A stretch of DNA of 64,000 nt from Candidatus Nanohaloarchaea archaeon (GCA_014297435.1 JACOQA010000001.1:32001-96000), one strand, 5' to 3'. Counted from the first letter of the stretch, positions 1 through 64,000 are shown. Notes: generated from the letters alone by a model not told the origin. Numbers and translations: made by a program.

Positions 1-313
1 CTTCCTTTCTAATCCTCTGCTTCAACTCCTTGTCGTTGGTAGCCACTAAGTAATCTGAGGAAACATCTAAAAGGAGATCGTCGACAGTTCCTTCTCCTTC
101 AGTCTCCAGAACCTCAATATCAAGCTTCTCAATCAGTGTCTCGACCAAGTCTCCATACTTCCCGCCCTCGATACTCTTAGCCTCCTGAACCGCATCTTCC
201 AAGGTATAGAGCTGGTGGAATGGATAGAGTCGGTCGAACTCGTCCTCCAAGGTCATCGAAAGCTGGAAGGGCGCTACCAAAAAATTGGTGTCAAGCATGA
301 TTTTCTCGTCCAT
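1..313 (-). CDS. PIN-domain nuclease (Fcf1/Utp24/VapC9-like), 3' end runs off the window
   Basis: Manual translation from ATG at 313: MDEKIMLDTNFLVAPFQL...TVDDLLL...LVATNDKELK. Contains the PIN DTN and ATND motifs. Absent from the ORF track. Confidence 0.85.
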   Translation of the reverse strand, partial: MDEKIMLDTNFLVAPFQLSMTLEDEFDRLYPFHQLYTLEDAVQEAKSIEGGKYGDLVETLIEKLDIEVLETEGEGTVDDLLLDVSSDYLVATNDKELKQRIRKE

Positions 314-365
314 ATAAACCACTTAATGGTCAAACGTCAAAAAGTCCGGTCCCGAAATAGACTCC

Positions 366-1298
366 ATGAATATTGTATCTCTCTGGGATAGCGCTGTAAG
401 TGATTGGGAACTTGAGAGACCGTTCTCAAAGCAACAATACAACCGAGACTACGAGCACTACTCTAAACTAGCAGAGGAGAAAGACGCGAAACTGTTCCTC
501 GCCCACTACACATGGTATAAAGATGGAAGGATGAAGAAAGCCTTTACCTATGAAAACGGTGAGTGGAGGAAAGTAAACGATATTGAAGTTAACGGAGTCT
601 GGGATGCCTTTAAGGTCAACGATGAAACCTTGGAGATAAAGAGGCGGATGGAAGAAAGGCACGTCATAATTAACAGACCTAATGTCGACAGATTGTGTAA
701 AGACAAGCTAGAAACTTACGAAAGATTCAGCAATTTGGTTCCAGAGACTAGGAAAGCCTCAGAAACAAATATTGAGAGAATGATAGAAAAGTATGGTGAA
801 GCTGTCGTGAAACCGAGAGATGACTGGGGTGGAGAAGGGGTACAGATAGTTGAAGATGTTTCCGGATTTAATGATGATTCGGAGGACTGGTTGGTACAGG
901 AGTTCGTTGATGCTTCAGAGGGAATCTCGAAACTTGGAGTAGAAGGAGTACACGATCTCAGGGCCTTAGTCGTAAACGGGGAGGCAGTGACAGGTTTCCT
1001 GAGGCAGCCGGACGAAGGCTTCGTCAGCAACGTACATCAGGGAGGGAGTATCGAAGTAGTTGAACTTGAAAACTTTCCTAGTGGGGCGCTGAATATTGTT
1101 GAACAGGTTAAGGAAGAGATGTCGGATTTAGAACCTTACTTGATGACTGTAGATATGATATATGATTCAGAGACGGATGAGTTCAGGGTGCTGGAGCTTA
1201 ACTCTAAACCAGGAATGAGCTTCTACGGAAGAGAGGATATGAAAAAGGCAAAGTCAAGGGTTATGGAAAGGATTGTTGAGTCTTTCAAAAATGCCTAA
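366..1298 (+). CDS. ATP-grasp ligase (RimK/YheCD-like)
   Basis: DKLETY, VVKPRDDWGGEGV, LVQEFV, DLRALVVNG, SNVHQGG and VLELNSKPG motifs. Confidence 0.85.
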   Translation: MNIVSLWDSAVSDWELERPFSKQQYNRDYEHYSKLAEEKDAKLFLAHYTWYKDGRMKKAFTYENGEWRKVNDIEVNGVWDAFKVNDETLEIKRRMEERHVIINRPNVDRLCKDKLETYERFSNLVPETRKASETNIERMIEKYGEAVVKPRDDWGGEGVQIVEDVSGFNDDSEDWLVQEFVDASEGISKLGVEGVHDLRALVVNGEAVTGFLRQPDEGFVSNVHQGGSIEVVELENFPSGALNIVEQVKEEMSDLEPYLMTVDMIYDSETDEFRVLELNSKPGMSFYGREDMKKAKSRVMERIVESFKNA

Positions 1299-2176
1299 TT
1301 TCTCTGTTTCTTCATAGCTCTTTCATGAAGCCTTTCAACCATTAGAAGCATAACATCTCTCCCGATTATTTCGTTCATTTCCTCATTTATCCCGTATGAT
1401 CCATTTACCTCAAGCACGTAGGCATCTTCTTCTGTCTCGATTACGTCACAGCCGCAAATGTCGAAACCTGTAGCTCTTGCTGCTCTTAATGCAGCTGTCT
1501 TCATTTCCTCGGTAAGTTCTGCTTTTTTTCTTTCTCCGCCGCCTGAAATGTTGGAACGCCATTCATCACCGCTGCTTGATCTACTGTAGGCCATAACTTC
1601 GTCACCTATAACTATTACTCGGTTATCGGTTCCCGCATGTTCCTTAAAATCCTGTAGACATATTTCTTGCTCGAAAGATTTCATCGTGTCCATAACCGGT
1701 TTTAACTCGTTTTCTGAGGAAGCGCGCATCACCCCCTCCCCGCCACCGCCCTTAATGGTCTTCATGATGATCGGGTATCCTAGTGTTTCGGCTGCTTCGA
1801 CGGCTACATCGGGTGAGAGCGTATAGACGCTGTCCGGTACTTTGATACCTGTCTCGGCAAGAACTTTCATCGAGTAGAACTTGTTTGATTCGTAGCTGTA
1901 AGTGTCGTTAGCAGCTTGTGTAACGACTCCTTCTTCGTTTAGGATCTCGACTAGATGTTCTGAGAATAGCATGTCTCTGTCGGAGGTTCTAATGTAGACT
2001 GCATCGAATTCCGTCAGATCGACGTCCTTGTAGAGAACTTTCTGCCCCTCATCTGTGTGCACCATCTTTAATCCGTCTACAGGAGCTGCTAATACGGAGT
2101 CGAAGATATCTTCGGCTCTCTCCATAAGCAACTGGTGCTGAGTCGATATCTCCCCGTAGATAATGCCTAGTTTCAT
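1295..2176 (-). CDS. RimK-family alpha-L-glutamate ligase (ATP-grasp)
   Basis: NKFYS, YPIIMKTIKGGGGEGV, DNRVIVIG, WRSNISGGG, GCDVI, YVLEVNG: an intact RimK/LysX motif set. Confidence 0.9.
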   Translation of the reverse strand: MKLGIIYGEISTQHQLLMERAEDIFDSVLAAPVDGLKMVHTDEGQKVLYKDVDLTEFDAVYIRTSDRDMLFSEHLVEILNEEGVVTQAANDTYSYESNKFYSMKVLAETGIKVPDSVYTLSPDVAVEAAETLGYPIIMKTIKGGGGEGVMRASSENELKPVMDTMKSFEQEICLQDFKEHAGTDNRVIVIGDEVMAYSRSSSGDEWRSNISGGGERKKAELTEEMKTAALRAARATGFDICGCDVIETEEDAYVLEVNGSYGINEEMNEIIGRDVMLLMVERLHERAMKKQRN

Positions 2177-2982
2177 TTTTCATCCTCCTTCAAAAGATCG
2201 GCAACTGTCTCGTACACGTTTTTGCCGCTTGCATCCGAGAAAAGCTGTAGGTCGGGATTAGGATTGATATCGAAGATCTGTTCGCCTCTTAGCTTTACTT
2301 CGGCTACAGAGGTCCCTAAGGAGTTCATGCATTCCCTGATTTTTTGTTCCTTTGAGTCTGAAATGTTCGAATATTTAGGGTTTTCATCCTTGAATTTCCA
2401 AGAATCGGAGTCGTCTTTTAGTGAAATTATTTCGTCTCCGACCACCAAGCATCGATATTTCTCTCCTTTGTCGTAGTTCTGGAATAGCAGGACGTCAGTC
2501 TCATATTCTGTTCCTTCGGCAAAGCTTTGGATGTCCTCAACGGTTTCCAGTTTTCTTATTTCCGTCTCCTCCAGATTCTCGATTTTTCTACCTACTAAAG
2601 GAGGTTCGACTTGGTTGTGAACATTTCTGGCAGCCTTTTCGCTTGGTACAACCACGGTATTCGGAGATTTGATATCTCTCTTCTTCAGGACGTAGTATAG
2701 GTAATTTTTCTTTGACAAGGTGAAGAAACAGGTTGAGGATATGTTTGTATTAACGCCTTTTTCTTCTGTCATTTCGAGAAGAACTCTTCCGAAGACAGCG
2801 TTTTTTGGTCTTATTGTTGCGAAAACTGCGTCGTAGTCTTCAATACTGTTTCCGTTCACTCTTACATCCTTATTTCCTTCGATAACTTCTGGCGCTATAC
2901 TATCAAGTTTTTTGTGTTCAACATTATCGAAGAAAGGTTCAAATTCTTCTACAGGTTCCTCAGAGATCGTCAGAAGTTTAAT
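2173..2982 (-). CDS. Degenerate RimK-like ATP-grasp protein, probable ATT start
   Basis: The ORF-track frame stays open for 41 more codons up to ATT AAA CTT CTG (xKLLTISEE..., compare paralog MKLGII). The glycine loop is lost and ExN is replaced by DIN. Confidence 0.7.
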   Translation of the reverse strand: MKLLTISEEPVEEFEPFFDNVEHKKLDSIAPEVIEGNKDVRVNGNSIEDYDAVFATIRPKNAVFGRVLLEMTEEKGVNTNISSTCFFTLSKKNYLYYVLKKRDIKSPNTVVVPSEKAARNVHNQVEPPLVGRKIENLEETEIRKLETVEDIQSFAEGTEYETDVLLFQNYDKGEKYRCLVVGDEIISLKDDSDSWKFKDENPKYSNISDSKEQKIRECMNSLGTSVAEVKLRGEQIFDINPNPDLQLFSDASGKNVYETVADLLKEDEK

Positions 2983-2988
2983 TGTGGA

Positions 2989-4485
2989 TCAATCCTCGTT
3001 AGGAGACCATAGACGTGTTACATCTCCGTTTTTACGCCATTTCTCCATGTAGCTGGATACTGATTCGGGCATGCTCTCCTGCATAAGTCTTCCTTGTCTC
3101 ATAATCTTTGTAAGCCTCGATTCCAGAGTCTTCGAAAGCTCATCGTAGTAATTTCTGTCGGAGTAGATCAAATCGTTCTTAATCCTCCAGAATGCTGTTG
3201 TTCCCTGAGGTGCGAAGACGTAGTATCCCGAATCGTCAACTATTGCGTCCTGAAGTTTTTCTCTTTCAACATAGTATACTCCGCCATTCTTCACAGGGTC
3301 TACAACCAGGACTTCTCTGTTTTCAACTCCTACACATAGAACGAACTGCTTGCCATCTGATTCAGGGAAAATTTCACTTTTCTCTATCTCCGTTGAAGCA
3401 AGTCCGCCATCATTGAACCAGGTCTTAAGTTCGGCGGAAAGATCAGTTATCTTTTCTTTTTCTATAAATGCAGTTTTTACCTCAGACTCGGTGACCTGTC
3501 TTACCGTCTCATATATTTCTTCGGGACTTGATTCTTCCAGTTTCTCATCTATTTCTTCCTGAGTGGATCGGTAGCCAAAGATTTCTAGTGCCATAACTAT
3601 CGAGGCTGCTCCGCTTGTCTCAGGCTTTTCAGCCACGAAATATTCCTTTATATCTTCAAGTGTTTCAAGGTCGCTCTGGGTTCTCTTGAACGCCATCTTT
3701 GAATCCATCATTTTCTGGTTAGGAACAACTATTGTCCGTCCATCCATGGTGTTGAGGCTTGTACTGAAAAGTGATACTTTCTGAACTTCTGCGATTTCGT
3801 CTTCTATCTCGGCTTCTTCGCCAGGTCTGACGTTCCTTGTGTTTTTGAGGTAGATTCCTGCTGCGTAGTTTTCGAAAAGATCCTTAAAGCCGTAGAACAC
3901 TAGTCCTGCGACAAGGAATGCTACTGCCCAAGATGAGGCAGTGACAAGCTCGTCGACAAACGTACTGCCGATCCCAAATTCAGCAAGAGCTACCTGCATC
4001 AATAACAAGTATAGGAATCCTTTGAGTAGTCCTCCCAGAAGATCTATCGATCCTCCGGAAAGCCCTAGTTCATTCATGTAGCTTTCTGTTCCTAGATTCT
4101 TCAGTAGTTCTCTTCCCAGTCTCGTCGATAGATTGATCGCGATGAAGCCAAGTACGGCTACCATTATCGCAGATATTACTCTAGGTACGTAGCTGGCAAG
4201 GCTTGAAAGAACATTGGCGGATAAACCGGTATTTATGTAGAGTAATGCTAATAGAAGAACTCCTGCGTCTAAAATATAAGATAGGTATTCAAGGATCTCG
4301 TACCGGTTCTCAACCTCTCTTTTAGTGAGTTCCTGGCTTCTGTTAGCCCAGTATTTTTTACCTAGTATGTTTACCAGCTTTACGCCTAGATGTCCTAGTA
4401 CAAGAATTAGGAGCGCTACGCCGGTACGTACCAAAGGGTTTTGCCCCATTCCAAAGTCTAGGAGAGAAGCTAGTAACTGAGCCAT
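2989..4485 (-). CDS. MscS-family membrane protein fused to a C39-peptidase-like domain
   Basis: Multiple TM helices, KDLFENYAAGIYL and TIVVPN (MscS beta domain). C-terminal SGAASIVMALEIFG...QFVLCVG...VLVVDP resembles a C39 fold lacking the catalytic Cys/His. Confidence 0.75.
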   Translation of the reverse strand: MAQLLASLLDFGMGQNPLVRTGVALLILVLGHLGVKLVNILGKKYWANRSQELTKREVENRYEILEYLSYILDAGVLLLALLYINTGLSANVLSSLASYVPRVISAIMVAVLGFIAINLSTRLGRELLKNLGTESYMNELGLSGGSIDLLGGLLKGFLYLLLMQVALAEFGIGSTFVDELVTASSWAVAFLVAGLVFYGFKDLFENYAAGIYLKNTRNVRPGEEAEIEDEIAEVQKVSLFSTSLNTMDGRTIVVPNQKMMDSKMAFKRTQSDLETLEDIKEYFVAEKPETSGAASIVMALEIFGYRSTQEEIDEKLEESSPEEIYETVRQVTESEVKTAFIEKEKITDLSAELKTWFNDGGLASTEIEKSEIFPESDGKQFVLCVGVENREVLVVDPVKNGGVYYVEREKLQDAIVDDSGYYVFAPQGTTAFWRIKNDLIYSDRNYYDELSKTLESRLTKIMRQGRLMQESMPESVSSYMEKWRKNGDVTRLWSPNED

Positions 4486-4526
4486 ATAATTAGTTCATCC
4501 TCCTTCAGCCTATAAAAAACCGTGTG

Positions 4527-5717
4527 TCATTCTTTCGACACGATCTCTCCATGGCCGATTAGGCGCCATCTGGAGCCTATCTGGCGGGAGATAGCGACCC
4601 TGTCACCTTCTTCTGCGCATACAGGCACTTTGAGGTCTACTTTGATCCTGTCGCCGGCCTGAGTTACGTAACCTGCTGACTTGCTTGTGCCGACGTTGAG
4701 CATAAGAGGTTCTTTCTCCTTGATGTTCTCGATCTCCTGCTCGTTCTCAGAACCTACAAGACGGTCCATAAGCTCAACATCTACTGTTATATTGTACGTG
4801 ACTTCAGGAAGTTCTCCTTCACGTCCCATGATGTTGCCTGAAAGACCATCAGATTTTCCAAGTGAAGGATCTAGCTTTGTTTCTACTGCGAGAAGTCCTC
4901 CAGGTTTACCTTTCCCTACAGGATTGCCTCCATGGAAAATGTTGGAAACCTCGGTCTTTACAGGCTCCCATTCGTCTTCGGCGACTTTTACGCCAGGACG
5001 GATCTCGACTTTCTCGCCCTTCTCCAGCTCGCCTTTAGTCAGGGAGCCTCCGACAACGCCTCCTTTTATCTCGGAGATCTCGCTTCCTGGCTTGTTGATG
5101 TCGAAAGATCTTGCAAGAAGCATCTTCGGTGCTGCATCATTGTCTCTTTCCGGTGTAGGGATCTCTTCATCAACTGCTTCAAGCAGCGCATCGATGTTAA
5201 CCTGTTGCTGTGCAGAGACAGGTATAATAGGTGCTTCCTCTGCAACAGAACCTTCTAGGAAGTTCTTGATCTGTTCGTAGTTTTCTCGGGCTTCTTCTTT
5301 AGATACTTTGTCTATCTTGTTCTGTACTACTACAATGTTTTCTACTCCTGCGATATCCAGGGCTGCGAGGTGTTCTCTTGTCTGTGGCTGAGGGCAGTCC
5401 TCATCTGCGGCTACAAGAAGGATTGCGCCGTCCATAATCGCTGCTCCTGAAAGAACGTTTGCCATCAGGGTCTCGTGTCCTGGTGCATCGACAAGCGAAA
5501 CAGTTCTCTCAATTTTGCCGTCTCCATCTACGTTCAGCTCACCATCATCATTATAGTATGTGATGTCGGCGTAGCCGAGCTTGATGGTGATGCCTCTCTT
5601 CAATTCTTCTGAGTGTTCGTCAGTCCATTTGCCTGAGAGGGCGTTTGTTAGGGTTGTCTTTCCGTGGTCTACGTGACCTACGAGCCCGATGTTTACCTCG
5701 GGTATTTTATCTGTCAT
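4527..5717 (-). CDS. eif2g: Translation initiation factor 2 gamma subunit
   Basis: [48 protein letters not shown]. Confidence 0.97.
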
Positions 5718-5977
5718 AATATAATTTCATCCTCCGGAACCTTGATAGTTCTTTCTTCGTTCGAAAGTTGGTATTTTTTGGCGAAGGAGAATGAAAATCT
5801 CTCCTCCACTGTGTACTGATTGTCTCGATAACTTACTTCTTCTCCTTCTTGAAACCTAAAACCTCTTAGAGACTCGGTATAAGATTCGACTTCCTGTTTG
5901 TAAGGAAGTGAATCTGCCTTTTTCTCCAGCTTGTTTACTTTTCTATGGAGTTTCCGAGTCCAGGGTTCGTGAGTCAT
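5714..5977 (-). CDS. Hypothetical protein (possible small beta-barrel C-terminus)
   Basis: 87-aa ORF with 4-nt overlaps to both rps6e and eif2g. Confidence 0.6.
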
Positions 5978-6345
5978 TCCTCGTCTTCTGAGAGAAGTTC
6001 TTCGATCGATTCAGATCCTTCATCGACAACTGTCGTGTTAAGCTGCTCGATCGCATCCGATACAGTATTTCCTCTTACTGACTTTCTCTTTCTTTCTCCT
6101 TTCTCTTCTGCGTCGATCCCTGCACCTGAGTCGAGAAGGATTCTACGTCTTCCTGTGCCTTCGATCGATTTTCTCATAGGGAAGCCTTGCTTGTCGCTTC
6201 CGCCGGTAATTTCAAGTTCGTATCCTTCGAGACCGATGATTCCGCCGTCAAAGGTTTCGCCAATCTGTTTTCCTGCGAGTTTGGAAGATTCTTCGGTTTC
6301 GACTTGATGTGTATTTCCGTCGTTGTCTCCGACTGTAACTTTCAT
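5974..6345 (-). CDS. rps6e: 30S ribosomal protein S6e
   Basis: LEITGGSDKQGFPMR and GERKRKSVRGN; GGTGA SD motif upstream. Confidence 0.97.
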   Translation of the reverse strand: MKVTVGDNDGNTHQVETEESSKLAGKQIGETFDGGIIGLEGYELEITGGSDKQGFPMRKSIEGTGRRRILLDSGAGIDAEEKGERKRKSVRGNTVSDAIEQLNTTVVDEGSESIEELLSEDEE

Positions 6346-6450
6346 TATTTGTTCACCTTTGCTCAGTTCGGTTAGTTCCGAGCATCAATAACCGGTCTTC
6401 TAAGCTTTAAATATGAACACTTTTTATTCAGGCCATCGGAAATACGGTTT

Positions 6451-7878
6451 ATGAGGAGTTCAGTTATAGATGATATTGTCGGAAGCTTCCTGAAGATATA
6501 CTCTTTAGTGCTCCTCGTACCGTTTTTTGTCGGAATCTACTTCATGGACTCTATTTTGACAGTTACAGGATTTGGTCTTGCATCTCTGGTTTCTTTCACA
6601 CTAGGTTATGGGCTTTCCGGTTCTACCAAGAAACCTACTGTTTCCGAAGCCATGTTCGCTACAGTACTTGGATGGATACTGGCTATCATACTGGGGGCGA
6701 TACCTTTCATGAGCCACGTTCCTATGATCGATGCTATATTCGAGTCAAGTGCAGGTCTTACAACCACAGGAATCTCTATGGTTCTTGAGCCTTCCAGCCT
6801 GCCTCAATCACTGCTGTTCTGGAGAGGTTTCTCCCAGTGGATCGGAGGTCTAGGAATACTAACATTCTTTATAGCGGTTGTAAGAGAGTCTGGAGGCGTC
6901 ACGAGAAGGCTTTACTCCGCAGAGTCGCATAAGACAGATTCTGGCTCTATAAGACCTTCGCTTAAGAAATCAATAGTTGATCTATGGAAGGTTTACGGTT
7001 TCATAACTGTTCTTTTCGGAGCTATCTATCTGGGTCTCGATATGTCGATATTTGACTCTTTAATGCACGTCTTCTCAGGTATCTCAACAGGAGGTTTTTC
7101 AACACAGGCTTCAAGCATAGGAGGATTCTCTTTAGGCGTCCAGATAGCGACGATTCCGCTAATGTTGCTTGGAGGGATCAACTTCGTCCTGCTATACAAA
7201 CTTCTGAAGATGGATGTCCGCCCTCTTATCGGTAGTTCGGAGTTCAAGATGTACGTTATGATCTTTCTCGGAGTCGCTCTGATGACTTCTACAGAACTAT
7301 TCGTTACCGGAGGGAACTTAGTTGTTTCGATCTTTGAGGGAAGCTTCAAATCAGCCGCAGTGATTTCATCGACAGGGTACTCTACCTTTTCTATCACATC
7401 GCTTTCCGTAGCTTTACAGGTTGTTTTCCTCGCAGTTATGTTTGTCGGAGGATCTTTAGGTTCAACATCAGGAGGATGGAAAGTCTTCAGACTAAAGACG
7501 ATGTACGAAGCTTTGAAGGTCAGGTTAAGAGGTTACAAGCTTCCAGAATCTGCTATAAACAAGGTCAAGATAGATGGAGAGATTGTAAATAATTCAACGG
7601 TTAGAACGATCTCGGTTCTATTCTTTACGTGGATTTCGATGATATTTGTCTCAAGCGTTCTGGTTTTGGTTGCGGATGGAACAAGCTTCATGGCTGCGCT
7701 TTCAGGCTCTATTTCAGCTGCTGGAAACATGGGTCCGGTGTACATGTCGGGGAACGAGATGCTTGCTCTTTCCGGTTTCACAAAGATTCTCTGGAGCTTC
7801 CTGATGCTTGCCGGTCGTTTGGAGATGCTTCCTCTGCTGGCAATATTTAATAGGGAGCTTTTCGAAGGTTCTAAATAA
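6451..7878 (+). CDS. trkH: TrkH potassium uptake membrane protein
   Basis: FESSAGLTTTG, QWIGGLG, STGGFS, GGSLGSTSGG, GNMGP, MLAGRLE. Confidence 0.95.
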   Translation: MRSSVIDDIVGSFLKIYSLVLLVPFFVGIYFMDSILTVTGFGLASLVSFTLGYGLSGSTKKPTVSEAMFATVLGWILAIILGAIPFMSHVPMIDAIFESSAGLTTTGISMVLEPSSLPQSLLFWRGFSQWIGGLGILTFFIAVVRESGGVTRRLYSAESHKTDSGSIRPSLKKSIVDLWKVYGFITVLFGAIYLGLDMSIFDSLMHVFSGISTGGFSTQASSIGGFSLGVQIATIPLMLLGGINFVLLYKLLKMDVRPLIGSSEFKMYVMIFLGVALMTSTELFVTGGNLVVSIFEGSFKSAAVISSTGYSTFSITSLSVALQVVFLAVMFVGGSLGSTSGGWKVFRLKTMYEALKVRLRGYKLPESAINKVKIDGEIVNNSTVRTISVLFFTWISMIFVSSVLVLVADGTSFMAALSGSISAAGNMGPVYMSGNEMLALSGFTKILWSFLMLAGRLEMLPLLAIFNRELFEGSK

Positions 7879-7879
7879 T

Positions 7880-8539
7880 ATGTATGTAGTAATCGCAGGA
7901 ATCACGACGCTGGGAAGAAAGCTGGTTGAAGAGCTTGAAGACAATCATGACATAGTCGTGATCGATGAAGACCAGGACAGATGTGAAAGACTTTACTCTT
8001 CATCTGGTGCGACAGTGATCAACAAATCTCCATCGAATATTACAGCTCTGGAGGATGCGGGAGTTACGAAAGCAGATGTACTAATATCTGCTCTGGATGA
8101 TGATAACAGCAACATGGTTGTATGCTCGCTTGCGAAGAAATATGGTGTACCTAAAGTTGTTTCAAGAGTGGAAAATGATGAGTATCTTGAGGCATTCGAG
8201 ATAGTGGGAGCTGAACCTATCGCCCACACAGATATCTTACTATCCGAGTTCTTGTCTTACGTAGAACATCCGTATTTGTTGAAGCTTGCGAACCTTTCGA
8301 ATAATCGTGAGATCTTGAAAGCTTCGATCAAAGAAGGTTCGGGTCTCGAAGGAAGGACTCCTAAAGAAATGCAGCAGGACGATAAGTTTCCTGACCGTTT
8401 TAAAGTAGTTTCAGTTCTACAGGACGATAAAACTATCTCCGACGACCTGAATATCCAGTTGAATCAGGAGGACAAGATGATTATGATAGGTCCTTCGGAT
8501 ATGACGGACAAACTTGATCGGTATTTCCAGAAACAGTGA
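7880..8539 (+). CDS. trkA: TrkA potassium uptake regulatory subunit (RCK domains)
   Basis: ATG at 7880 directly after the trkH stop; Rossmann-like start, LEDAGVTKAD, NMVVCSLAK. Confidence 0.9.
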   Translation: MYVVIAGITTLGRKLVEELEDNHDIVVIDEDQDRCERLYSSSGATVINKSPSNITALEDAGVTKADVLISALDDDNSNMVVCSLAKKYGVPKVVSRVENDEYLEAFEIVGAEPIAHTDILLSEFLSYVEHPYLLKLANLSNNREILKASIKEGSGLEGRTPKEMQQDDKFPDRFKVVSVLQDDKTISDDLNIQLNQEDKMIMIGPSDMTDKLDRYFQKQ

Positions 8540-8573
8540 AAGAATTCTTAATCTTTCTCTCTAACTATCTTCC

Positions 8574-10001
8574 GTGACAGCTGTAGTCTGGATTCGACGA
8601 AGTTTGAGAGAGTATGATAACACTGCTTTAGTTGAAGCTTCGAAAGAACATGAAGAGTTAATACCGTTCTACGTTGTGGACGACGATTACTTCTCAAACG
8701 CCGAGCTAGGCTATCCCCGTGTTAAGTTCTGGCATGATTCCTTAGTCGAACTCAAAGAAGGTATGAAAGAGGAAGGAAAGGATCTGATAGTTAGGAAGGG
8801 AAGACCGATCGAGCAGCTGAAAAACATAGTTGAGGAGACGGATCCTGATGAGGTTTACTATAACCGGGATTATTCGCCGTACTCGAAAAAAAGAGATAGC
8901 AGGGCTGAGGAAGAGCTTGAAGTACCCGTTAATTCGTTTAAAGACATCGTGATGTTTGAGAAGGAGGAAATTCTTACTAATTCAGGAACGCCTTACAAGG
9001 TTTACAGTTATTACGCGAAGAAATGGTTTGATAAAAAGAAGCGTAGACCGGGAAAACCTGAAGATTATACTGTTCCAGAGCTTGGGTCGGATGAAATTCC
9101 TTCCGTGAATGATTTAGGCTACGAAAAACCTGAAGAAATGAATTGGTACTGGAATCCGGGTAGAGAAGGCGGCAAAAAGAGGTTAGAGGAGTTCAAGGAT
9201 AAGATCTGGAACTATGATGAGAACCGGGATTATGCCTGGAAAGACTCGACTTCAAAACTTTCTCCGCACCTGAAGTTTGGAACTGTCTCGATCAGAGAGG
9301 TTTTCTGGGAGGCTGAACGTATCAAAGCCCGGAAACCCGATATGGATGCTGAAGGAATAAAGACATGGCAGGAGGAACTGGCTTGGCGCGACTTCTACTT
9401 CCAAGTCATGTGGAACTTTCCGTACTGTGTCGAAAAACCTTTCCTCGAACAGTACGAAGATCTGGAATGGAGATCTAAAGAAGAGGCAAGCGAGGAATGG
9501 GAGCGTTTTATCGAAGGCAGAACTGGTTATCCGTTTGTAGATGCTGGTATGCGCCAACTGAAAGAGGAGGGTTGGATGCATAACAGATTGAGAATGGTTG
9601 TAACCAGTTTTGCCTGTAAGGACCTTTGGCTTGACTGGAAAGACATTCATTCTTACTTTAAGAGGATGTTCGTTGACGCTGAACTCTCAGCCATGATAGG
9701 TGGGATACAATGGGCATACTCAATAGGTACTGACGCTCAACCATACTTCCGAGTTTTCAACCCACGTAGTCAGAGCGAAAGCTATGATCCGGATGGAGAA
9801 TACATCCGGGAATACGTTCCGGAGTTAGAGGATGTTCCTGATAAGTACATCCATAACCCGCAGAAGATGCCTAAGACCGCACAGCATGATGCGGACTGTA
9901 TTGTTGGAGAGGATTACCCTGAACCCATCGTAGATCATGATGATTGTAGGAAGGAGGCTGTATCGAGGTTCGAAAAGGTAAGAGAAGATGAAGATGATTA
10001 A
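8574..10001 (+). CDS. phr: Deoxyribodipyrimidine photolyase (class I CPD)
   Basis: TSKLSPHLKFG, ELAWRDFY, TGYPFVDAGMRQL, WMHNRLRM, QPYFRVFNP. Confidence 0.95.
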   Translation: MTAVVWIRRSLREYDNTALVEASKEHEELIPFYVVDDDYFSNAELGYPRVKFWHDSLVELKEGMKEEGKDLIVRKGRPIEQLKNIVEETDPDEVYYNRDYSPYSKKRDSRAEEELEVPVNSFKDIVMFEKEEILTNSGTPYKVYSYYAKKWFDKKKRRPGKPEDYTVPELGSDEIPSVNDLGYEKPEEMNWYWNPGREGGKKRLEEFKDKIWNYDENRDYAWKDSTSKLSPHLKFGTVSIREVFWEAERIKARKPDMDAEGIKTWQEELAWRDFYFQVMWNFPYCVEKPFLEQYEDLEWRSKEEASEEWERFIEGRTGYPFVDAGMRQLKEEGWMHNRLRMVVTSFACKDLWLDWKDIHSYFKRMFVDAELSAMIGGIQWAYSIGTDAQPYFRVFNPRSQSESYDPDGEYIREYVPELEDVPDKYIHNPQKMPKTAQHDADCIVGEDYPEPIVDHDDCRKEAVSRFEKVREDEDD

Positions 10002-10356
10002 GGCAGCTAAATCAAGATTTTCTAAGCTTTCAGCAAGTTTGGTCCTGGTTTTTCTAGGCTTTGCAATATCATTTGTTTTAGAGGGTTACATGACCCTGCT
10101 TCCTGGATTTTTAATGAGCGTTCCGGCTATTCTGCTTGTATCAAGTTCGAGAACTGATAGTGTGAAAAGCGCGGTCGCCGGATTTCTCTTCGGATCATGG
10201 TTCATGCTGGTCCTTGTGAGGGTCACTGCGCCCGTTCTCGTGGCTTTATTCATCTGCTTTTTCTACTTCATGTTCCGAGCCGATCAGATGATTCTACTTG
10301 AACTCTATGAGACAGGGAACGTAGGTCTAAAATCCGAGGAAAACCGGGAGAAATAA
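9988..10356 (+). CDS. Small multi-pass membrane protein
   Basis: About four hydrophobic segments; overlaps the phr stop. Confidence 0.6.
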   Translation: MKMIKAAKSRFSKLSASLVLVFLGFAISFVLEGYMTLLPGFLMSVPAILLVSSSRTDSVKSAVAGFLFGSWFMLVLVRVTAPVLVALFICFFYFMFRADQMILLELYETGNVGLKSEENREK

Positions 10357-10414
10357 CTGGAAGCCGAAAAATTTACTTAAACATTCATCTCTAACCCATG
10401 TTTAGTGATACACT

Positions 10415-12565
10415 ATCAGTCGCGGCAAGCTTAAAGCCGGAGCACTCGCAATCTTTGCAACCCTTTTTATAGTACATGCAGCCGCAGTGGAATGGAACGA
10501 CCCTTCCTCAGACGGAGACTTTGACTCGGATGTCTTTCTATCTGTAGATCCCTCGTCCGACAGCAACGTCCATAATGTCACGCTGTACGTGCAAGGTCCG
10601 GATCAGGATTCCTTCGCCTATACTGATGAAATGACGCAAGGTGATGGAACAAATAATTACACTACGACACTAGGAAAAGATCAGCTCTCGGGCACGCATG
10701 GAGATTATGATGTGAAAGCTGCTGTATACAACGCATCCGATGAAACAGCTCCCGAAACGGAAACAGATACTCTTACACTAACTCTAGATGGAAAATCTCC
10801 GTCCATTAATATAGAGGGGGGCGACTATGTCGCAGACGATCCTACTATCTCTATTGAGCTAAGTGATGAGCATACCGGTGTAGACAGTTTCTCAGTCGAT
10901 GCTACTGATGATGCTTCAATCGAGGATAACGGAGACTTTGATTCCTGCGACGCGGATGAAACATGTACGGTTGAGGTTCAGGTCGATACTTCGGATCTGG
11001 ACTCCGGCGACTCTTTCGATCTTGATGCCGATGCTACTGATGATGTAGGAAACCAAGGTTCGAGCTCGAAGACCTTTGACTTCGACACAGAATATAATGG
11101 AGATACTTCACCGTCCTTCGATCCGGAAGAAGGAAATATTCTACTTACAGATGACGATGAGGAGACCTTGGAGATAACGCTTGACGGTCAGGGAGACGAC
11201 GCAGAAGAGTCTGATATAACCGTCACCTGTTACGATGGTAGTGACGATGAATTTGATTCGGAAACACAAGATGTTGACGAAGAAGATTCGACCACTTTCG
11301 ACTGTGATGTTGAAGGCGATGAGTACGCTGGATCAACTGAAGATATTTACGTCGAAATGTGCGACGAAGCAGATAACTGTGAGGAGTCGGAAACAAGAAC
11401 TTACAACTTTGATGCAAACCCTCCAGTTTTAACAGATGTCGAAGCAGCATCAGAGGTCAACTCTTTCAACTCAGACTTCGATGTCAACTTTGAAGTTGCG
11501 GATGATGCATCCGGAGTCGAAAGTCTTGAATACTACTTCGATAGCTCGACAGATGAAGGAGACGGAACTTCGATCGATTACTCTGATGATTCATCAAGTT
11601 TCGAAGTTGACACATCCGGACTTTCGGAAGGAGATCATACTCTATACCTGAGAGCTAAAGATAATGCTGAAAGATGGAGTGAGCCAGAAACAATAGACTT
11701 CAACTTTTATCCTAACGCCGACCCCAAAGTCAGTCTAAGCTCCGATTCAAGTATAGAAGTTGCTGCAGGAAGCTCTAAAACCCTAATAGCGACACTAGAG
11801 AACACGGGTAAGTTCTACATAGGTTCTCTAGATTTCTCAGCTTCCTCGCCAGTTTTCAGTGATTCACAGACTATTTCAGACTTTGGTAAAGGCGACACAG
11901 CTAATTTGGAACTTGAAATAAATCCAGCTGAACAGGATATCGGAAGCTATGATCTCCAGCTTTCGACCTCAAATCCTTCCAGCTCTAAAACAGTAAATCT
12001 GAGAGTAAAGGCTAGCGAGGATCAGAGATCCAGTATTGAATCTGAGTTCCAGAGCCAGCTTTCAAAGTATGAGAGGCTTAAATCCAACATAACAAGCTTA
12101 AGAACAAAGGTAGGACAGCAGAAGACCCAAAACCTGAACGCCAACTTCTCAGCTCTAAACGAATCAATTAACAACGCACAAACCGCGATGGATAACGGAG
12201 AGTACTACAAGGTGGAGTCCGAGCTTTCAAGTTTGAATGATGAGTACTCGAAAGCATCCCAAACATATCAAACCGTAAAGGAACACTACGATAGTTCTCG
12301 CACAGCCATGATGTTCATAGCGCTCTTCGGAATTGTAGTTATCGGAGGTCTAGGTGCAGGAGCGTTCCTTATCTACTCTGATGATTTCGATGTTGGAATC
12401 GAACCTGAAGATCTTAAGCAAATCGGTTCGGACGTGGACATGGACTCGGTAGATGAAGTGAAGCAGAAAGTCGAGTCGAAAGTAGAAGACTTGACCGATT
12501 CGAATGGTTCAGGAGCCAAATCGGAGGAAGGGGAGTTCGAATGGGATGGGTTTAAAGATGCTTAA
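10415..12565 (+). CDS. Acidic cell-surface protein (Ig-like repeats, coiled coil, C-terminal TM anchor), probable ATC start
   Basis: The frame extends 24 codons upstream of the track start and gives a signal peptide xSRGKLKAGALAIFATLFIVHAAA. Beta-rich D/T/S repeats (ATDDVGN, AKDNAERWS) and TM helix MMFIALFGIVVIGGLGAGAFLIY. Confidence 0.8.
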   Translation: MSRGKLKAGALAIFATLFIVHAAAVEWNDPSSDGDFDSDVFLSVDPSSDSNVHNVTLYVQGPDQDSFAYTDEMTQGDGTNNYTTTLGKDQLSGTHGDYDVKAAVYNASDETAPETETDTLTLTLDGKSPSINIEGGDYVADDPTISIELSDEHTGVDSFSVDATDDASIEDNGDFDSCDADETCTVEVQVDTSDLDSGDSFDLDADATDDVGNQGSSSKTFDFDTEYNGDTSPSFDPEEGNILLTDDDEETLEITLDGQGDDAEESDITVTCYDGSDDEFDSETQDVDEEDSTTFDCDVEGDEYAGSTEDIYVEMCDEADNCEESETRTYNFDANPPVLTDVEAASEVNSFNSDFDVNFEVADDASGVESLEYYFDSSTDEGDGTSIDYSDDSSSFEVDTSGLSEGDHTLYLRAKDNAERWSEPETIDFNFYPNADPKVSLSSDSSIEVAAGSSKTLIATLENTGKFYIGSLDFSASSPVFSDSQTISDFGKGDTANLELEINPAEQDIGSYDLQLSTSNPSSSKTVNLRVKASEDQRSSIESEFQSQLSKYERLKSNITSLRTKVGQQKTQNLNANFSALNESINNAQTAMDNGEYYKVESELSSLNDEYSKASQTYQTVKEHYDSSRTAMMFIALFGIVVIGGLGAGAFLIYSDDFDVGIEPEDLKQIGSDVDMDSVDEVKQKVESKVEDLTDSNGSGAKSEEGEFEWDGFKDA

Positions 12566-12906
12566 AGAGCTCTTTCCGCGTCCTTAAACCTTTCCTTAAA
12601 TAATCCTTTGTCTCTTGATGTCTTAATAATCTCTCTTATCTCGGATCCAAATTTTTTGTTTTTTGCTGCATTCGATACCGCATCATCCAATATTAAGTTG
12701 ATTTGTGGATCTGATTTCAGTTTTTTCACAATTTCGGAGTCGGATCGTTTGCCTTTCAAGTACTGTGAAACCGCGGGCTGTGTCACGTCAAGCTTGGCGG
12801 CCACTTCTTCCTGTGTGTATCCATAGTCTTTCTGGAGTCTGTCGGCTATGATCTTCCGTATTGCGGGAAGAATATCCTCTGACACGATTTCCGACTCGAA
12901 CCTCAT
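12562..12906 (-). CDS. HTH (XRE-like) transcriptional regulator
   Basis: ILPAIRKIIADRL...YTQEEVAAKLDVTQPAVSQYLKGKR; start taken at ATG 12906. Confidence 0.85.
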   Translation of the reverse strand: MRFESEIVSEDILPAIRKIIADRLQKDYGYTQEEVAAKLDVTQPAVSQYLKGKRSDSEIVKKLKSDPQINLILDDAVSNAAKNKKFGSEIREIIKTSRDKGLFKERFKDAERAL

Positions 12907-12999
12907 AGAAAATATAACGGCGTGATAATCTATTAATACTTCTTCCAAAAGAAACATCTCGACAAAATGAGAGATAGAAAAGAGAAGAAGGAAGGGTTG

Positions 13000-13341
13000 T
13001 TATTCGTCAGCCTGGTTGACTTCGCGGGACAGATGTTCAATATCTGAAGCCAGTGCATCAAGCTTTCTGGAGACTCTTTCCTTTTCCTTCATAATGTTCT
13101 CGACCTTCTCGTACTTTCTTGCAGCTCTATCAAGATCGTATTTCTCTACATAAGCTGCGTTCGTATCCATCATTTTTTCAATGATCTCGTCAGCGATCTC
13201 TCCTAGAAGCAGGTTTAGTCCGTAGTATACCTCGCTTCTTACATACTGACCGTCTTCAGCCTTTTCTCTTACCATCCTCTTTATCCTTGCGTGAGTGAAC
13301 GGGAGGTCCGAAACTTCAACATCTTCAGGTACGTTTACCAT
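13000..13341 (-). CDS. Histone-fold protein with C-terminal coiled coil
   Basis: LPFTHARIKRMVRE (helix 1), a long helix 2, VEKYDLDRA (L2/helix 3), then a heptad-like tail. Confidence 0.7.
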   Translation of the reverse strand: MVNVPEDVEVSDLPFTHARIKRMVREKAEDGQYVRSEVYYGLNLLLGEIADEIIEKMMDTNAAYVEKYDLDRAARKYEKVENIMKEKERVSRKLDALASDIEHLSREVNQADE

Positions 13342-13422
13342 GTTATCACACCCAAAAATTCGCCCTAGAGGCTTTTAAGGGTTTCCGAAACCCGTTTATT
13401 TCAGGCTTCCGCATAAGTCTCT

Positions 13423-14019
13423 ATGGAGTTTGAATGTACTGAAAAAGAGTTCAGAGTGTTCGAGAGCCTTGTAGAGGAGGGGTTTAAAGGATCCTTTCCT
13501 TACTTCCTTGAACTGGTTTTACTGGGTCTGAAGCCTGCAACAGTTCCTACAGCTTATGAAGAGATTGAGTTTACTGAAAACCAAATCCTGGAGATGGGTC
13601 TAGAAATCCGAGTTGTTGAACTTGACTTTGTAGATACCGAAGATTTGCCTGATTATGCCAAGAAGCCGGGAAAAATGTTCTTCGTTGGACGTAAAGAGGA
13701 TTTGAAGGATCTCAAAAACTCGTACGAGGAGAGGAAAGAGTATCGAAAAGACTTTGGAATAGTTATGGGCTATCCTCGAGAGGATGTTGAATGGTTCGTC
13801 AGACGGGAAGAAGTAGCTTATGAGAAGGCTAGATCCGAAATCAAAAACCTGGAAGAGTTACTTGCATTCGTAGGTTACGTACCTAAACCAGAGAAAGAGA
13901 GGATAGAGAACGCGAGAAACGCGATGGAGGAATACAAGAAGGCGATCAGGGAAGCTGATAGAAGGTTTGGCTCAACTGTTGGCGGAGAACTACTAGGCTG
14001 TCTGAGAGAGAACCAATAA
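13423..14019 (+). CDS. Hypothetical protein
   Basis: 198-aa acidic ORF containing LGLKP and FGIVMGYP motifs. Confidence 0.7.
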   Translation: MEFECTEKEFRVFESLVEEGFKGSFPYFLELVLLGLKPATVPTAYEEIEFTENQILEMGLEIRVVELDFVDTEDLPDYAKKPGKMFFVGRKEDLKDLKNSYEERKEYRKDFGIVMGYPREDVEWFVRREEVAYEKARSEIKNLEELLAFVGYVPKPEKERIENARNAMEEYKKAIREADRRFGSTVGGELLGCLRENQ

Positions 14020-14050
14020 CTATAAACCTCGGAACACCACAACAACCGAT

Positions 14051-14269
14051 ATGGTAGAACTTGCAACCATCGACTTAACCTTAAGCATTCTCCTGAAGAC
14101 TATAACGATAGCCTTGCTTGTGATGTTCCTAGTACTTCTCAAGAACCTAGATGAGGCTGTTCAAGGACTTGAACGTTCTATAGAGTCGATGGAGCGCTCG
14201 GCAGAAACGGTTGAAGACATAATCGCTATCGCACGACACATCCCGTTCGTAGGTGGTAAACGTGACTAA
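14051..14269 (+). CDS. Small membrane protein (TM helix plus coiled coil)
   Basis: Hydrophobic N-terminus followed by a heptad-like region. Confidence 0.65.
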   Translation: MVELATIDLTLSILLKTITIALLVMFLVLLKNLDEAVQGLERSIESMERSAETVEDIIAIARHIPFVGGKRD

Positions 14270-14501
14270 CGACTTCCTAGAAGCAGCAAAGAACTCGAGC
14301 GACGAATCCTCTGAAGAAAGGTATGAGAAGGCGAAGAAGAAAGAGGCTGGAACTGACAGGAACATGGCTGAGAAACGTTACGAAGAGCTGAAGGAAGAAG
14401 CCAAAGAAGAGATGATGGAGCAGGAACACAATCAGGAGAAAGAAGAGGTAGAGGAAAAAGACAAAGAGGACGAAGAGGACGAAAGCTTCGTCACTTACTA
14501 A
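14262..14501 (+). CDS. Small highly charged hypothetical protein
   Basis: GTG start after AGGTGG SD; E/K-rich; overlaps the upstream gene. Confidence 0.6.
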   Translation: MTNDFLEAAKNSSDESSEERYEKAKKKEAGTDRNMAEKRYEELKEEAKEEMMEQEHNQEKEEVEEKDKEDEEDESFVTY

Positions 14502-14533
14502 GCTTTTAATTCGGAGTTACGAACCTATTTTTT

Positions 14534-15706
14534 ATGGAGCTGGACAGGGTACCTGAAGTAGCAAAATATCTATCCTTAGTTTTCCTGTTCGGCTGGATAG
14601 GAAGAAGCACGGTCTGGAACTTTCTACCGGTATTCTTCAAAACACATATCGAAAGCGTTTTTCTTATAGGCATAATAACTTCTATACCGCCGATAATAAC
14701 AGTTTTATTCGATATACCTGCAGGCAACTTGGTTCAGAGAGCAGGCGAGAAAATAGTAGTTTTAATGGGTTTGATAGCAGCAATATTCCCAGCATTTCTT
14801 TACATAACAGCTGCTCCAGTACTACTTCTGCTTGGAAAAGTGTTTGAAGGCTTTACGAAAGTCCTAGTTTGGAACGGTAGCTGGAGCCTAACACTAAAGC
14901 AATCAGATGACGACGTTGAGTCAGAAACTGTCTCAGTCGTTTTACTTGGCGCAAACCTTGGAGCGGTACTCGGACCTATCTTAGGAGGATACCTAATCGC
15001 CTCCGAAGGATTTAGTATAACATTCTACATATGGGCTTTCACCTCAGCTGTTGCGGTACTTGTTTTCTACAGCTACATAGGCGCATCAGCCAAAAAACTC
15101 AGGAGCTCGGTCGAAAAACTGGGGCACAGAAAAACTTACTTCGATGACTGGCATCACTTGAGAAACAACTGGAAAGAGTTGAGGTTTGCATTCGGACTTA
15201 CATTCCTCTACTCGATTATTTTCTCGTTTTACTGGCTGGCTGTACCTCTCTTACTAGACAAGATGGGGGCAGGATTCGAACAGATGGGCATAATCTTCGG
15301 TGTGGCGGCTTTACCTAAAGTATTCCAGTTCGTCTTTGGAGGTATCGCCGACCGTTACGGAAAGCTGGAAACTATTTCAGTACTTTCACTCGTGCTTTCA
15401 CTGACATTGGTTGGTGTTTTCTATGTCCAGAGTTTGATAGCGATTGGCGTTCTCTTCTTTGTAGCAAGAACGTTTTCTTCAGGGATGTCGCCACCGGTAC
15501 ACGCATTTTATGATTCGAAAGTACCTGACGATATAGAAGGAGAGATGACAGGTTTCTTCGAGATGTTCAAACACCTTGGACAGATGCTTGGTCCATTTCT
15601 GGCTGGAACAATCGCATCAATATGGAGCGTCAACGCATCCTTCCTAGCAGCCGCAGTTGTTTCTCTTCTCATAGGAGGTCTTTCACTGGTAGCCAGGAGA
15701 TATTAG
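14534..15706 (+). CDS. MFS transporter
   Basis: About 12 TM helices; motif A-like GNLVQRAGEK and GGIADRYGK; LGPILGG. Confidence 0.9.
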   Translation: MELDRVPEVAKYLSLVFLFGWIGRSTVWNFLPVFFKTHIESVFLIGIITSIPPIITVLFDIPAGNLVQRAGEKIVVLMGLIAAIFPAFLYITAAPVLLLLGKVFEGFTKVLVWNGSWSLTLKQSDDDVESETVSVVLLGANLGAVLGPILGGYLIASEGFSITFYIWAFTSAVAVLVFYSYIGASAKKLRSSVEKLGHRKTYFDDWHHLRNNWKELRFAFGLTFLYSIIFSFYWLAVPLLLDKMGAGFEQMGIIFGVAALPKVFQFVFGGIADRYGKLETISVLSLVLSLTLVGVFYVQSLIAIGVLFFVARTFSSGMSPPVHAFYDSKVPDDIEGEMTGFFEMFKHLGQMLGPFLAGTIASIWSVNASFLAAAVVSLLIGGLSLVARRY

Positions 15707-16434
15707 ATCTTACCTATCTCTGGGAATTTGAATATTCCGGCTTCTCTCGACACCGCAACGGCTTTCAACTTATTTTTGTTTACATGATCTCTCATGATAG
15801 GGGAAAGAAGCTGCGATTGCGGTGTTTCATTCACATTTGTTCCGTTGGAGATGCTGGAAAAAGCAGGTAGAACTAGAATCCGTTTATCTTCCATATCGCC
15901 GTAAAGAAAACAGGCTACTTTTTCTCTAATACCTATCTCGTCTTCCAGAGCAAGCGCAGGGTGTTCGTGGCCGATAACCACCGTCTCGAAGCTTTCAGCT
16001 TCCAGTTCTTCGAGTTCCAGATGACCATGTGTAAAGAGAATGTCGTCTTCTAGATGGTATTCCTGGAGCTCAAGACCGTAGTCCTCTACTGTTTCTTCAA
16101 GGAAAGTGTCGTGGTTTCCTTCGATAAGTATTATCTCCTCGAACTCTCTGTCAAGAAAACCGAGAAAGTTCTCTATCTCATCTGTCTCCGAGTAACGTGT
16201 CTTGAACTCGTTTTTCAGGTCGCCGTTAACGATTATTCTCGATGCGTCTGTCTCTTCCTTCATCTTCTCTATATCCTTTAACAGTTTCTCAAGCTGATGC
16301 TTCGGCACGTAGTTGCCGTCAAAGGTCATCGATCCCTCAAGACCTAAGTGGAGATCTGATATCACTATAAGTTCCAGTTCGGGATGGTAAAGCCCGGGTA
16401 TGCTGTCAACTGTTTGGAACCCTTCGATCTCCAT
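15703..16434 (-). CDS. Metallophosphoesterase (Lhr-associated/SbcD-related)
   Basis: SDLHLG, NGDLK, GNHD, THGH, GHEHP, VLPAFS. Confidence 0.92.
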   Translation of the reverse strand: MEIEGFQTVDSIPGLYHPELELIVISDLHLGLEGSMTFDGNYVPKHQLEKLLKDIEKMKEETDASRIIVNGDLKNEFKTRYSETDEIENFLGFLDREFEEIILIEGNHDTFLEETVEDYGLELQEYHLEDDILFTHGHLELEELEAESFETVVIGHEHPALALEDEIGIREKVACFLYGDMEDKRILVLPAFSSISNGTNVNETPQSQLLSPIMRDHVNKNKLKAVAVSREAGIFKFPEIGKI

Positions 16435-16461
16435 AAAATCGTTTTTCTGTAAGTCACCTTT

Positions 16462-17319
16462 TTACCGGTTGACTGCACTCCAGAGATCGAGAAATGATTC
16501 GAAGAAATCGTCCTGTGTTGACTTCAGAAGATAGCTGGCGCCGTATTTGTCAGAAAGCTCTTCGATATTGTCAGTATGTTCGTTCAACTGTCTCTTGTAT
16601 TTTTTCTTCGTTCTCTTGGATAGAAAAGTTCTTAGTTTTGAGGATGATTCAGGATCCTTGAGTATCTTGTCGCCCTTCATCTCTGGATCCATTTCTTCCT
16701 CGTCAAGAACGTTTACAAGTATAGTTTCCGAGCCCTTCAAGCGTTCGAGAGCGGATTCAATCTCGTCCAAGTCGGTTAAGAAATCTGATATTATGATCAC
16801 GACTGATTTGTTTTCAATTCTGTTGCTGTACTCTGTTACGCAACGCTCTACCCTTGATTCCGGAGTCTTCCTCAGCTCGTTTAACGTTTCGACAAGATCT
16901 CCTAGGTTGGCGTTCCTTCTTGCGCTTGAGATGTCTGTAACTGTCTCTGAAAATACGGAGAAGCGGAAGCGATCGTTCGTGTTTGAAACCATGTAAGCCA
17001 TAGCCAGTCCAAGCTTAGAGGCAAAGTCATACTTGTTCACCTCTCCATAATCCATGGAGCTTGAACGATCGACAAGTATGTGGACTGTTACGCTTTTCTC
17101 TTCCTCGAAACGTTTAATGAAGAGCTCGTCTGTTCGTGCGTATGCTTTCCAGTCAACTTTTCTGATGTCATCCCCGGCAACGTATTTCTTGTGATCTTCG
17201 AAGATCATTCCATGCCCTGTGCTGGATGAGGACTGTTCTCCTTCCTGTATCTCTGTCGAGTTCTTCTTTAAGGCTAGGTTGAACCTGTCGAGCTCCTCTA
17301 TAAAGTCTGCCTCTATCAT
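16462..17319 (-). CDS. DUF58 (VWA-like) protein
   Basis: FEDHKKYVAGDDIRKVDWKAYART and VDRSSSM. Confidence 0.92.
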   Translation of the reverse strand: MIEADFIEELDRFNLALKKNSTEIQEGEQSSSSTGHGMIFEDHKKYVAGDDIRKVDWKAYARTDELFIKRFEEEKSVTVHILVDRSSSMDYGEVNKYDFASKLGLAMAYMVSNTNDRFRFSVFSETVTDISSARRNANLGDLVETLNELRKTPESRVERCVTEYSNRIENKSVVIIISDFLTDLDEIESALERLKGSETILVNVLDEEEMDPEMKGDKILKDPESSSKLRTFLSKRTKKKYKRQLNEHTDNIEELSDKYGASYLLKSTQDDFFESFLDLWSAVNR

Positions 17320-17324
17320 AAGGT

Positions 17325-18293
17325 TTAGACTTCCTCTATTATCTCCTCAATAACGTCGTCGGCGTTTTTGCCTTCTTTCTCCGCCTTGAAGTTCAAACCT
17401 ACTCTGTGCCTTAGAACCGGTTTAGCCATCGAGTTAATATCTTCAGCAGACACATAACTTCTTCCTTCGAGTAAGGCCTTCCCTTTGCCACCAAGCACAA
17501 GATTGATCGAAGCCCTTGGTGAGGCGCCGTAGTTAAGGTCTTCGTGCGCACGGGTTGCTGACACAAGCGCCACAGCTCTCTCACGGATATCATCGGCGAT
17601 CGGAACCTGCCTCACGAACTCCTGGAGTTTGATTAGCGAGGGTTGAGAAAGAACCTGTTCAAGCTTCGGATCGTAGTCAAGTTCGGATGAGAAACGCTTA
17701 ACGATCTTCTCCTCGTTCTGTTCTTCAGGATAGTCAAGAGAAAGCTTCATCATGAAACGATCCTTCTGTGCCTCTGGAAGAGGATAAGTTCCCTCCTGAT
17801 CGATAGGGTTCTGCGTGGCTATAAGGAAGAAAGGCTTCTCAAGTTCGTAGCTTTTGTTGCCGGATGTAACCTGTTTCTCTTGCATAGCCTCCAGTAGTGC
17901 GGACTGCGTCTTAGGCGTTGCACGGTTGATCTCGTCCGCAAGGATCATGTTGGCGAAAATCGGACCTTTCTGGAACACGAACTCCTTTTCACCTTTCTCG
18001 TTCTCGTTAATTATGTCGGTACCTGTGATATCGGAAGGCATTAGATCCGGTGTGTTCTGAATTCTTGAGAAGCTGAGCCCTAGAACTTCGGATAAGGTTG
18101 AAACCATTTTTGTCTTGCCAAGTCCTGGATTTGATTCTAGTAGGACGTTACCGTCACATATTATTGATATCAGTACGTTTTCGATTATTTCTTCCTGTCC
18201 GACCATTACTTTGCCGGTCTCGTTCATTACTTCTTGGAGCTTTTCGCTTGCCTTCTCATACTTGGTGGCTTCATCCTGCGACTTGAGCTTCAT
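17325..18293 (-). CDS. moxR: MoxR-family AAA+ ATPase
   Basis: PGLGKT, RIQNTPDLMPSDITG, ADEINRATPKTQSALLEAMQE, ATQNPIDQEGTYPLPEAQ. Confidence 0.96.
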   Translation of the reverse strand: MKLKSQDEATKYEKASEKLQEVMNETGKVMVGQEEIIENVLISIICDGNVLLESNPGLGKTKMVSTLSEVLGLSFSRIQNTPDLMPSDITGTDIINENEKGEKEFVFQKGPIFANMILADEINRATPKTQSALLEAMQEKQVTSGNKSYELEKPFFLIATQNPIDQEGTYPLPEAQKDRFMMKLSLDYPEEQNEEKIVKRFSSELDYDPKLEQVLSQPSLIKLQEFVRQVPIADDIRERAVALVSATRAHEDLNYGASPRASINLVLGGKGKALLEGRSYVSAEDINSMAKPVLRHRVGLNFKAEKEGKNADDVIEEIIEEV

Positions 18294-18332
18294 GATATAT
18301 CGTTTGAAACGGTATCGTTTAAATCGATTGAT

Positions 18333-19091
18333 TTAGTCGAGGGACTTTATCTCCAGGCTGTACTGCTTCGCCAACTCGAGATCTTCCGAAAGCTCCGGTC
18401 CGGTAGAGTCTAGCCTTGCAGGTCTGGAAACAGGATTAGCAGAAAGATCGGAACTCTCTGGGTTCCCTGTACCCTCTATAGAATAATTTACGAGCTTTCC
18501 TGAAAGCTTGATATCTCTACTTCCCTCAATATTCGATGCGTTCTGCACTTGGAACCTTTGTTCTCTTTCCTTTTCTTGGTTGAGAACGTCATCAATAGGT
18601 CCTAGATCGTTGATTAACTCCCCGCTGTCATCCAGTACTTGGAAGTTGGCGATCCCGGATATAACGGTTATGAAGCTGAGGGCGCCGACAGCCAGAATCT
18701 TCTGGATAATTCTCTTACTCGGGACAATACTTTCAGAGGTAACGGAACGAGACCTATCCATTAACTCGTCAAAAAGAGCTTGTGAAACAATATTTCGACT
18801 ATTAAGGTTATCTCTTGCAGTTCTGAGAATTTCTCTTAGCTCCGGGTTTTTCTGCTCGTATATCTCAAGAGTATAGTTTTTAGACCTATAGTAGAAGTCA
18901 GCTCCGAAGAAAGCAAGAGATGAAAGCGCTATAACTGCCTTGTTGTCCACGCTTCCTACAAGGCTGAAGTCGAGCAAGAAGAGAACTATGTTAGCTGATA
19001 GGAAGAATAAGATAGAGTCTAGACACGCCTGCATCAGGTTTACTTTCAGAAACTCTCTCTTCAACCGCTTGAGGAGTTTTTCAACTCGCAT
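18333..19091 (-). CDS. Membrane protein of the MoxR-VWA cluster
   Basis: Three TM segments, EQKNPELREILRTARD motif, operon context. Confidence 0.75.
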   Translation of the reverse strand: MRVEKLLKRLKREFLKVNLMQACLDSILFFLSANIVLFLLDFSLVGSVDNKAVIALSSLAFFGADFYYRSKNYTLEIYEQKNPELREILRTARDNLNSRNIVSQALFDELMDRSRSVTSESIVPSKRIIQKILAVGALSFITVISGIANFQVLDDSGELINDLGPIDDVLNQEKEREQRFQVQNASNIEGSRDIKLSGKLVNYSIEGTGNPESSDLSANPVSRPARLDSTGPELSEDLELAKQYSLEIKSLD

Positions 19092-19093
19092 TT

Positions 19094-19582
19094 TCAGTCC
19101 ACTTCATGACCCCAGTTCTCACATTCATCTTCTGAGGAGTCAGTAAGGTTTTCCTCGGGAGCGTCCTCACATACCTCACCCAGGCTTTCATTAATCGAAG
19201 AAGCTGTTATCTCCAGATCCGTCAGGTTTTCCTCCAGATTCGAGACCTCTGTCTCAAGATCGGACTTATCCGATTCCAGATCTGAAACCTCCGATTCAAG
19301 CTCGCCTACCCGTGAACGCAAGTTCTTAGTTTCAGATACGTATGTGTTTACATCCTCCCTTTTCTCGGAAAGCTCTTCTGTAAGATTCTGGTTCTCAGCT
19401 CTCAACTGGTTAACTTCACTTTTCTTTTCCTCTAATTGTTGATCAAGTCCCTGTTTCTCCGAGAGTATATCGCTTAACTGTCCCTGCCACAGAACTGATA
19501 GTCCTGCAAGCAAAGCAAGTATTAGTACTGTTGACGCAACTAGAAACGGGTTCAATCTTCTTTTTAGCATTGTGTCGCTCAT
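19094..19582 (-). CDS. Membrane-anchored coiled-coil protein
   Basis: N-terminal TM helix followed by heptads (VSDLESDKSDLETEVSNLEEN) and a C-terminal Cys pair. Confidence 0.75.
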   Translation of the reverse strand: MSDTMLKRRLNPFLVASTVLILALLAGLSVLWQGQLSDILSEKQGLDQQLEEKKSEVNQLRAENQNLTEELSEKREDVNTYVSETKNLRSRVGELESEVSDLESDKSDLETEVSNLEENLTDLEITASSINESLGEVCEDAPEENLTDSSEDECENWGHEVD

Positions 19583-21882
19583 TTTCTACCACTTCTCTTT
19601 CTGTAACCAACTTCGGAAAGGAAGACTAATAGAGCCGCGATAATGAAGTAGTCGCCAAGGTTCTTCTGTTTCTGTACCTTTCTGTCCGAGAAGCTCTTCA
19701 AGTCCTCCACTATAGATTGTTTCTCGTCGGGCGTATAAACGTTTCCTCCGGTGTTCTGAACCACATCCAAGTTATCCTTGTTTAGACCAACCTGCTTTAT
19801 CTCAGGATTATAGCTGTAAGCATAGACTTTTTCCTGGAAACTGTGGAATCCTGTTGTTTCGGGTTCGACCTCTGCCGAGTAAAGATCTTCGCCCTGTCTC
19901 TTCAATCCATCAACATCGTAAGATGCCTCAATTCTTACTTTTTCGTCGTTATAGCCGTCCTGAACTCTTATCCATTTTTCCTGCTTTCTCTGTGGCTGTC
20001 CTACAGCCCAGCTAACTGATCTGGTCGCCATCAAGGGGTCAGAGTTGAGTATTCTTGAGAGGTCCTTGTCTCCTGCGGAGAAAGCCGCGACACGACCCAA
20101 CCCATATCTCCAGGAGGTTAAAACAGGGCTTCCTGAACTAGATGTTGCGAGAAGGTCTGCACCACTCTTAGGCTTAACAGGATCAAAACCGGTAATCACT
20201 CCATTAGGGTTCAATCCTTCCGTAATCATGTGATCTGGATCGGTTACAACGATGCTTTCAGCTTCTTTTGAAGCCCCACCAGCTTTGAAACGGGTTGTCA
20301 ACCTGTTGTTGTTTTCGGAGCTGAAAGGCATGTACTGGTCGCCGGAACGAGTCAAACTTCTCAAGAAGTCGTCGTTGGGGTTTCCGGTACCTATAATCAG
20401 GAGTCTTGAATCCAGACTGTCAACAGCCCTCCGTGTCTTTGCCGGAATGTTCTCGTTTATCTCCTTCGGACTCAACTCTCCAGGAGTTATCCAGATAATG
20501 TTTCCTTCTCCCTCCATAACCCGGTCAGCGTACTTGAGACCGTAGTGGTGAGGTGCCCATCCACGGATAGAGTAGTCAGATTCAAGCTGGCTCTTCAATT
20601 TAGACCTATGAGTGGAGTCGAGGGCTTTAGGACTGCTGAACTTAACTAGTTGAGGTCCATCAAAGTTCCCTTTGTAAGCTACCGCACCCACCTTGTTGTT
20701 TGAAGGAAGACCAACAGGAGGTCGGTGAATCAGCGAGTAGGCAATTCTCAGCGCCTTCTGTGTCGAGTTCTGTGTGCTTATAGAGCCAGAGAAATCGTTT
20801 TCTTCCCTATTTTGCAGGTACTGTGATCCACAGAACTCTTGATTTGTGCAGTCGGATGAGGTGTGTGATATGTCAAACACGATCATGATCTTGGAGCCTT
20901 TAGACTCCTTAGCCTCTTCCGAGTATCTTGCTGGAAGAACCGAGTTCTGTTCCTCATAGTTGCCTGTATAAACTAATCCGTTTCCTTCAGCTAGGTATCC
21001 GCTGATCTCAGACTCATCGAACTGCTTTTTTGCGATAACGGCATAGTATTCGTCCATGTTCTCCGGGAAGCTCGAACGGTACTCGAGACTGTAAAATTTA
21101 TCGAGTTCATCCGACATACTGCCCTCGTTCCCTAAAACCAGTATATTCGGTTTTTCAACCACTTCAACGGTCTTATAGAACACGTTGTTCGACCCAAATT
21201 CATCTTCCGAATCTATAGAAGCCTTAATCCTATGCGATCCTTTCTCATCAAAGCTCCTTGTAAAACTCCATGTGCTGTTGTCAGCTCTTTCCAGATCGGT
21301 CTTATCGCCGTCTACTAACACTTCGGGTTTTTGAGGCATAGTTGTTGAGCTCACTTCCACGGTAAAACTGTTTTCTGCTCCAGGAACGGTAGAGCTTGGA
21401 CCTTGAACTGAAACTGCGGATTCTTCCTCGGAATCGGTTTTCAAAAGGTTTAGACTGGCGTTCTTCCGTCTTATTTCCCTAGCTGTATTTTCTAGCGATG
21501 AAGAGGATTGGAGATCGCTGACTAGGAGGTAGGCCTGGTTTTCCTTGATATTCCGTGTCAGACCACTTTTTAGGTCCGAGTTGTTGCCTGATGCTATAAT
21601 TTTACGATTAACTTTTACGTTCTCTAGGCTTAGATTCTCTTCCTCCATAACCGACATAGAGGTTGAAGAGTCCTCTAAGATTGTTAGTTGTGGTTGCTTG
21701 GAGATCTCTTCTTCGCCTGTCACGAATGGTGAAGCTGCGGCAACTGCCAGTAGAATAACTGTTATAGCTTTCGTGACTCCGACTATCTTCTTGAATCGTT
21801 CTTCTGCTTTAATTGTTGTAAAAAGCGCCGGCAGGGCTAATAGGCTTAAAGCAAGGAGTAACGGGTTTTGAATTCCTACCAT
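19579..21882 (-). CDS. VWA-domain membrane protein
   Basis: N-terminal TMs, MIDAS-like EDSSTSM and FDISHTS, WRYGLGRV motif, C-terminal TM. Confidence 0.8.
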   Translation of the reverse strand: MVGIQNPLLLALSLLALPALFTTIKAEERFKKIVGVTKAITVILLAVAAASPFVTGEEEISKQPQLTILEDSSTSMSVMEEENLSLENVKVNRKIIASGNNSDLKSGLTRNIKENQAYLLVSDLQSSSSLENTAREIRRKNASLNLLKTDSEEESAVSVQGPSSTVPGAENSFTVEVSSTTMPQKPEVLVDGDKTDLERADNSTWSFTRSFDEKGSHRIKASIDSEDEFGSNNVFYKTVEVVEKPNILVLGNEGSMSDELDKFYSLEYRSSFPENMDEYYAVIAKKQFDESEISGYLAEGNGLVYTGNYEEQNSVLPARYSEEAKESKGSKIMIVFDISHTSSDCTNQEFCGSQYLQNREENDFSGSISTQNSTQKALRIAYSLIHRPPVGLPSNNKVGAVAYKGNFDGPQLVKFSSPKALDSTHRSKLKSQLESDYSIRGWAPHHYGLKYADRVMEGEGNIIWITPGELSPKEINENIPAKTRRAVDSLDSRLLIIGTGNPNDDFLRSLTRSGDQYMPFSSENNNRLTTRFKAGGASKEAESIVVTDPDHMITEGLNPNGVITGFDPVKPKSGADLLATSSSGSPVLTSWRYGLGRVAAFSAGDKDLSRILNSDPLMATRSVSWAVGQPQRKQEKWIRVQDGYNDEKVRIEASYDVDGLKRQGEDLYSAEVEPETTGFHSFQEKVYAYSYNPEIKQVGLNKDNLDVVQNTGGNVYTPDEKQSIVEDLKSFSDRKVQKQKNLGDYFIIAALLVFLSEVGYRKRSGRK

Positions 21883-23570
21883 TTTAGCTCACCTATTCTA
21901 TAAAGGTAAGCCATTTCTGCTGTTACCAGAAGTCCTAGTAACACTGCAACCAGGTTTTGGATATTTTTTTGCTCAGTGCCTTCTTCTACATTACTGCCGG
22001 TCTTAGTTTGGATCTGTTCTTCGGAGGATTCGTCCTCGCTTTCGAGATTAGCTGCATAAGTTCTACCGGAGCTATTGTAGAAGCCTGTGTCGTATAGTGT
22101 TTTGGTTTCACCCTGTATTTGAAGCTGTTCGCCTGTTTCAACGTTTAATTGGTTGACGGAAGGTTCATCTACAAGCCTGCGGGTTATCTGTTTCCAGAAA
22201 ACAGGGTAAAGAAAGTCTTTATTGAAGTCACTATCGTCAATATTGTAGAACAGAACTTCGCCCTCTCCGTACTCTGCTTGTACTAATGCGTTTGAGCTAG
22301 CTGTAAGGCTTTCACCTCTCGTCCTATTAACCTCGATGACATTTGTAGTGCCTATGTCTATTCTACGAGGTTTTCTGATTTCAACATTCATATCTCGTGC
22401 TTCCCCGGTTTTTTCAACAGGAACTGAGTCCATGCCTGTTTCAATACCTGTTTCAGCAAAGGCTATCATGGCTTTACCAGATTTTGTCTGTGACTCTATT
22501 TCTGACACCGTCTCTGAAAGTAAATTGTCTGACTCGCCGATTATGTAGATGTCGGAATCAAGTTCCTGCTCGACTGGCGGCGTCAATTTTTCGAATTCAG
22601 TGAAATCAATCAAGTCGAAAGCCTTCCTCATGTAAGGATTTTCCTCTTCCGAAATCAAGGTCACCTTATAGTCGTTCTGTTCCGGATAGAAGAAGTAGGC
22701 TTCGTTATCAGCTTCAAGATCATCTGAAGGTAAGGAAAATCGATTCTTGCCTTCGTTTAAATCGAATTTAACTGTTGCTACTGCATTAGACTCTACTGTA
22801 ACATCCTTTATAGTTTCTCCATGTTCTACCGGCAGCTTTCTCGTCGAATTCGCAAAGTTTTTCACATCTATTGAAGCTTGACCTTCCTGGCTACCAACAC
22901 TCACTATACCCCAAGAGTTTGAAGTTTTCGCTTCGTAGGTTTTTACTGTTCTTCCGCTATCTCTTAACTGTTCTACTATCTCGGATGCATCTCTACTGTT
23001 GACTGTCTGGTCAAGATCGCTTGCGATTATAATAGGTCCTGAGTATCTGGATGCGACCTGTAGAGCGTTCGATATATCGGTCTCGGTCTCGGTGGCTTCG
23101 AGCTGATCTATTTTTGAGCTTGTCTGCGATCTATGTGCATTCTCTAGCGGTATATCGGTAGTTTCAGCGACTGTGAGAAGCGTGTTTTCAGGTCCTAGAT
23201 TCGATTTTGCAAAACTTTTCACGTCTTCAACTTCGTCAGTTATGCTTGCCGATCTATCCATAACTATTACTGCTCTGTCCGAGTTCGCTGGTGCATCAAG
23301 AAAAGGATCTGCTATCGCCGCAGCCATCCCAAGCACTAGAAGTATGTGGAATAGCAGCAAAAAGTTTCTTAGGAATGTTCTGAGAGCTGTTCTTGCTTTT
23401 CCTGACTTCCTGTTCTTCATGAAAAACATTATAGACGGCATTACTTCTTCGTCCGGCTTTTTCTTCACTAAATAGAATATTATCAGCGGGATAAGAGCTA
23501 GAGCTGCCAGAAATCCTTCCGGCTGAAGGAAGTAACCGCTCAAGAATTGCTGTCCCGGGAATGCCATCAT
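21876..23570 (-). CDS. BatA-like N-terminal domain + VWA membrane protein
   Basis: ALIPLIIFYL...PSIMFF (BatA-like), MDRSAS MIDAS, C-terminal TM. Confidence 0.85.
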   Translation of the reverse strand: MMAFPGQQFLSGYFLQPEGFLAALALIPLIIFYLVKKKPDEEVMPSIMFFMKNRKSGKARTALRTFLRNFLLLFHILLVLGMAAAIADPFLDAPANSDRAVIVMDRSASITDEVEDVKSFAKSNLGPENTLLTVAETTDIPLENAHRSQTSSKIDQLEATETETDISNALQVASRYSGPIIIASDLDQTVNSRDASEIVEQLRDSGRTVKTYEAKTSNSWGIVSVGSQEGQASIDVKNFANSTRKLPVEHGETIKDVTVESNAVATVKFDLNEGKNRFSLPSDDLEADNEAYFFYPEQNDYKVTLISEEENPYMRKAFDLIDFTEFEKLTPPVEQELDSDIYIIGESDNLLSETVSEIESQTKSGKAMIAFAETGIETGMDSVPVEKTGEARDMNVEIRKPRRIDIGTTNVIEVNRTRGESLTASSNALVQAEYGEGEVLFYNIDDSDFNKDFLYPVFWKQITRRLVDEPSVNQLNVETGEQLQIQGETKTLYDTGFYNSSGRTYAANLESEDESSEEQIQTKTGSNVEEGTEQKNIQNLVAVLLGLLVTAEMAYLYRIGELKW

Positions 23571-23616
23571 CTAATAATTGAGCAGGGGGTTATAAACAAG
23601 TTTTACCAGTCCAGCG

Positions 23617-26307
23617 TTACTTTTCCTCAATCCTCTCCATCACCTGTTCATGAAGGTTCTGAAGCCTCTCCTTCTTATCCTCCATCTTAACCACATCAGT
23701 TGAGCCTTGGAGCAGCAGGTTATGGGAGAATGGCGAGGGTATATCCGAATCTATAACCTCGAAACTTATGTCTCCGCCGTCAATCTTTTCCACAACCTCT
23801 TTGGTATGCTTGATATCCATAGCATCCTCCATGATCTCCCGGTAAGTCTCCTTTACCATAGGGAAGTCCTCGGAATGCTCGTTCCTTATTGTCGAAAGAA
23901 GGAAGTGTCCTTTCATCTGTTGCTGTCCTACTGTCTTCGAGTTTCCGCCGTAGTTTCGAAGTATCATGAGAGACCTTCCGGCTACGTGCCTGAAACGTCT
24001 TTTCATAAGCTCGGTCTTTCCAACAGCATCTTTAAGTTCCTCTTCAAGATCGCAGCTCGCTAACTCGTCCATCAGCTTTTCTATATCTATAGGTCTTCTT
24101 GGAGTGATTAGAATGAAGCCGTTGTCGTCTATAACCATGCCAATGTTTGAACTTACTCGTTTCTGGAGAAGATGTGCCATTATTCGAGCCATCGCATCGT
24201 GAGTTCTTCTTCCGTAGATAGTATGGAAGATAAAGTTCTGTCTATTGTCTTCATCGATGTGTTTCTCAACTGTGATATCTTCATGTGTTGAAACTTTTCC
24301 GAGGAACTGTTTCTGCTGTTTAATATACCTGTAAATGGCTTCTGCAGTATTCTCATCGAGGTAGTAGTTGTGCATGATCCACTGGATGATGTCGTCGTCC
24401 CCCGCTCCAAGTTCAAGCTGGTCTGCTACCTGTTTACGGAATTCCCCGATTTTAACACCTAGATCATATGAGAGAGGAAGCCTCTCCGAGTACCAGGAAG
24501 GTACTGTAGGTGATGCATTAGGTTTAGGATCTACAAATACCTTCATGCCTTTTGCATAGCTGAACTTGTACGTGCTTCCTCCGAGCGTGAAAATATCTCC
24601 TTTGGTAAGTCTGTCAAGAAATTCCTCATCCAAGGTTCCAACATAGTTTCCTTCGCCCCTGGTCTTCACATCGTACCCGGTTTCATCCGGTATAGTTCCG
24701 ATGTTTGTCATGTAGATTACTCGAGTCATCTTGCCTGAGCGTCCGAGAAGGTTTTCATCTCGGTCAATCCATATCTTCCTGTAGACGTTCTGATCCTCTA
24801 ATTCGTACTCTCCGCCTAAGTACTTCAGAACATCATCATAGTTGTTTCGTGAAAGAGTTCTGTAGCAGTAAGATTTTCTTATGACGTTGAAAGCGTGGTC
24901 CAGATCCCACTTATGGTTACACGCCATACCGACCATGTGCTGTGCTAGTACATCAAGAGCGTTCTCCGGTATCTGTATACGGTCGAGCTCGTCTTCTTTA
25001 GCGCATTTTGTAAGAACAGAGCATTCCAGCGCATCGTCTCTATCGTTTACAATCATTTTGCCCTTTGCTTTTTCACCTATCTGGTGTCCTGAACGACCAA
25101 CTCTCTGTATCCCTCTCGCAACACCTTTCGGAGAACCGATCTGTATCACAAGATCAACGGAACCGATATCGACACCTAGTTCCAACGATGTTGAGGTTAC
25201 ACCGACTTTCATTTCGCCTTTCTTCAGCTTCTCCTCGACTTCCAAACGTTTCTCTCTTGACATCGATGAGTGGTGCGCGCCTATGTTCTCATTGTAATGG
25301 TCTGGAAACCGATCTTTTAGGTTGTTCACAACTCTCTCCGTTGCGCTCCTAGTATTCGTGAATATTATAGTTGATTCGTGGTTCTGCGCTAAGTTGTGGA
25401 TTTTGTCGTACATCGCCTCGTTTACGATCCCCGGATCCTCGTTAATCAGATCTTTAACGGGTGAAACTGTTTCAAGGTCAATCTCCTTTGAAGCCGCAAC
25501 GTCAACAATATTACACCCTCTTGTATCGTATTCGCCCTCTTCGGCGGGCTCTGCCGCTTTTATCTCCTCATCGTACTCTGTAACGGTTGTAGAAGTATCT
25601 TCTTCAACATCGTAACCTACGAGGTATTTGGCTATTTCATCGATAGGTGCCTGTGTAGCTGACAGTCCTATACGTGTGAAATCGTTGTTAGCCATTTCCT
25701 GCAGTCTTTCCATAGATAGTGAAAGATGAACTCCTCTCTTGTTCTCTGAAATCGAGTGTATCTCGTCGATTATAGTATACTTTACGTTCTTCAGCTTCTC
25801 CTTGAACTTTGGCGAGTTTATCAAAATGCCTAGTGTTTCTGGGGTTGTTATGAGGATATGCGGAGGTTTGTCAAGCATCTTTGATTTTTCCGCGTCAGTA
25901 GTATCGCCTGTTCTAACAGCGCTTCGTACTTCGGGAACATCGTAACCCATTTCCTCTGCCCTTTCCTTTATTCCATCTAGAGGTTCTTCGAGGTTACGTT
26001 CAATGTCGTTTCCAAGAGCACGTAGAGGGGAGATATAGAGAACATATACTTCATCGTCCAGTTCGCCTTCGTCTCCCATCATGAAAAGCTCGTTTAGACC
26101 CGACATAAATGCGCTTAGTGTTTTACCCGAACCGGTCGGCGCACAGATCAATGAGTTCTTATTTTCGTGGATCAGGTCGAAAGAAAACTTCTGTGGAGGG
26201 CTGAGAGATTCAAACTTCGAATTAAACCATTCCTTGACGTAGGGTTCGAACTCTTCCGGAAGTTCTTCTGATGCGTCTTCCTGATCAACAAAGTTTATTC
26301 TGTTCAC
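23617..26307 (-). CDS. lhr: Lhr-family ATP-dependent helicase
   Basis: APTGSGKT, YISPLRAL, DEIH, LSAT, TSLELGVDIG, QRVGRSGH. Confidence 0.95.
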   Translation of the reverse strand: MNRINFVDQEDASEELPEEFEPYVKEWFNSKFESLSPPQKFSFDLIHENKNSLICAPTGSGKTLSAFMSGLNELFMMGDEGELDDEVYVLYISPLRALGNDIERNLEEPLDGIKERAEEMGYDVPEVRSAVRTGDTTDAEKSKMLDKPPHILITTPETLGILINSPKFKEKLKNVKYTIIDEIHSISENKRGVHLSLSMERLQEMANNDFTRIGLSATQAPIDEIAKYLVGYDVEEDTSTTVTEYDEEIKAAEPAEEGEYDTRGCNIVDVAASKEIDLETVSPVKDLINEDPGIVNEAMYDKIHNLAQNHESTIIFTNTRSATERVVNNLKDRFPDHYNENIGAHHSSMSREKRLEVEEKLKKGEMKVGVTSTSLELGVDIGSVDLVIQIGSPKGVARGIQRVGRSGHQIGEKAKGKMIVNDRDDALECSVLTKCAKEDELDRIQIPENALDVLAQHMVGMACNHKWDLDHAFNVIRKSYCYRTLSRNNYDDVLKYLGGEYELEDQNVYRKIWIDRDENLLGRSGKMTRVIYMTNIGTIPDETGYDVKTRGEGNYVGTLDEEFLDRLTKGDIFTLGGSTYKFSYAKGMKVFVDPKPNASPTVPSWYSERLPLSYDLGVKIGEFRKQVADQLELGAGDDDIIQWIMHNYYLDENTAEAIYRYIKQQKQFLGKVSTHEDITVEKHIDEDNRQNFIFHTIYGRRTHDAMARIMAHLLQKRVSSNIGMVIDDNGFILITPRRPIDIEKLMDELASCDLEEELKDAVGKTELMKRRFRHVAGRSLMILRNYGGNSKTVGQQQMKGHFLLSTIRNEHSEDFPMVKETYREIMEDAMDIKHTKEVVEKIDGGDISFEVIDSDIPSPFSHNLLLQGSTDVVKMEDKKERLQNLHEQVMERIEEK

Positions 26308-26330
26308 GATTCAGGAATGAGATACAATCT

Positions 26331-27191
26331 TTAAGACTCTGGCGCAGCGAGCTTACCTGCTAGTAACCGGAAAATCAGGGCGGAGAGCGCTGTGAAAACA
26401 CCGATTAAAGGATGCAGCGAATAGAAACCTAGGGCGACTACCGGAACTAAGAGAATCAGATTATCGGTAAGGAAGCTGCTCATATTGCTGGAAACCTCTT
26501 CGACCATTTCCTCCGTGTTCATTCCGGACTTTGACTGGTTAATCAATGTTTCAGGCACTTCATTCCTTGCATTGGAAAAAGAATCCAAAATAGTCATGTT
26601 TGCTTCTCGTGAAAGATCGCCAGAGTTGTTCAAGACGTGCTGTTGTGTCAGACTGATCGAAGCCCTGCTAGTTTGTCTTATCACTCTTTCTCCCGCATTT
26701 TTCTGCGTCTCCATGATTCCGGAGGCATCTAGAATCTTAGACGTCTGGTCTGACATAAATCCGCTAACCGAGGATTCGATCTGGTTTTCAAATGAGGGCT
26801 GTGTCGACGCACCTACAAACAACCCGGCGCCAAGCAAGACACCAATTGTGAGCATAGGCAGGCTTACCGAGCTGTAATAATCTTTGAAGCTATCGCCGCT
26901 TGCGAAAACAGAGGTCAAGATATTTCCTAAAATAATGATTATAGCTATCGGAGCTAGCTTTTCGATAAGCAGGAAAGGTAAAGCAAAAATAGTTAGTAAG
27001 GATGAGAAATGAAAGCTCTCGCTCGAAATAAAAGCTGTATAGCCGAACAAGATAGTCACTGGGATCAGAAATACTCCGGTCGTGATTTTGGAAGTATTGA
27101 AGAAATAGGCTGATGAAAGCGCCAGCATTACCAGACTGAATTCTGCAACATACTCCAGATAGTTATCCTCAAGACCCATTACTAAAGCCAA
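26331..27191 (-). CDS. Multi-pass membrane protein, unknown function
   Basis: Several TM helices flanking a soluble loop; start position uncertain. Confidence 0.7.
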   Translation of the reverse strand: MALVMGLEDNYLEYVAEFSLVMLALSSAYFFNTSKITTGVFLIPVTILFGYTAFISSESFHFSSLLTIFALPFLLIEKLAPIAIIIILGNILTSVFASGDSFKDYYSSVSLPMLTIGVLLGAGLFVGASTQPSFENQIESSVSGFMSDQTSKILDASGIMETQKNAGERVIRQTSRASISLTQQHVLNNSGDLSREANMTILDSFSNARNEVPETLINQSKSGMNTEEMVEEVSSNMSSFLTDNLILLVPVVALGFYSLHPLIGVFTALSALIFRLLAGKLAAPES

Positions 27192-27208
27192 ATTTCAGAG
27201 TTTCAAAT

Positions 27209-28144
27209 TTAAACCCCGATGGTCTCAGAAATTATAGATTCGGCATGTCCCCGGTCTTCAGCCTCGACAATTGCTCTACCTGAATGAAAGAAAACTATTT
27301 CTCTCCTGTCTAACTTTGCTCTAACCAGATACTCATTTTCTGCAATTATATTGCCGGCTTCTTTGACAGATTCATACGCTTCCTCACCAAAATCTTTCTC
27401 AATCTGAAACTTGTTTTCTCCACAAACGGAGGAAACTTTCTTTTTGGAGTTAAGTGTATCGAAGTTCTTGTATTCGCATACTTCACAGCCATGGCTTTCG
27501 ATTTCAAAACTCTGACCATCAGTAGTATCAAGTGTTTCTTTTGGAGGTTTGTCTGTAAGGTACTTGACGGCTTTTTCTGCACTTATTGAAGCTGCAGTTG
27601 TTGAGGTTTCTCTCAGGATTCCAGCTGACTCACAAGTGTCCAAAGCTCCCGGACTCACTTGTTCAAAAACACAGTTGAAGCATTTAGAGTCTAGAAACAT
27701 CGAATAACCTTTTTCAGCAATTGCGGAAGTGTATATCCAAGGAGTGTCTGTTTTCTTAGAAAATTCGTTTAGCAAAAACCGTGTCTCCATATTGTCGGTA
27801 CCGTCTACCATAAGATCGACGTCTTCAAGCTTCTCAACTGTTTCCGGGTTAAGCGATTCGTTAAATGACTCAACTTCTGTGAACTTTTCCAAGTAATTTT
27901 CCGCCGCTACGGCTTTTGGAAGGCTTTTCTCGCATTCTTCAGGAGTATAGATATTCGAAGAATATACATCGTTCTCTTCTAGATAGTCTCTATCAAATAG
28001 AACCAGGTCCACTCCATGTCTTGCAAGATGTTCGGCTATAGCCGAGCCTGTAGCTCCCAGACCTATTACAGCTACTTTCGAATTCTGTAACTGTTTAAGC
28101 TCGGTCTCTCCAAATTCTTGAAGCGCTTTGAAACGGCTGTACAT
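27209..28144 (-). CDS. ThiF/MoeB/UbaA-family E1-like adenylyltransferase
   Basis: GLGATG, DRDYLE, DGTDN, CFNC and CEVC Zn sites, putative catalytic Cys in DTCESAG. Confidence 0.9.
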   Translation of the reverse strand: MYSRFKALQEFGETELKQLQNSKVAVIGLGATGSAIAEHLARHGVDLVLFDRDYLEENDVYSSNIYTPEECEKSLPKAVAAENYLEKFTEVESFNESLNPETVEKLEDVDLMVDGTDNMETRFLLNEFSKKTDTPWIYTSAIAEKGYSMFLDSKCFNCVFEQVSPGALDTCESAGILRETSTTAASISAEKAVKYLTDKPPKETLDTTDGQSFEIESHGCEVCEYKNFDTLNSKKKVSSVCGENKFQIEKDFGEEAYESVKEAGNIIAENEYLVRAKLDRREIVFFHSGRAIVEAEDRGHAESIISETIGV

Positions 28145-28208
28145 ACGGTTTCAACAGCTCTGGAAGCTTTATTAAGCTGGCGGAGTCAAGCCTTGACTGT
28201 GGTCATTC

Positions 28209-29036
28209 ATGGTATCTCTTCCTCCGCAACTTACCAACAAAATTGAACTAATAGGCTTCTCAATCTCCCCACAAATCATAATTGTAGCTCTTCTAGTCGT
28301 TTTCGGCGGCTGGGTGGCTAACAAGATATCAAATGTCTTTATCCAAAGAGCAGTAAAAAGGAGAGGTGGTGACTTGCATGCAGCAGTTACGGGGAAGAAG
28401 ATATCAGCTTACATCATATACACATTAACGTTTATAGTCCTTCTAGGCGTATTTGGAGTACCTCTAACTTCACTTGGTGCGGTAGTAGGTCTTGTAGGTT
28501 TAGGGCTTTCCTTCGCCCTGAAAGACATGATTGCCAACTTCATTTCAGGGGTCTTTATCCTTGCGAACGGAGAGTTCAAGATAGGAGATCAGATCGAGGT
28601 CGCTGGAGAGGAAGGCACCATCAAGGATATTAAGATCCGAGCGACCGATATCAAAACCTTTGATGGACGAAAAGTAATCGTTCCGAACTCACAGCTCTAC
28701 AGCGATGTAGTTATCAACAACACAGCTTACGATGAAAGAAGGTTCGAGGTCGTAGTCGGAATAGGTTACGATGACGATATTGAGAAGGCAAAGGAACTTG
28801 CTTTCGAAGCATTGGAGGAAGCAGAAGGAATAGAAGCTGAACCCGAACCTCAAGTCTTAGTTAATGAGCTAGGAGGGTCTTCTGTTAATCTGAAGCTTAG
28901 AGGCTGGACTAAACCGACCAGAGCGAGTCAGGTAAAGGCTTCGTCTGAACTAACTCAACTCGTCAAGGAAAAGTACGATGGAGCAGGAATAGACATTCCG
29001 TATCCAATCAGAACAGTTTACATGAACGAGGAATAA
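28209..29036 (+). CDS. mscS: Small-conductance mechanosensitive channel
   Basis: GLSFALKDMIANFISG, FKIGDQI, VIVPNS, GIDIPYP. Confidence 0.95.
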   Translation: MVSLPPQLTNKIELIGFSISPQIIIVALLVVFGGWVANKISNVFIQRAVKRRGGDLHAAVTGKKISAYIIYTLTFIVLLGVFGVPLTSLGAVVGLVGLGLSFALKDMIANFISGVFILANGEFKIGDQIEVAGEEGTIKDIKIRATDIKTFDGRKVIVPNSQLYSDVVINNTAYDERRFEVVVGIGYDDDIEKAKELAFEALEEAEGIEAEPEPQVLVNELGGSSVNLKLRGWTKPTRASQVKASSELTQLVKEKYDGAGIDIPYPIRTVYMNEE

Positions 29037-29039
29037 GGA

Positions 29040-29070
29040 AGGGAGTTACCTCCCTGTTTCCCATTTTTTC
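29040..29070 (+). terminator. Hairpin plus T-tract terminator after mscS
   Basis: AGGGAG-TTAC-CTCCCT inverted repeat followed by a pyrimidine/T run. Confidence 0.5.
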
Positions 29071-29096
29071 TTAAGCCTTCCATTCAAACCTGAGGT

Positions 29097-29408
29097 ATGC
29101 CAACCAATATTGATTCCGAGAAGATGGAGGATATCAAAAATTCTGATGAGACATGGGTAGTGGATTTCTGGGCTGAATGGTGCGGTCCCTGCAAAAAACT
29201 GGCGCCAAGATTCGAAGAAGTCTCCGAAGAACTGGACTCAGTCAACTTTGGAAAAGTCGATATGGAAGAGAACCAACAGATCGGAACCAGCGAAGGAATA
29301 AGAGCCCTTCCCACGCTCGTAATATACAGTGATGGTGAGGAAGTCGCGAGAAAGAGTGGCTTGATGAAGAAAGAAGAGTTGAAGAACTGGATTCAGGAAA
29401 AAGCCTAG
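29097..29408 (+). CDS. trxA: Thioredoxin
   Basis: VDFWAEWCGPCK. Confidence 0.96.
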   Translation: MPTNIDSEKMEDIKNSDETWVVDFWAEWCGPCKKLAPRFEEVSEELDSVNFGKVDMEENQQIGTSEGIRALPTLVIYSDGEEVARKSGLMKKEELKNWIQEKA

Positions 29409-29905
29409 AGATACTCTGTCCAGTCAACACTTCCGAAACCGGTTTCCCCGTTTTCTACCTTCTCTATTACTTCTTCTGCAACGCGTTCAGCGCTTCTCTC
29501 TGTAGTATCAACTTCTATAATATCATCTTGTTTATGGACAGCTTCTGAAAGTATTATATCCAGTATCTCGGACTCAACATTCTCCTCAATCTTTTGCTCA
29601 GAGTAATCTCGGGTAGAAAGTCTTTCACGTAGTTCCTCAGGGTTGCATCTTAGGGCTATACAGTAATCTGCTTCGAAATGGTGCGAGAGATGACCTTCAA
29701 TTACAATATCTTTTTCTCTATCAATTTCTTTTTCCAGTGCTTCAACCATTTCCGGGATATCGACTTCGAACTCATCTCCTGGTTCTCCAAGACCTCTCTG
29801 CTTCACGAACTTAGTAAGATCTACTACTTCAAAGCCTTCGTTCTTCAGGTTCTCTGCGACTGAGGTTTTTCCGGTTCCGGGCGTCCCGGTTAATGCTATG
29901 ATCAT
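29405..29905 (-). CDS. Adenylate kinase AK6/Fap7 family
   Basis: Start MIIALTGTPGTGKT at 29905; EGHLSH; RLSTRDYSEQKIEENVESE. Confidence 0.9.
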   Translation of the reverse strand: MIIALTGTPGTGKTSVAENLKNEGFEVVDLTKFVKQRGLGEPGDEFEVDIPEMVEALEKEIDREKDIVIEGHLSHHFEADYCIALRCNPEELRERLSTRDYSEQKIEENVESEILDIILSEAVHKQDDIIEVDTTERSAERVAEEVIEKVENGETGFGSVDWTEYL

Positions 29906-29958
29906 AGTTTCAAAGCGGGATTGGAAAGAATAAAAGGTTGGTTTCCAGAACTTTAGGT

Positions 29959-30906
29959 ATGATTGAAGTTTGGACGGAAAAGTACAGACCTGACACACTT
30001 TCGGAAGTCGTCGGACAGGAAAAAATAGTAGACAGGCTTTCAGCCTTCGAAGACAGAGGTTCAATACCTCACCTAATGTTCACGGGTCCAGCAGGAACAG
30101 GAAAGACAACGTGCGCTATTGCATTAGCTAAGGATATCTACGGCGATGAATGGAAGCAAAACTTCATGGAGACAAACGCCTCAGATGAGAGAGGTATTGA
30201 TGTCGTAAGGGAGAAGATCAAAGACTTCGCACGTACAAAGGCAGTTAATGCCGAGTTCAAGATAATCTTTCTTGACGAAGCTGACGCACTCACTCAAGAT
30301 GCACAGCAAGCTTTGAGGAGAACTATGGAGCAGTTTTCGGAGAACTGCAGATTTATTCTCTCATGCAACTACTCGTCCAAAATTATCGATCCGATACAGT
30401 CCCGCTGCTCCGTCTTCCGCTTTAATAGGCTTGAAGAAGAAAAAGTAAAAGAATATATCAAGAGAATAGCAGAAAATGAAGGATTCAAGGTTTCCGAGGA
30501 GGCTGTTAACGCTGTCTTACGTGTTTCAGATGGTGATCTTAGAAGAGTTACCAACGTTCTACAGACAGCTTCGATGGAGAACGACAAGGTTGAGGAAGAT
30601 GACATTTACGGCGCTGCAGCATCTCTAAGACCTGAGGAAATTAATGAAGTCCTTGAAAAAGCTTTAGATGGGGAATTTATGGATGCACGTGATCAGCTTT
30701 CAGGACTTATGATTGATCGAGGGCTTGACGGACAGGACGTTATAAACGCGATCCATAGGGAGGTTCTTGATCTTGAAATCTCAGATGAAGGAAAACTTAG
30801 GATCATCGATAACTTGGGAGAGTTCGAGTTCAGAATTGCGGAAGGCGGATCAAGTGATATACAGATCGAAGCACTTCTAGCCAAAATCGCAGATCTCGAT
30901 GAGTAA
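29959..30906 (+). CDS. rfcS: Replication factor C small subunit
   Basis: WTEKYRP, GPAGTGKT, NASDERG, LDEAD, IQSRC. Confidence 0.97.
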   Translation: MIEVWTEKYRPDTLSEVVGQEKIVDRLSAFEDRGSIPHLMFTGPAGTGKTTCAIALAKDIYGDEWKQNFMETNASDERGIDVVREKIKDFARTKAVNAEFKIIFLDEADALTQDAQQALRRTMEQFSENCRFILSCNYSSKIIDPIQSRCSVFRFNRLEEEKVKEYIKRIAENEGFKVSEEAVNAVLRVSDGDLRRVTNVLQTASMENDKVEEDDIYGAAASLRPEEINEVLEKALDGEFMDARDQLSGLMIDRGLDGQDVINAIHREVLDLEISDEGKLRIIDNLGEFEFRIAEGGSSDIQIEALLAKIADLDE

Positions 30907-30912
30907 CTGACT

Positions 30913-32097
30913 ATGTGGGTAGAAAAGTATAGACCGGAAAGCCTCGATGAGTATCGAGGAGCGAAGAAAGAAAAGAAGAAGCTGAAAGAATGGGCGGAAG
31001 ACTGGGAAAAAGGCGATGGTCCTGCCATGCTTCACGGTCCGGCAGGAACAGGAAAAACCTCTCTTGTTGAAGCTCTGGCAAACGACCTTGATCTTGAAAT
31101 GGTCGAGACGAACGCCTCTGATGTTAGGACGAAGAAAAAACTGAAGAAGGAGTTGAAAGAGGCAACAAGACAAAAATCATTCTTTGGAGGTCAGAAGCTG
31201 ATTCTGATAGACGAAGTTGATGGAATGGGGTCAACTGACAGAGGCGGTACTCAAGAACTCAATAGAATTGTGGACGAAACACGTTTCCCAGTGGTTATGA
31301 CGGCTAACGATGCCTATGATTCAAAGATCCGTAGTCTAAAGAATAAATCTAAGATGATTGAGATAGGGAAAGTCCATACAAACTCGATTAATGCACATCT
31401 GAAGAAAATACTTGAAAACGAAGGTGTCGAGTATGAAGATGGCGCAGTAAAGCGTATCGCAAGACAGGCGAACGGGCAAATGCGCTCAGCTATAAATGAT
31501 CTTGAGGCGGCTGCTGCAGGACAGGAAGAACTAGCCAAAGATGATTTACAGGCGATAGGTGTAAGAGATAATGAACAGGAGATCTTTGATGCTTTGAAGA
31601 TGGTTTTTAAGACCGATAGCGCTTCTACAGCTAAGAGAGCTACTGATAACCTTGATGAGGACGCAGATACCTTCCTCCAATGGATAAGGGAGAACGTTCC
31701 ACGTGAATATGAAAGATCAGAAGATATCTCTTCTGCATATAACTGGGTTTCAAAAGCAGATATATTTAACGGAAGAATTCATATAAGGCAGAACTGGAAA
31801 CTGCTGAAATACGTCTATCTCTACTCTACAGTCGGAGTAGCGCTTTCGAAGCGGCAGAAATACAAAGGCTGGACTAAGTACCAGTATCCTTCAAAGATCC
31901 GGAAGATGGGCAGTTCGAAAGCAGCACGTAACCAGATGGACTCGGTTTCGAAGAAGATAGGTGAAAAACTACATATCTCCATGAGGGAGTCAAAGTCGAC
32001 AATTCCATTCCTTTCAAAGCTCATAGAACATGAACCAGAGGTGATAGATCAGTTAGAACTTGATGAGGATGATGTCGAGTTTATTGAGGAATTTTAA
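30913..32097 (+). CDS. rfcL: Replication factor C large subunit
   Basis: WVEKYRP, GPAGTGKT, NASDVR, IDEVDG; follows rfcS. Confidence 0.95.
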   Translation: MWVEKYRPESLDEYRGAKKEKKKLKEWAEDWEKGDGPAMLHGPAGTGKTSLVEALANDLDLEMVETNASDVRTKKKLKKELKEATRQKSFFGGQKLILIDEVDGMGSTDRGGTQELNRIVDETRFPVVMTANDAYDSKIRSLKNKSKMIEIGKVHTNSINAHLKKILENEGVEYEDGAVKRIARQANGQMRSAINDLEAAAAGQEELAKDDLQAIGVRDNEQEIFDALKMVFKTDSASTAKRATDNLDEDADTFLQWIRENVPREYERSEDISSAYNWVSKADIFNGRIHIRQNWKLLKYVYLYSTVGVALSKRQKYKGWTKYQYPSKIRKMGSSKAARNQMDSVSKKIGEKLHISMRESKSTIPFLSKLIEHEPEVIDQLELDEDDVEFIEEF

Positions 32098-32399
32098 CCT
32101 ATACATGTCATTTCAAGCCGCTCATCCACTTTAAACATAGTTACGTTATAGCAGCTCTTGTCGTCCCAGTACTTAACTGTCGTACTGTAAGACTCGAAGA
32201 AACCTACGGCTTTTTTGAAGTTCTTTCTTGCTTTGGGAGAAGTTCCAGCCTTTGCGGCTTCAGTTTTGACGGATGAGACTACATAAGCGGTATCATCTAT
32301 ACTGTAATCCTGTTTGTTTACCTCCGTGATTGTTGAGGCGACTCCTATAACGACGAGCCCGATTACTATCGAAGATATAAGCATAAACTGACCTTTCAT
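32094..32399 (-). CDS. Class III signal peptide protein (minor pilin-like)
   Basis: MKG|QFMLISSIVIGLVVIGV. Confidence 0.8.
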   Translation of the reverse strand: MKGQFMLISSIVIGLVVIGVASTITEVNKQDYSIDDTAYVVSSVKTEAAKAGTSPKARKNFKKAVGFFESYSTTVKYWDDKSCYNVTMFKVDERLEMTCIG

Positions 32400-34168
32400 C
32401 TAGTCCACCTTAAGGAGACTTTGTATGGAATATAGGTGGTGTCTGAGATCCCGCCCACCACTTTTGTTCCTATTGATGATGATTTTTCGGATCCAAATTG
32501 TTTGTTATGGCCCTCAAGCCAGTAGATCAGAGAGGATATAAGCTTGTAGTCTGCCTCATCGTAGTTCTGATAGTCAATTCTAACCAATTGTCCATTTTGA
32601 TCTTCAAAACTAGTTCTGTAATTAATCAGCTCTGCTTTGCCTTCAGGCATGAAATCAAACATTGCTACATCTCCATCCTCTAAACTCTGTGTGTCCGGGA
32701 AGAAAGCTCTGTAGCTTTTATTTTCGACTTCAAGCGTTTCGCCGTTCAAGTAAGGTCCTTCTCTTTCATCGCCGTAATCTCCATCCCTATCGAAGTCGAT
32801 GCTGAGGGCTCGGGCATTCTCTTCATTACAGACTGTTACTGAATTACCCATCTCCGTATTTATTACGTTATAACTTACGGTGCCAGGCTGCTGGTGGAGA
32901 GGGAACTCGAATGTACCTTCCGTGAATGCATCGGAACCGGTTGAATAGCACGCGGATTCAGGGTGTCCTGGATTAGTTTGGGGGTTGGCGGGTTGCATGT
33001 TCCAGTTTGTCGCGTTCCAATCATCGGTATCGTAGATTCTGTCGCTTGAAGTCATTAGCTGTTTCTGATCAAACATGGTTCCTGAGTTGGAGGCAACAAC
33101 TTTGCCTCCTGTGCGTAGCGAGATTTGGCTCGTATCGCCTTCTAGACCTTTGAAATAAGTCTCTATCTTCTCAGAGTTCCTTGAACCGGTGAATAGAGCG
33201 GAATCAACATTTTTTTCTTTAGACATATCGATCCATTTCAGTCCTGAATCATCCAAAAACCCCGTATTAAGTTCGGATCTCTCTATATCCATTAGAAGCA
33301 TTATTCGACCTCCGTTCTCTAGGTAATCCTTCAGCTTAGATCTGTAATTGTTTAGGTAGTCTTCAGATTCCCTACTGAAAACGAGCACATCATATATACT
33401 CAGGTCGGTGTTCAGTTTGGTCGTATCTACTCTCTGGGTTGTTCTTATGCCGTTAACATCTTCAGCTAAAACTTCTCGAATATCTGTAGGTATGTCCGCT
33501 CTATGGAGCACCATTTGGTTCTGGTCAAGTTTTTTGATGTCAAAGGAACGGTCAGTCGGACCTGTCCATTCGAATATCTCGTCAAGGTAATAAGGTCCTT
33601 CGGATGTAGAGAACTGGCATGTAGACTGGTTGTCAATCCATAGAGAGTCGTAGTCTAGCGTATTATCGAAACCTCCGGTTACATCCGGGTCCGTGTCCGC
33701 AACGTAGATTCTTTCACCGTACTTCCCGGAGTTCTCCTGGACGGTTCTTAGTATCGGCTCCTTTGTCTCGATCTCTTCCAGATCGTCCGAGCACTGATCT
33801 CCATTTTCGACTCTTTCGAGATCAAAAGGTTGAGAGCCAGGAACATTGGAGCTGGTGTTGAACCCTATAGTTGATTCCTTGAGCGGCAGGTTTTCTACTG
33901 TCCCCGATACTTTTAGTTGTTCAGAGCTCAGTTCTTCGACCGCATACTGCAAAGACTCGGTATCATCTCTCTTCATGAAGCTTTGCATATCGCCAGTGAT
34001 CTTCAGGGTCTGACCGAGATCGTTTGCAGTTGTTTCTATCTGAAAGTTCGACCAGTTCTGCGAAGGCTCGGGCGCAGTGTTCCCTAGTGCAAAGATGAAT
34101 AGTGTGATTATCGCAAGCATGGCTTCTATGATGTAGCCCACTCCTTTCCGTTTCTTACCTATCACCAT
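32396..34168 (-). CDS. Large class III signal peptide protein (pilus-associated)
   Basis: KKRKG|VGYIIEAMLAIITLFIFAL followed by a ~560-aa extracellular region. Confidence 0.8.
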   Translation of the reverse strand: MVIGKKRKGVGYIIEAMLAIITLFIFALGNTAPEPSQNWSNFQIETTANDLGQTLKITGDMQSFMKRDDTESLQYAVEELSSEQLKVSGTVENLPLKESTIGFNTSSNVPGSQPFDLERVENGDQCSDDLEEIETKEPILRTVQENSGKYGERIYVADTDPDVTGGFDNTLDYDSLWIDNQSTCQFSTSEGPYYLDEIFEWTGPTDRSFDIKKLDQNQMVLHRADIPTDIREVLAEDVNGIRTTQRVDTTKLNTDLSIYDVLVFSRESEDYLNNYRSKLKDYLENGGRIMLLMDIERSELNTGFLDDSGLKWIDMSKEKNVDSALFTGSRNSEKIETYFKGLEGDTSQISLRTGGKVVASNSGTMFDQKQLMTSSDRIYDTDDWNATNWNMQPANPQTNPGHPESACYSTGSDAFTEGTFEFPLHQQPGTVSYNVINTEMGNSVTVCNEENARALSIDFDRDGDYGDEREGPYLNGETLEVENKSYRAFFPDTQSLEDGDVAMFDFMPEGKAELINYRTSFEDQNGQLVRIDYQNYDEADYKLISSLIYWLEGHNKQFGSEKSSSIGTKVVGGISDTTYIPYKVSLRWTR

Positions 34169-34989
34169 GTCCACACCTCGATTCTTATCGGTTCCTCCTC
34201 CAATGAGGCGAATCGTTGGAACTTTACCACCGATGAACTCGTGTCGATTCGGGCTCCGAACGTCTTGAGATGGTCTTCTAACAGTAAAAGCGAACCTTGG
34301 TTGTCTGCTCTGTTTTGAAAGCTTTCAATAGTGTAGCCAGTTTTGTAAATTTCCTGACCTCTCTCGAACCGAGCGGCTGTATCAAAATCCCAATCATCTA
34401 TACTAGCATAAATAGCGTCATAAACCCCATCATGTGCTGTGACAAGGAAGTGATAGTCGACACCTTCTAGGTCTGCGATACCGTACCGAACCTTGTTATC
34501 GGCGCTCGTATAAACAGGGTCGTTAGGTTCGTCAATATCAGGGTTTGATGGAGGATCGCCTCTCGTGAAGCTTCTATTGGTGTCTATAGTCGGTCTCCAG
34601 GTGAACCTGAACCTGAACTGGTTCTTGATACCCATCAAATCCCTGAATGTGGAGTAGTTGAGTCTCTTATCGGTAAAGTTAACTGATGCAAGTCTTCTGA
34701 TCTTTTCTCTTTCCAGTTGAAGGAAGCTATTCGCAAGCCCGAAGCTTTCAATATTTCTTAAGGTCGAGGGGTTTTTCTCCCAGTCGGAGCCTCCTGAACC
34801 GAAGGAGTGGCTTCCCGGTGCTGAAAGTATTACATCCATAACGCTTTTTGCTTCGAGGTTTAAACCTGATTTGTCGGCCTGATCGCTGTAGGAGGGAAGA
34901 AGGGTGGATGCAGATGTTATCAGAACGCCTACAGCTATCAGATAAAGTAATGCCGAGGCGAGAAATTCGATATTTATTTGTCCTTTCAT
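34162..34989 (-). CDS. Class III signal peptide protein (minor pilin-like)
   Basis: MKG|QINIEFLASALLYLIAVG, with Glu at +5. Confidence 0.82.
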   Translation of the reverse strand: MKGQINIEFLASALLYLIAVGVLITSASTLLPSYSDQADKSGLNLEAKSVMDVILSAPGSHSFGSGGSDWEKNPSTLRNIESFGLANSFLQLEREKIRRLASVNFTDKRLNYSTFRDLMGIKNQFRFRFTWRPTIDTNRSFTRGDPPSNPDIDEPNDPVYTSADNKVRYGIADLEGVDYHFLVTAHDGVYDAIYASIDDWDFDTAARFERGQEIYKTGYTIESFQNRADNQGSLLLLEDHLKTFGARIDTSSSVVKFQRFASLEEEPIRIEVWTW

Positions 34990-34990
34990 C

Positions 34991-36013
34991 TTAGACCCCC
35001 GAGAGACCTACCATGTACATGAATACTAAGAATGCTATTGGGATCATCACAAGAGCGTGTTTTACGCCTGCGGAGGGACTTCCTTCTCCAATTTGTCCGG
35101 CTACTGCGCCTGTACATATTCCTTGAACCATAAGCATCGCAAAGAGAAGAGATTTGTAGTAAGCCATAGCTCCGTACTTGAATTTTTGCGCTGTCTGACT
35201 CGTGAATGATTCCAGGGTGTTGGGGACGAAGCCGAACACTCTCGCCATCTCGCACATAGGCTGAGCGTAGCTTATGCCGCCGCTACAGTAATTAGGAGAG
35301 CCTCCTGAACCGCCTAGGAACTCTGTGTTCTGTAATGCGCCCTGACCCGGGTTTCCAAGACCTAGAAGCTGCGAAAGCATGTAATAAATACCTACTGTAA
35401 TTCCAATGAACAGGAAGTATATAACGTACATAATGAAAATCTGCTGCTTGATCTTCGAGTTCTTTTCTTGAATAACTTCTTTCAACTGCGCTGAGTCCTC
35501 TGCAATAGACTCTAAAGTCTTTGTGATGTTGCCTCCACTCTTGAAACTCTGTAAAAGAATAGAGATCGACTCCTGGATAACGGCAGATTCATCCATTCTT
35601 TTAGAGAAACGATCCATGACCTCTGGAAAAGGAACTCCCCAGGTAAGTTCGTTATGAATCTGTTCAATTTCTTTGTTCAAACGACCGTAATCTGTTTCTT
35701 TTGCCGAATCAAAGGATTGAATGATTGTCATTCCGCCTCTCTTCGATTCTGCAAGATCCTTAAGGAAAGAAGGGAATTGATCTTCTACTTCTCTGATCGC
35801 CCTGTTTTTGAGGAAAGATATTATGCCGTATGGAAGTATTGAGACGATTAAACCTAGTATAAGTATAGATCCTCCTATCTGTTGAAGTCCAGATATGTAA
35901 GAGATGATTCCGAGAAATACGAGGAAAGCTCCGGCGATTATCGAACCAAGGATTATCTTGTCCTCGGTTGAACGACCCTTCTGCAGTTTTTCCTCCTTGA
36001 AGAATTCTAACAC
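34991..36013 (-). CDS. Type IV pilus platform protein (T2SS F / TadC-like)
   Basis: EDQFPSFLKDLAES, LTWGVPF, SGGNI; TM helices. Confidence 0.9.
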   Translation of the reverse strand: MLEFFKEEKLQKGRSTEDKIILGSIIAGAFLVFLGIISYISGLQQIGGSILILGLIVSILPYGIISFLKNRAIREVEDQFPSFLKDLAESKRGGMTIIQSFDSAKETDYGRLNKEIEQIHNELTWGVPFPEVMDRFSKRMDESAVIQESISILLQSFKSGGNITKTLESIAEDSAQLKEVIQEKNSKIKQQIFIMYVIYFLFIGITVGIYYMLSQLLGLGNPGQGALQNTEFLGGSGGSPNYCSGGISYAQPMCEMARVFGFVPNTLESFTSQTAQKFKYGAMAYYKSLLFAMLMVQGICTGAVAGQIGEGSPSAGVKHALVMIPIAFLVFMYMVGLSGV

Positions 36014-36017
36014 GTTA

Positions 36018-36890
36018 TCACCTTATGCCTCCGGGCGCCATACCCTTAACCATCAGTATGAACATGCCTGAGATTATGGGAAGACCGAAAAATATTGCAG
36101 CCATCTGGATAAGGACAATTTTTGAACCGCCAATATTAGTAAATGAGCTCATTACGACGCTCATTGAGGTAAAAACAATAGATCCTACAATTACTACTGT
36201 AATATACATTTCTACGACAAGTGAAAGTTCTTCAGCGAATGACTCAACTCTTCTTTGATAGTCGTTCATTAGAGTCTTGGCTCTTTCCTGTAAGAAAGCT
36301 CTAAGAGATCCTCCGGAGGTAAGTGAGTGGTTGATTCCCCAGAGTAGTTCCTCGAAATCATCGCTCGGTGTTCTATCTGCAGCACGTTCAAGCGCTTCAG
36401 AAACATCCATTCCAAAGTTGTCTATGTCTCTGCTTATCTTCTCAGCTTCCTTCGATACTTCCCCATACTCTCCTGTAGAGGAAAGGATTTTGAAGAGCTC
36501 GGATATGTCTGTACCGGTTCCGGCAAGCGTTGACATGTACATGGTAGCGAAAGGTAGAGTGTCTCTGATCTTTGAAGCTCTCTGTTTCTTAAGCACTGAG
36601 GGGTATAGGTAGAAGAAGACTAAGCTTCCTGCTGAGATTAGTATCGAAAGAACCAGACCTATAATTATGCCAGAAGGTCCTGAAACAAGAGTCAGAGGTA
36701 TGCCAAGCACGAAAAGACTGAATACAAAGCTCATCAGAGTCGAGAAAAACATCATGCTGAGGTACTCTGGCAGCGAAATCTCTATATTAGCCTTGGCTAG
36801 TTGAGGTCTTAATTCCTCAAACGTCTCGACGTAGTCAAGGGTGTAAGTACCTATTTGATCGTAGCAGAAGTTTGCGTACTTCTCTAGCAT
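36018..36890 (-). CDS. Type IV pilus platform protein (T2SS F / TadB-like)
   Basis: LPFATMYMSTLAGTG, YGEVSKE, RTPSDDF, SGGSL. Confidence 0.9.
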   Translation of the reverse strand: MLEKYANFCYDQIGTYTLDYVETFEELRPQLAKANIEISLPEYLSMMFFSTLMSFVFSLFVLGIPLTLVSGPSGIIIGLVLSILISAGSLVFFYLYPSVLKKQRASKIRDTLPFATMYMSTLAGTGTDISELFKILSSTGEYGEVSKEAEKISRDIDNFGMDVSEALERAADRTPSDDFEELLWGINHSLTSGGSLRAFLQERAKTLMNDYQRRVESFAEELSLVVEMYITVVIVGSIVFTSMSVVMSSFTNIGGSKIVLIQMAAIFFGLPIISGMFILMVKGMAPGGIR

Positions 36891-38599
36891 CAGTTTCCAA
36901 TTCCTATTTCGGTATGCTCAGAATTTAAGCTTTCCCCGACCTCTTCTAGAATAGACTGAGGGTCAGAGTAATAACGTGATATAATATCGCCTACATCGCG
37001 ATAATGCTTTTTCTGTTCGTCTTGCATCCATTTGAGCACATGTTGTCTTCTCTTTAGCTCTTCCTGGATTTTTTGTTCATCTCCACCAGTTTCTTCCACA
37101 ATTTCCTCTAGAAGAAGGGAATTGTTTTCTATCTGGTAGGTATCACTCTTAGAGTCCCATCCAAATACTTTGTTAGCATCTATACCAGTTCTCTTGTTGT
37201 ATTCTTCTACTTCATAGATTCCGGTTATTCTTCTGATGTACTTGTTCCCTCTTCTAATACGTTTGATAAGCATGATCGCGTCCAAGGTCTCGATCAGAGA
37301 AGGCGATAGGTTGATCGGGTTAGTAGTAAGACGGTCCATAAGCATGTCAAGAGAGTCGGCGTGGATTGTAGAGAGACCTGTGTGTCCGGTTGCCATCTGC
37401 TGGAATAGGATGTAGGCTTCCTCACCACGGACCTCACCGACAATAATGTATTCGGGTCTCTGACGTAGAGACTCCTTCAATAGGTCGTCCATTGAAACCT
37501 CTCCCCCTTCCTCAACGCTTGAGCCGAATCCTGATCGCGCTACCTCGGGAACCCAGTGGTCGTGTGGAAGTCTTAGCTCCGGTGTGTCCTCGATGGATAC
37601 AATCTTCTTCTCAGGTCTAATGAATAGTGAGAGGGCGTTAAGCTGTGATGTTTTTCCGGCACCTGTGGTTCCACATACTAGAACAGATTTTTCGTGCTCA
37701 ATAAGTGTCCATAGGTAGGACAGCATTCTCGCATTTTCGGTTTCGAAGTCCATCATGTGGATAGGTGTTAATGGATCTTCTGTGAACCGTCTGATAGTGA
37801 AGTTTGAGCCTTTTCTTGCGATGTCGGTGGCTAAAGTTGCCTGAACACGTGAACCGTCTGGTAATGATCCGTCAAGCAATGGTTGGGATACGGAGATTGA
37901 TCTTCCACATCTCTGTGCTAATTTCATAACGAAAGAATCCAGTTTGTCGGTATCTTCCCATACAATATCTGTCTTAACGGATCCGAATTTGGGGTTTCTG
38001 TGGTAGGCGTATACGGGAATGTTTGTACCGTCACAGGAGATATCCTCGACCTCGGTATCATTCATTAGAGGTTGGAGCTTTCCTAGTCCGGCAAAATCTC
38101 TCTTTGCATAGTATCGGATGATTTCTCTCTGCCTGTCGCTCAATGATATCTCATATTTATCGACAATTTGATCCATTCGTTCTTCTAGGTAATCTTCAGC
38201 TTCCTCTGTTTCTAGATCTGTGAAATCTAGATTAAAGCTTCTTTCTAATATTTCCTTTATTTTAGTGAGTATTCTCTCTGTTTCAGGCGTTAGTTCGGGT
38301 TCGATAACCCTGTATATTAGCTCTCCCGCATCATCGTCCCAAGTTATGTGTGCCCAGGCGTATACCATTTCGCCTTCTTCCGGGTCTTCCGGTACGAGAG
38401 GATAGGTTATGTTCACGTCTGAAAGACCTTCCTCGGTTCCTTCTTCATCGTCTTCCATTGATTCCCGAAATCTTCCGGGTGTTGGTACTTCTATTCCTCT
38501 AGAAGGTCCGGTGTCTTTCTCTTCTTCCTCTTCTTCGAACTGTTCGGGGTGTTTTATTTTTCTAAGTTTTTCCGCAAGACTCAGGAACTTGTAACTCAT
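36890..38599 (-). CDS. Type II/IV secretion ATPase (VirB11/PilB/FlaI family)
   Basis: EDISCDG, GTTGAGKT, SIEDTPE, LRQRPEYIIVGEVRG, TGHTGLSTIHA. Confidence 0.95.
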   Translation of the reverse strand: MSYKFLSLAEKLRKIKHPEQFEEEEEEKDTGPSRGIEVPTPGRFRESMEDDEEGTEEGLSDVNITYPLVPEDPEEGEMVYAWAHITWDDDAGELIYRVIEPELTPETERILTKIKEILERSFNLDFTDLETEEAEDYLEERMDQIVDKYEISLSDRQREIIRYYAKRDFAGLGKLQPLMNDTEVEDISCDGTNIPVYAYHRNPKFGSVKTDIVWEDTDKLDSFVMKLAQRCGRSISVSQPLLDGSLPDGSRVQATLATDIARKGSNFTIRRFTEDPLTPIHMMDFETENARMLSYLWTLIEHEKSVLVCGTTGAGKTSQLNALSLFIRPEKKIVSIEDTPELRLPHDHWVPEVARSGFGSSVEEGGEVSMDDLLKESLRQRPEYIIVGEVRGEEAYILFQQMATGHTGLSTIHADSLDMLMDRLTTNPINLSPSLIETLDAIMLIKRIRRGNKYIRRITGIYEVEEYNKRTGIDANKVFGWDSKSDTYQIENNSLLLEEIVEETGGDEQKIQEELKRRQHVLKWMQDEQKKHYRDVGDIISRYYSDPQSILEEVGESLNSEHTEIGIGN

Positions 38600-38994
38600 T
38601 AGTTAGACCTCAAAGAGATTTTGTTTCCCTGTTTGAAGATTTTTACGCTACCTCCAGGGCTTGATCCCTGAAGATCGTAAATCGCATCTAGACTTTCTAT
38701 ACCTACCGAATAATTTCTGAAGTTAGTGAAGACATATATTTGATCCTTTAAACCAAGTCTGTAAGTCCCTCCGGCTATTCTATCTGGTAAATCAACTGTT
38801 TTTGAGCCATTGGTGTTTTGCAGACTTATCATGGAACGTTTTACGTTGTTTGCGATATTGATTGACTGTTTTTCTCTCGTTGTATCAAAAGCTTCTTTCT
38901 TGTACTGATTGATTATTGTTATGCTTCCGACGGCTATCATAACTCCCATTCCAAATGTCAAAACTGATTCAACTGCAAGATATTGTCCTTTAAT
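38599..38994 (-). CDS. Class III signal peptide protein, probable ATT start
   Basis: In-frame extension ATT AAA GGA CAA TAT CTT GCA GTT GAA = xKG|QYLAVE..., 7 nt after GGTGA SD. Confidence 0.78.
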   Translation of the reverse strand: MKGQYLAVESVLTFGMGVMIAVGSITIINQYKKEAFDTTREKQSINIANNVKRSMISLQNTNGSKTVDLPDRIAGGTYRLGLKDQIYVFTNFRNYSVGIESLDAIYDLQGSSPGGSVKIFKQGNKISLRSN

Positions 38995-39001
38995 GAGTTC
39001 T

Positions 39002-39676
39002 TCACCTGAAGCTTATCCGGATATTTGTATTTTTACGTCTGAGTTTTTCGCCTGAAGGCAGCTCTACTCTCTCGTCGCCCTCTTCCCAGACTGTGCCTTG
39101 GTTTGCTATTCTTATTGTGGCTTCGCCGGCTGAAAAGCTCTGTCCTTGAGAGGTAATATTTACTTTTTCTAGAACTGTAGAGGTTGTTGTTTCAGCCTTC
39201 AGATTTCTGAATTCGATTCTATACTCCATTACAGCGCTTCCAGGACCTCCTGCAGGTTTCACTCCTATAACGCCTGGTCTTTCGTTCCCTTTCAAACCAA
39301 ATGGTCCTGAGCCAAAGCTGAGTCCTTGAAGGCTCTTGCCTTGAATTAAAGTCCAGGTATCAAGTGCGTAAGGCGGGTTATCGGCGTTAGTAGTGATCTG
39401 GATGAAGTTTTCTGATTCGTTTATTGAAATTCTGAAATTCCTAGAGTTAGAGACTGATTCGCCCAAAGTCAATACCTCTGCTGTGCCTGTACCTTCATCA
39501 CTTACTCTGTTAATCTCGCGGTACAGGTCTACTATTTCATTCTCCACGTTATTGAGTTCCGATTCGCTCTGTGATTTCTCAAGGAGTGGTGTGCCCCAAA
39601 CATACGCGGATGCAACTGAGCCTATAACCACAGAAGTTATCAGGACTGCAGTGACTGCTTGGGTCTGTCCCTTCAT
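39002..39676 (-). CDS. Class III signal peptide protein (minor pilin-like)
   Basis: MKG|QTQAVTAVLITSVVIGSVASAYVWGTP. Confidence 0.82.
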   Translation of the reverse strand: MKGQTQAVTAVLITSVVIGSVASAYVWGTPLLEKSQSESELNNVENEIVDLYREINRVSDEGTGTAEVLTLGESVSNSRNFRISINESENFIQITTNADNPPYALDTWTLIQGKSLQGLSFGSGPFGLKGNERPGVIGVKPAGGPGSAVMEYRIEFRNLKAETTTSTVLEKVNITSQGQSFSAGEATIRIANQGTVWEEGDERVELPSGEKLRRKNTNIRISFR

Positions 39677-39728
39677 AACTTAATATGCTAAGAAGTTAGA
39701 ATATAAAGGAAAGGGAGTTAGGACCTGT

Positions 39729-40292
39729 CTAGCAGGTCGTTGATCCGGAGCTCTGAGGCGAGCAAGTATGCTCCCAAGTGAATCCGCTGACATCGTCATA
39801 GTTGATTTGGACTGTCAGCTGGCTTGTTGGCTTCGGGAATTTGAAACCTGTGTCACAAGTGTAGGTTTCTGATTCGTTCAGCACACCATTAGTCAGGTCA
39901 TCTGAGCCCATTTGGAAACACTCAGTATCTGTTGTATCTCCTGCCGCCCAGAACTGGCTGTAACCTGAGTCGTCCCGTATCACATCCCATGGTAAGGCGC
40001 TTTGTTCTCCTTCCGGTATCGCGTATAATGAAACTTCTTGTGAAAGGTTAACAGCTCTTGAACCAGTGTTAGCTATGTTTATCTTGATACTTTGGTCGTC
40101 CGAGTCTTCATAAACGGATCTGTATGTCAGACCGGTGTTGCTGGCCTTTTGTCTGGCCTCTAACTGCTGGACGTTGTCTTGTCCCTGTCCTGCAAGTTGT
40201 TGGTAGAGTCCCCACGCTGAGGCTACTGCGCCTACGGTGATTAAAAGTAATAGTACAACTGCGATTACGGGTGTAATACCTTTTCGTTTCAT
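39729..40292 (-). CDS. Archaeal type IV pilin (probable major pilin)
   Basis: MKRKG|ITPVIAVVLLLLITVGAV, a canonical pilin/archaellin N-terminus; own AT-rich upstream region; four Cys. Confidence 0.9.
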   Translation of the reverse strand: MKRKGITPVIAVVLLLLITVGAVASAWGLYQQLAGQGQDNVQQLEARQKASNTGLTYRSVYEDSDDQSIKINIANTGSRAVNLSQEVSLYAIPEGEQSALPWDVIRDDSGYSQFWAAGDTTDTECFQMGSDDLTNGVLNESETYTCDTGFKFPKPTSQLTVQINYDDVSGFTWEHTCSPQSSGSTTC

Positions 40293-40340
40293 GATTATTA
40301 TCCTCTTGTCATGAGTTTATGATTAAACTGTTTAAATAAT

Positions 40341-40838
40341 TCAGCAGAAGTTCCCTCCTGAATTGAAGCAGTTCATGGTATCGGACGTTTCATATGTCCC
40401 TGTGATTCTAACAAGTTTAGAGTTTCCATTTGAGGGGAATGGTTCTGTGGTGTTGATCGGAATCATGTTCTTTGGATCTATGTAGACCTGCCCGCTTTTA
40501 GAGTTGAGAAATTCCCATGAGGTAGAATCATCTGACAGAGGTCTTCCCTCAATATAGATGTTCCATAGCCTGTCTCCATTAGGTTGCTGTATTTCTAAAC
40601 TTCTTTCTCCTGTATTTCTTACATTAATAATTATATGTCCTTGAGAGCCTTTGTAGCCGTTCTCTATGTTCATAGAGGATTGGATCTGTCTGCGATCTTC
40701 TGATACCTTGTCTTGTGAATTCTGCTGAACGTTCTCCTGAATGCTCTGTAGAAACACGAAAGCTGAACCTGTAGCTGCAACGCTTATTCCTAGAAGCAGA
40801 ACTGCTCCAATAACAGGGGTTAGTCCTTTTCTATTCAT
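40341..40838 (-). CDS. Archaeal type IV pilin
   Basis: MNRKG|LTPVIGAVLLLGISVAA; C-terminal Cys pair. Confidence 0.88.
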   Translation of the reverse strand: MNRKGLTPVIGAVLLLGISVAATGSAFVFLQSIQENVQQNSQDKVSEDRRQIQSSMNIENGYKGSQGHIIINVRNTGERSLEIQQPNGDRLWNIYIEGRPLSDDSTSWEFLNSKSGQVYIDPKNMIPINTTEPFPSNGNSKLVRITGTYETSDTMNCFNSGGNFC

Positions 40839-41550
40839 CGTTCATTTTGTCAAACTTCTTTCTGAGCTTCCTGATGTTGTCGTTGTTCGAGCCTGAACCC
40901 CTAGAGTTCTGGTTGTTCTGTCTCTGGTTCTGCTGTCGGGAATTCTGATTCTGTTGACCTCTACCTCTCTTCTGTCTTCCTTGACCTCCCTGTTGGTTAC
41001 CTTGATTTCTGTTGACGTTCAGGTCGGGTCCTGAAGATTTGGATCTCTGCTCGTTACCGCCCATCATATTCCCTTTGTTCTTTGAGGTATAGGATCTCTT
41101 GATGCTCTTATTCAATTCTTCTAGGTTAGTAATAACCTGTTCGTTCGACTGTTTGATATCGTCTGCAACACCCTGCATTTCGTTGCCTACCGCCTCAGCA
41201 ACTCTGTTATGTACGTCGTTGATTACTTCTCCTTCTAGATCGGTTTCTGAGGCTTCGTTAAGAAGATCCATGAAAGAATTCATGTTTTCCACCACTTCCT
41301 CCATTCGGTGGGTGAGGTCTTCTACGGAGTTCTTTAGTTCGTGTGTGGACTCGGTCATGTCGTTGACGATCTTCTGGTTTGATTTCATGATATCGAGAAC
41401 GTCTCTTACCAGTTCGTCGTTTCTTCCTCCCTGAGTCTTCTGGGCTTCCATCTCATCGATTCTTCTTTCTAGCTTTCTGATAGGTCCTACGGGAACGACC
41501 TCATAATCGTCCTCTTCTCCTCCACCAAGTTCCACTTCATCATTTGACAT
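40831..41550 (-). CDS. Coiled-coil protein with Q/N/G/R-rich low-complexity tail
   Basis: Heptad region followed by NQGNQQGGQGRQ...QQNQRQNNQNSRG; GGAGG SD; overlaps the pilin start. Confidence 0.75.
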   Translation of the reverse strand: MSNDEVELGGGEEDDYEVVPVGPIRKLERRIDEMEAQKTQGGRNDELVRDVLDIMKSNQKIVNDMTESTHELKNSVEDLTHRMEEVVENMNSFMDLLNEASETDLEGEVINDVHNRVAEAVGNEMQGVADDIKQSNEQVITNLEELNKSIKRSYTSKNKGNMMGGNEQRSKSSGPDLNVNRNQGNQQGGQGRQKRGRGQQNQNSRQQNQRQNNQNSRGSGSNNDNIRKLRKKFDKMNDE

Positions 41551-41804
41551 GCTCTATAATCCTCCGTTATACACCAAAAACTTCCCCGAGCCCGTATTTA
41601 TAACCTGTCCAAAATCAACGAGAAAAGTTGCAAATTTTGAGTAAAAACAATATTTAGTAGGTTAGAATAAGTCCTAACAGCTTATTTGGGTAATTTAGTG
41701 GAGATTCAGAAAAGTGTGAAGTTATCTGTTTCTCAGAAATCAGTTGGTTGAACGTAGGTTAAACTTCTCAATTGGGAAAAAGAATGAATGGAGGAGGGAG
41801 TTTT

Positions 41805-43475
41805 TCACATCATTCCGCCCATTCCTCCCATACCTCCGCCAGGCATTCCGCCTCCAGGACCTCCGGGCGGTCCGCCGGCTTCGTCGTCTCCGCCCATTCC
41901 GGAAGCAGAGATGACATCGTCTATACGGAGAATCATTTCTGATGCTTCTGAAGCGCTCTGAACTGCCTGTGTCTTCGTCTGCTTAGGCTCTACAACGCCT
42001 TGGTCAAACAGCTTCTGGGATTCGCCTGACGTAACATCGATTCCTGCCCAGGTCTCTCCAGCATCATGCTTGTTTCTCAGGTCGACAAGTGTGTCTATTG
42101 GATCGTAACCTGCATTTTCGGCAAGAGTTCTTGGAATTACTTCCATCGCATCTGCAAATGCGTTTATAGCTAGCTGTTCTCTTCCTCCTACTGAGTCTGC
42201 GTAGTCACGAAGTTCCTTTGCAAGTTCAACTTCTGTGGCTCCGCCGCCTCCGACAACTCTTCCGTTTCTAAGTGCGGAGGATACGCCGCCAATCGCATCT
42301 TCCATAGCTCTCTCGATTTCGTCGACAACGTGTTCTGTTCCGCCTCTGATAAGCAGTGATACGGATTTAGCTTCCGGACAGTCGTTGATAAACGTCATGG
42401 CGTCGCCGCCGATACGTTTTTGTTCGACTGTTCCTGCTTTACCTAGATCGCTTTCCTCGATATCTTCGATAGAGGTGACTATGTTTGCGTTGGTTGCCTT
42501 TGCCAGTTTATCCATGTCTGTCGAGCTGACTCGTCTTACGGCAAGGATTCCTTTCTTAGCTAGGTAGTGCTGTGCTATGTCGTCGATTCCTTTCTGGCAG
42601 AGTACGACATTTGCTCCAGATTCTGCGATTGAATTGACCATATCTTTCAACTGGTCTTCTTCCTGTTCGACAAAACTCTGCATCTGTGAAGGATCTGAGA
42701 TGTTGATCTCGGCGTCAGTTTCTGTCTCCTTGACTTCAATTGCGGAGTCTAGGAGCGCAATTTTTGCATCAGAGATGCTATCGGGCATTCCAGAGTGGGT
42801 TTTCTCCTTGTCTAGAATGACTCCTTCTACGAGTTCTGTCTCTTCGATTGAGCCACCTTGGCTCTTCTCTACTTTGATCATGTCTCTGTCAATAACGAAA
42901 CCGTCATCTGTTTCCTCTGCAACATCTTTAACTGCGTCAACAGCTAACTCTCCGAGGTATTCTCGGGAGGCTTCGGCGCTTTTGCCTGTCATCGCAGTCA
43001 TAGCGACCTTTCTCAAGGTTTCGTTATCGCTTAGTTCTACTTCTTCTGCTATATCGTCTAGTACCTGTGTGGATCTCTGCCGAGCCATCCTGTATCCTTT
43101 CGTTATTACGGTTGGATGGATTTCTTGGTCGAGAAGTTCTTCAGCTTGTTTGAGGAGTTCTCCGGCCAGAACTACGGCGGTTGTGGTTCCGTCTCCAACT
43201 TCTTCTTCCTGTGTCTGTGCTACCTCCACCATCATCTTGGCTGCGGGATGGTCGAGATCCATCTCTTCAAGTATTGTTACGCCGTCGTTTGTCACTACTA
43301 GGTCTCCTACGGAATCGACCATCATCTTGTCCATCCCTTTCGGTCCTAGCGTGGTTCTCACGGCTTTTGAAACACTTTTACATGCTGCAATATTGTTTTC
43401 TTGAGCATCTTCTCCTGTTGTTCTTTCCGCGTCTTCAGACATTATGAAAACTGGTTGTCCGCCTAGTCCTGGCAT
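41805..43475 (-). CDS. Thermosome subunit (group II chaperonin)
   Basis: [30 protein letters not shown]-rich tail. Confidence 0.97.
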
Positions 43476-43659
43476 AGAAGTTTAATCACCTATTTTTGTT
43501 GATGTATGTTAAAATTTTAAAGATATCTCTAGTTTCAGATTCTAAACTATTCTAGAGATCTATTTTGAAATTTGGTGGTCGGTGATGAAAGGGTTTGATC
43601 TCCTGAAGTTGAAGCTGATCAAGTAATCATTGAATTGCTCAAAGTCCTCAAAGTAATAA

Positions 43660-43680
43660 TATTCTATATAGAAGTTTCTG
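43660..43680 (-). promoter_or_regulatory. Candidate thermosome promoter (TATA within a palindrome)
   Basis: Minus strand CAGAAACTTCTATATAGAAT; TTCTATATAGAA is a perfect palindrome about 190 nt upstream of the start. Confidence 0.35.
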
Positions 43681-43742
43681 ATCGTTAGAGCTGGACTTAA
43701 CGCAAAATATCCTTGCCAAATATTTCTTCTTTATTCCAGGAA

Positions 43743-45599
43743 TTACTCTGTGAATTCAGTAAGCTCCTCTCTTAGTAACTCTGAGATCGTAGCCCCGTCG
43801 GCATCCACCTTCTTTTGTAGTTCTCCCATTAGAGGTCCTTGAGCGCGCATACCTTGTTCCTCCACCATCTCTTGATTATTATCAATAACCTCTCTCACAG
43901 CATCACGTATTTCTTCATCATCTGCTTTACTTTCTCTAACGTCTTCTATTATCTTGGCGGGATTGGCTTGATAATCTTCTATCATCGATTTCAGAACGTC
44001 CTCTACGTCGCCTTTTTTGATATCCTCTGATTCTAGAGCTGAGAAAAGTGCTTCATAATGTCGTTCCTCTAGTTTATCGATCTCAAATCCTTCAGATTCA
44101 ACGCCTGCCTCTATATTGGTAAATATGTTGGCAGCAAGTTTAGAGTCTATTTTGTCCTTGAAATCTTCGAACAGTGCCAGTTTTCTTGACTTCACTATCT
44201 GACTTGCGAGTTCTTCTCCTATTTCTTCTTTGTAAATCTCTCTTCTTTCTTCTAGAGTTTTGGGCAAGTTCTTGTCGATTTCTTCAACCTTTTCGTTCTC
44301 AACTTTGATTGCAGGGATATCGGTTTCCGGATACATTCTCGCTGCGCCAGGTAGAGGTCTTGAATAACTGGTGGTGAAGTCCTGTTCGGCTGCTCTAGTC
44401 TCTTCCGGTACTTCTCCGGAATAAAGCATTTCGGCACGTCTTTTGACTTCTTGAGCGGCGTTCTTCGCCTGTTCTTTAGGTGCAGCTATAATAGCAAGAA
44501 CATCCCCATCCTTTCTATTGAAAACGTCTTCTAGTTCGTTAAACTCTTTTTCCAGACCGTATCCTTCGATGTCTTCGTCTGTATGGATTATGCCTCTAGG
44601 ACCCTGATTTCTGGCGTAGTCCACAAGTTCTTTCGCTACGTATCGATCTCCAGAAATACTCTGTTTCATCTTGTCAGTCATTCCAGGCATTTTTATCGCG
44701 TAAACTGCTCCATCATTCTCTAAAACAGTTGAGACGATCTGGTTTTCTGTATCCTCAAAGATATGGGTTACATTATCTCCTACAACCTCTGCTTGCGGAA
44801 GTTCTTCCCCAAGTTCCACCAGACTTTTCTGTCGTTCAACCTCAAGTTCAATCAACTTGTCAATATTTTTGACGTCCTGGAATCCCTTTATCTCGACTCT
44901 TGAACCCTCTTCTATAGAAACGTTGACGTCCTGTCTGATTGTTCCAAGCCCTCTCCTTGCCTTTCCTGTAGAACGCAGAAGCATACCTATCTTTTCCGCA
45001 ACTTCACGAGCGTGTTCAGCATTTTTGATAGAGGCATCGGTCCCTACCTCAATCAGAGGAACTCCTAGACGGTTCAAGTCATAAACTGCCTTTTCTTGGT
45101 CTCTTTCATGTATTCCTGCTGACTCTTCCTCAAGTTCAATATCATCTATTTTTACTCTGCCTGATTCGGTCTCTAGTTCGCCGTCAAGTCCGATCATTGC
45201 AGTTCTCTGGAAACCGGAGGTGTTTGAGCCGTCGACAACTATCTTTCTCATGACTTGTATCTCGTCAGGTATATCAGCCTCAATCATTCGGGCAAAGGTT
45301 AGAGCTGTGTTGAGAGCTTCCTCATCCATAGAGTGTGGAGGTTCCTCGTCAAGTTCTACCAGGCAGTTGTTCCTCTTATAGTATTTGTAGATAAACTTGG
45401 TGGATTTCTGGGCTTCTTTCTCTGCAGCTTCATCTGATTCTCCGCTTTCACCTTTAACCGCTCTCAAACGCCTTTGCACTCTCGCATCAGCATTTTCGTC
45501 AACTAAATCCACAGGACAGCTGCAGAAAAGTTTCTCTTCTGTATTAAGCTGCTGATGGATTTCAATCCCACATTTAAACCCTAGACCTTTGTAATCCAT
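43743..45599 (-). CDS. gatE: Glu-tRNA(Gln) amidotransferase subunit E
   Basis: GIEIHQQL, DEEPPH, MRKIVVDGSNTSGFQRT, RRGLGTIRQDVN, RPLPGAARMYPETD. Confidence 0.97.
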   Translation of the reverse strand: MDYKGLGFKCGIEIHQQLNTEEKLFCSCPVDLVDENADARVQRRLRAVKGESGESDEAAEKEAQKSTKFIYKYYKRNNCLVELDEEPPHSMDEEALNTALTFARMIEADIPDEIQVMRKIVVDGSNTSGFQRTAMIGLDGELETESGRVKIDDIELEEESAGIHERDQEKAVYDLNRLGVPLIEVGTDASIKNAEHAREVAEKIGMLLRSTGKARRGLGTIRQDVNVSIEEGSRVEIKGFQDVKNIDKLIELEVERQKSLVELGEELPQAEVVGDNVTHIFEDTENQIVSTVLENDGAVYAIKMPGMTDKMKQSISGDRYVAKELVDYARNQGPRGIIHTDEDIEGYGLEKEFNELEDVFNRKDGDVLAIIAAPKEQAKNAAQEVKRRAEMLYSGEVPEETRAAEQDFTTSYSRPLPGAARMYPETDIPAIKVENEKVEEIDKNLPKTLEERREIYKEEIGEELASQIVKSRKLALFEDFKDKIDSKLAANIFTNIEAGVESEGFEIDKLEERHYEALFSALESEDIKKGDVEDVLKSMIEDYQANPAKIIEDVRESKADDEEIRDAVREVIDNNQEMVEEQGMRAQGPLMGELQKKVDADGATISELLREELTEFTE

Positions 45600-46162
45600 T
45601 ATTCTATCACCTCTAAGTGCTCTTCTGCATTCTCTCTATCCTCTATTTCTTTATAAGCCATCAGAATATTGTAAGCATCGCTTACGGCTTCATGGTATTT
45701 TTCTTTGTCTGATTCAAGCAATAAGAGTTCTTTATCCACTTCAAAAACTTTTTCTTCTCTTAAATTTCCATTAAGGGCGTCCCGAATCTTATCCGCAGTC
45801 ATGAAATATTCGTCAGATATACGAGAAGCGATTTCAGCAGTTCTCTCGGCTTCATCCTCGTTCTCAAAAAAGTAAAGGTTTCTGTCTTGATACCATCCTT
45901 TTTTCTCGACTTCGAGGTGTTTAAGGGCTTCTTCAGCCGTAAAGGCAGCTATATCATCTAGAGTGTTGATTACTACTTCCTGATCTGAGACTGAATAGAG
46001 CTCTTCTGAAGATGAGGTATTTATGGCGTCGGTGTTGACCTCATCATCAAGCTCTCTTCTTGCTCTATCCACGACTTCTTTAGGTTCTGTATCGTGTTCT
46101 GAGACGTCAAGTTTTCTGCTCTTTATCCCTGTCAGGGACATGTCAACTTTAGCTTTCGACAA
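45599..46162 (-). CDS. Hypothetical acidic protein
   Basis: 187-aa ORF overlapping its neighbours in the gatD-gatE run. Confidence 0.65.
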   Translation of the reverse strand: MSKAKVDMSLTGIKSRKLDVSEHDTEPKEVVDRARRELDDEVNTDAINTSSSEELYSVSDQEVVINTLDDIAAFTAEEALKHLEVEKKGWYQDRNLYFFENEDEAERTAEIASRISDEYFMTADKIRDALNGNLREEKVFEVDKELLLLESDKEKYHEAVSDAYNILMAYKEIEDRENAEEHLEVIE

Positions 46163-46691
46163 TGTTTTTCACCTTTAATTCCAGTTCTTCTAGACTTATT
46201 CCGTCGTTTTTAATTATTATATCGCTTAAAGCCATAAGTTTTCCTACGCCGTTCTCTATCTCTCTAATGTCGCGCTCTTCGAAGTCATCTCCTTTCTTGT
46301 CTTCTTCTCTCTGCCTCTCCTCACGCCTTTCTTTCCTTGTTTTGCGTGGCGCCCAGGTCGCGACCATCTTTATTTCGGATTCTAACTCGTTCTCGAATCT
46401 TTGTTTTTCGTTCCAACCTCTCATTCCGGTGATAACTATTTTTCCCTGCTCTTCAATCATCTCTTCGAGATAAGGAATCGATAGCTGGGCTATCGCATCT
46501 CCGCCATGCTCATCCCTCATTTCGTTGACGAACTCTCCTGTCTTCTCAGTAGGAATATTTCTTTTATTCATCTCGATCCTGACAACTTCGCCCATATCAA
46601 GGACTGTAAAATCAAGTTGTTCCTTCATTATGTCGGCTACGGTTGTTTTTCCGGATAAGGGCATCCCTGTTACTCCGTATATCTCTGTCAT
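46149..46691 (-). CDS. P-loop nucleotide kinase (dephospho-CoA kinase-like, UPF0200)
   Basis: GVTGMPLSGKTT, DMGEVVR, ITGMRG, RDIREIENGVG. Confidence 0.85.
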   Translation of the reverse strand: MTEIYGVTGMPLSGKTTVADIMKEQLDFTVLDMGEVVRIEMNKRNIPTEKTGEFVNEMRDEHGGDAIAQLSIPYLEEMIEEQGKIVITGMRGWNEKQRFENELESEIKMVATWAPRKTRKERREERQREEDKKGDDFEERDIREIENGVGKLMALSDIIIKNDGISLEELELKVKNIVES

Positions 46692-46897
46692 TCTGCTATC
46701 AGCTCGTCTATTTCATCTCTGATGTCTTTGCAGTAATTGAAAAAATCATCTTCATCATCTACTTTTTCAGGATAGGACTCAAGTTCCCATGGTTCGATTT
46801 CCGGGTAAATATTTCTTTTCTCCTTCAATGTATCGATGTAGAGGTTGGCGAACTCGTAGACTTGGTGCCCCCAGTCGCCCTTTGGTAGTTTAACCAT
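46688..46897 (-). CDS. Small hypothetical protein
   Basis: 69-aa acidic ORF coupled to the gatD stop and to the next start. Confidence 0.55.
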   Translation of the reverse strand: MVKLPKGDWGHQVYEFANLYIDTLKEKRNIYPEIEPWELESYPEKVDDEDDFFNYCKDIRDEIDELIAE

Positions 46898-48188
46898 TAA
46901 ACGTTGACCTCCTGTTGATTTCTCCGTTAATATCGGTTTGGAACAGTTCCTTAGCTTCCTCCATCGACTCTGAGTTAGCTAGGCTCCACATCAATTTCAC
47001 ATAAGCCAATTCGGGATGCATATCTCCCGCCTCAATAATTCCAGCCTCCTGTATCTTAATGCCTGCGCTGTAGACGTTCATGTCTGTTCTGCCGTTAATG
47101 CACTGTGAAGACATCGCTACCAAGGACTGATCTGCAAGTTCTTCGAGCTTGTTCAGAATCTTTTTGTGGTGTGATGTTTTTTCGTCGAATGAGTCAACAG
47201 GCATATGTCCTAAGCCGGTTCCCTCTATAATCACTCCGCCATAATCTTGTTCGATCATGAACTCCAGCTCTTCCGGTTTCATTCCGGGTCGTACCTTCAG
47301 CAGTCCTACGTCGGTGGTAAGATCGAATTGAGGATTGTATTCACTTCTTTTTGTCTCAAAGTTCTTTTGGATTTCATCTTCCTCGTAGTTTACTATTCCC
47401 AGTGGTTCGGAGTTTATAGGTTCAAAAGCATCTCTTTTCGAAGTGTGCATCTTTCTGATCTTAGCTGCGTTCATTATCTTGCAATTTGTGTCGCTAGATG
47501 AGCTGTGCATACAAATCCCCACCCCTTTAAAACCTGTTTCGATCAGGAAGTCTGCTGCACAGTGAAGATTCATTACTGCGTCTGTACTCGGTCTGTCGCT
47601 GCTTCTTTGGGAGCCTACTAAGATCACTCCTGTGTCAATATTGTTTAACATAAGAGAGAGTGCTGCTCCTGTGTAGCTCATGGTGTCTGTTCCGTGTCCA
47701 ACGATTATGCCATCGTATTCATCTTTAACTTCATCGATCTTTCTTGCTATCTCCTGCCAATGCTCTGGCTCCATGTTTTCAGAGAGCATTTGTGCAACTA
47801 GTTCAGAATATATGTTGCACTTTTCTGCTAGCTCGGGATACATCTCTACTAGATCTTCAGGGTCAAAGGCGGGTTTTACGCCACCTTCCTCGTATGATAC
47901 TCTTGAGGCGATAGTTCCTCCGGTGTGAAGTACAAGGATGTCTGGTTTGTCTTCGCTATGAGGCACTTCTGGCTTCTCTACTTCTTTTGATTCTCTCTCC
48001 TCCACTAACTCAATTTCTTCAGGTTCTAGACCAATATTGTAGCCTGAGGCTAATTTGAGAACTATTGAATCTGGATCTCCGCTCTCAGGTTTCGGCATCA
48101 ATCTTCCTTCTCTGCCGTTAACCTTTACGAGATCGCCTTTCTCAATATCTTTTTCTTCAAGAAGATCATGGATTTCGTCTGAGTACAT
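46890..48188 (-). CDS. gatD: Glu-tRNA(Gln) amidotransferase subunit D
   Basis: KLASGYNIG, HTGGTIASR, HGTDTM, GSQRSSDRPS, RKMHTSKRDAF; start taken at ATG 48188. Confidence 0.96.
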   Translation of the reverse strand: MYSDEIHDLLEEKDIEKGDLVKVNGREGRLMPKPESGDPDSIVLKLASGYNIGLEPEEIELVEERESKEVEKPEVPHSEDKPDILVLHTGGTIASRVSYEEGGVKPAFDPEDLVEMYPELAEKCNIYSELVAQMLSENMEPEHWQEIARKIDEVKDEYDGIIVGHGTDTMSYTGAALSLMLNNIDTGVILVGSQRSSDRPSTDAVMNLHCAADFLIETGFKGVGICMHSSSSDTNCKIMNAAKIRKMHTSKRDAFEPINSEPLGIVNYEEDEIQKNFETKRSEYNPQFDLTTDVGLLKVRPGMKPEELEFMIEQDYGGVIIEGTGLGHMPVDSFDEKTSHHKKILNKLEELADQSLVAMSSQCINGRTDMNVYSAGIKIQEAGIIEAGDMHPELAYVKLMWSLANSESMEEAKELFQTDINGEINRRSTFNG

Positions 48189-48290
48189 AAATTTGGTCGG
48201 GCGTTTAAACCTTAATAAATCAACCCGCGACACCAAATTGTAATACGAAAATAGGTAAATCGCAAAAATAATGGTTTTTGTAATACAAAT

Positions 48291-49022
48291 TTATCTGAAG
48301 TTCTGGACATCTATCTTCAGGAAGTCCGCGCCAGTAGGAAGCTGGTAAAGAACATCATACTTGAATCCATAATCGCTTGAAACCGTAGCCTTGATTCTCC
48401 CCGTACCTATGTATTCGCCGAGTTGTTCAGCCTCTGTGTATCCTGTTCCATAACTTGAGCTTGGCTCGGCATTAAGCTTAACGGTTATATTGCCATCAAG
48501 ATTCTTATTAGATCCTTCAGAGCTCTTGAACTCGTAAAGAACGACTAGTTTTGAGGTGTTTATGTTTTGAGGGGAGCCACTAGAACCAACATTCTTAATA
48601 CAAGCCTTAATATGATCATTTTTCATCAAATAACAGGGCGTGCCATCTATTGTGGTCTTATTCACCTTCACATTAGCCGAGGAGCTCAGGATTATGTTCC
48701 CATCTCTTTTCGAAGTTTGGGGGGATATCACGCTTGCGTCCGTACGAAGTTCGTAGATGAGAGATTCTGTATCATTGTTGAAGTATAGATCTCCTCTATC
48801 AAAGCTTACATCCATGGTTCTGGTCGAGCCTTCACCTTCTGAGACCACCTCTTGAACATTTGAGTCTACAGTCTGCATGAAGTTCTGGGCTTTCCTTATG
48901 GAGTTGGCATCCTGCATGTTTTCAAGTGCGGGAGCACCAACTGTAATCGCTCCAGAGATCGCAGTTACCGTAACGCCCACATAGATTGCCATGGTCGCGA
49001 TCTCCGAGACTCCTTTCGACAT
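48291..49022 (-). CDS. Class III signal peptide protein (minor pilin-like)
   Basis: MSKG|VSEIATMAIYVGVTVTAISGAITVGAP. Confidence 0.82.
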   Translation of the reverse strand: MSKGVSEIATMAIYVGVTVTAISGAITVGAPALENMQDANSIRKAQNFMQTVDSNVQEVVSEGEGSTRTMDVSFDRGDLYFNNDTESLIYELRTDASVISPQTSKRDGNIILSSSANVKVNKTTIDGTPCYLMKNDHIKACIKNVGSSGSPQNINTSKLVVLYEFKSSEGSNKNLDGNITVKLNAEPSSSYGTGYTEAEQLGEYIGTGRIKATVSSDYGFKYDVLYQLPTGADFLKIDVQNFR

Positions 49023-49052
49023 AATTAATTGTCATTTTTGCTGTCTTAAATA

Positions 49053-49601
49053 TTAATGGAGCTGACTGTTGATCCAGGTCTCCCCATTATCCCTCATGCG
49101 CGACCATACAAAGATACGGGGATTAGAGAAATTGAACGACTTGTCGATGTCCAGAGAGCTTGCAGTAACCCTTACGTTTGAAACTCCTTCTGGAAGACTA
49201 ATCTCTTTGGATTGTTTTGATTCAAGAGTTAGGTTCGACCATGAGCCATCCAGTTTCACTCCAGGTCGCAACAAAGATTCACCATAGTTTAAAATCATGG
49301 CTTTATCGGCATAGGGCAGCACGGCAAAATCAAATCCTCTATAGTCTATTCCTTTAGTACTGGTCTGTCTCTCTAGAAATCTATGCGTGTTGTAGATTTT
49401 TTTCTCCAAATAAATTACTGAACTATTTTTCTCAAGTCCGCTTCCAAAGGCTTTAGCTGGCTGATCAACCGAATTCGAGAAATAATTTTTGAAATAAGTT
49501 TTTTCTCCGCTTTCGACGAAGTTGCCGAATGAATATACGGTTAGAAGTATGAAGCTTGCAAAAACTATGGCTGAGAGTATGAATATCTGACCTTTCTTCA
49601 C
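49053..49601 (-). CDS. Class III signal peptide protein
   Basis: MKKG|QIFILSAIVFASFILL. Confidence 0.8.
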   Translation of the reverse strand: MKKGQIFILSAIVFASFILLTVYSFGNFVESGEKTYFKNYFSNSVDQPAKAFGSGLEKNSSVIYLEKKIYNTHRFLERQTSTKGIDYRGFDFAVLPYADKAMILNYGESLLRPGVKLDGSWSNLTLESKQSKEISLPEGVSNVRVTASSLDIDKSFNFSNPRIFVWSRMRDNGETWINSQLH

Positions 49602-50173
49602 CTGTAGCTCGCCACCCTTATTTCACGGCTTGAATTTTCAAAGTAGGGGAAGTTGACCGTGTAAACGTTTTCCCTACTAGGAATAGAACCTTCTGTCCAA
49701 TATCTGTTGAACGAAAGGGAAACTTCTCCGTTACCTGTAAGATTTAGCCACCCGTGTGTTGGTTCAGGGTTTTTAGAGTAATAGCCGGTTCTGCTAATAT
49801 TTTCCAAGATTTTCTGTCCGTTAAAGCTTAAATTAAGGTTTTCAGCGTTCTTTATCCATATCTGAATATCGGAATTATCAGAACTATCTAAATGGATCTG
49901 ATCTGGAGAATCTAGTTCGTAATAACTTGAATTCATATGAATAATAGACACTGAAGCATTGAAATTAGCAGGCAAGACTTCTTCAACGTCTTTTTCAATT
50001 TTCTGAGGTTTTAAGTCAAGCCTACCTCTTTCTTGAAGTGTTTCGAGTTTTTCTACCACGCCTGTCATTTCAAAGTCGGGCTGTTGGCTGGTCTGAGGCA
50101 GTACAACCAAGATCATGGTAAGTATGAGTGTTGAAGCTATAACTGCCTCTAAGGTATGTATGAAACCTTTCAC
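49598..50173 (-). CDS. Class III signal peptide protein
   Basis: MKG|FIHTLEAVIASTLILTMILVV. Confidence 0.8.
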   Translation of the reverse strand: MKGFIHTLEAVIASTLILTMILVVLPQTSQQPDFEMTGVVEKLETLQERGRLDLKPQKIEKDVEEVLPANFNASVSIIHMNSSYYELDSPDQIHLDSSDNSDIQIWIKNAENLNLSFNGQKILENISRTGYYSKNPEPTHGWLNLTGNGEVSLSFNRYWTEGSIPSRENVYTVNFPYFENSSREIRVASYR

Positions 50174-51336
50174 CAGACATTCAACCTCATTTCTAGGTCT
50201 GTCAGGCTTCCGTTTCTGTAGAAACCGGTCAAGAATTTTTGTCTTGAAACGACTTCTTGTAATGGTGTCGGATAGCCCATTGAAGCTAATTTGCCCGAAT
50301 TATCGGAAATAGAAAGATTAAAGTTTTCTGGACTTATATCAAGTGCTTCTTCCAAATCTTGATTCGACTTATTGTTTAAGTTCTTAATTTTATCGACGGA
50401 AACAGTAGAAAAGCTTTCCAAAGGTCCAAAAACTATTCTTCCTTGTTTATAGGAGTTAATTCTTTTTTTACCGTAAGAATGGTCTTTGTCATGAAGCCTT
50501 ATCCTGAGGCGCTCTGAGTCTATTTCGGCTAATACAGTTGAGCTATCTGGTTTTGAAACCTTGGCATTTAGTTTTCCAATGAAGCTAATTCCATAATTGG
50601 AAGCGACAGTAAATCCTGAGGTTTTTCCATCCTTGAATAAACCTGTTCCAGCTAGTTCTGTTGTAGAATCATCTTTCGCCCAGTAGAGTTTTGACATGTT
50701 TTTCAATCTGAAAGATAAACCTGAAGCGTTCTCGATTATAATTTCCTTGGAGTTATTATAGATCTTTAAGCCGGCGTCTTCCAGCTCTGCATGCAAAAGA
50801 TTGTTCTTGATGTCAAAAGTTCCTATGCCGAGGTCGGCAGATGAAGAAAGAACTTCTTTACCGTTTATTCTCATCGATTCCAGTCCGTTTCCACCAGTCA
50901 TTACTGAAATAAATGAGTTGTTCATCCAATCGTTGATCTCGATATCGCTATAGAGATCTCCTGTCAGGTTTTCTGCATAAAGATTTATCTCTCTCGTACT
51001 GTCCGTTTTGTCTAATATCATTATGGTTCTGTTCTCGTGTAGCTCTGCTGCTTGTTCTTTGAGGCTTGCGTTTCTGTAATAATTGTTGAAGAAATGTCTG
51101 CGATCTACGGGTACGTTAGAAATTGAATTTGGAGATTCCATTATTAGGGATTTTCGACCAATCGGGCTGGAAGTTTCTGATATTAGTTGGTTGGATGTTT
51201 CAAGAGCGATGTTTTCCAGGTTCCCTGTGTTTCCTCCGGTCTGGTAACTAGATAGAAAAATAATGCTTGAGAGGAGTGTAACTATCATCAGACCGAGTCC
51301 TATTGACCAGTCGATGTTTACCGTTTGTCCTTTCAA
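50170..51336 (-). CDS. Class III signal peptide protein
   Basis: MKG|QTVNIDWSIGLGLMIVTLL; TTG start overlaps the upstream stop. Confidence 0.8.
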   Translation of the reverse strand: MKGQTVNIDWSIGLGLMIVTLLSSIIFLSSYQTGGNTGNLENIALETSNQLISETSSPIGRKSLIMESPNSISNVPVDRRHFFNNYYRNASLKEQAAELHENRTIMILDKTDSTREINLYAENLTGDLYSDIEINDWMNNSFISVMTGGNGLESMRINGKEVLSSSADLGIGTFDIKNNLLHAELEDAGLKIYNNSKEIIIENASGLSFRLKNMSKLYWAKDDSTTELAGTGLFKDGKTSGFTVASNYGISFIGKLNAKVSKPDSSTVLAEIDSERLRIRLHDKDHSYGKKRINSYKQGRIVFGPLESFSTVSVDKIKNLNNKSNQDLEEALDISPENFNLSISDNSGKLASMGYPTPLQEVVSRQKFLTGFYRNGSLTDLEMRLNVW

Positions 51337-52244
51337 TTAATATTCACCTTGTCTGAACCAGTTTTCTCGATGGAAATCGAGTATCTTCCGGATGATAGGT
51401 CCAGATTGGAGGTAATACCGGTTTCAGGTCGATAAATTACTCTAACCAGAGGATTGGTGTATATAGTAAAACCAAAGTTCGGCTTTAGTTTGTTGAGAAG
51501 ATTTCTATTGTTTATGAGCTGCTTTCTATTATTGATGGTGCTGTAACTGCCTTCTGTGAAAGGCAGGATGAAATTTGCCTGGTTATAACTTCTTGTAAGT
51601 CTCAAAACATTGTCTTTACGTATTTTTCGCTCAGCTTTCAAGAAGCTTGGAGCAACTATTCCGGAAATATAGTTTTCTGAATCTGAAACTAAGTAAGGGA
51701 AGTCTGCTGGAGGCATAATACTTTTTTCTGATGAGAGTTGTTGGCTGTCAAAATAGGTTGTGTCGGAAGAGCTCAGATTAAAATTCATCTCCAAAGTTAC
51801 ATTTTCAGGGCTTTGGTAGCTCCCACAAATCTTTGTATCGAAAACTGAAGGTTTAGAAACGTGTGCATTATCTTTCGATGAAACGGAGAAAAGAACGGTT
51901 GAGTTGGATGGACAAGATCCTTTTGAGGTGGTTGTCGCCATCCTGCCAGTACATACGTTCAGATTATACGAATCGAAGACCGAGAAATGTGCTTTCTCTT
52001 CACGTGATGAAAGATAGAATCCGGTATTAGCGTCGCACGATGTACCTATACTTGAGTCTTCTATTCCAGAAATACAGACGTTATTCGAGAAAAAATCAGG
52101 TTCTGCAGGGTGGCTATAGGCTTCACTACTGTCAAAAGAGATAACAGGTTCATAGTTTCCGCAGTCCTCGGCGTACTTCACGTCCAATGCCGCAGAGCTG
52201 GGAAGCAGAAGGCAGACAGCTAGTAAAATTTTATACATTTTCAT
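51333..52244 (-). CDS. Secreted protein with three C..S..H..C repeats
   Basis: Signal peptide MKMYKILLAVCLLLPSSAA; three Cys-closed repeats; paralog of the next gene. Confidence 0.75.
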   Translation of the reverse strand: MKMYKILLAVCLLLPSSAALDVKYAEDCGNYEPVISFDSSEAYSHPAEPDFFSNNVCISGIEDSSIGTSCDANTGFYLSSREEKAHFSVFDSYNLNVCTGRMATTTSKGSCPSNSTVLFSVSSKDNAHVSKPSVFDTKICGSYQSPENVTLEMNFNLSSSDTTYFDSQQLSSEKSIMPPADFPYLVSDSENYISGIVAPSFLKAERKIRKDNVLRLTRSYNQANFILPFTEGSYSTINNRKQLINNRNLLNKLKPNFGFTIYTNPLVRVIYRPETGITSNLDLSSGRYSISIEKTGSDKVNIN

Positions 52245-52426
52245 AAGTAGAAAATTTGTCTTTTCTCCGTTATTAAACCTATACGACCTCATCAGTTCAA
52301 TGACGTTAGGGAAAGATGGCGGGAATACCTCAAGTTATCTAGTTAAACTCTGAACTGTCGAACTAGTTCACACCTTTAAAATTCATAACATAGGAGAAAA
52401 TCGGTTTTAGGCAAGTTCAATCAAAT

Positions 52427-53344
52427 CTAATTAGGATTAATTTTGATAGCAACCTCTGAATTCCGAAGTCCGCTGTTTCCTATTCTGAGACTTCCACGTT
52501 CTCTTATCGTTTCTGTGTTTTCTAAGGTCGTATTAGGTCTATAAATGACTTTTACGAGAGGCAATTTGTTTAAAACATCTCCAAAGCTAGGTTCTACTTG
52601 ATTCATTAATATTCTGTCGTTTATCTCCTTCTGTCGTTCTTCGATATCACTTCTTCCACCATTTGAGAAAGGGACTAGGAAGGTTGACCTATCTTGTAAG
52701 GTCATAGAGATCGTTTCAGTCTCTGGATAAGAGAGTTTTAGGAATTCTCCATATCCGACAATTCCCAGAGGCTGCTCAGAAGTGATGTAGGGATATTCGA
52801 CCGGCGCTTTCAGCTCCTCTCCTGTCGAGATATTTGAATCGCTTGCAGAGATTTTCCCTGAAACTCCTTCAACCTCTAAGGTAACGTTTTCCGGTATTTT
52901 GCTCGTTACGCACAGACTTTGATCGTAGGCGTCATTTTCGAACTGTGGTGAGGCGGCATGCGTGTTGGTCTCCCCTGTGACGGAGAGAGCTTTCGTTCCG
53001 TTCGTGCAACCGGGTTCTATCGATGCTTGAAGCCTTCCTGAGCATAAACTGTACGTATAATGGTTTTCAAATATGCTTAAATGGGAATTTGTCTTGTTTT
53101 CGAGAGAGAAGAGCGGTTCATTGTCTGAGCCACATGACAGACCGATCTCAATCTTGTCGGCGCCTTCAACGCATAACTGGTTCGGGTAATAACCTGGTTC
53201 AGCTACATGCCCTCCATCAGTCTTATTCAGAGATAAGAGGCTTTCAGTTCCGCTTTTACAGCTGTTTTCGACTGAGACATCTATCGCCGAAACGCTGTGA
53301 GTTAGAGCCAATATTAGCCCTAACAAAATATATTTTCTCTTCAC
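52427..53344 (-). CDS. Secreted protein with three C..S..H..C repeats
   Basis: Signal peptide MKRKYILLGLILALTHSVSA; shares PENVTLE, YPY/FPY and PF motifs with 51333-52244. Confidence 0.78.
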   Translation of the reverse strand: MKRKYILLGLILALTHSVSAIDVSVENSCKSGTESLLSLNKTDGGHVAEPGYYPNQLCVEGADKIEIGLSCGSDNEPLFSLENKTNSHLSIFENHYTYSLCSGRLQASIEPGCTNGTKALSVTGETNTHAASPQFENDAYDQSLCVTSKIPENVTLEVEGVSGKISASDSNISTGEELKAPVEYPYITSEQPLGIVGYGEFLKLSYPETETISMTLQDRSTFLVPFSNGGRSDIEERQKEINDRILMNQVEPSFGDVLNKLPLVKVIYRPNTTLENTETIRERGSLRIGNSGLRNSEVAIKINPN

Positions 53345-53411
53345 GTTAACCCTATTGTCTTAAGTCGAATAAAAGATCAACTTTATATCCCATTGATTCT
53401 CAGTCTTTGAT

Positions 53412-53996
53412 ATGGGTTTAGCAAGAGTCGGAGTCATTTCAATATTTGTAATATTTTTGGCTGCTTTTGTGACTGCACCAACTGTACAGCACCATCCTTT
53501 CTCCGAGCTCTTTCCGCCTGACCAGGATTTAAATTTCGGTGAATACGATGCATTCAACTTGACAGAGCTTGATTTGTCTGACGGTTCAATTTTTACAGGT
53601 AATGTGGTAAGAAACCAGGGGAACACTATCGATATAATACGCTTTATTGACAGCGGTCTTATAGAGATTCCTAACGGGGGTATTGAAGTTTCTGGCTCCA
53701 GTAAGTTCCAAAATAACGTTGAGTTTAGAAGCTCCGGTGACACTGTAAAACTGAACGGCACTGGAGGAAACCATACATACATGGAGTTTTACAAAGAATC
53801 CTCAAATCCTGGGGTGAGATCTGCTTGGGTCGGCTATGGAAGTGCTTCACGATCCGCATTCACTATCAAGAATGAACTCGGAGATAAGATCGAACTCAAG
53901 GGAGGAAAGGTTGAAGCCGCGGGAGGAGTAGACCTAAAGGGCAACAATTTAACTTCTTCCACCGGAGGTGAGATTTGTGTCGGAAGATACTGTTGA
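53412..53996 (+). CDS. Secreted or membrane-anchored protein with a tail-fibre-like domain
   Basis: N-terminal hydrophobic helix; NHTYMEFY...RSAWVGYGS...FTIKNE; GGVDLKGNNL; C-terminal EICVGRYC. Confidence 0.65.
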   Translation: MGLARVGVISIFVIFLAAFVTAPTVQHHPFSELFPPDQDLNFGEYDAFNLTELDLSDGSIFTGNVVRNQGNTIDIIRFIDSGLIEIPNGGIEVSGSSKFQNNVEFRSSGDTVKLNGTGGNHTYMEFYKESSNPGVRSAWVGYGSASRSAFTIKNELGDKIELKGGKVEAAGGVDLKGNNLTSSTGGEICVGRYC

Positions 53997-55167
53997 AATA
54001 AAGAAAGAAGAACTTGAAGAACTAATAGAGAAAAAGGTGGAGGAAAGAGTAGAGGAGCGTGTTAGAGAAGAAATTGAGGATGAGCCTCAGAAAAATGATG
54101 TAGATGAGGGAATATCCCGTAGAGGCTTCTTGAAGAAGCTTGGGGCAGGAGCTTTAGGTTTTGGAGCTATTTCTCTGCCTTCTGTTTCTGCACTTGATAT
54201 CAGAAGTGACGGTCTAAGTTATTATGGAGGTCAAAACAGTAATCTAGATTTCGATATTGATAACTCGGGTAATGTAAATCTATTAGGTTCCTTGAGTCTT
54301 GGAGGCAATCTGAAGGCTAAGGATGGAGAATTGATTTGGGATGAAGCTAAATCGCAGATTCCGTCTTCTGTAGTTGATCTGTCTGGAATCAACCATGATA
54401 ATTTATCCGGTGTTTCCGCTGATGACCACCACCCTGATCCAAGGTATGGCATAAGAAATTTAGAGCTTCAGAACACTGAGATGGATGATTCTTGGGTTTC
54501 CGGACAGTCTGGAGGACAGATTGGGTGGGATGCCTCAGTAGGGTTCTTTGTCCACTACGGCAGTTCTGGCGGTGGTGTTGGGAAAGGTTACGGAACCCTC
54601 TTAGATACAAGCAATCTACAGTTAGGCTCCAACCTGTATTTTAGTGGAGGAGAGTCTGAAGATGTAAGACCCTCTTTAGCAATTGATCAAGGTTCGGGTA
54701 GTGGTCTAGATGCAGATACAATTGACGGCAAACATGCTTCAGAATTAGGGGGGGAATTCAGGTTTGGACACGGTCTCAGAGCTAGAGGCTCATTTAGTGG
54801 GAACACGAATGCTCCTTCGGACAGTGTACAAACTTTGACTCAACCCCATAGATCTTTCTCTGGGGCTGTAAATGCAAAAATAGAGTTGGAAGCTAATGGC
54901 TCACAAAGCGGAACCGCAAGTGCAGATGCAGGAATAGAGGCAACTTTGCAAACTTCTGGAGGTGCAACAATACTCGCTGGAAACACTACAGCTACGGGTA
55001 ACGAGTTCTCATCTACGTTTAAGCAAACCCAAACAAATATTAATTTGACTCCAAATGATGAAATTACGGCCCGGGTCCATGTAACGAATGTTGCTGACGT
55101 ATATGCATCTAAAGATGCCCAGGCGACTGCGAGTGCAAATGGTACTGCTTCATTATGGGTTGAATAA
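53977..55167 (+). CDS. Twin-arginine signal protein with phage tail-fibre-like motifs
   Basis: GTG after GGAGGTGA SD; SRRGFLKKLGAGALGFGAISLPSVSA Tat signal; INHDNLSGVSADDHH and GSGSGLDADTIDGKHASEL motifs. Confidence 0.75.
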   Translation: MSEDTVEIKKEELEELIEKKVEERVEERVREEIEDEPQKNDVDEGISRRGFLKKLGAGALGFGAISLPSVSALDIRSDGLSYYGGQNSNLDFDIDNSGNVNLLGSLSLGGNLKAKDGELIWDEAKSQIPSSVVDLSGINHDNLSGVSADDHHPDPRYGIRNLELQNTEMDDSWVSGQSGGQIGWDASVGFFVHYGSSGGGVGKGYGTLLDTSNLQLGSNLYFSGGESEDVRPSLAIDQGSGSGLDADTIDGKHASELGGEFRFGHGLRARGSFSGNTNAPSDSVQTLTQPHRSFSGAVNAKIELEANGSQSGTASADAGIEATLQTSGGATILAGNTTATGNEFSSTFKQTQTNINLTPNDEITARVHVTNVADVYASKDAQATASANGTASLWVE

Positions 55168-55178
55168 AGGTGGGAAAA

Positions 55179-55610
55179 ATGCGAGAGATAAACGATAAGA
55201 TTTTCCATTTTATATCAGGGGAAAGTGTGCAAAATGGGGATATAGAGAGGAATTTGAATGATGAAGGTCAGGACGTTTTGGATCGTCTGTACAGGGGAGG
55301 TCATATGATGGCTGTAAGAGATGGTTCAAACCTCAACAGTATTTGGAATTACAGCTTGGTGAGCGGCGATTTGGAGCTGAAGACGGTTTGGTACAGGCCT
55401 GAAACCAGAGGGGGCTACGGGAAGTGGGATGAGCTTTATATCTTGATGGAGCATGAAAACGTAAGCCTGATTAAATCAGAAACTCCTACAGCCGAGTTTG
55501 CAGATAAACTTGTGTCTAGAGGTGGAGATGATAAATTCTTCAGGAGAATAGGGAAAAAGAAGGTTAAAATAAGGAAAGAAGATCTAGAGGAGGATGTCGA
55601 CATTGCATAG
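55179..55610 (+). CDS. Hypothetical protein
   Basis: ORF directly after the Tat fibre gene; ATG at 55179 after AGGTGG. Confidence 0.6.
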   Translation: MREINDKIFHFISGESVQNGDIERNLNDEGQDVLDRLYRGGHMMAVRDGSNLNSIWNYSLVSGDLELKTVWYRPETRGGYGKWDELYILMEHENVSLIKSETPTAEFADKLVSRGGDDKFFRRIGKKKVKIRKEDLEEDVDIA

Positions 55611-55893
55611 GTTTGAGTCAGAAGTATCGAATAAAATGATTGAGAAAGATGACTTTTTCGCGACAAGATTTGAAATTACGGAGATTGACGAACAGTTTGA
55701 TGAAGCCTATTTTTCAATAGTCTGTAATTCATGTAATCTGGCAGATAATAAGATATTTTTGAGATCTCCGCCTCATACATTGAGGATTACTTGTGATTAT
55801 TGCGGGCAGGCTCATAGAATTCATTTCGAATCATATGACAAGTTTATAGATTATATCAAGTCTGAAACAAGCGTTAGTGTTCACGAAAATTAA
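55594..55893 (+). CDS. Small Zn-ribbon protein
   Basis: CNSC...CDYC; GAGGAGG SD. Confidence 0.6.
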   Translation: MSTLHRFESEVSNKMIEKDDFFATRFEITEIDEQFDEAYFSIVCNSCNLADNKIFLRSPPHTLRITCDYCGQAHRIHFESYDKFIDYIKSETSVSVHEN

Positions 55894-55950
55894 TGCAAAT
55901 CTTTGAGGGGCAAAGTATACAAAGTCTTACAATAAATTGTATTGATACCA

Positions 55951-57297
55951 ATGTCTACTGATGTAGTTGTATTTATAGACGCTCTATCTCCGAGAGAGCT
56001 GGAAGGCTTTTTGGAGGAGAATTATCAGGGAAATATGGATGCCGATGTACCCCGTGTAACACCAAGAGTTATGTCAAGTATATATACCGGATTAAGTCCG
56101 GCGGAAAACGGTATGATGTCTATATCCAAAGAGGGTGGAGAAGATGCTACAAGACCCAAGAAGTCCACTTTTATTGATCAGGCTGTAAGGGAGGGAAAGA
56201 AGGTTTTGTCCATGGGAATGCCTTTCAGCGTACCGTTCAAAATTGATTCTGTAGAGGCAGAAGAATTTGAATCTCTACTTCAGGGAGGTGCACTTCAGGG
56301 AGAATCATATACGTTACCTGGACAAGCTTCAGATATATTGAATGTTCCTGCGCCATCCGCTGACATGATTAAGGACCACCCTGATACAACTTATTCAAGT
56401 TTTCTGGATCAGACAAGACAGTTTTTCCTGAGAGCTAAAGAGAATATAAGGAGAGATGATTTCGACGTAGTCTTTCTTGGTTATCGGCTTGTAGACTCTT
56501 ATTGCCACTTTCAGCATACAGAGGAGCGAAATGGGAAGCCTTACAGGCAGCATCTTATTGATAATGTTCAATCGCTTTTGAAGGAGATAGATAATCAGAT
56601 TGACGGCGACTTAATGTTTTTCTCTGATCACGGTCAGACCGAGTTAACAGATACATTCAGGGTAAACAAATGGTTGAAAGAAAATGGCTGGCTGGATTAC
56701 AGAGTTGATTACGACTTTATAGATGATTTAACCAAGTATCAGCAGGGTGAAAAACACCCTGTAAATGAAAGGGTTGAAAACCAGGTAACTTTGAATCAGC
56801 CGGGTGTGAGGTTGGATGAAGAGAACTCGAAAGTTGTATGCTCAGATCCTTTTGACTCATGCTTAACTTTGCTATGTGATAGAGAAGATTTTGATGAAGA
56901 GAAGTTTAGAGAGGAGTTAATGTCGACAGGGATGTATCGTTCCGTCAAGTACAAGTGGGAAATTTACGACGAGGACGCTGACTTTTACGAGACAGTTCCC
57001 GATATAATTCCCGATAGAGCCGAAGGGGTATTTGTCTCCGGCAACCTACACAAGAATCCGATCGGAATGGGGTACTACAGAACCGGTGTACACGACAGAA
57101 CTGCGTGTTTCGGCGCCACCAAAAAGTTGAATATCTCTGATAAGGAAGAAATTAAGCCAGAGGACATGTATGATGTAATAACTGATTTCATTGATCTAGA
57201 GTTGACCGAGCCGCCTTTAGACGAGCAAGATATCAATGGCTGGAACGATGAAGAGGTAAAGCTTGCAAGAAAGAGACTGGAGGGAAATAAGGAATGA
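55951..57297 (+). CDS. Alkaline phosphatase superfamily protein (type I phosphodiesterase/nucleotide pyrophosphatase-like)
   Basis: VVFIDAL, TPRVMSSIYTG, DSYCH, FSDHG, FRVNKWLKENGWL, TGVHD. Confidence 0.85.
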   Translation: MSTDVVVFIDALSPRELEGFLEENYQGNMDADVPRVTPRVMSSIYTGLSPAENGMMSISKEGGEDATRPKKSTFIDQAVREGKKVLSMGMPFSVPFKIDSVEAEEFESLLQGGALQGESYTLPGQASDILNVPAPSADMIKDHPDTTYSSFLDQTRQFFLRAKENIRRDDFDVVFLGYRLVDSYCHFQHTEERNGKPYRQHLIDNVQSLLKEIDNQIDGDLMFFSDHGQTELTDTFRVNKWLKENGWLDYRVDYDFIDDLTKYQQGEKHPVNERVENQVTLNQPGVRLDEENSKVVCSDPFDSCLTLLCDREDFDEEKFREELMSTGMYRSVKYKWEIYDEDADFYETVPDIIPDRAEGVFVSGNLHKNPIGMGYYRTGVHDRTACFGATKKLNISDKEEIKPEDMYDVITDFIDLELTEPPLDEQDINGWNDEEVKLARKRLEGNKE

Positions 57298-58232
57298 CCT
57301 GGAATGGAAGAGCCAGCTGGAGGAATGCCAAACCTATTGGAGGATCACAGACTCAAAAAGTAGGAGAAGCAGTTTCTGCCTTAGAAAAAGCCATTGAGGA
57401 AAATGAGAAGGTACTATTCCTTTGGACGGGTGGTAAGGAGGCACAGGTTATTGCAGATTTACTGCTTTATGAGGTCGGTGAAGAAGATGGTGTTTCCCCT
57501 GTACCTTTTGGGGTTATCGATACTGGCAACCAGTTCGAAAGTATGTATGATTTTAGAGAGGAGTTCTTGGCTGCCGATGGCGACAAAGGAGCTAACACTG
57601 TTGGACCGTTCGAGGGTATAGGAAATAAGGTTATAGTTGAGAGACATGACGAGTTTTTGGAGAAAATAATTGAGAATGAAAATGATCCTCGCGGATATCA
57701 TGGAAAACACTCCGGAGAATGGAAATGTCCTGAATGCCGGCAGAAAGCCAAAAGAGATAACACTACTATTATCTGCGAGGGTTGCGGTGAAACAAAACTT
57801 GAATCTGTACAAAGACAGAATCTTTCGCCCGAAGAATGGGGTGTTCCTGAATCGTGTGGCGCACTAAAGGTCGAGCCATTGAAACGTTTCGTTAAAGATC
57901 ATGGTTTCACTACCATGATTACGGGCATTCGAGGTACTGATATGATCGAACAGGGTGACTCCGATTCTAGAATTTTTGAGGAAAAAAACGAACCCGCAAA
58001 TTATTCACGGATTAACCCGTTGATTAATTGGAGTGAGGAGAATGTGTGGGCTTACATTAAAGCTGAATCTGTTTCATATCCGGAGCTTTATGACCAGGGT
58101 TACAGGCATACTGATTCGAAGTGCTGTACATCTAAGGAAGATCGTGGTGGCGCGGATGAATACGGTGAGGGCGGCATAGATGCCGAAAAGGCTGCAGCTA
58201 AGAAAGATCTTCAGGACATGGGGTACGTATAA
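57294..58232 (+). CDS. PAPS reductase / CysD-family protein with Zn-ribbon insertion
   Basis: WTGGKEA (PP-loop variant), IDTG, LKVEPL, ITGIRG, RINPLINW, LYDQGYR; CPEC/CEGC insert; C-terminal LQDMGYV. Confidence 0.85.
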   Translation: MTWNGRASWRNAKPIGGSQTQKVGEAVSALEKAIEENEKVLFLWTGGKEAQVIADLLLYEVGEEDGVSPVPFGVIDTGNQFESMYDFREEFLAADGDKGANTVGPFEGIGNKVIVERHDEFLEKIIENENDPRGYHGKHSGEWKCPECRQKAKRDNTTIICEGCGETKLESVQRQNLSPEEWGVPESCGALKVEPLKRFVKDHGFTTMITGIRGTDMIEQGDSDSRIFEEKNEPANYSRINPLINWSEENVWAYIKAESVSYPELYDQGYRHTDSKCCTSKEDRGGADEYGEGGIDAEKAAAKKDLQDMGYV

Positions 58233-58380
58233 TTGTTCAATCTGAGTTAATATAGTGGACTCAAATTTTTGCAGATAATTAGTTTAATCCTTCTGAGAAA
58301 TTGACGCGCAATCAACAGTAAGCTGGTTGCATTGGTTCCTGTGGCAAAGTTATATAGGTTCGATTCCCTTACAATCAACT

Positions 58381-58617
58381 ATGGTATTAAGTCCAGGTTT
58401 AGGAGAGATCGTATTGATCGGAGCTGCGGTACTATTCCTCATAATGGGTCCTAAAAAGCTTCCTCAGTTTGCCAGATCTTTAGGTGAATCAAAGAAAGAG
58501 TTCAAGAAGTCTATGAACGAGGCACAGGAAGTAGTTGATGAAGCCGAAGAAGTAGGAGAGGAAATGAGACCTGATGCAGAATCTGAAGTAGAGGATATAA
58601 AGTCTTCAAGTGAATGA
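58381..58617 (+). CDS. tatA: Twin-arginine translocase TatA
   Basis: GLGEIVLIG...MGPKKLPQFARSLGESKKEFKK; ATG at 58381. Confidence 0.93.
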   Translation: MVLSPGLGEIVLIGAAVLFLIMGPKKLPQFARSLGESKKEFKKSMNEAQEVVDEAEEVGEEMRPDAESEVEDIKSSSE

Positions 58618-58623
58618 TCGGGG

Positions 58624-59310
58624 ATGCAGCAGTTAGAAGATCATGTAATAGAGCTTAGAAGGCGGCTAATACGTATATCAATATCTCTAGTAATAGCCAC
58701 TGCTTTATCCTTCTATTTCTCGCCTGACATACTTATCTGGCTTCAAAATGATCTTTCAGTAGAGGTACACGCTTTGAAAGCGTTCGAAACTTTCTACACT
58801 GAGTTGATGATAGCCTTGATTCTTGGATTCTTCATAAGTCTTCCATACACGATTTACCAGATAATCAAGTTCATGAAGCCAGGGCTTAAAGAAAGAGAAT
58901 ACAAGGTTATGAGAAACTATCTTCCTTTCTCAATAATACTGTTTCTCGGCGGAGCGGTTTTCGCATACGAATTTGTTATTAAGGCAAGTTTTGCCTTCTT
59001 TGAAGGAGTAGGTCAATCTGCCGGCGTAACCTCGGTATGGGGTCTAAAAAACACTCTAGGTTTTGCGATGAAGATTTCAGGATTTACAGGGGTATTTTTC
59101 CAGTTACCTATAGTTTCAGTAGTTCTCGCTAGGGCAGGAATACTTGAATCCGAGATGATGGTCAAGTACAGGAACTATTTCATTGTGGCTGTGCTTCTAT
59201 TCTCAGCCATGGCAACTCCTCCGGATTTGATTACGCAGATTCTGATAACCTTGCCTGTCATAGGACTCTATCAAGTCAGTATCTTCTTGGTGGGAAAGAT
59301 TCAGAACTGA
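58624..59310 (+). CDS. tatC: Twin-arginine translocase TatC
   Basis: LEDHVIELRRRL, FMKPGLKERE, FQLP, TPPD, LYQVS. Confidence 0.95.
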   Translation: MQQLEDHVIELRRRLIRISISLVIATALSFYFSPDILIWLQNDLSVEVHALKAFETFYTELMIALILGFFISLPYTIYQIIKFMKPGLKEREYKVMRNYLPFSIILFLGGAVFAYEFVIKASFAFFEGVGQSAGVTSVWGLKNTLGFAMKISGFTGVFFQLPIVSVVLARAGILESEMMVKYRNYFIVAVLLFSAMATPPDLITQILITLPVIGLYQVSIFLVGKIQN

Positions 59311-59365
59311 GGCTCTTTTAAAAAGTTAGGGTTTCCACTTCCTAATATGCAACGTGATAAACACT

Positions 59366-60682
59366 ATGAAAGTATACACTATAGGCGGTTACGAGGAAGT
59401 CGGCCGCAACATGACAGCAGTGGAAGTTGACGGCGAAGCCGTCATCTTCGACATGGGATTCGAAATGGAAGAAGTAATCAACGCCGATGGCGAAGTCGAC
59501 CAGATGACAACCAACCAGACTTTAGAAACAGGCGCAATCCCGATCGACGAAGTTCTCTACGAAAACGACGTAGAAGTAAAAGCAATCATCATCGGACACG
59601 GGCACCTCGACCACGTAGGAGCAATTCCAAAACTGGCAGGAGCATATGATGCGCCGATTGTTTGCACACCTTACACGAAGAAAATTGTCGAAAACAACAT
59701 CGAAGGTGACAGGAAAAACATCGACAATGATGTGATCGGAGTCGAGAAAGGAGAAGATTACAGTGTCTCCGAGAATCTTGACTTGGAGTTCATGCACGTC
59801 AACCACTCCATCCCTCAGGCAACACTCTCACTTCTTAAAACACCTGAAGGCGGAGTAGTCTACGGAAACGACATGAAAATCGACTACAGCCCTGTAATCG
59901 AGGAAACAACAGACATCGAAAGACTCAAATCCGCGGGAGAAGAAGGTGTCAAACTAATGATCCCCGGAACAACAAACGTATGCGATGAAGGAAGATGTCG
60001 TTCTGAGAAATCTGTTGAACAGGAGCTTGAAGACGTAATGAACTCCTGTTACGCCAACGGCGGCGCGGTAGTAATGTCAACATTCTCCTCACAGATCTCA
60101 AGACTGAACTCGATCATCGACGCAAACAACGGAAGAAGAAGAATCGCGTTCGTGGGAAGAAGCCTGAAGGAGTATACTCAGGCAGCTGAAGAACTAGGTC
60201 TGATCGATCTTTCTGAAGTTGAAGTAGTTTCGTACTTCGACGAGGTTCAAGATCTTATGAACCGTGTTTCCGGAAACAAGGACGAATGGTTGATCGTAGC
60301 AACAGGAAACCAGGGAGAACCTGGAGCACAGATGGACAAGCTTGCTACAGGACAGTACCCATTCGACTTCGAGAAAGGAGACCATGTAATCTTCTCCTCG
60401 AGAACAATCCCAACACCTCCGACAGAGGCAAACAGGTACAACCTTGAGAAGAAGTTGAAAGAGAAAGGAGTAAGAGTTTATCCTGGAGTACACACATCAG
60501 GACACGCGAAGAAAGAAGACCACAGAGACTTCATCAACCACCTACAGCCTGATAACATTGTTCCTTCCCACGGAACAATTCAGAAGCTTGGGGACTACGT
60601 TGAACTAGCAAGACAGGAAGGCTACACTCTAGAAGACGACGTCTTCATCGGAGAGAACGGAAGAGTAATCGAGATCGAGTAA
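59366..60682 (+). CDS. rnj: Ribonuclease J (beta-CASP)
   Basis: GGYEEVGRNM, HGHLDHVG, NHSIP, TGNQGEP, HTSGHA, PSHG. Confidence 0.95.
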   Translation: MKVYTIGGYEEVGRNMTAVEVDGEAVIFDMGFEMEEVINADGEVDQMTTNQTLETGAIPIDEVLYENDVEVKAIIIGHGHLDHVGAIPKLAGAYDAPIVCTPYTKKIVENNIEGDRKNIDNDVIGVEKGEDYSVSENLDLEFMHVNHSIPQATLSLLKTPEGGVVYGNDMKIDYSPVIEETTDIERLKSAGEEGVKLMIPGTTNVCDEGRCRSEKSVEQELEDVMNSCYANGGAVVMSTFSSQISRLNSIIDANNGRRRIAFVGRSLKEYTQAAEELGLIDLSEVEVVSYFDEVQDLMNRVSGNKDEWLIVATGNQGEPGAQMDKLATGQYPFDFEKGDHVIFSSRTIPTPPTEANRYNLEKKLKEKGVRVYPGVHTSGHAKKEDHRDFINHLQPDNIVPSHGTIQKLGDYVELARQEGYTLEDDVFIGENGRVIEIE

Positions 60683-60701
60683 ACTTCTTTCTCTCCACTT
60701 T

Positions 60702-61178
60702 TTATTTCTCTATTCTTAATCTGTCTCCTTTACTAATTGAATGATTCTCGGCAAAGCCCTGATTTAGCTCTACCACATACTGCGCGGGCTCCTCGCTTCT
60801 ATAAGACGCAAGATTTTCCTCAGCTGTGTTCGGTTCAGGTTCAGCTTTCTCGATATTGATTACGGTATAGTTTGAATCGAGGAAGATAATGTCTAGCGGT
60901 ATGTACGTGTTTTTCATCCAGAACCATCTATCATCATCTTCCTGGTATTTGAAAAGCATTCCGTGATTTTTGGTAAGGCTGGTTCTGTTCATGAGTCCCT
61001 TCCGTCTTTCTGAGGAAGTATCCGCAACCTCGAGACTTACTTCTGCTAAAGTATCATTACTTGAGACAAAACTAGCATCAATAGTTTCATCGTTTAGCAG
61101 GTAGTTAGTAATGCCCATGCCTATCAGGGCGGCTGCAAACCCTACAGAAACCAGTTTAAAGATTTCTGATTTTTCCAT
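60702..61178 (-). CDS. DUF192 family protein with N-terminal anchor
   Basis: EVADT...RKGLMNR...GMLF...FWMKNTYIPLDIIF...YVVELNQG. Confidence 0.92.
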   Translation of the reverse strand: MEKSEIFKLVSVGFAAALIGMGITNYLLNDETIDASFVSSNDTLAEVSLEVADTSSERRKGLMNRTSLTKNHGMLFKYQEDDDRWFWMKNTYIPLDIIFLDSNYTVINIEKAEPEPNTAEENLASYRSEEPAQYVVELNQGFAENHSISKGDRLRIEK

Positions 61179-61302
61179 AAAACTTACCTATCTTTGAAGA
61201 TAACTTTGGAAGGATTTGAGGTGTGAAGAAAATTGTCAGTATAATTGATATGAATAGTGCCTCCCCGAATCCAAGACTGAAGGGGAGCGGTATAAACAAC
61301 AT
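61156..61302 (-). CDS. Unannotated 48-aa TatA/TatB-like protein
   Basis: Manual translation: MLFIPLPFSLGFGEALFISIILTIFFTPQILPKLSSKIGKFYGKIRNL. Confidence 0.6.
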   Translation of the reverse strand: MLFIPLPFSLGFGEALFISIILTIFFTPQILPKLSSKIGKFYGKIRNL

Positions 61303-61371
61303 AGAAAGCTCTTGTCTCCGCTCCGTTAAATCTTCGTTGGTTATAAAGAGGTTTTTCTCAATTTTTTTATC

Positions 61372-63054
61372 ATGGAACTTGAAGAACTCGCCCGCAAATA
61401 TGCCTTAAAGAATGCCTCCGAGTACGGAGGGGAATGCAACCCTGGAGCAGTAATCGGACAGATCATGAGCGAGGAAGACTTCGATCCTCAAAAGGTCCAG
61501 CAAGTTGCAGGAAAAGTATGTGGTGAAGTTAACCAGCTTTCTGTAGAAGAAATTGAAGAAGAGCTGGAAAACTACGATTATGAGGAGAAAACGCATGAAC
61601 ATGATCCAATACCTGATCTGGATGTCGATGAGGATGAAGAGGTGGTTGTGCGTTTCGCTCCGAATCCGAATGGTCCTCCCCACATAGGTCACGCCAGAGG
61701 CATGGTTATCAACGGTGAGCTTAAGCAGAAGTATGAAGGAAAGCTTATACTAAGATTTGATGACACCGATCCAAGGAACAAGAGACCTCTGAAGACCGAG
61801 AGCGCCGACGCATATAAGATGTATCAGGAGGATTACGACTGGCTTGGTTACGAGGTCGATGAGGTTCGTTATAGTTCGAAAAACTTTGACAAGTATATCG
61901 AGTACGCTGAAAAATTGATAGAGAAAGAGAAAGCCTACGTATGCTTCTGTTCTCAGGAAGAAGGCAGCAAGTACCGCAGAGAAGGAGAGGCATGTCCTCA
62001 CAGAGGTAAGTCAGTTGAGGAAAACATGGCTGACTGGGAAGAGATGAAGAACGGTGAAATAAATGAAGGAGAAGCCGTCCTCAAAGTTAAGACAGATCTT
62101 GATCACAAGAACCCAGCTGTACGAGACTTCGCAGCTTTCCGGATTATAGAGGATCCAGACCATCCAATAACTGGTGACAAATACCGTGTGTGGCCGATGC
62201 TAGATCTCGCAGGAGCATTGGAAGACCATTTCATGGGAACTACTCATATCGTACGTGGAAAAGACCTTAGAGCCTCAACAAAGAGACAGAAGTACATTTA
62301 CGACTACTTCGACTGGGAATACCCAGACATTCGTTACTGGGGTAATATTCAGATCTCCGGTTTCGACGCTCCTGTATCTGGCTCCACTCTTGGAAACATG
62401 ATTGAACAAGGAGAGCTCGATGGATGGGATGATGCACGTGCTCCAACGTTGAGAGCGTTGATGAAGAGAGGTTTCCAGCCTGAAGCAATCCAAGAATTCT
62501 TTATAGATCTTGGCGTAACGGAGAAAGATATTGAGGCTTCAGCAGAAACACTGGAATCGGAGAACAGAGATATAGTCGATGAGAAAGCAGCCAGATACTT
62601 CTTCGTAAGTGATCCTATCGAATTAACAATTGAGGATGTCCCAAACGATGTACAACCGGAAATGCAGGTACATCCAGACTTCCCCGAAAGAGGCACCAGA
62701 AAACCTGAGATAGAGAGGCAGGGCAAGGAGATCAAGTTACTGGTCGAAAAGAATGATCTTGAGGAGGGATTTCTCAGGTTGAAAGGTCTCTGTAACTTAG
62801 AAATAACTGATGTTGAGAAAGGCAGGGCAGTATACCGTGAAGGAGACCACAAACTAGCTCTTGAAAAAGAAGCGGATATAGTTCACTGGTGTCCTAGAGA
62901 TTCTGAAGAAGCAAAAGTATCTATGCCTAATGGTTCTATCGTTGAAGGTGTTTTAGAGCCCTCGAATATCGACAACGGCGAGGTAGTACAATTCGAGAGG
63001 TTTGGATTCGTTCGGCGTGAGCGAAATTCGGAGTTCTACTTCGCTCACCAATAA
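61372..63054 (+). CDS. gltX: Glutamyl-tRNA synthetase (archaeal, presumably non-discriminating)
   Basis: RFAPNPNGPPHIGH, LRFDDTDP, THIVRGKD, QFERFGF. Confidence 0.97.
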   Translation: MELEELARKYALKNASEYGGECNPGAVIGQIMSEEDFDPQKVQQVAGKVCGEVNQLSVEEIEEELENYDYEEKTHEHDPIPDLDVDEDEEVVVRFAPNPNGPPHIGHARGMVINGELKQKYEGKLILRFDDTDPRNKRPLKTESADAYKMYQEDYDWLGYEVDEVRYSSKNFDKYIEYAEKLIEKEKAYVCFCSQEEGSKYRREGEACPHRGKSVEENMADWEEMKNGEINEGEAVLKVKTDLDHKNPAVRDFAAFRIIEDPDHPITGDKYRVWPMLDLAGALEDHFMGTTHIVRGKDLRASTKRQKYIYDYFDWEYPDIRYWGNIQISGFDAPVSGSTLGNMIEQGELDGWDDARAPTLRALMKRGFQPEAIQEFFIDLGVTEKDIEASAETLESENRDIVDEKAARYFFVSDPIELTIEDVPNDVQPEMQVHPDFPERGTRKPEIERQGKEIKLLVEKNDLEEGFLRLKGLCNLEITDVEKGRAVYREGDHKLALEKEADIVHWCPRDSEEAKVSMPNGSIVEGVLEPSNIDNGEVVQFERFGFVRRERNSEFYFAHQ

Positions 63055-63151
63055 CCTTCTACATTACCCCATAATTGGGTTTTCTTTCAATTGTCTGTTT
63101 GTATCAGTATTTAAGTGGTGGCGCGGTCAGTGTAATCCCCGGTGAGCGCCC

Positions 63152-63313
63152 ATGAAGCCCGAGAACACGGAGAAGAGCAGATCAAGATCGATCGCTAGAA
63201 AAGCAGAAAAGCTAGGTCGTGACGTTATAACCGGTGAAAGAATCTTTACAAACGATTCATATGTTAAGACCAATGAGGGGTACTGTCTAAGAAAGAATCT
63301 TTCCGGTATTTAG
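63152..63313 (+). CDS. Unannotated 53-aa small protein
   Basis: TATTTAAG TATA-like box, GGTGA SD, ORF MKPENTEKSRSRSIARKAEKLGRDVITGERIFTNDSYVKTNEGYCLRKNLSGI, then a pyrimidine tract. Confidence 0.45.
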   Translation: MKPENTEKSRSRSIARKAEKLGRDVITGERIFTNDSYVKTNEGYCLRKNLSGI

Positions 63314-63394
63314 ACCCTTCAAACACATCCTCCTTCATTTCTTCAACCCTTCATAAGCCAATTGAAACAATCTTTATCTTACAGAAGGAGGGTT

Positions 63395-63548
63395 TGGGAA
63401 TGCCGGGGTTCGAACCCGGGACCTCTGCGTATCTCACACTTCTGGAAACCTGTTTAATCATTGGAAGACCGGCTATCCAGAATCGCCGGAACTCCTCATC
63501 GCTCATAGATGTTATGAGCGCAGCGCTCTACCACTGAGCCACATTCCC
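63395..63548 (-). tRNA. tRNA-Met(CAT), probably elongator, with an 82-nt intron at 37/38 (63431-63512)
   Basis: Acceptor GGGAATG/CATTCCC-A, anticodon stem CTGCG/CGCAG, T-arm GGTTCGAACC, BHB helix CTCA/TGAG; mature length 72 nt. Confidence 0.92.
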
Positions 63549-63596
63549 TCGTAAATATAGGATGACACTAAACCTTTTTTAATTCCAACAGAACTT

Positions 63597-63908
63597 CTAG
63601 AGGTCTTTAGCCTGCCTGTAAATATCCCAGTTAATATTGCTTAGATCAGACTTCTCGTACTCTGTCATGACGCCACATTCTTCGCAACCGACGTAGTCTG
63701 GTGGTTCTTCAGGGTTATCTTCTTTCGACTCCCAGACAAGCACAACGGGATAATCTTCACTCGCCCATTCACATTTGTAGTGAGAAACCGGTCTGTCAAG
63801 AACCAGTTTGTCTATCTTATTCCACGTTTCAATTGATTCTTCTTCCTCTTCCAGAATCCGAGTTGCGATTCCGTGTTCTTCAGAACCTCGCAGATTTTCG
63901 GTAGACAT
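63597..63908 (-). CDS. Hypothetical protein with a possible Zn site
   Basis: HYKC...CEEC; lies between two tRNA genes. Confidence 0.55.
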   Translation of the reverse strand: MSTENLRGSEEHGIATRILEEEEESIETWNKIDKLVLDRPVSHYKCEWASEDYPVVLVWESKEDNPEEPPDYVGCEECGVMTEYEKSDLSNINWDIYRQAKDL

Positions 63909-63948
63909 TACTAAACAAATGGAGAACAAACTATATTATGGTGGCGAG

Positions 63949-64000
63949 TGGGTTCGCCCGGATTCGAACCGGGGATCTCCGCCATGTCAAGGCGGTGTCA
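63949..64000 (-). tRNA. tRNA-Val(GAC), 5' part outside the window
   Basis: Anticodon arm CCGCC-TT-GAC-AT-GGCGG, T-arm GGTTCGAATCC, 3' GAACCC-A. Confidence 0.9.

What the first reader, a model, noticed from the sequence alone, without database searches (positions are those of the whole stretch)
53412..59310. Candidate system: domesticated viral tail-fibre adhesins exported by an adjacent Tat translocase
Seen: two consecutive genes with export signals carry motifs I recognise from phage tail fibres. 53412 has HTYMEFY..RSAWVGYGS..FTIKNE and a terminal ICVGRYC. 53977 has HDNLSGVSADDHH, GSGSGLDADTIDGKHASEL and a beta-rich tip. The 53977 protein has a textbook twin-arginine signal (SRRGFLK..VSA) after an unusual ~45-aa acidic, coiled-coil-like N-region. 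Two small ORFs, two enzymes and then tatA-tatC follow on the same strand. No capsid, terminase or integrase is in the window, and the module is divergent from the second pilin cluster. Known: virion fibres lack signal peptides and fold as trimers in the cytoplasm; Tat exports folded proteins; nanohaloarchaea attach to haloarchaeal hosts. Inference: virus-derived receptor-binding fibres were recruited as host-recognition adhesins, pre-folded (55179 a possible chaperone) and exported via Tat.
Basis: partly seen in the sequence, partly recalled or inferred. Interest (0 to 1): 0.85.

Follow-up and report, generated by a model that had tools for sequence, protein, structure and literature searches.

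The report
Tat-linked tail-fibre-like archaeal surface proteins
A tiny salt-loving symbiotic archaeon encodes secreted proteins built like virus tail fibres, carrying an unusual export tag and sitting beside the export machine they probably use, which makes them good candidates for how such cells grip their hosts.

Summary
The sequence features are real. Window 53977-55167 encodes a 396-aa protein with a twin-arginine signal (TIGR01409 above cut-off). The signal follows a ~45-aa acidic amphipathic helix. This helix-plus-Tat leader is conserved in 100 of 158 fetched relatives. Residues 160-257 are 57% identical to the 2773-aa tail protein of Salinibacter phage M8CC-19. The mature part is predicted to form an intertwined homotrimer (score 0.68, best control 0.00).

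The leader family is found in 27 of 70 genomes of the phylum. TatC is found in only 20 of 70, and 17 of those 20 carry the family. In 12 of the 20 a family gene lies within 5 kb of tatC, against 0.96 expected. The flanking genes are housekeeping, and no terminase or HK97 capsid was found.

The upstream 194-aa gene belongs to a second, Sec-type family that repeatedly precedes the Tat-type gene, but no viral homology was found for it. The proposed chaperone (55170) is not conserved.

Best reading: a mosaic family of Tat-exported trimeric surface fibres. An adhesin or host-recognition role is inferred, not shown.

The parts
48291..51336 (-). Four pilin-like genes with class-III-type N-termini (48291-49022, 49053-49601, 49598-50173, 50170-51336)
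   Evidence: PF23960 DUF7289 scores 32.5 bits, above its cut-off. PF23959 DUF7288 scores 20.3 bits, below its cut-off. N-termini were read. The same block precedes the fibre genes in G064 and G062.
51333..53344 (-). Two paralogous Cys-rich secreted proteins (319 aa and 305 aa), transcribed divergently from the fibre gene pair
   Evidence: The two are 30% identical to each other and have no Pfam or NCBIfam family. A homologue lies divergent from an A2-type gene in L024, L025, L026 and in L072 and L074.
53382..53388 (+). TATA-like TTTATAT about 27 nt upstream of ATG 53412. It may be the promoter of a leaderless transcript.
   Evidence: Read from the sequence. This is inference only.
53412..53996 (+). 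A2-type gene, 194 aa. It has a Sec-like signal, a conserved mature N-domain (QHHPFSELFPPDQDLNFG...), an ~82-aa insert and a C-terminal KGNNLTSS..GGEICVGRYC.
   Evidence: The profile is found in 30 of 70 genomes, also at the N-terminus of ORFs of 1000-2700 aa. No phage or PHROG match.
53964..53971 (+). GGAGGTGA ribosome-binding-like site, 5 nt before GTG 53977 and inside the end of the A2 gene. This suggests translational coupling.
   Evidence: Read. The database copy of the protein also starts at 53977 (P0001, 396 aa).
53977..54111 (+). Acidic amphipathic N-region of the A1 protein (residues 1-45, core LEELIEKKVEERV)
   Evidence: Conserved hydrophobic pattern h..hh...h...h in an alignment of 100 leaders. 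AF2 predicts a helix at residues 10-34. In the 100 leaders the N-region has a median length of 47.5 aa and a median net charge of -5.
54112..54192 (+). Twin-arginine signal proper (residues 46-72: ISRRGFLKK, Gly/Ala-rich h-region, VSA). The likely cleavage site is before L73.
   Evidence: TIGR01409 scores 20.4 bits against a cut-off of 16.7. R48, R49 and F51 are invariant in 100 sequences. The cleavage site is inferred.
54193..54453 (+). Conserved mature N-terminal segment (LDIRSDGLSYYGG...) and the HDNLSGVSADDHH stretch
   Evidence: Conserved in alignments A1 and A3 and in the leader alignment. The lowest-error trimer contacts lie at residues 100-135.
54454..54747 (+). Virus-tail-fibre-like shaft module (residues 160-257, ending in GSGSGLDADTIDGKHASEL)
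   Evidence: 56 of 98 residues (57%) are identical to the Salinibacter phage M8CC-19 gp26 'tail protein'. The module is 42% identical over 178 aligned positions to P0022, whose C-terminus matches PHROG tail-fibre families at 3e-31.
54748..55167 (+). Beta-rich C-terminal tip (residues 258-396) with no detectable relatives
   Evidence: No best-scoring stretch among the 150 HMMER hits listed reaches past query residue 348. AF2 predicts beta strands at residues 284-395. The syntenic gene of the same-genus genome matches only residues 1-111 or 6-158.
55170..55893 (+). Two small ORFs (146 aa, 99 aa) with no family and no conservation. They are probably not part of the system.
   Evidence: No counterpart in 15 related loci.
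55942..58232 (+). Phosphodiesterase-like and PAPS-reductase-domain genes lying between the fibre genes and tatA. They are absent at this place in the same-genus genome.
   Evidence: They are absent from the stretch of G064 that was compared (L025), where tatA follows the fibre genes directly. The same pair precedes tatAC in G049:C54.
58327..58617 (+). tatA. The Pfam match starts at residue 24, so the true start is probably the ATG near 58381.
   Evidence: PF02416 1.2e-12. TIGR01411 6e-12, which is below its cut-off.
58624..59310 (+). tatC
   Evidence: PF00902 1.2e-56. TIGR00945 scores 178 bits against a cut-off of 132.7.

Best explanation
Window 53412-55167 holds one gene pair from two mosaic families of secreted fibre-type proteins of nanohaloarchaea.

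The 396-aa protein ('A1 type') has five parts:
- a conserved acidic amphipathic helix;
- a twin-arginine signal;
- a conserved mature N-terminal segment;
- a shaft module homologous to virus tail fibres;
- an orphan beta-rich tip.

Proposed mechanism (inferred): the protein folds and trimerises in the salty cytoplasm and is exported folded by the neighbouring TatA/TatC. It loses the whole 72-residue leader at VSA|L. It is then held at the cell surface by its conserved N-terminal segment. It may be docked there to the Sec-exported partner ('A2 type', the 194-aa gene) encoded just upstream and overlapping it. The variable tip points outward and binds a ligand, most plausibly on the haloarchaeal host.

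Shown here: the signal, the conservation of the leader, the viral homology of residues 160-257, the recurrent tatAC linkage, the recurrent A2-then-A1 order, and the non-proviral context.

Predicted only: the trimer.

Inferred: export by Tat, cleavage, surface retention, adhesion, and the job of the acidic helix (a trimerisation or export-proofreading handle).
For: (1) Tat signal. TIGR01409 scores above its cut-off at residues 46-70. tatA and tatC lie 3.2-3.5 kb downstream on the same strand.

(2) The acidic N-region is translated and selected.
- There is no in-frame ATG, GTG or TTG start between about 54036 and the RR codons.
- GGAGGTGA lies 5 nt before GTG 53977.
- 104 of 158 fetched proteins have [ST]RRx[FLVI][LIVM] in their first 160 residues, and 100 of them have at least 30 residues before it.
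- 71 of those 100 have the hxxhhxxxh core.
- The information content of the helix positions is close to that of the h-region.

(3) Family size. The HMMER search gave 362 representatives at E<=1e-3. The profile is found in 27 of 70 genomes of the phylum, with up to 31 matches on 13 contigs in one same-genus genome.

(4) Viral likeness.
- Residues 160-257 are 57% identical to a Salinibacter phage tail protein.
- Of ten relatives scanned against PHROGs, seven matched a family annotated as tail. Strong tail-fibre matches came for four leaderless relatives (P0022, P0120, P0040, P0107) and for the leader-bearing P0005.
- P0005 ends in a tail-collar fibre domain (phrog_1800 1.4e-34).
- 25 of 100 leader proteins carry the xDADxxDG motif.

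(5) Trimer. Three copies of residues 75-396 gave a median score of 0.68 against a best control of 0.00. The mark was reached by 21 of 30 proteins solved as pairs of one chain and by 0 of 23 solved as single chains. The runs agree in at least 84% of contacts and the partner pLDDT is at least 64. Contacts run along residues 75-290. The calibration used two copies, not three.

(6) Linkage.
- tatC is in 20 of 70 genomes, and 17 of those 20 have the family.
- 12 of the 20 have a family match within 5 kb of tatC, against 0.96 expected under uniform placement.
- The family gene lies upstream of tatAC in some genomes and downstream in others.

(7) The A2-then-A1 order recurs in G000:C11, G064:C2, G064:C1 and G027:C24.

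(8) Not viral.
- The flanks are thermosome, GatD/E, RNase J and GluRS.
- There is no Terminase_6N, no HK97 capsid and no reverse transcriptase in the genome.
- None of 48 pattern matches in IMG/VR encodes a leader relative.

(9) Tip replacement. The syntenic gene in the same genus matches only residues 1-111 or 6-158, while RNase J is 96% and GluRS 88% identical.
Against: - 10 of the 27 genomes with the family have no tatC match, including genomes rated 97%, 92% and 90% complete. Either tatC was missed or export does not need it.
- The 70 genomes are relatives, so the Fisher and placement figures overstate independence.
- The own genome holds about six other possible RR-signal proteins, so tatAC is not dedicated to this family.
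- In this window four unrelated genes separate the fibre genes from tatA.
- Viral homology covers only about 100 of 396 residues. The whole protein reaches only E=0.0013 against one PHROG and has no PDB relative by sequence.
- The AF2 monomer models are poor (pLDDT 36.9 and 33.2).
- The trimer comes from a single-sequence predictor and may partly reflect memory of solved phage fibres.
- The A2 protein has no demonstrable viral relative.
- No binding, expression or localisation data were obtained.
Confidence: 0.6

Rival explanations
1. The proteins are Tat-secreted but are not host adhesins. They may serve another extracellular job: envelope or S-layer-associated structure, polysaccharide binding or degradation, or nutrient capture. 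Their fibre-like modules would then be generic beta-rich scaffolds.
For: Among 100 leader-bearing proteins the passenger domains are heterogeneous: right-handed beta-helix in 4, Gly_rich_2 in 2, and Laminin_G_3, SGL and PQQ/WD40 propellers in 1 each. Most have no family at all. No binding data exist. Passages read in PMC7443923 show that the haloarchaeal host's secreted enzymes carry Tat signals.
Against: The architecture is a conserved N-end with swapped tips in many copies per roughly 1-Mb genome. It includes tail-collar and tail-fibre tips and a predicted intertwined trimer. This is the pattern of receptor-binding fibres rather than enzymes. No catalytic family was found in the window's protein.
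Confidence: 0.2
2. The Tat-type signal is not cleaved. The Gly/Ala-rich h-region acts as an N-in membrane anchor, so the fibre stays tethered. The acidic helix stays in the cytoplasm as a functional tail, for example for clustering or signalling.
For: The acidic helix is as conserved as the signal core, which is unexpected for a peptide that is discarded. The window's protein has no C-terminal anchor. No dedicated signal peptidase gene was seen among the ten neighbouring proteins scanned.
Against: A small-x-small site (VSA, ASA) followed by a conserved mature start (L-D/N-I/V-R-S) is common in the family. A loose pattern for it matched 54 of 100. The h-region is short and Gly/Ala-rich, as in cleaved Tat signals. 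This second point rests on general knowledge of Tat signals, not on a test.
Confidence: 0.15
3. The closeness to tatAC is hitch-hiking. Both sit in one fast-evolving surface-gene island next to RNase J, and the fibres have no special relation to Tat beyond being ordinary substrates.
For: tatA-tatC sits directly upstream of RNase J in 6 of 35 named loci and in the window. The whole island, with pilin-like genes, A2, A1, TatA and TatC, is 53-72% identical between two same-genus genomes, while RNase J is 96%. Other candidate Tat substrates exist.
Against: The linkage persists where tatAC is not beside RNase J (G047, G059, G027, G057, G049) and with the order reversed. 12 were observed against 0.96 expected. 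The phyletic overlap is 17 of 20.
Confidence: 0.12
4. The genes are structural genes of a virus or a decayed provirus of the nanohaloarchaeon.
For: There is a shared module with a phage tail protein. Atlas neighbours are mostly viral clusters, all below the 0.9 mark. Short motif matches occur in three IMG/VR contigs.
Against: The proteins carry export signals. Housekeeping genes lie on both sides. The genome has no Terminase_6N or HK97 capsid and the window has no integrase. Copies are scattered over 13 contigs in one genome. No leader relative was found in IMG/VR.
Confidence: 0.04

Closest known systems
Mosaic adhesive trimer (MAT) fibres of Bdellovibrio bacteriovorus (PMC10769870; abstract and passages read)
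   Same: A cellular, multi-copy family (21 in B. bacteriovorus) of phage-fibre-like intertwined trimers. A signal peptide is followed by a conserved N-terminal domain and swapped adhesive tips. A small cell that must recognise another cell uses them.
   Different: MAT fibres are bacterial. The passages read mention a signal peptide, a conserved ~130-aa N-domain and often an S74 chaperone-protease end. Here the organism is an archaeon and the signal is twin-arginine behind a conserved acidic helix. No S74 domain was found in the window's protein, the genes are linked to tatAC, and homology to the MAT N-domain was not tested. It works alike; membership is not claimed.
Virion tail fibres and receptor-binding proteins, e.g. 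the gp26 'tail protein' of Salinibacter phage M8CC-19 (NC_042349.1)
   Same: Residues 160-257 are 57% identical. The GSGSGLDADTxDG motif is shared, and the protein is predicted to be an intertwined trimer.
   Different: It has an export signal and no virion module around it. At 396 aa it is far shorter than the 2773-aa phage protein. Its tip is an orphan.
Tat-fimbriae ('tafi') of Haloarcula hispanica (PMC11821415; summary and passages read)
   Same: An archaeal surface filament system of a hypersaline organism whose subunits carry twin-arginine signals. Some relatives share only the N-terminal ~40 residues. One tip protein has a laminin-G-like domain.
   Different: Per the passages read, tafi subunits are modelled as linear polymers joined by donor-strand exchange. 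Mature TafA starts at Phe-30, so the leader is short, and the cluster has its own signal peptidase, TafD. Here the fibre is a predicted intertwined trimer and the RR pair sits at residues 48-49 behind an acidic helix. No signal peptidase gene was seen among the ten neighbours scanned. No sequence comparison with Taf proteins was made.
Long Tat leaders that bind dedicated chaperones (for example TorA with TorD, or hydrogenase small subunits). These are recalled; no call was made.
   Same: A conserved extension of the signal peptide ahead of the RR motif. This suggests a docking site that holds export back until assembly is complete.
   Different: Those substrates are cofactor enzymes of bacteria. 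No chaperone candidate is conserved near these genes.
SPEARE proteins and giant surface proteins of nanohaloarchaea (mentioned in PMC9765267 and PMC10266531; passages read)
   Same: Both are proposed attachment proteins of the same phylum.
   Different: As described in those passages, they are very long Sec-type proteins with protease, adhesion and nuclease domains or Ig/WD40 domains. They are not short Tat-type trimeric fibres.

Membership tests
Twin-arginine (Tat) substrates | S/T-R-R-x-F-L-K motif recognised by a curated signal model | tested here: met
   ISRRGFLKK. TIGR01409 scores 20.4 bits against a cut-off of 16.7 at residues 46-70. R48, R49 and F51 are invariant in 100 relatives.
Twin-arginine (Tat) substrates | Weakly hydrophobic h-region followed by a small-x-small cleavage site | tested here: met
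   LGAGALGFGAISLPSVSA was read. A loose cleavage-site pattern matched 54 of 100 relatives. This was by inspection; no predictor was available.
Twin-arginine (Tat) substrates | RR motif near the N-terminus (within about the first 35 residues; the TatFind rule as I recall it, from no call) | tested here: not met
   RR lies at residues 48-49. The median N-region of 100 relatives is 47.5 aa.
Twin-arginine (Tat) substrates | TatA and TatC encoded in the genome | tested here: met
Twin-arginine (Tat) substrates | Export abolished by RR-to-KK substitution or by loss of tatC | not testable with these tools
   Needs an experiment.
Virion tail fibre / receptor-binding protein | Sequence homology to annotated tail-fibre proteins | tested here: met
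   Met for residues 160-257 only. The whole protein reaches only E=0.0013 against phrog_7389.
Virion tail fibre / receptor-binding protein | Intertwined homotrimer | tested here: inconclusive
   Predicted only. Score 0.68 against a best control of 0.00; the mark was reached by 21 of 30 proteins solved as pairs of one chain and by 0 of 23 solved as single chains; the calibration used two copies, not three. The monomer models were poor.
Virion tail fibre / receptor-binding protein | Encoded within a virion structural module (capsid, terminase, tail genes) | tested here: not met
   Housekeeping flanks. No Terminase_6N or HK97 capsid in the genome and no integrase in the window.
Virion tail fibre / receptor-binding protein | No secretion signal (assembled in the cytoplasm) | tested here: not met
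   A Tat signal is present.
Bdellovibrio MAT family | Signal peptide, conserved N-terminal domain and variable tips, in many copies | tested here: met
   The architecture is met. This shows likeness of design only.
Bdellovibrio MAT family | Homology to the MAT N-terminal domain | not tested
   No MAT sequence was fetched.
Tat-fimbriae (tafi) | Dedicated signal peptidase I (TafD) in the cluster | tested here: not met
   No peptidase family was found among the ten proteins of 51333-59310 scanned.
Tat-fimbriae (tafi) | TafA-like subunits joined by donor-strand exchange | not tested
   No Taf sequence was compared. The trimer model points to a different assembly.

The most novel reading that the evidence does not exclude
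Nanohaloarchaea that keep a Tat translocase do so largely to export this family. tatAC and the fibre genes would form one fast-evolving 'fibre-export island' whose swapped tips set which haloarchaeal hosts a lineage can attach to. The conserved acidic amphipathic helix ahead of the RR motif would be a new kind of Tat-leader element: a trimerisation or proofreading handle that lets only assembled trimers through. Because RR then lies beyond the usual search range of Tat predictors, this secretome would have been overlooked.
Probability: 0.27. Interest if true: 0.85.

Novelty: new variant of a known kind. Interest (0 to 1): 0.7.

Why it matters
How DPANN episymbionts recognise and hold their hosts is an open question. 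This result gives a concrete, testable gene family with the design of receptor-binding fibres: a conserved base, swapped tips and many copies in a genome of about 1 Mb.

It also offers a reason for the patchy presence of Tat in the phylum. One paper reads that patchiness as salt adaptation (PMC9765267, passages) and another calls the system 'likely inactive' (PMC10266531, passages).

It defines an extended Tat leader that could inform how folded oligomers are checked before export. Full-text searches found no paper describing this family, its leader or its linkage to tatAC. The supplements of those papers could not be seen.

Tried and rejected
- **AF2 monomer models.** Both proteins, folded with shallow alignments of 6 and 4 rows, gave pLDDT 36.9 and 33.2. 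I therefore ran no fold search, because matches to such models are meaningless.
- **PDB sequence searches.** None for A1 at E<=1. For the A2 profile, one chance-level hit at E=0.095.
- **A2 against phages.** No tblastn match at E<=0.01 and no PHROG family.
- **Atlas searches.** All feature scores were 0.83-0.88 and all TM-by-query values were below 0.5. These are leads only.
- **Word-index homology searches.** They found few relatives: 8, 4 and 4. The exhaustive HMMER search was needed.
- **Chaperone idea for ORF 55170.** It has no family and no counterpart in related loci. No other conserved neighbour emerged as a chaperone candidate.
- **Diversity-generating retroelement idea.** No RVT_1 in the genome.
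- **'Tat dedicated to this family'.** Rejected, because other RR candidates exist.
- **Leader relatives in IMG/VR.** 48 pattern matches, 0 confirmed.
- **Leader relatives in genome contigs.** The pattern [IVM]SRRGFLKK gave 156 matches, of which 9 were confirmed, all 9 in records titled Nanohaloarchaea. The pattern is narrow, so this does not prove restriction to the phylum.
- **Sequencing runs.** None was listed and no RNA holder was listed.
- **The search of earlier findings.** It was closed.
- **Paper supplements.** They were not consulted. Table S4 of PMC9765267 (TatC distribution) may bear on the co-occurrence counts.
- **Overlap of loci.** The loci probably overlap genomes already seen under G handles, so searches are not independent counts.

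Full report
**What is there.** The window is G000:C1:32001-96000 of a 0.999-Mb genome in 15 contigs, rated 99% complete. Its RNase J has its closest relatives (95% to 68% identity) in records titled Nanohaloarchaea, Nanosalina, Nanohalobium and the like. One row carries a title of a different organism.

All ORFs and strings quoted in the finding are present. Gene 53412-53996 encodes 194 aa. Gene 53977-55167 encodes 396 aa and overlaps the end of the first gene. GGAGGTGA sits five bases before its GTG start. The database copy of the protein also starts there (P0001).

Downstream on the same strand lie two small ORFs without family, a phosphodiesterase-like gene, a PAPS-reductase-domain gene, tatA and tatC. 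After these come RNase J and GluRS. Upstream and divergent lie two Cys-rich secreted paralogues and four pilin-like genes, then GatD, GatE and the thermosome.

**The Tat-type protein ('A1').** Residues 46-70 match the curated twin-arginine signal model above its cut-off (20.4 against 16.7 bits). The RR pair lies at residues 48-49, behind 45 mostly acidic residues.

This is not an ORF-extension artefact. There is no in-frame ATG, GTG or TTG start close to RR. The same arrangement is conserved in relatives:
- 104 of 158 fetched proteins have the RR motif in their first 160 residues.
- 100 of them have at least 30 residues before it. The median N-region is 47.5 aa and the median net charge is -5.
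- An alignment of the 100 leaders shows a core LEELIEKKVEERV with hydrophobic positions spaced h..hh...h...h. Its information content is similar to that of the signal's h-region.
- 71 of the 100 match a loose pattern for this core.
- AF2 predicts a helix at residues 10-34.

After the probable cleavage site (VSA|L) the mature start (LDIRSDGLSYYGG) is conserved too.

**Likeness to virus fibres.** A tblastn search with residues 140-275 against 50,697 phage records gave 5 records, all Salinibacter phages. The best is 57% identical. The match lies inside the 2773-aa gp26 'tail protein' of phage M8CC-19.

I scanned ten relatives against PHROGs, nine of them without a leader. Seven of the ten matched a family annotated as tail. 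Two of the other three matched only families of unknown function, and one matched none. P0022, P0120, P0040 and P0107 match many tail-fibre families. P0022 shares the module at 42% identity over 178 aligned positions.

P0005, a family member with the full leader, ends in a tail-collar fibre domain (phrog_1800 1.4e-34; Pfam Collar and Gp10_C score below their cut-offs).

The window's own protein reaches only E=0.0013 against one tail-fibre PHROG. It has no Pfam family. Its last ~50 residues match nothing: no best-scoring stretch among the 150 hits listed reaches past residue 348. So only the shaft module is demonstrably shared with viruses.

**Trimer.** The AF2 monomer models were poor. Three copies of residues 75-396 gave a median score of 0.68 against 0.00 for the best of three controls. 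By the tool's calibration the mark was reached by 21 of 30 proteins solved as pairs of one chain and by 0 of 23 solved as single chains. The runs agreed in at least 84% of contacts, and the partner pLDDT was at least 64. That calibration used two copies, not three.

Contacts run almost continuously from residue 75 to about 290, with few in the tip. That is the pattern of an intertwined fibre shaft with a separate head. This is a prediction, and it may lean on solved phage fibres.

**A large mosaic family linked to tatAC.** The HMMER search of 1.84 billion representatives gave 362 proteins at E<=1e-3. Most match only the first ~100 residues, and their lengths range from 92 to about 700 aa. Within the phylum set of 70 genomes the profile is found in 27, with 31 matches on 13 contigs in one same-genus genome.

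Passenger domains among 100 leader proteins are diverse and mostly unknown. Tail-fibre or tail PHROGs occur in 1-3 members each (two families of unknown function in 4-6), right-handed beta-helix in 4 and Gly_rich_2 in 2. 25 of the 100 carry the xDADxxDG motif.

TatC is present in only 20 of the 70 genomes. This agrees with passages of PMC9765267 reporting patchy TatC in the phylum. The overlap with the family is as follows:

| | family present | family absent |
|---|---|---|
| tatC present | 17 | 3 |
| tatC absent | 10 | 40 |

In 12 of the 20 tatC genomes a family match lies within 5 kb of tatC. Uniform placement would give 0.96.

The arrangement differs between genomes. The family gene lies before tatA in G000, G051, G059 and G065, directly after tatC in G047, G068 and G069, and on both sides in G064. 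This argues for maintained linkage rather than one inherited accident. The genomes are kin, however, and the statistics overstate independence. In the same-genus genome the stretch compared (L025) lacks the four genes that separate the fibre genes from tatA in this window.

**The Sec-type partner ('A2').** The 194-aa protein has a short charged start, a hydrophobic stretch and a small-x-small site before a conserved mature N-domain. It ends in KGNNLTSS..GGEICVGRYC.

Its profile is found in 30 of 70 genomes. Its N-domain also heads ORFs of 1000-2700 aa. An A2-type gene directly precedes an A1-type gene in G000:C1, G000:C11, G064:C2, G064:C1 and G027:C24, and lies close upstream in a few more. 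The A2 C-terminal motif also occurs inside two A1-type ORFs of G063, so modules move between the two families.

I found no viral relative for A2. The Atlas neighbours are mostly viral fibre clusters, but all scores are below the level that counts.

**Context and rivals.** Nothing suggests a provirus:
- The flanks are housekeeping genes.
- Terminase_6N, HK97 capsid and reverse transcriptase have no match in the genome.
- The five integrase matches lie elsewhere.
- No leader relative was confirmed among 48 pattern matches in IMG/VR.

The ORF at 55170 proposed as a chaperone has no family and no counterpart in related loci. The own genome has about six other possible RR-signal proteins, three of them with long N-regions, so tatAC is not dedicated to the family. 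Ten genomes have the family but no detected tatC, among them genomes rated 97%, 92% and 90% complete. This is the main result against an obligatory link.

**Mechanism and standing.** The reading I favour (confidence 0.6) is a mosaic family of trimeric, tail-fibre-like surface proteins. They would fold in the cytoplasm, leave through TatAC, lose the long leader and display a variable tip.

Export, cleavage, surface retention and adhesion are all inferred. The role of the acidic helix as a trimerisation or proofreading handle is a hypothesis.

The closest known designs are these:
- the MAT fibres of Bdellovibrio (PMC10769870, abstract and passages);
- virion receptor-binding fibres;
- the Tat-fimbriae of Haloarcula (PMC11821415, summary and passages).

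It fails the defining features of a virion fibre, because it has a signal and no virion module. It was not compared by sequence with MAT or Taf proteins. I therefore file it as a new variant of a known kind.

Five full-text searches found no description of this family. Passages of PMC10266531 even call the Tat system of two cultivated nanohaloarchaea 'likely inactive'. Supplements were not available.

Noticed in passing
L024 (G000:C11:30001-50000): There is a second and larger cluster on another contig. It holds four A2-type genes (2460-3011, 8222-8569, 16123-16638, 18840-19904) and an A1-type paralogue (8570-9250). It also holds glycine-rich-domain proteins: one of 1402 aa with FN3 repeats (3972-8180) and one of 320 aa (PF12810 6.8e-7). 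There are two paralogous 243-aa proteins of no family, archaeal pilin-like genes, and a 385-aa protein with a thrice-repeated G[ST]LW[VI]E...H[WF]...G motif.
   Followed up: partly
L024 9262-10224; L026 6575-8818; L030 9213-9935; L033 12960-13862: A glycine-rich-domain gene recurs next to A1-type or A2-type genes in 4 genomes. Gly_rich_2 is also fused to the leader in 2 of 100 family members.
   Followed up: partly
window 51333-53344 (-): Two Cys-rich secreted paralogues carry a repeated C...E..LFSL....(S)H...Y...(L)C unit and have no known family. A homologue lies divergent from an A2-type gene in at least five loci.
   Followed up: partly
window 58624-59310: TatC passes the general tatC model (TIGR00945, 178 bits against a cut-off of 132.7) but not the archaeal TatC model (TIGR01912, 124.5 bits against 192.6). 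It is only 61% identical between two same-genus genomes whose RNase J is 96% identical. This may point to horizontal movement or fast evolution of the translocase.
   Followed up: no
G000: C8 (-) near 125342 and 127083; C1 (+) near 156665: Other ORFs have an RR motif followed by a Gly/Ala-rich hydrophobic stretch, placed 46-91 residues into the stop-to-stop frame (start codons not set). The preceding stretch is acidic in at least the C8:125342 ORF and lacks the family's amphipathic core. Long N-regions may be a general trait of Tat signals in this organism.
   Followed up: no
L025 (G064:C2) 11480-11791, 12288-12569: Short ORFs of 94-104 aa hold only the leader part of the family, directly after tatC. 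They may be gene fragments or recombination remnants.
   Followed up: no
L038 (G049:C54) 4789-8670: The phosphodiesterase-like and PAPS-reductase-domain pair (79-82% and 68% identical to the window's) also precedes tatA-tatC in a genome of a different genus. It is absent from the stretch of the same-genus genome that was compared.
   Followed up: no
L064: One public record with a typical nanohaloarchaeal RNase J-GluRS locus (70% identity) is titled as a MAG of a marine bacterium. The title looks inconsistent with the content.
   Followed up: no
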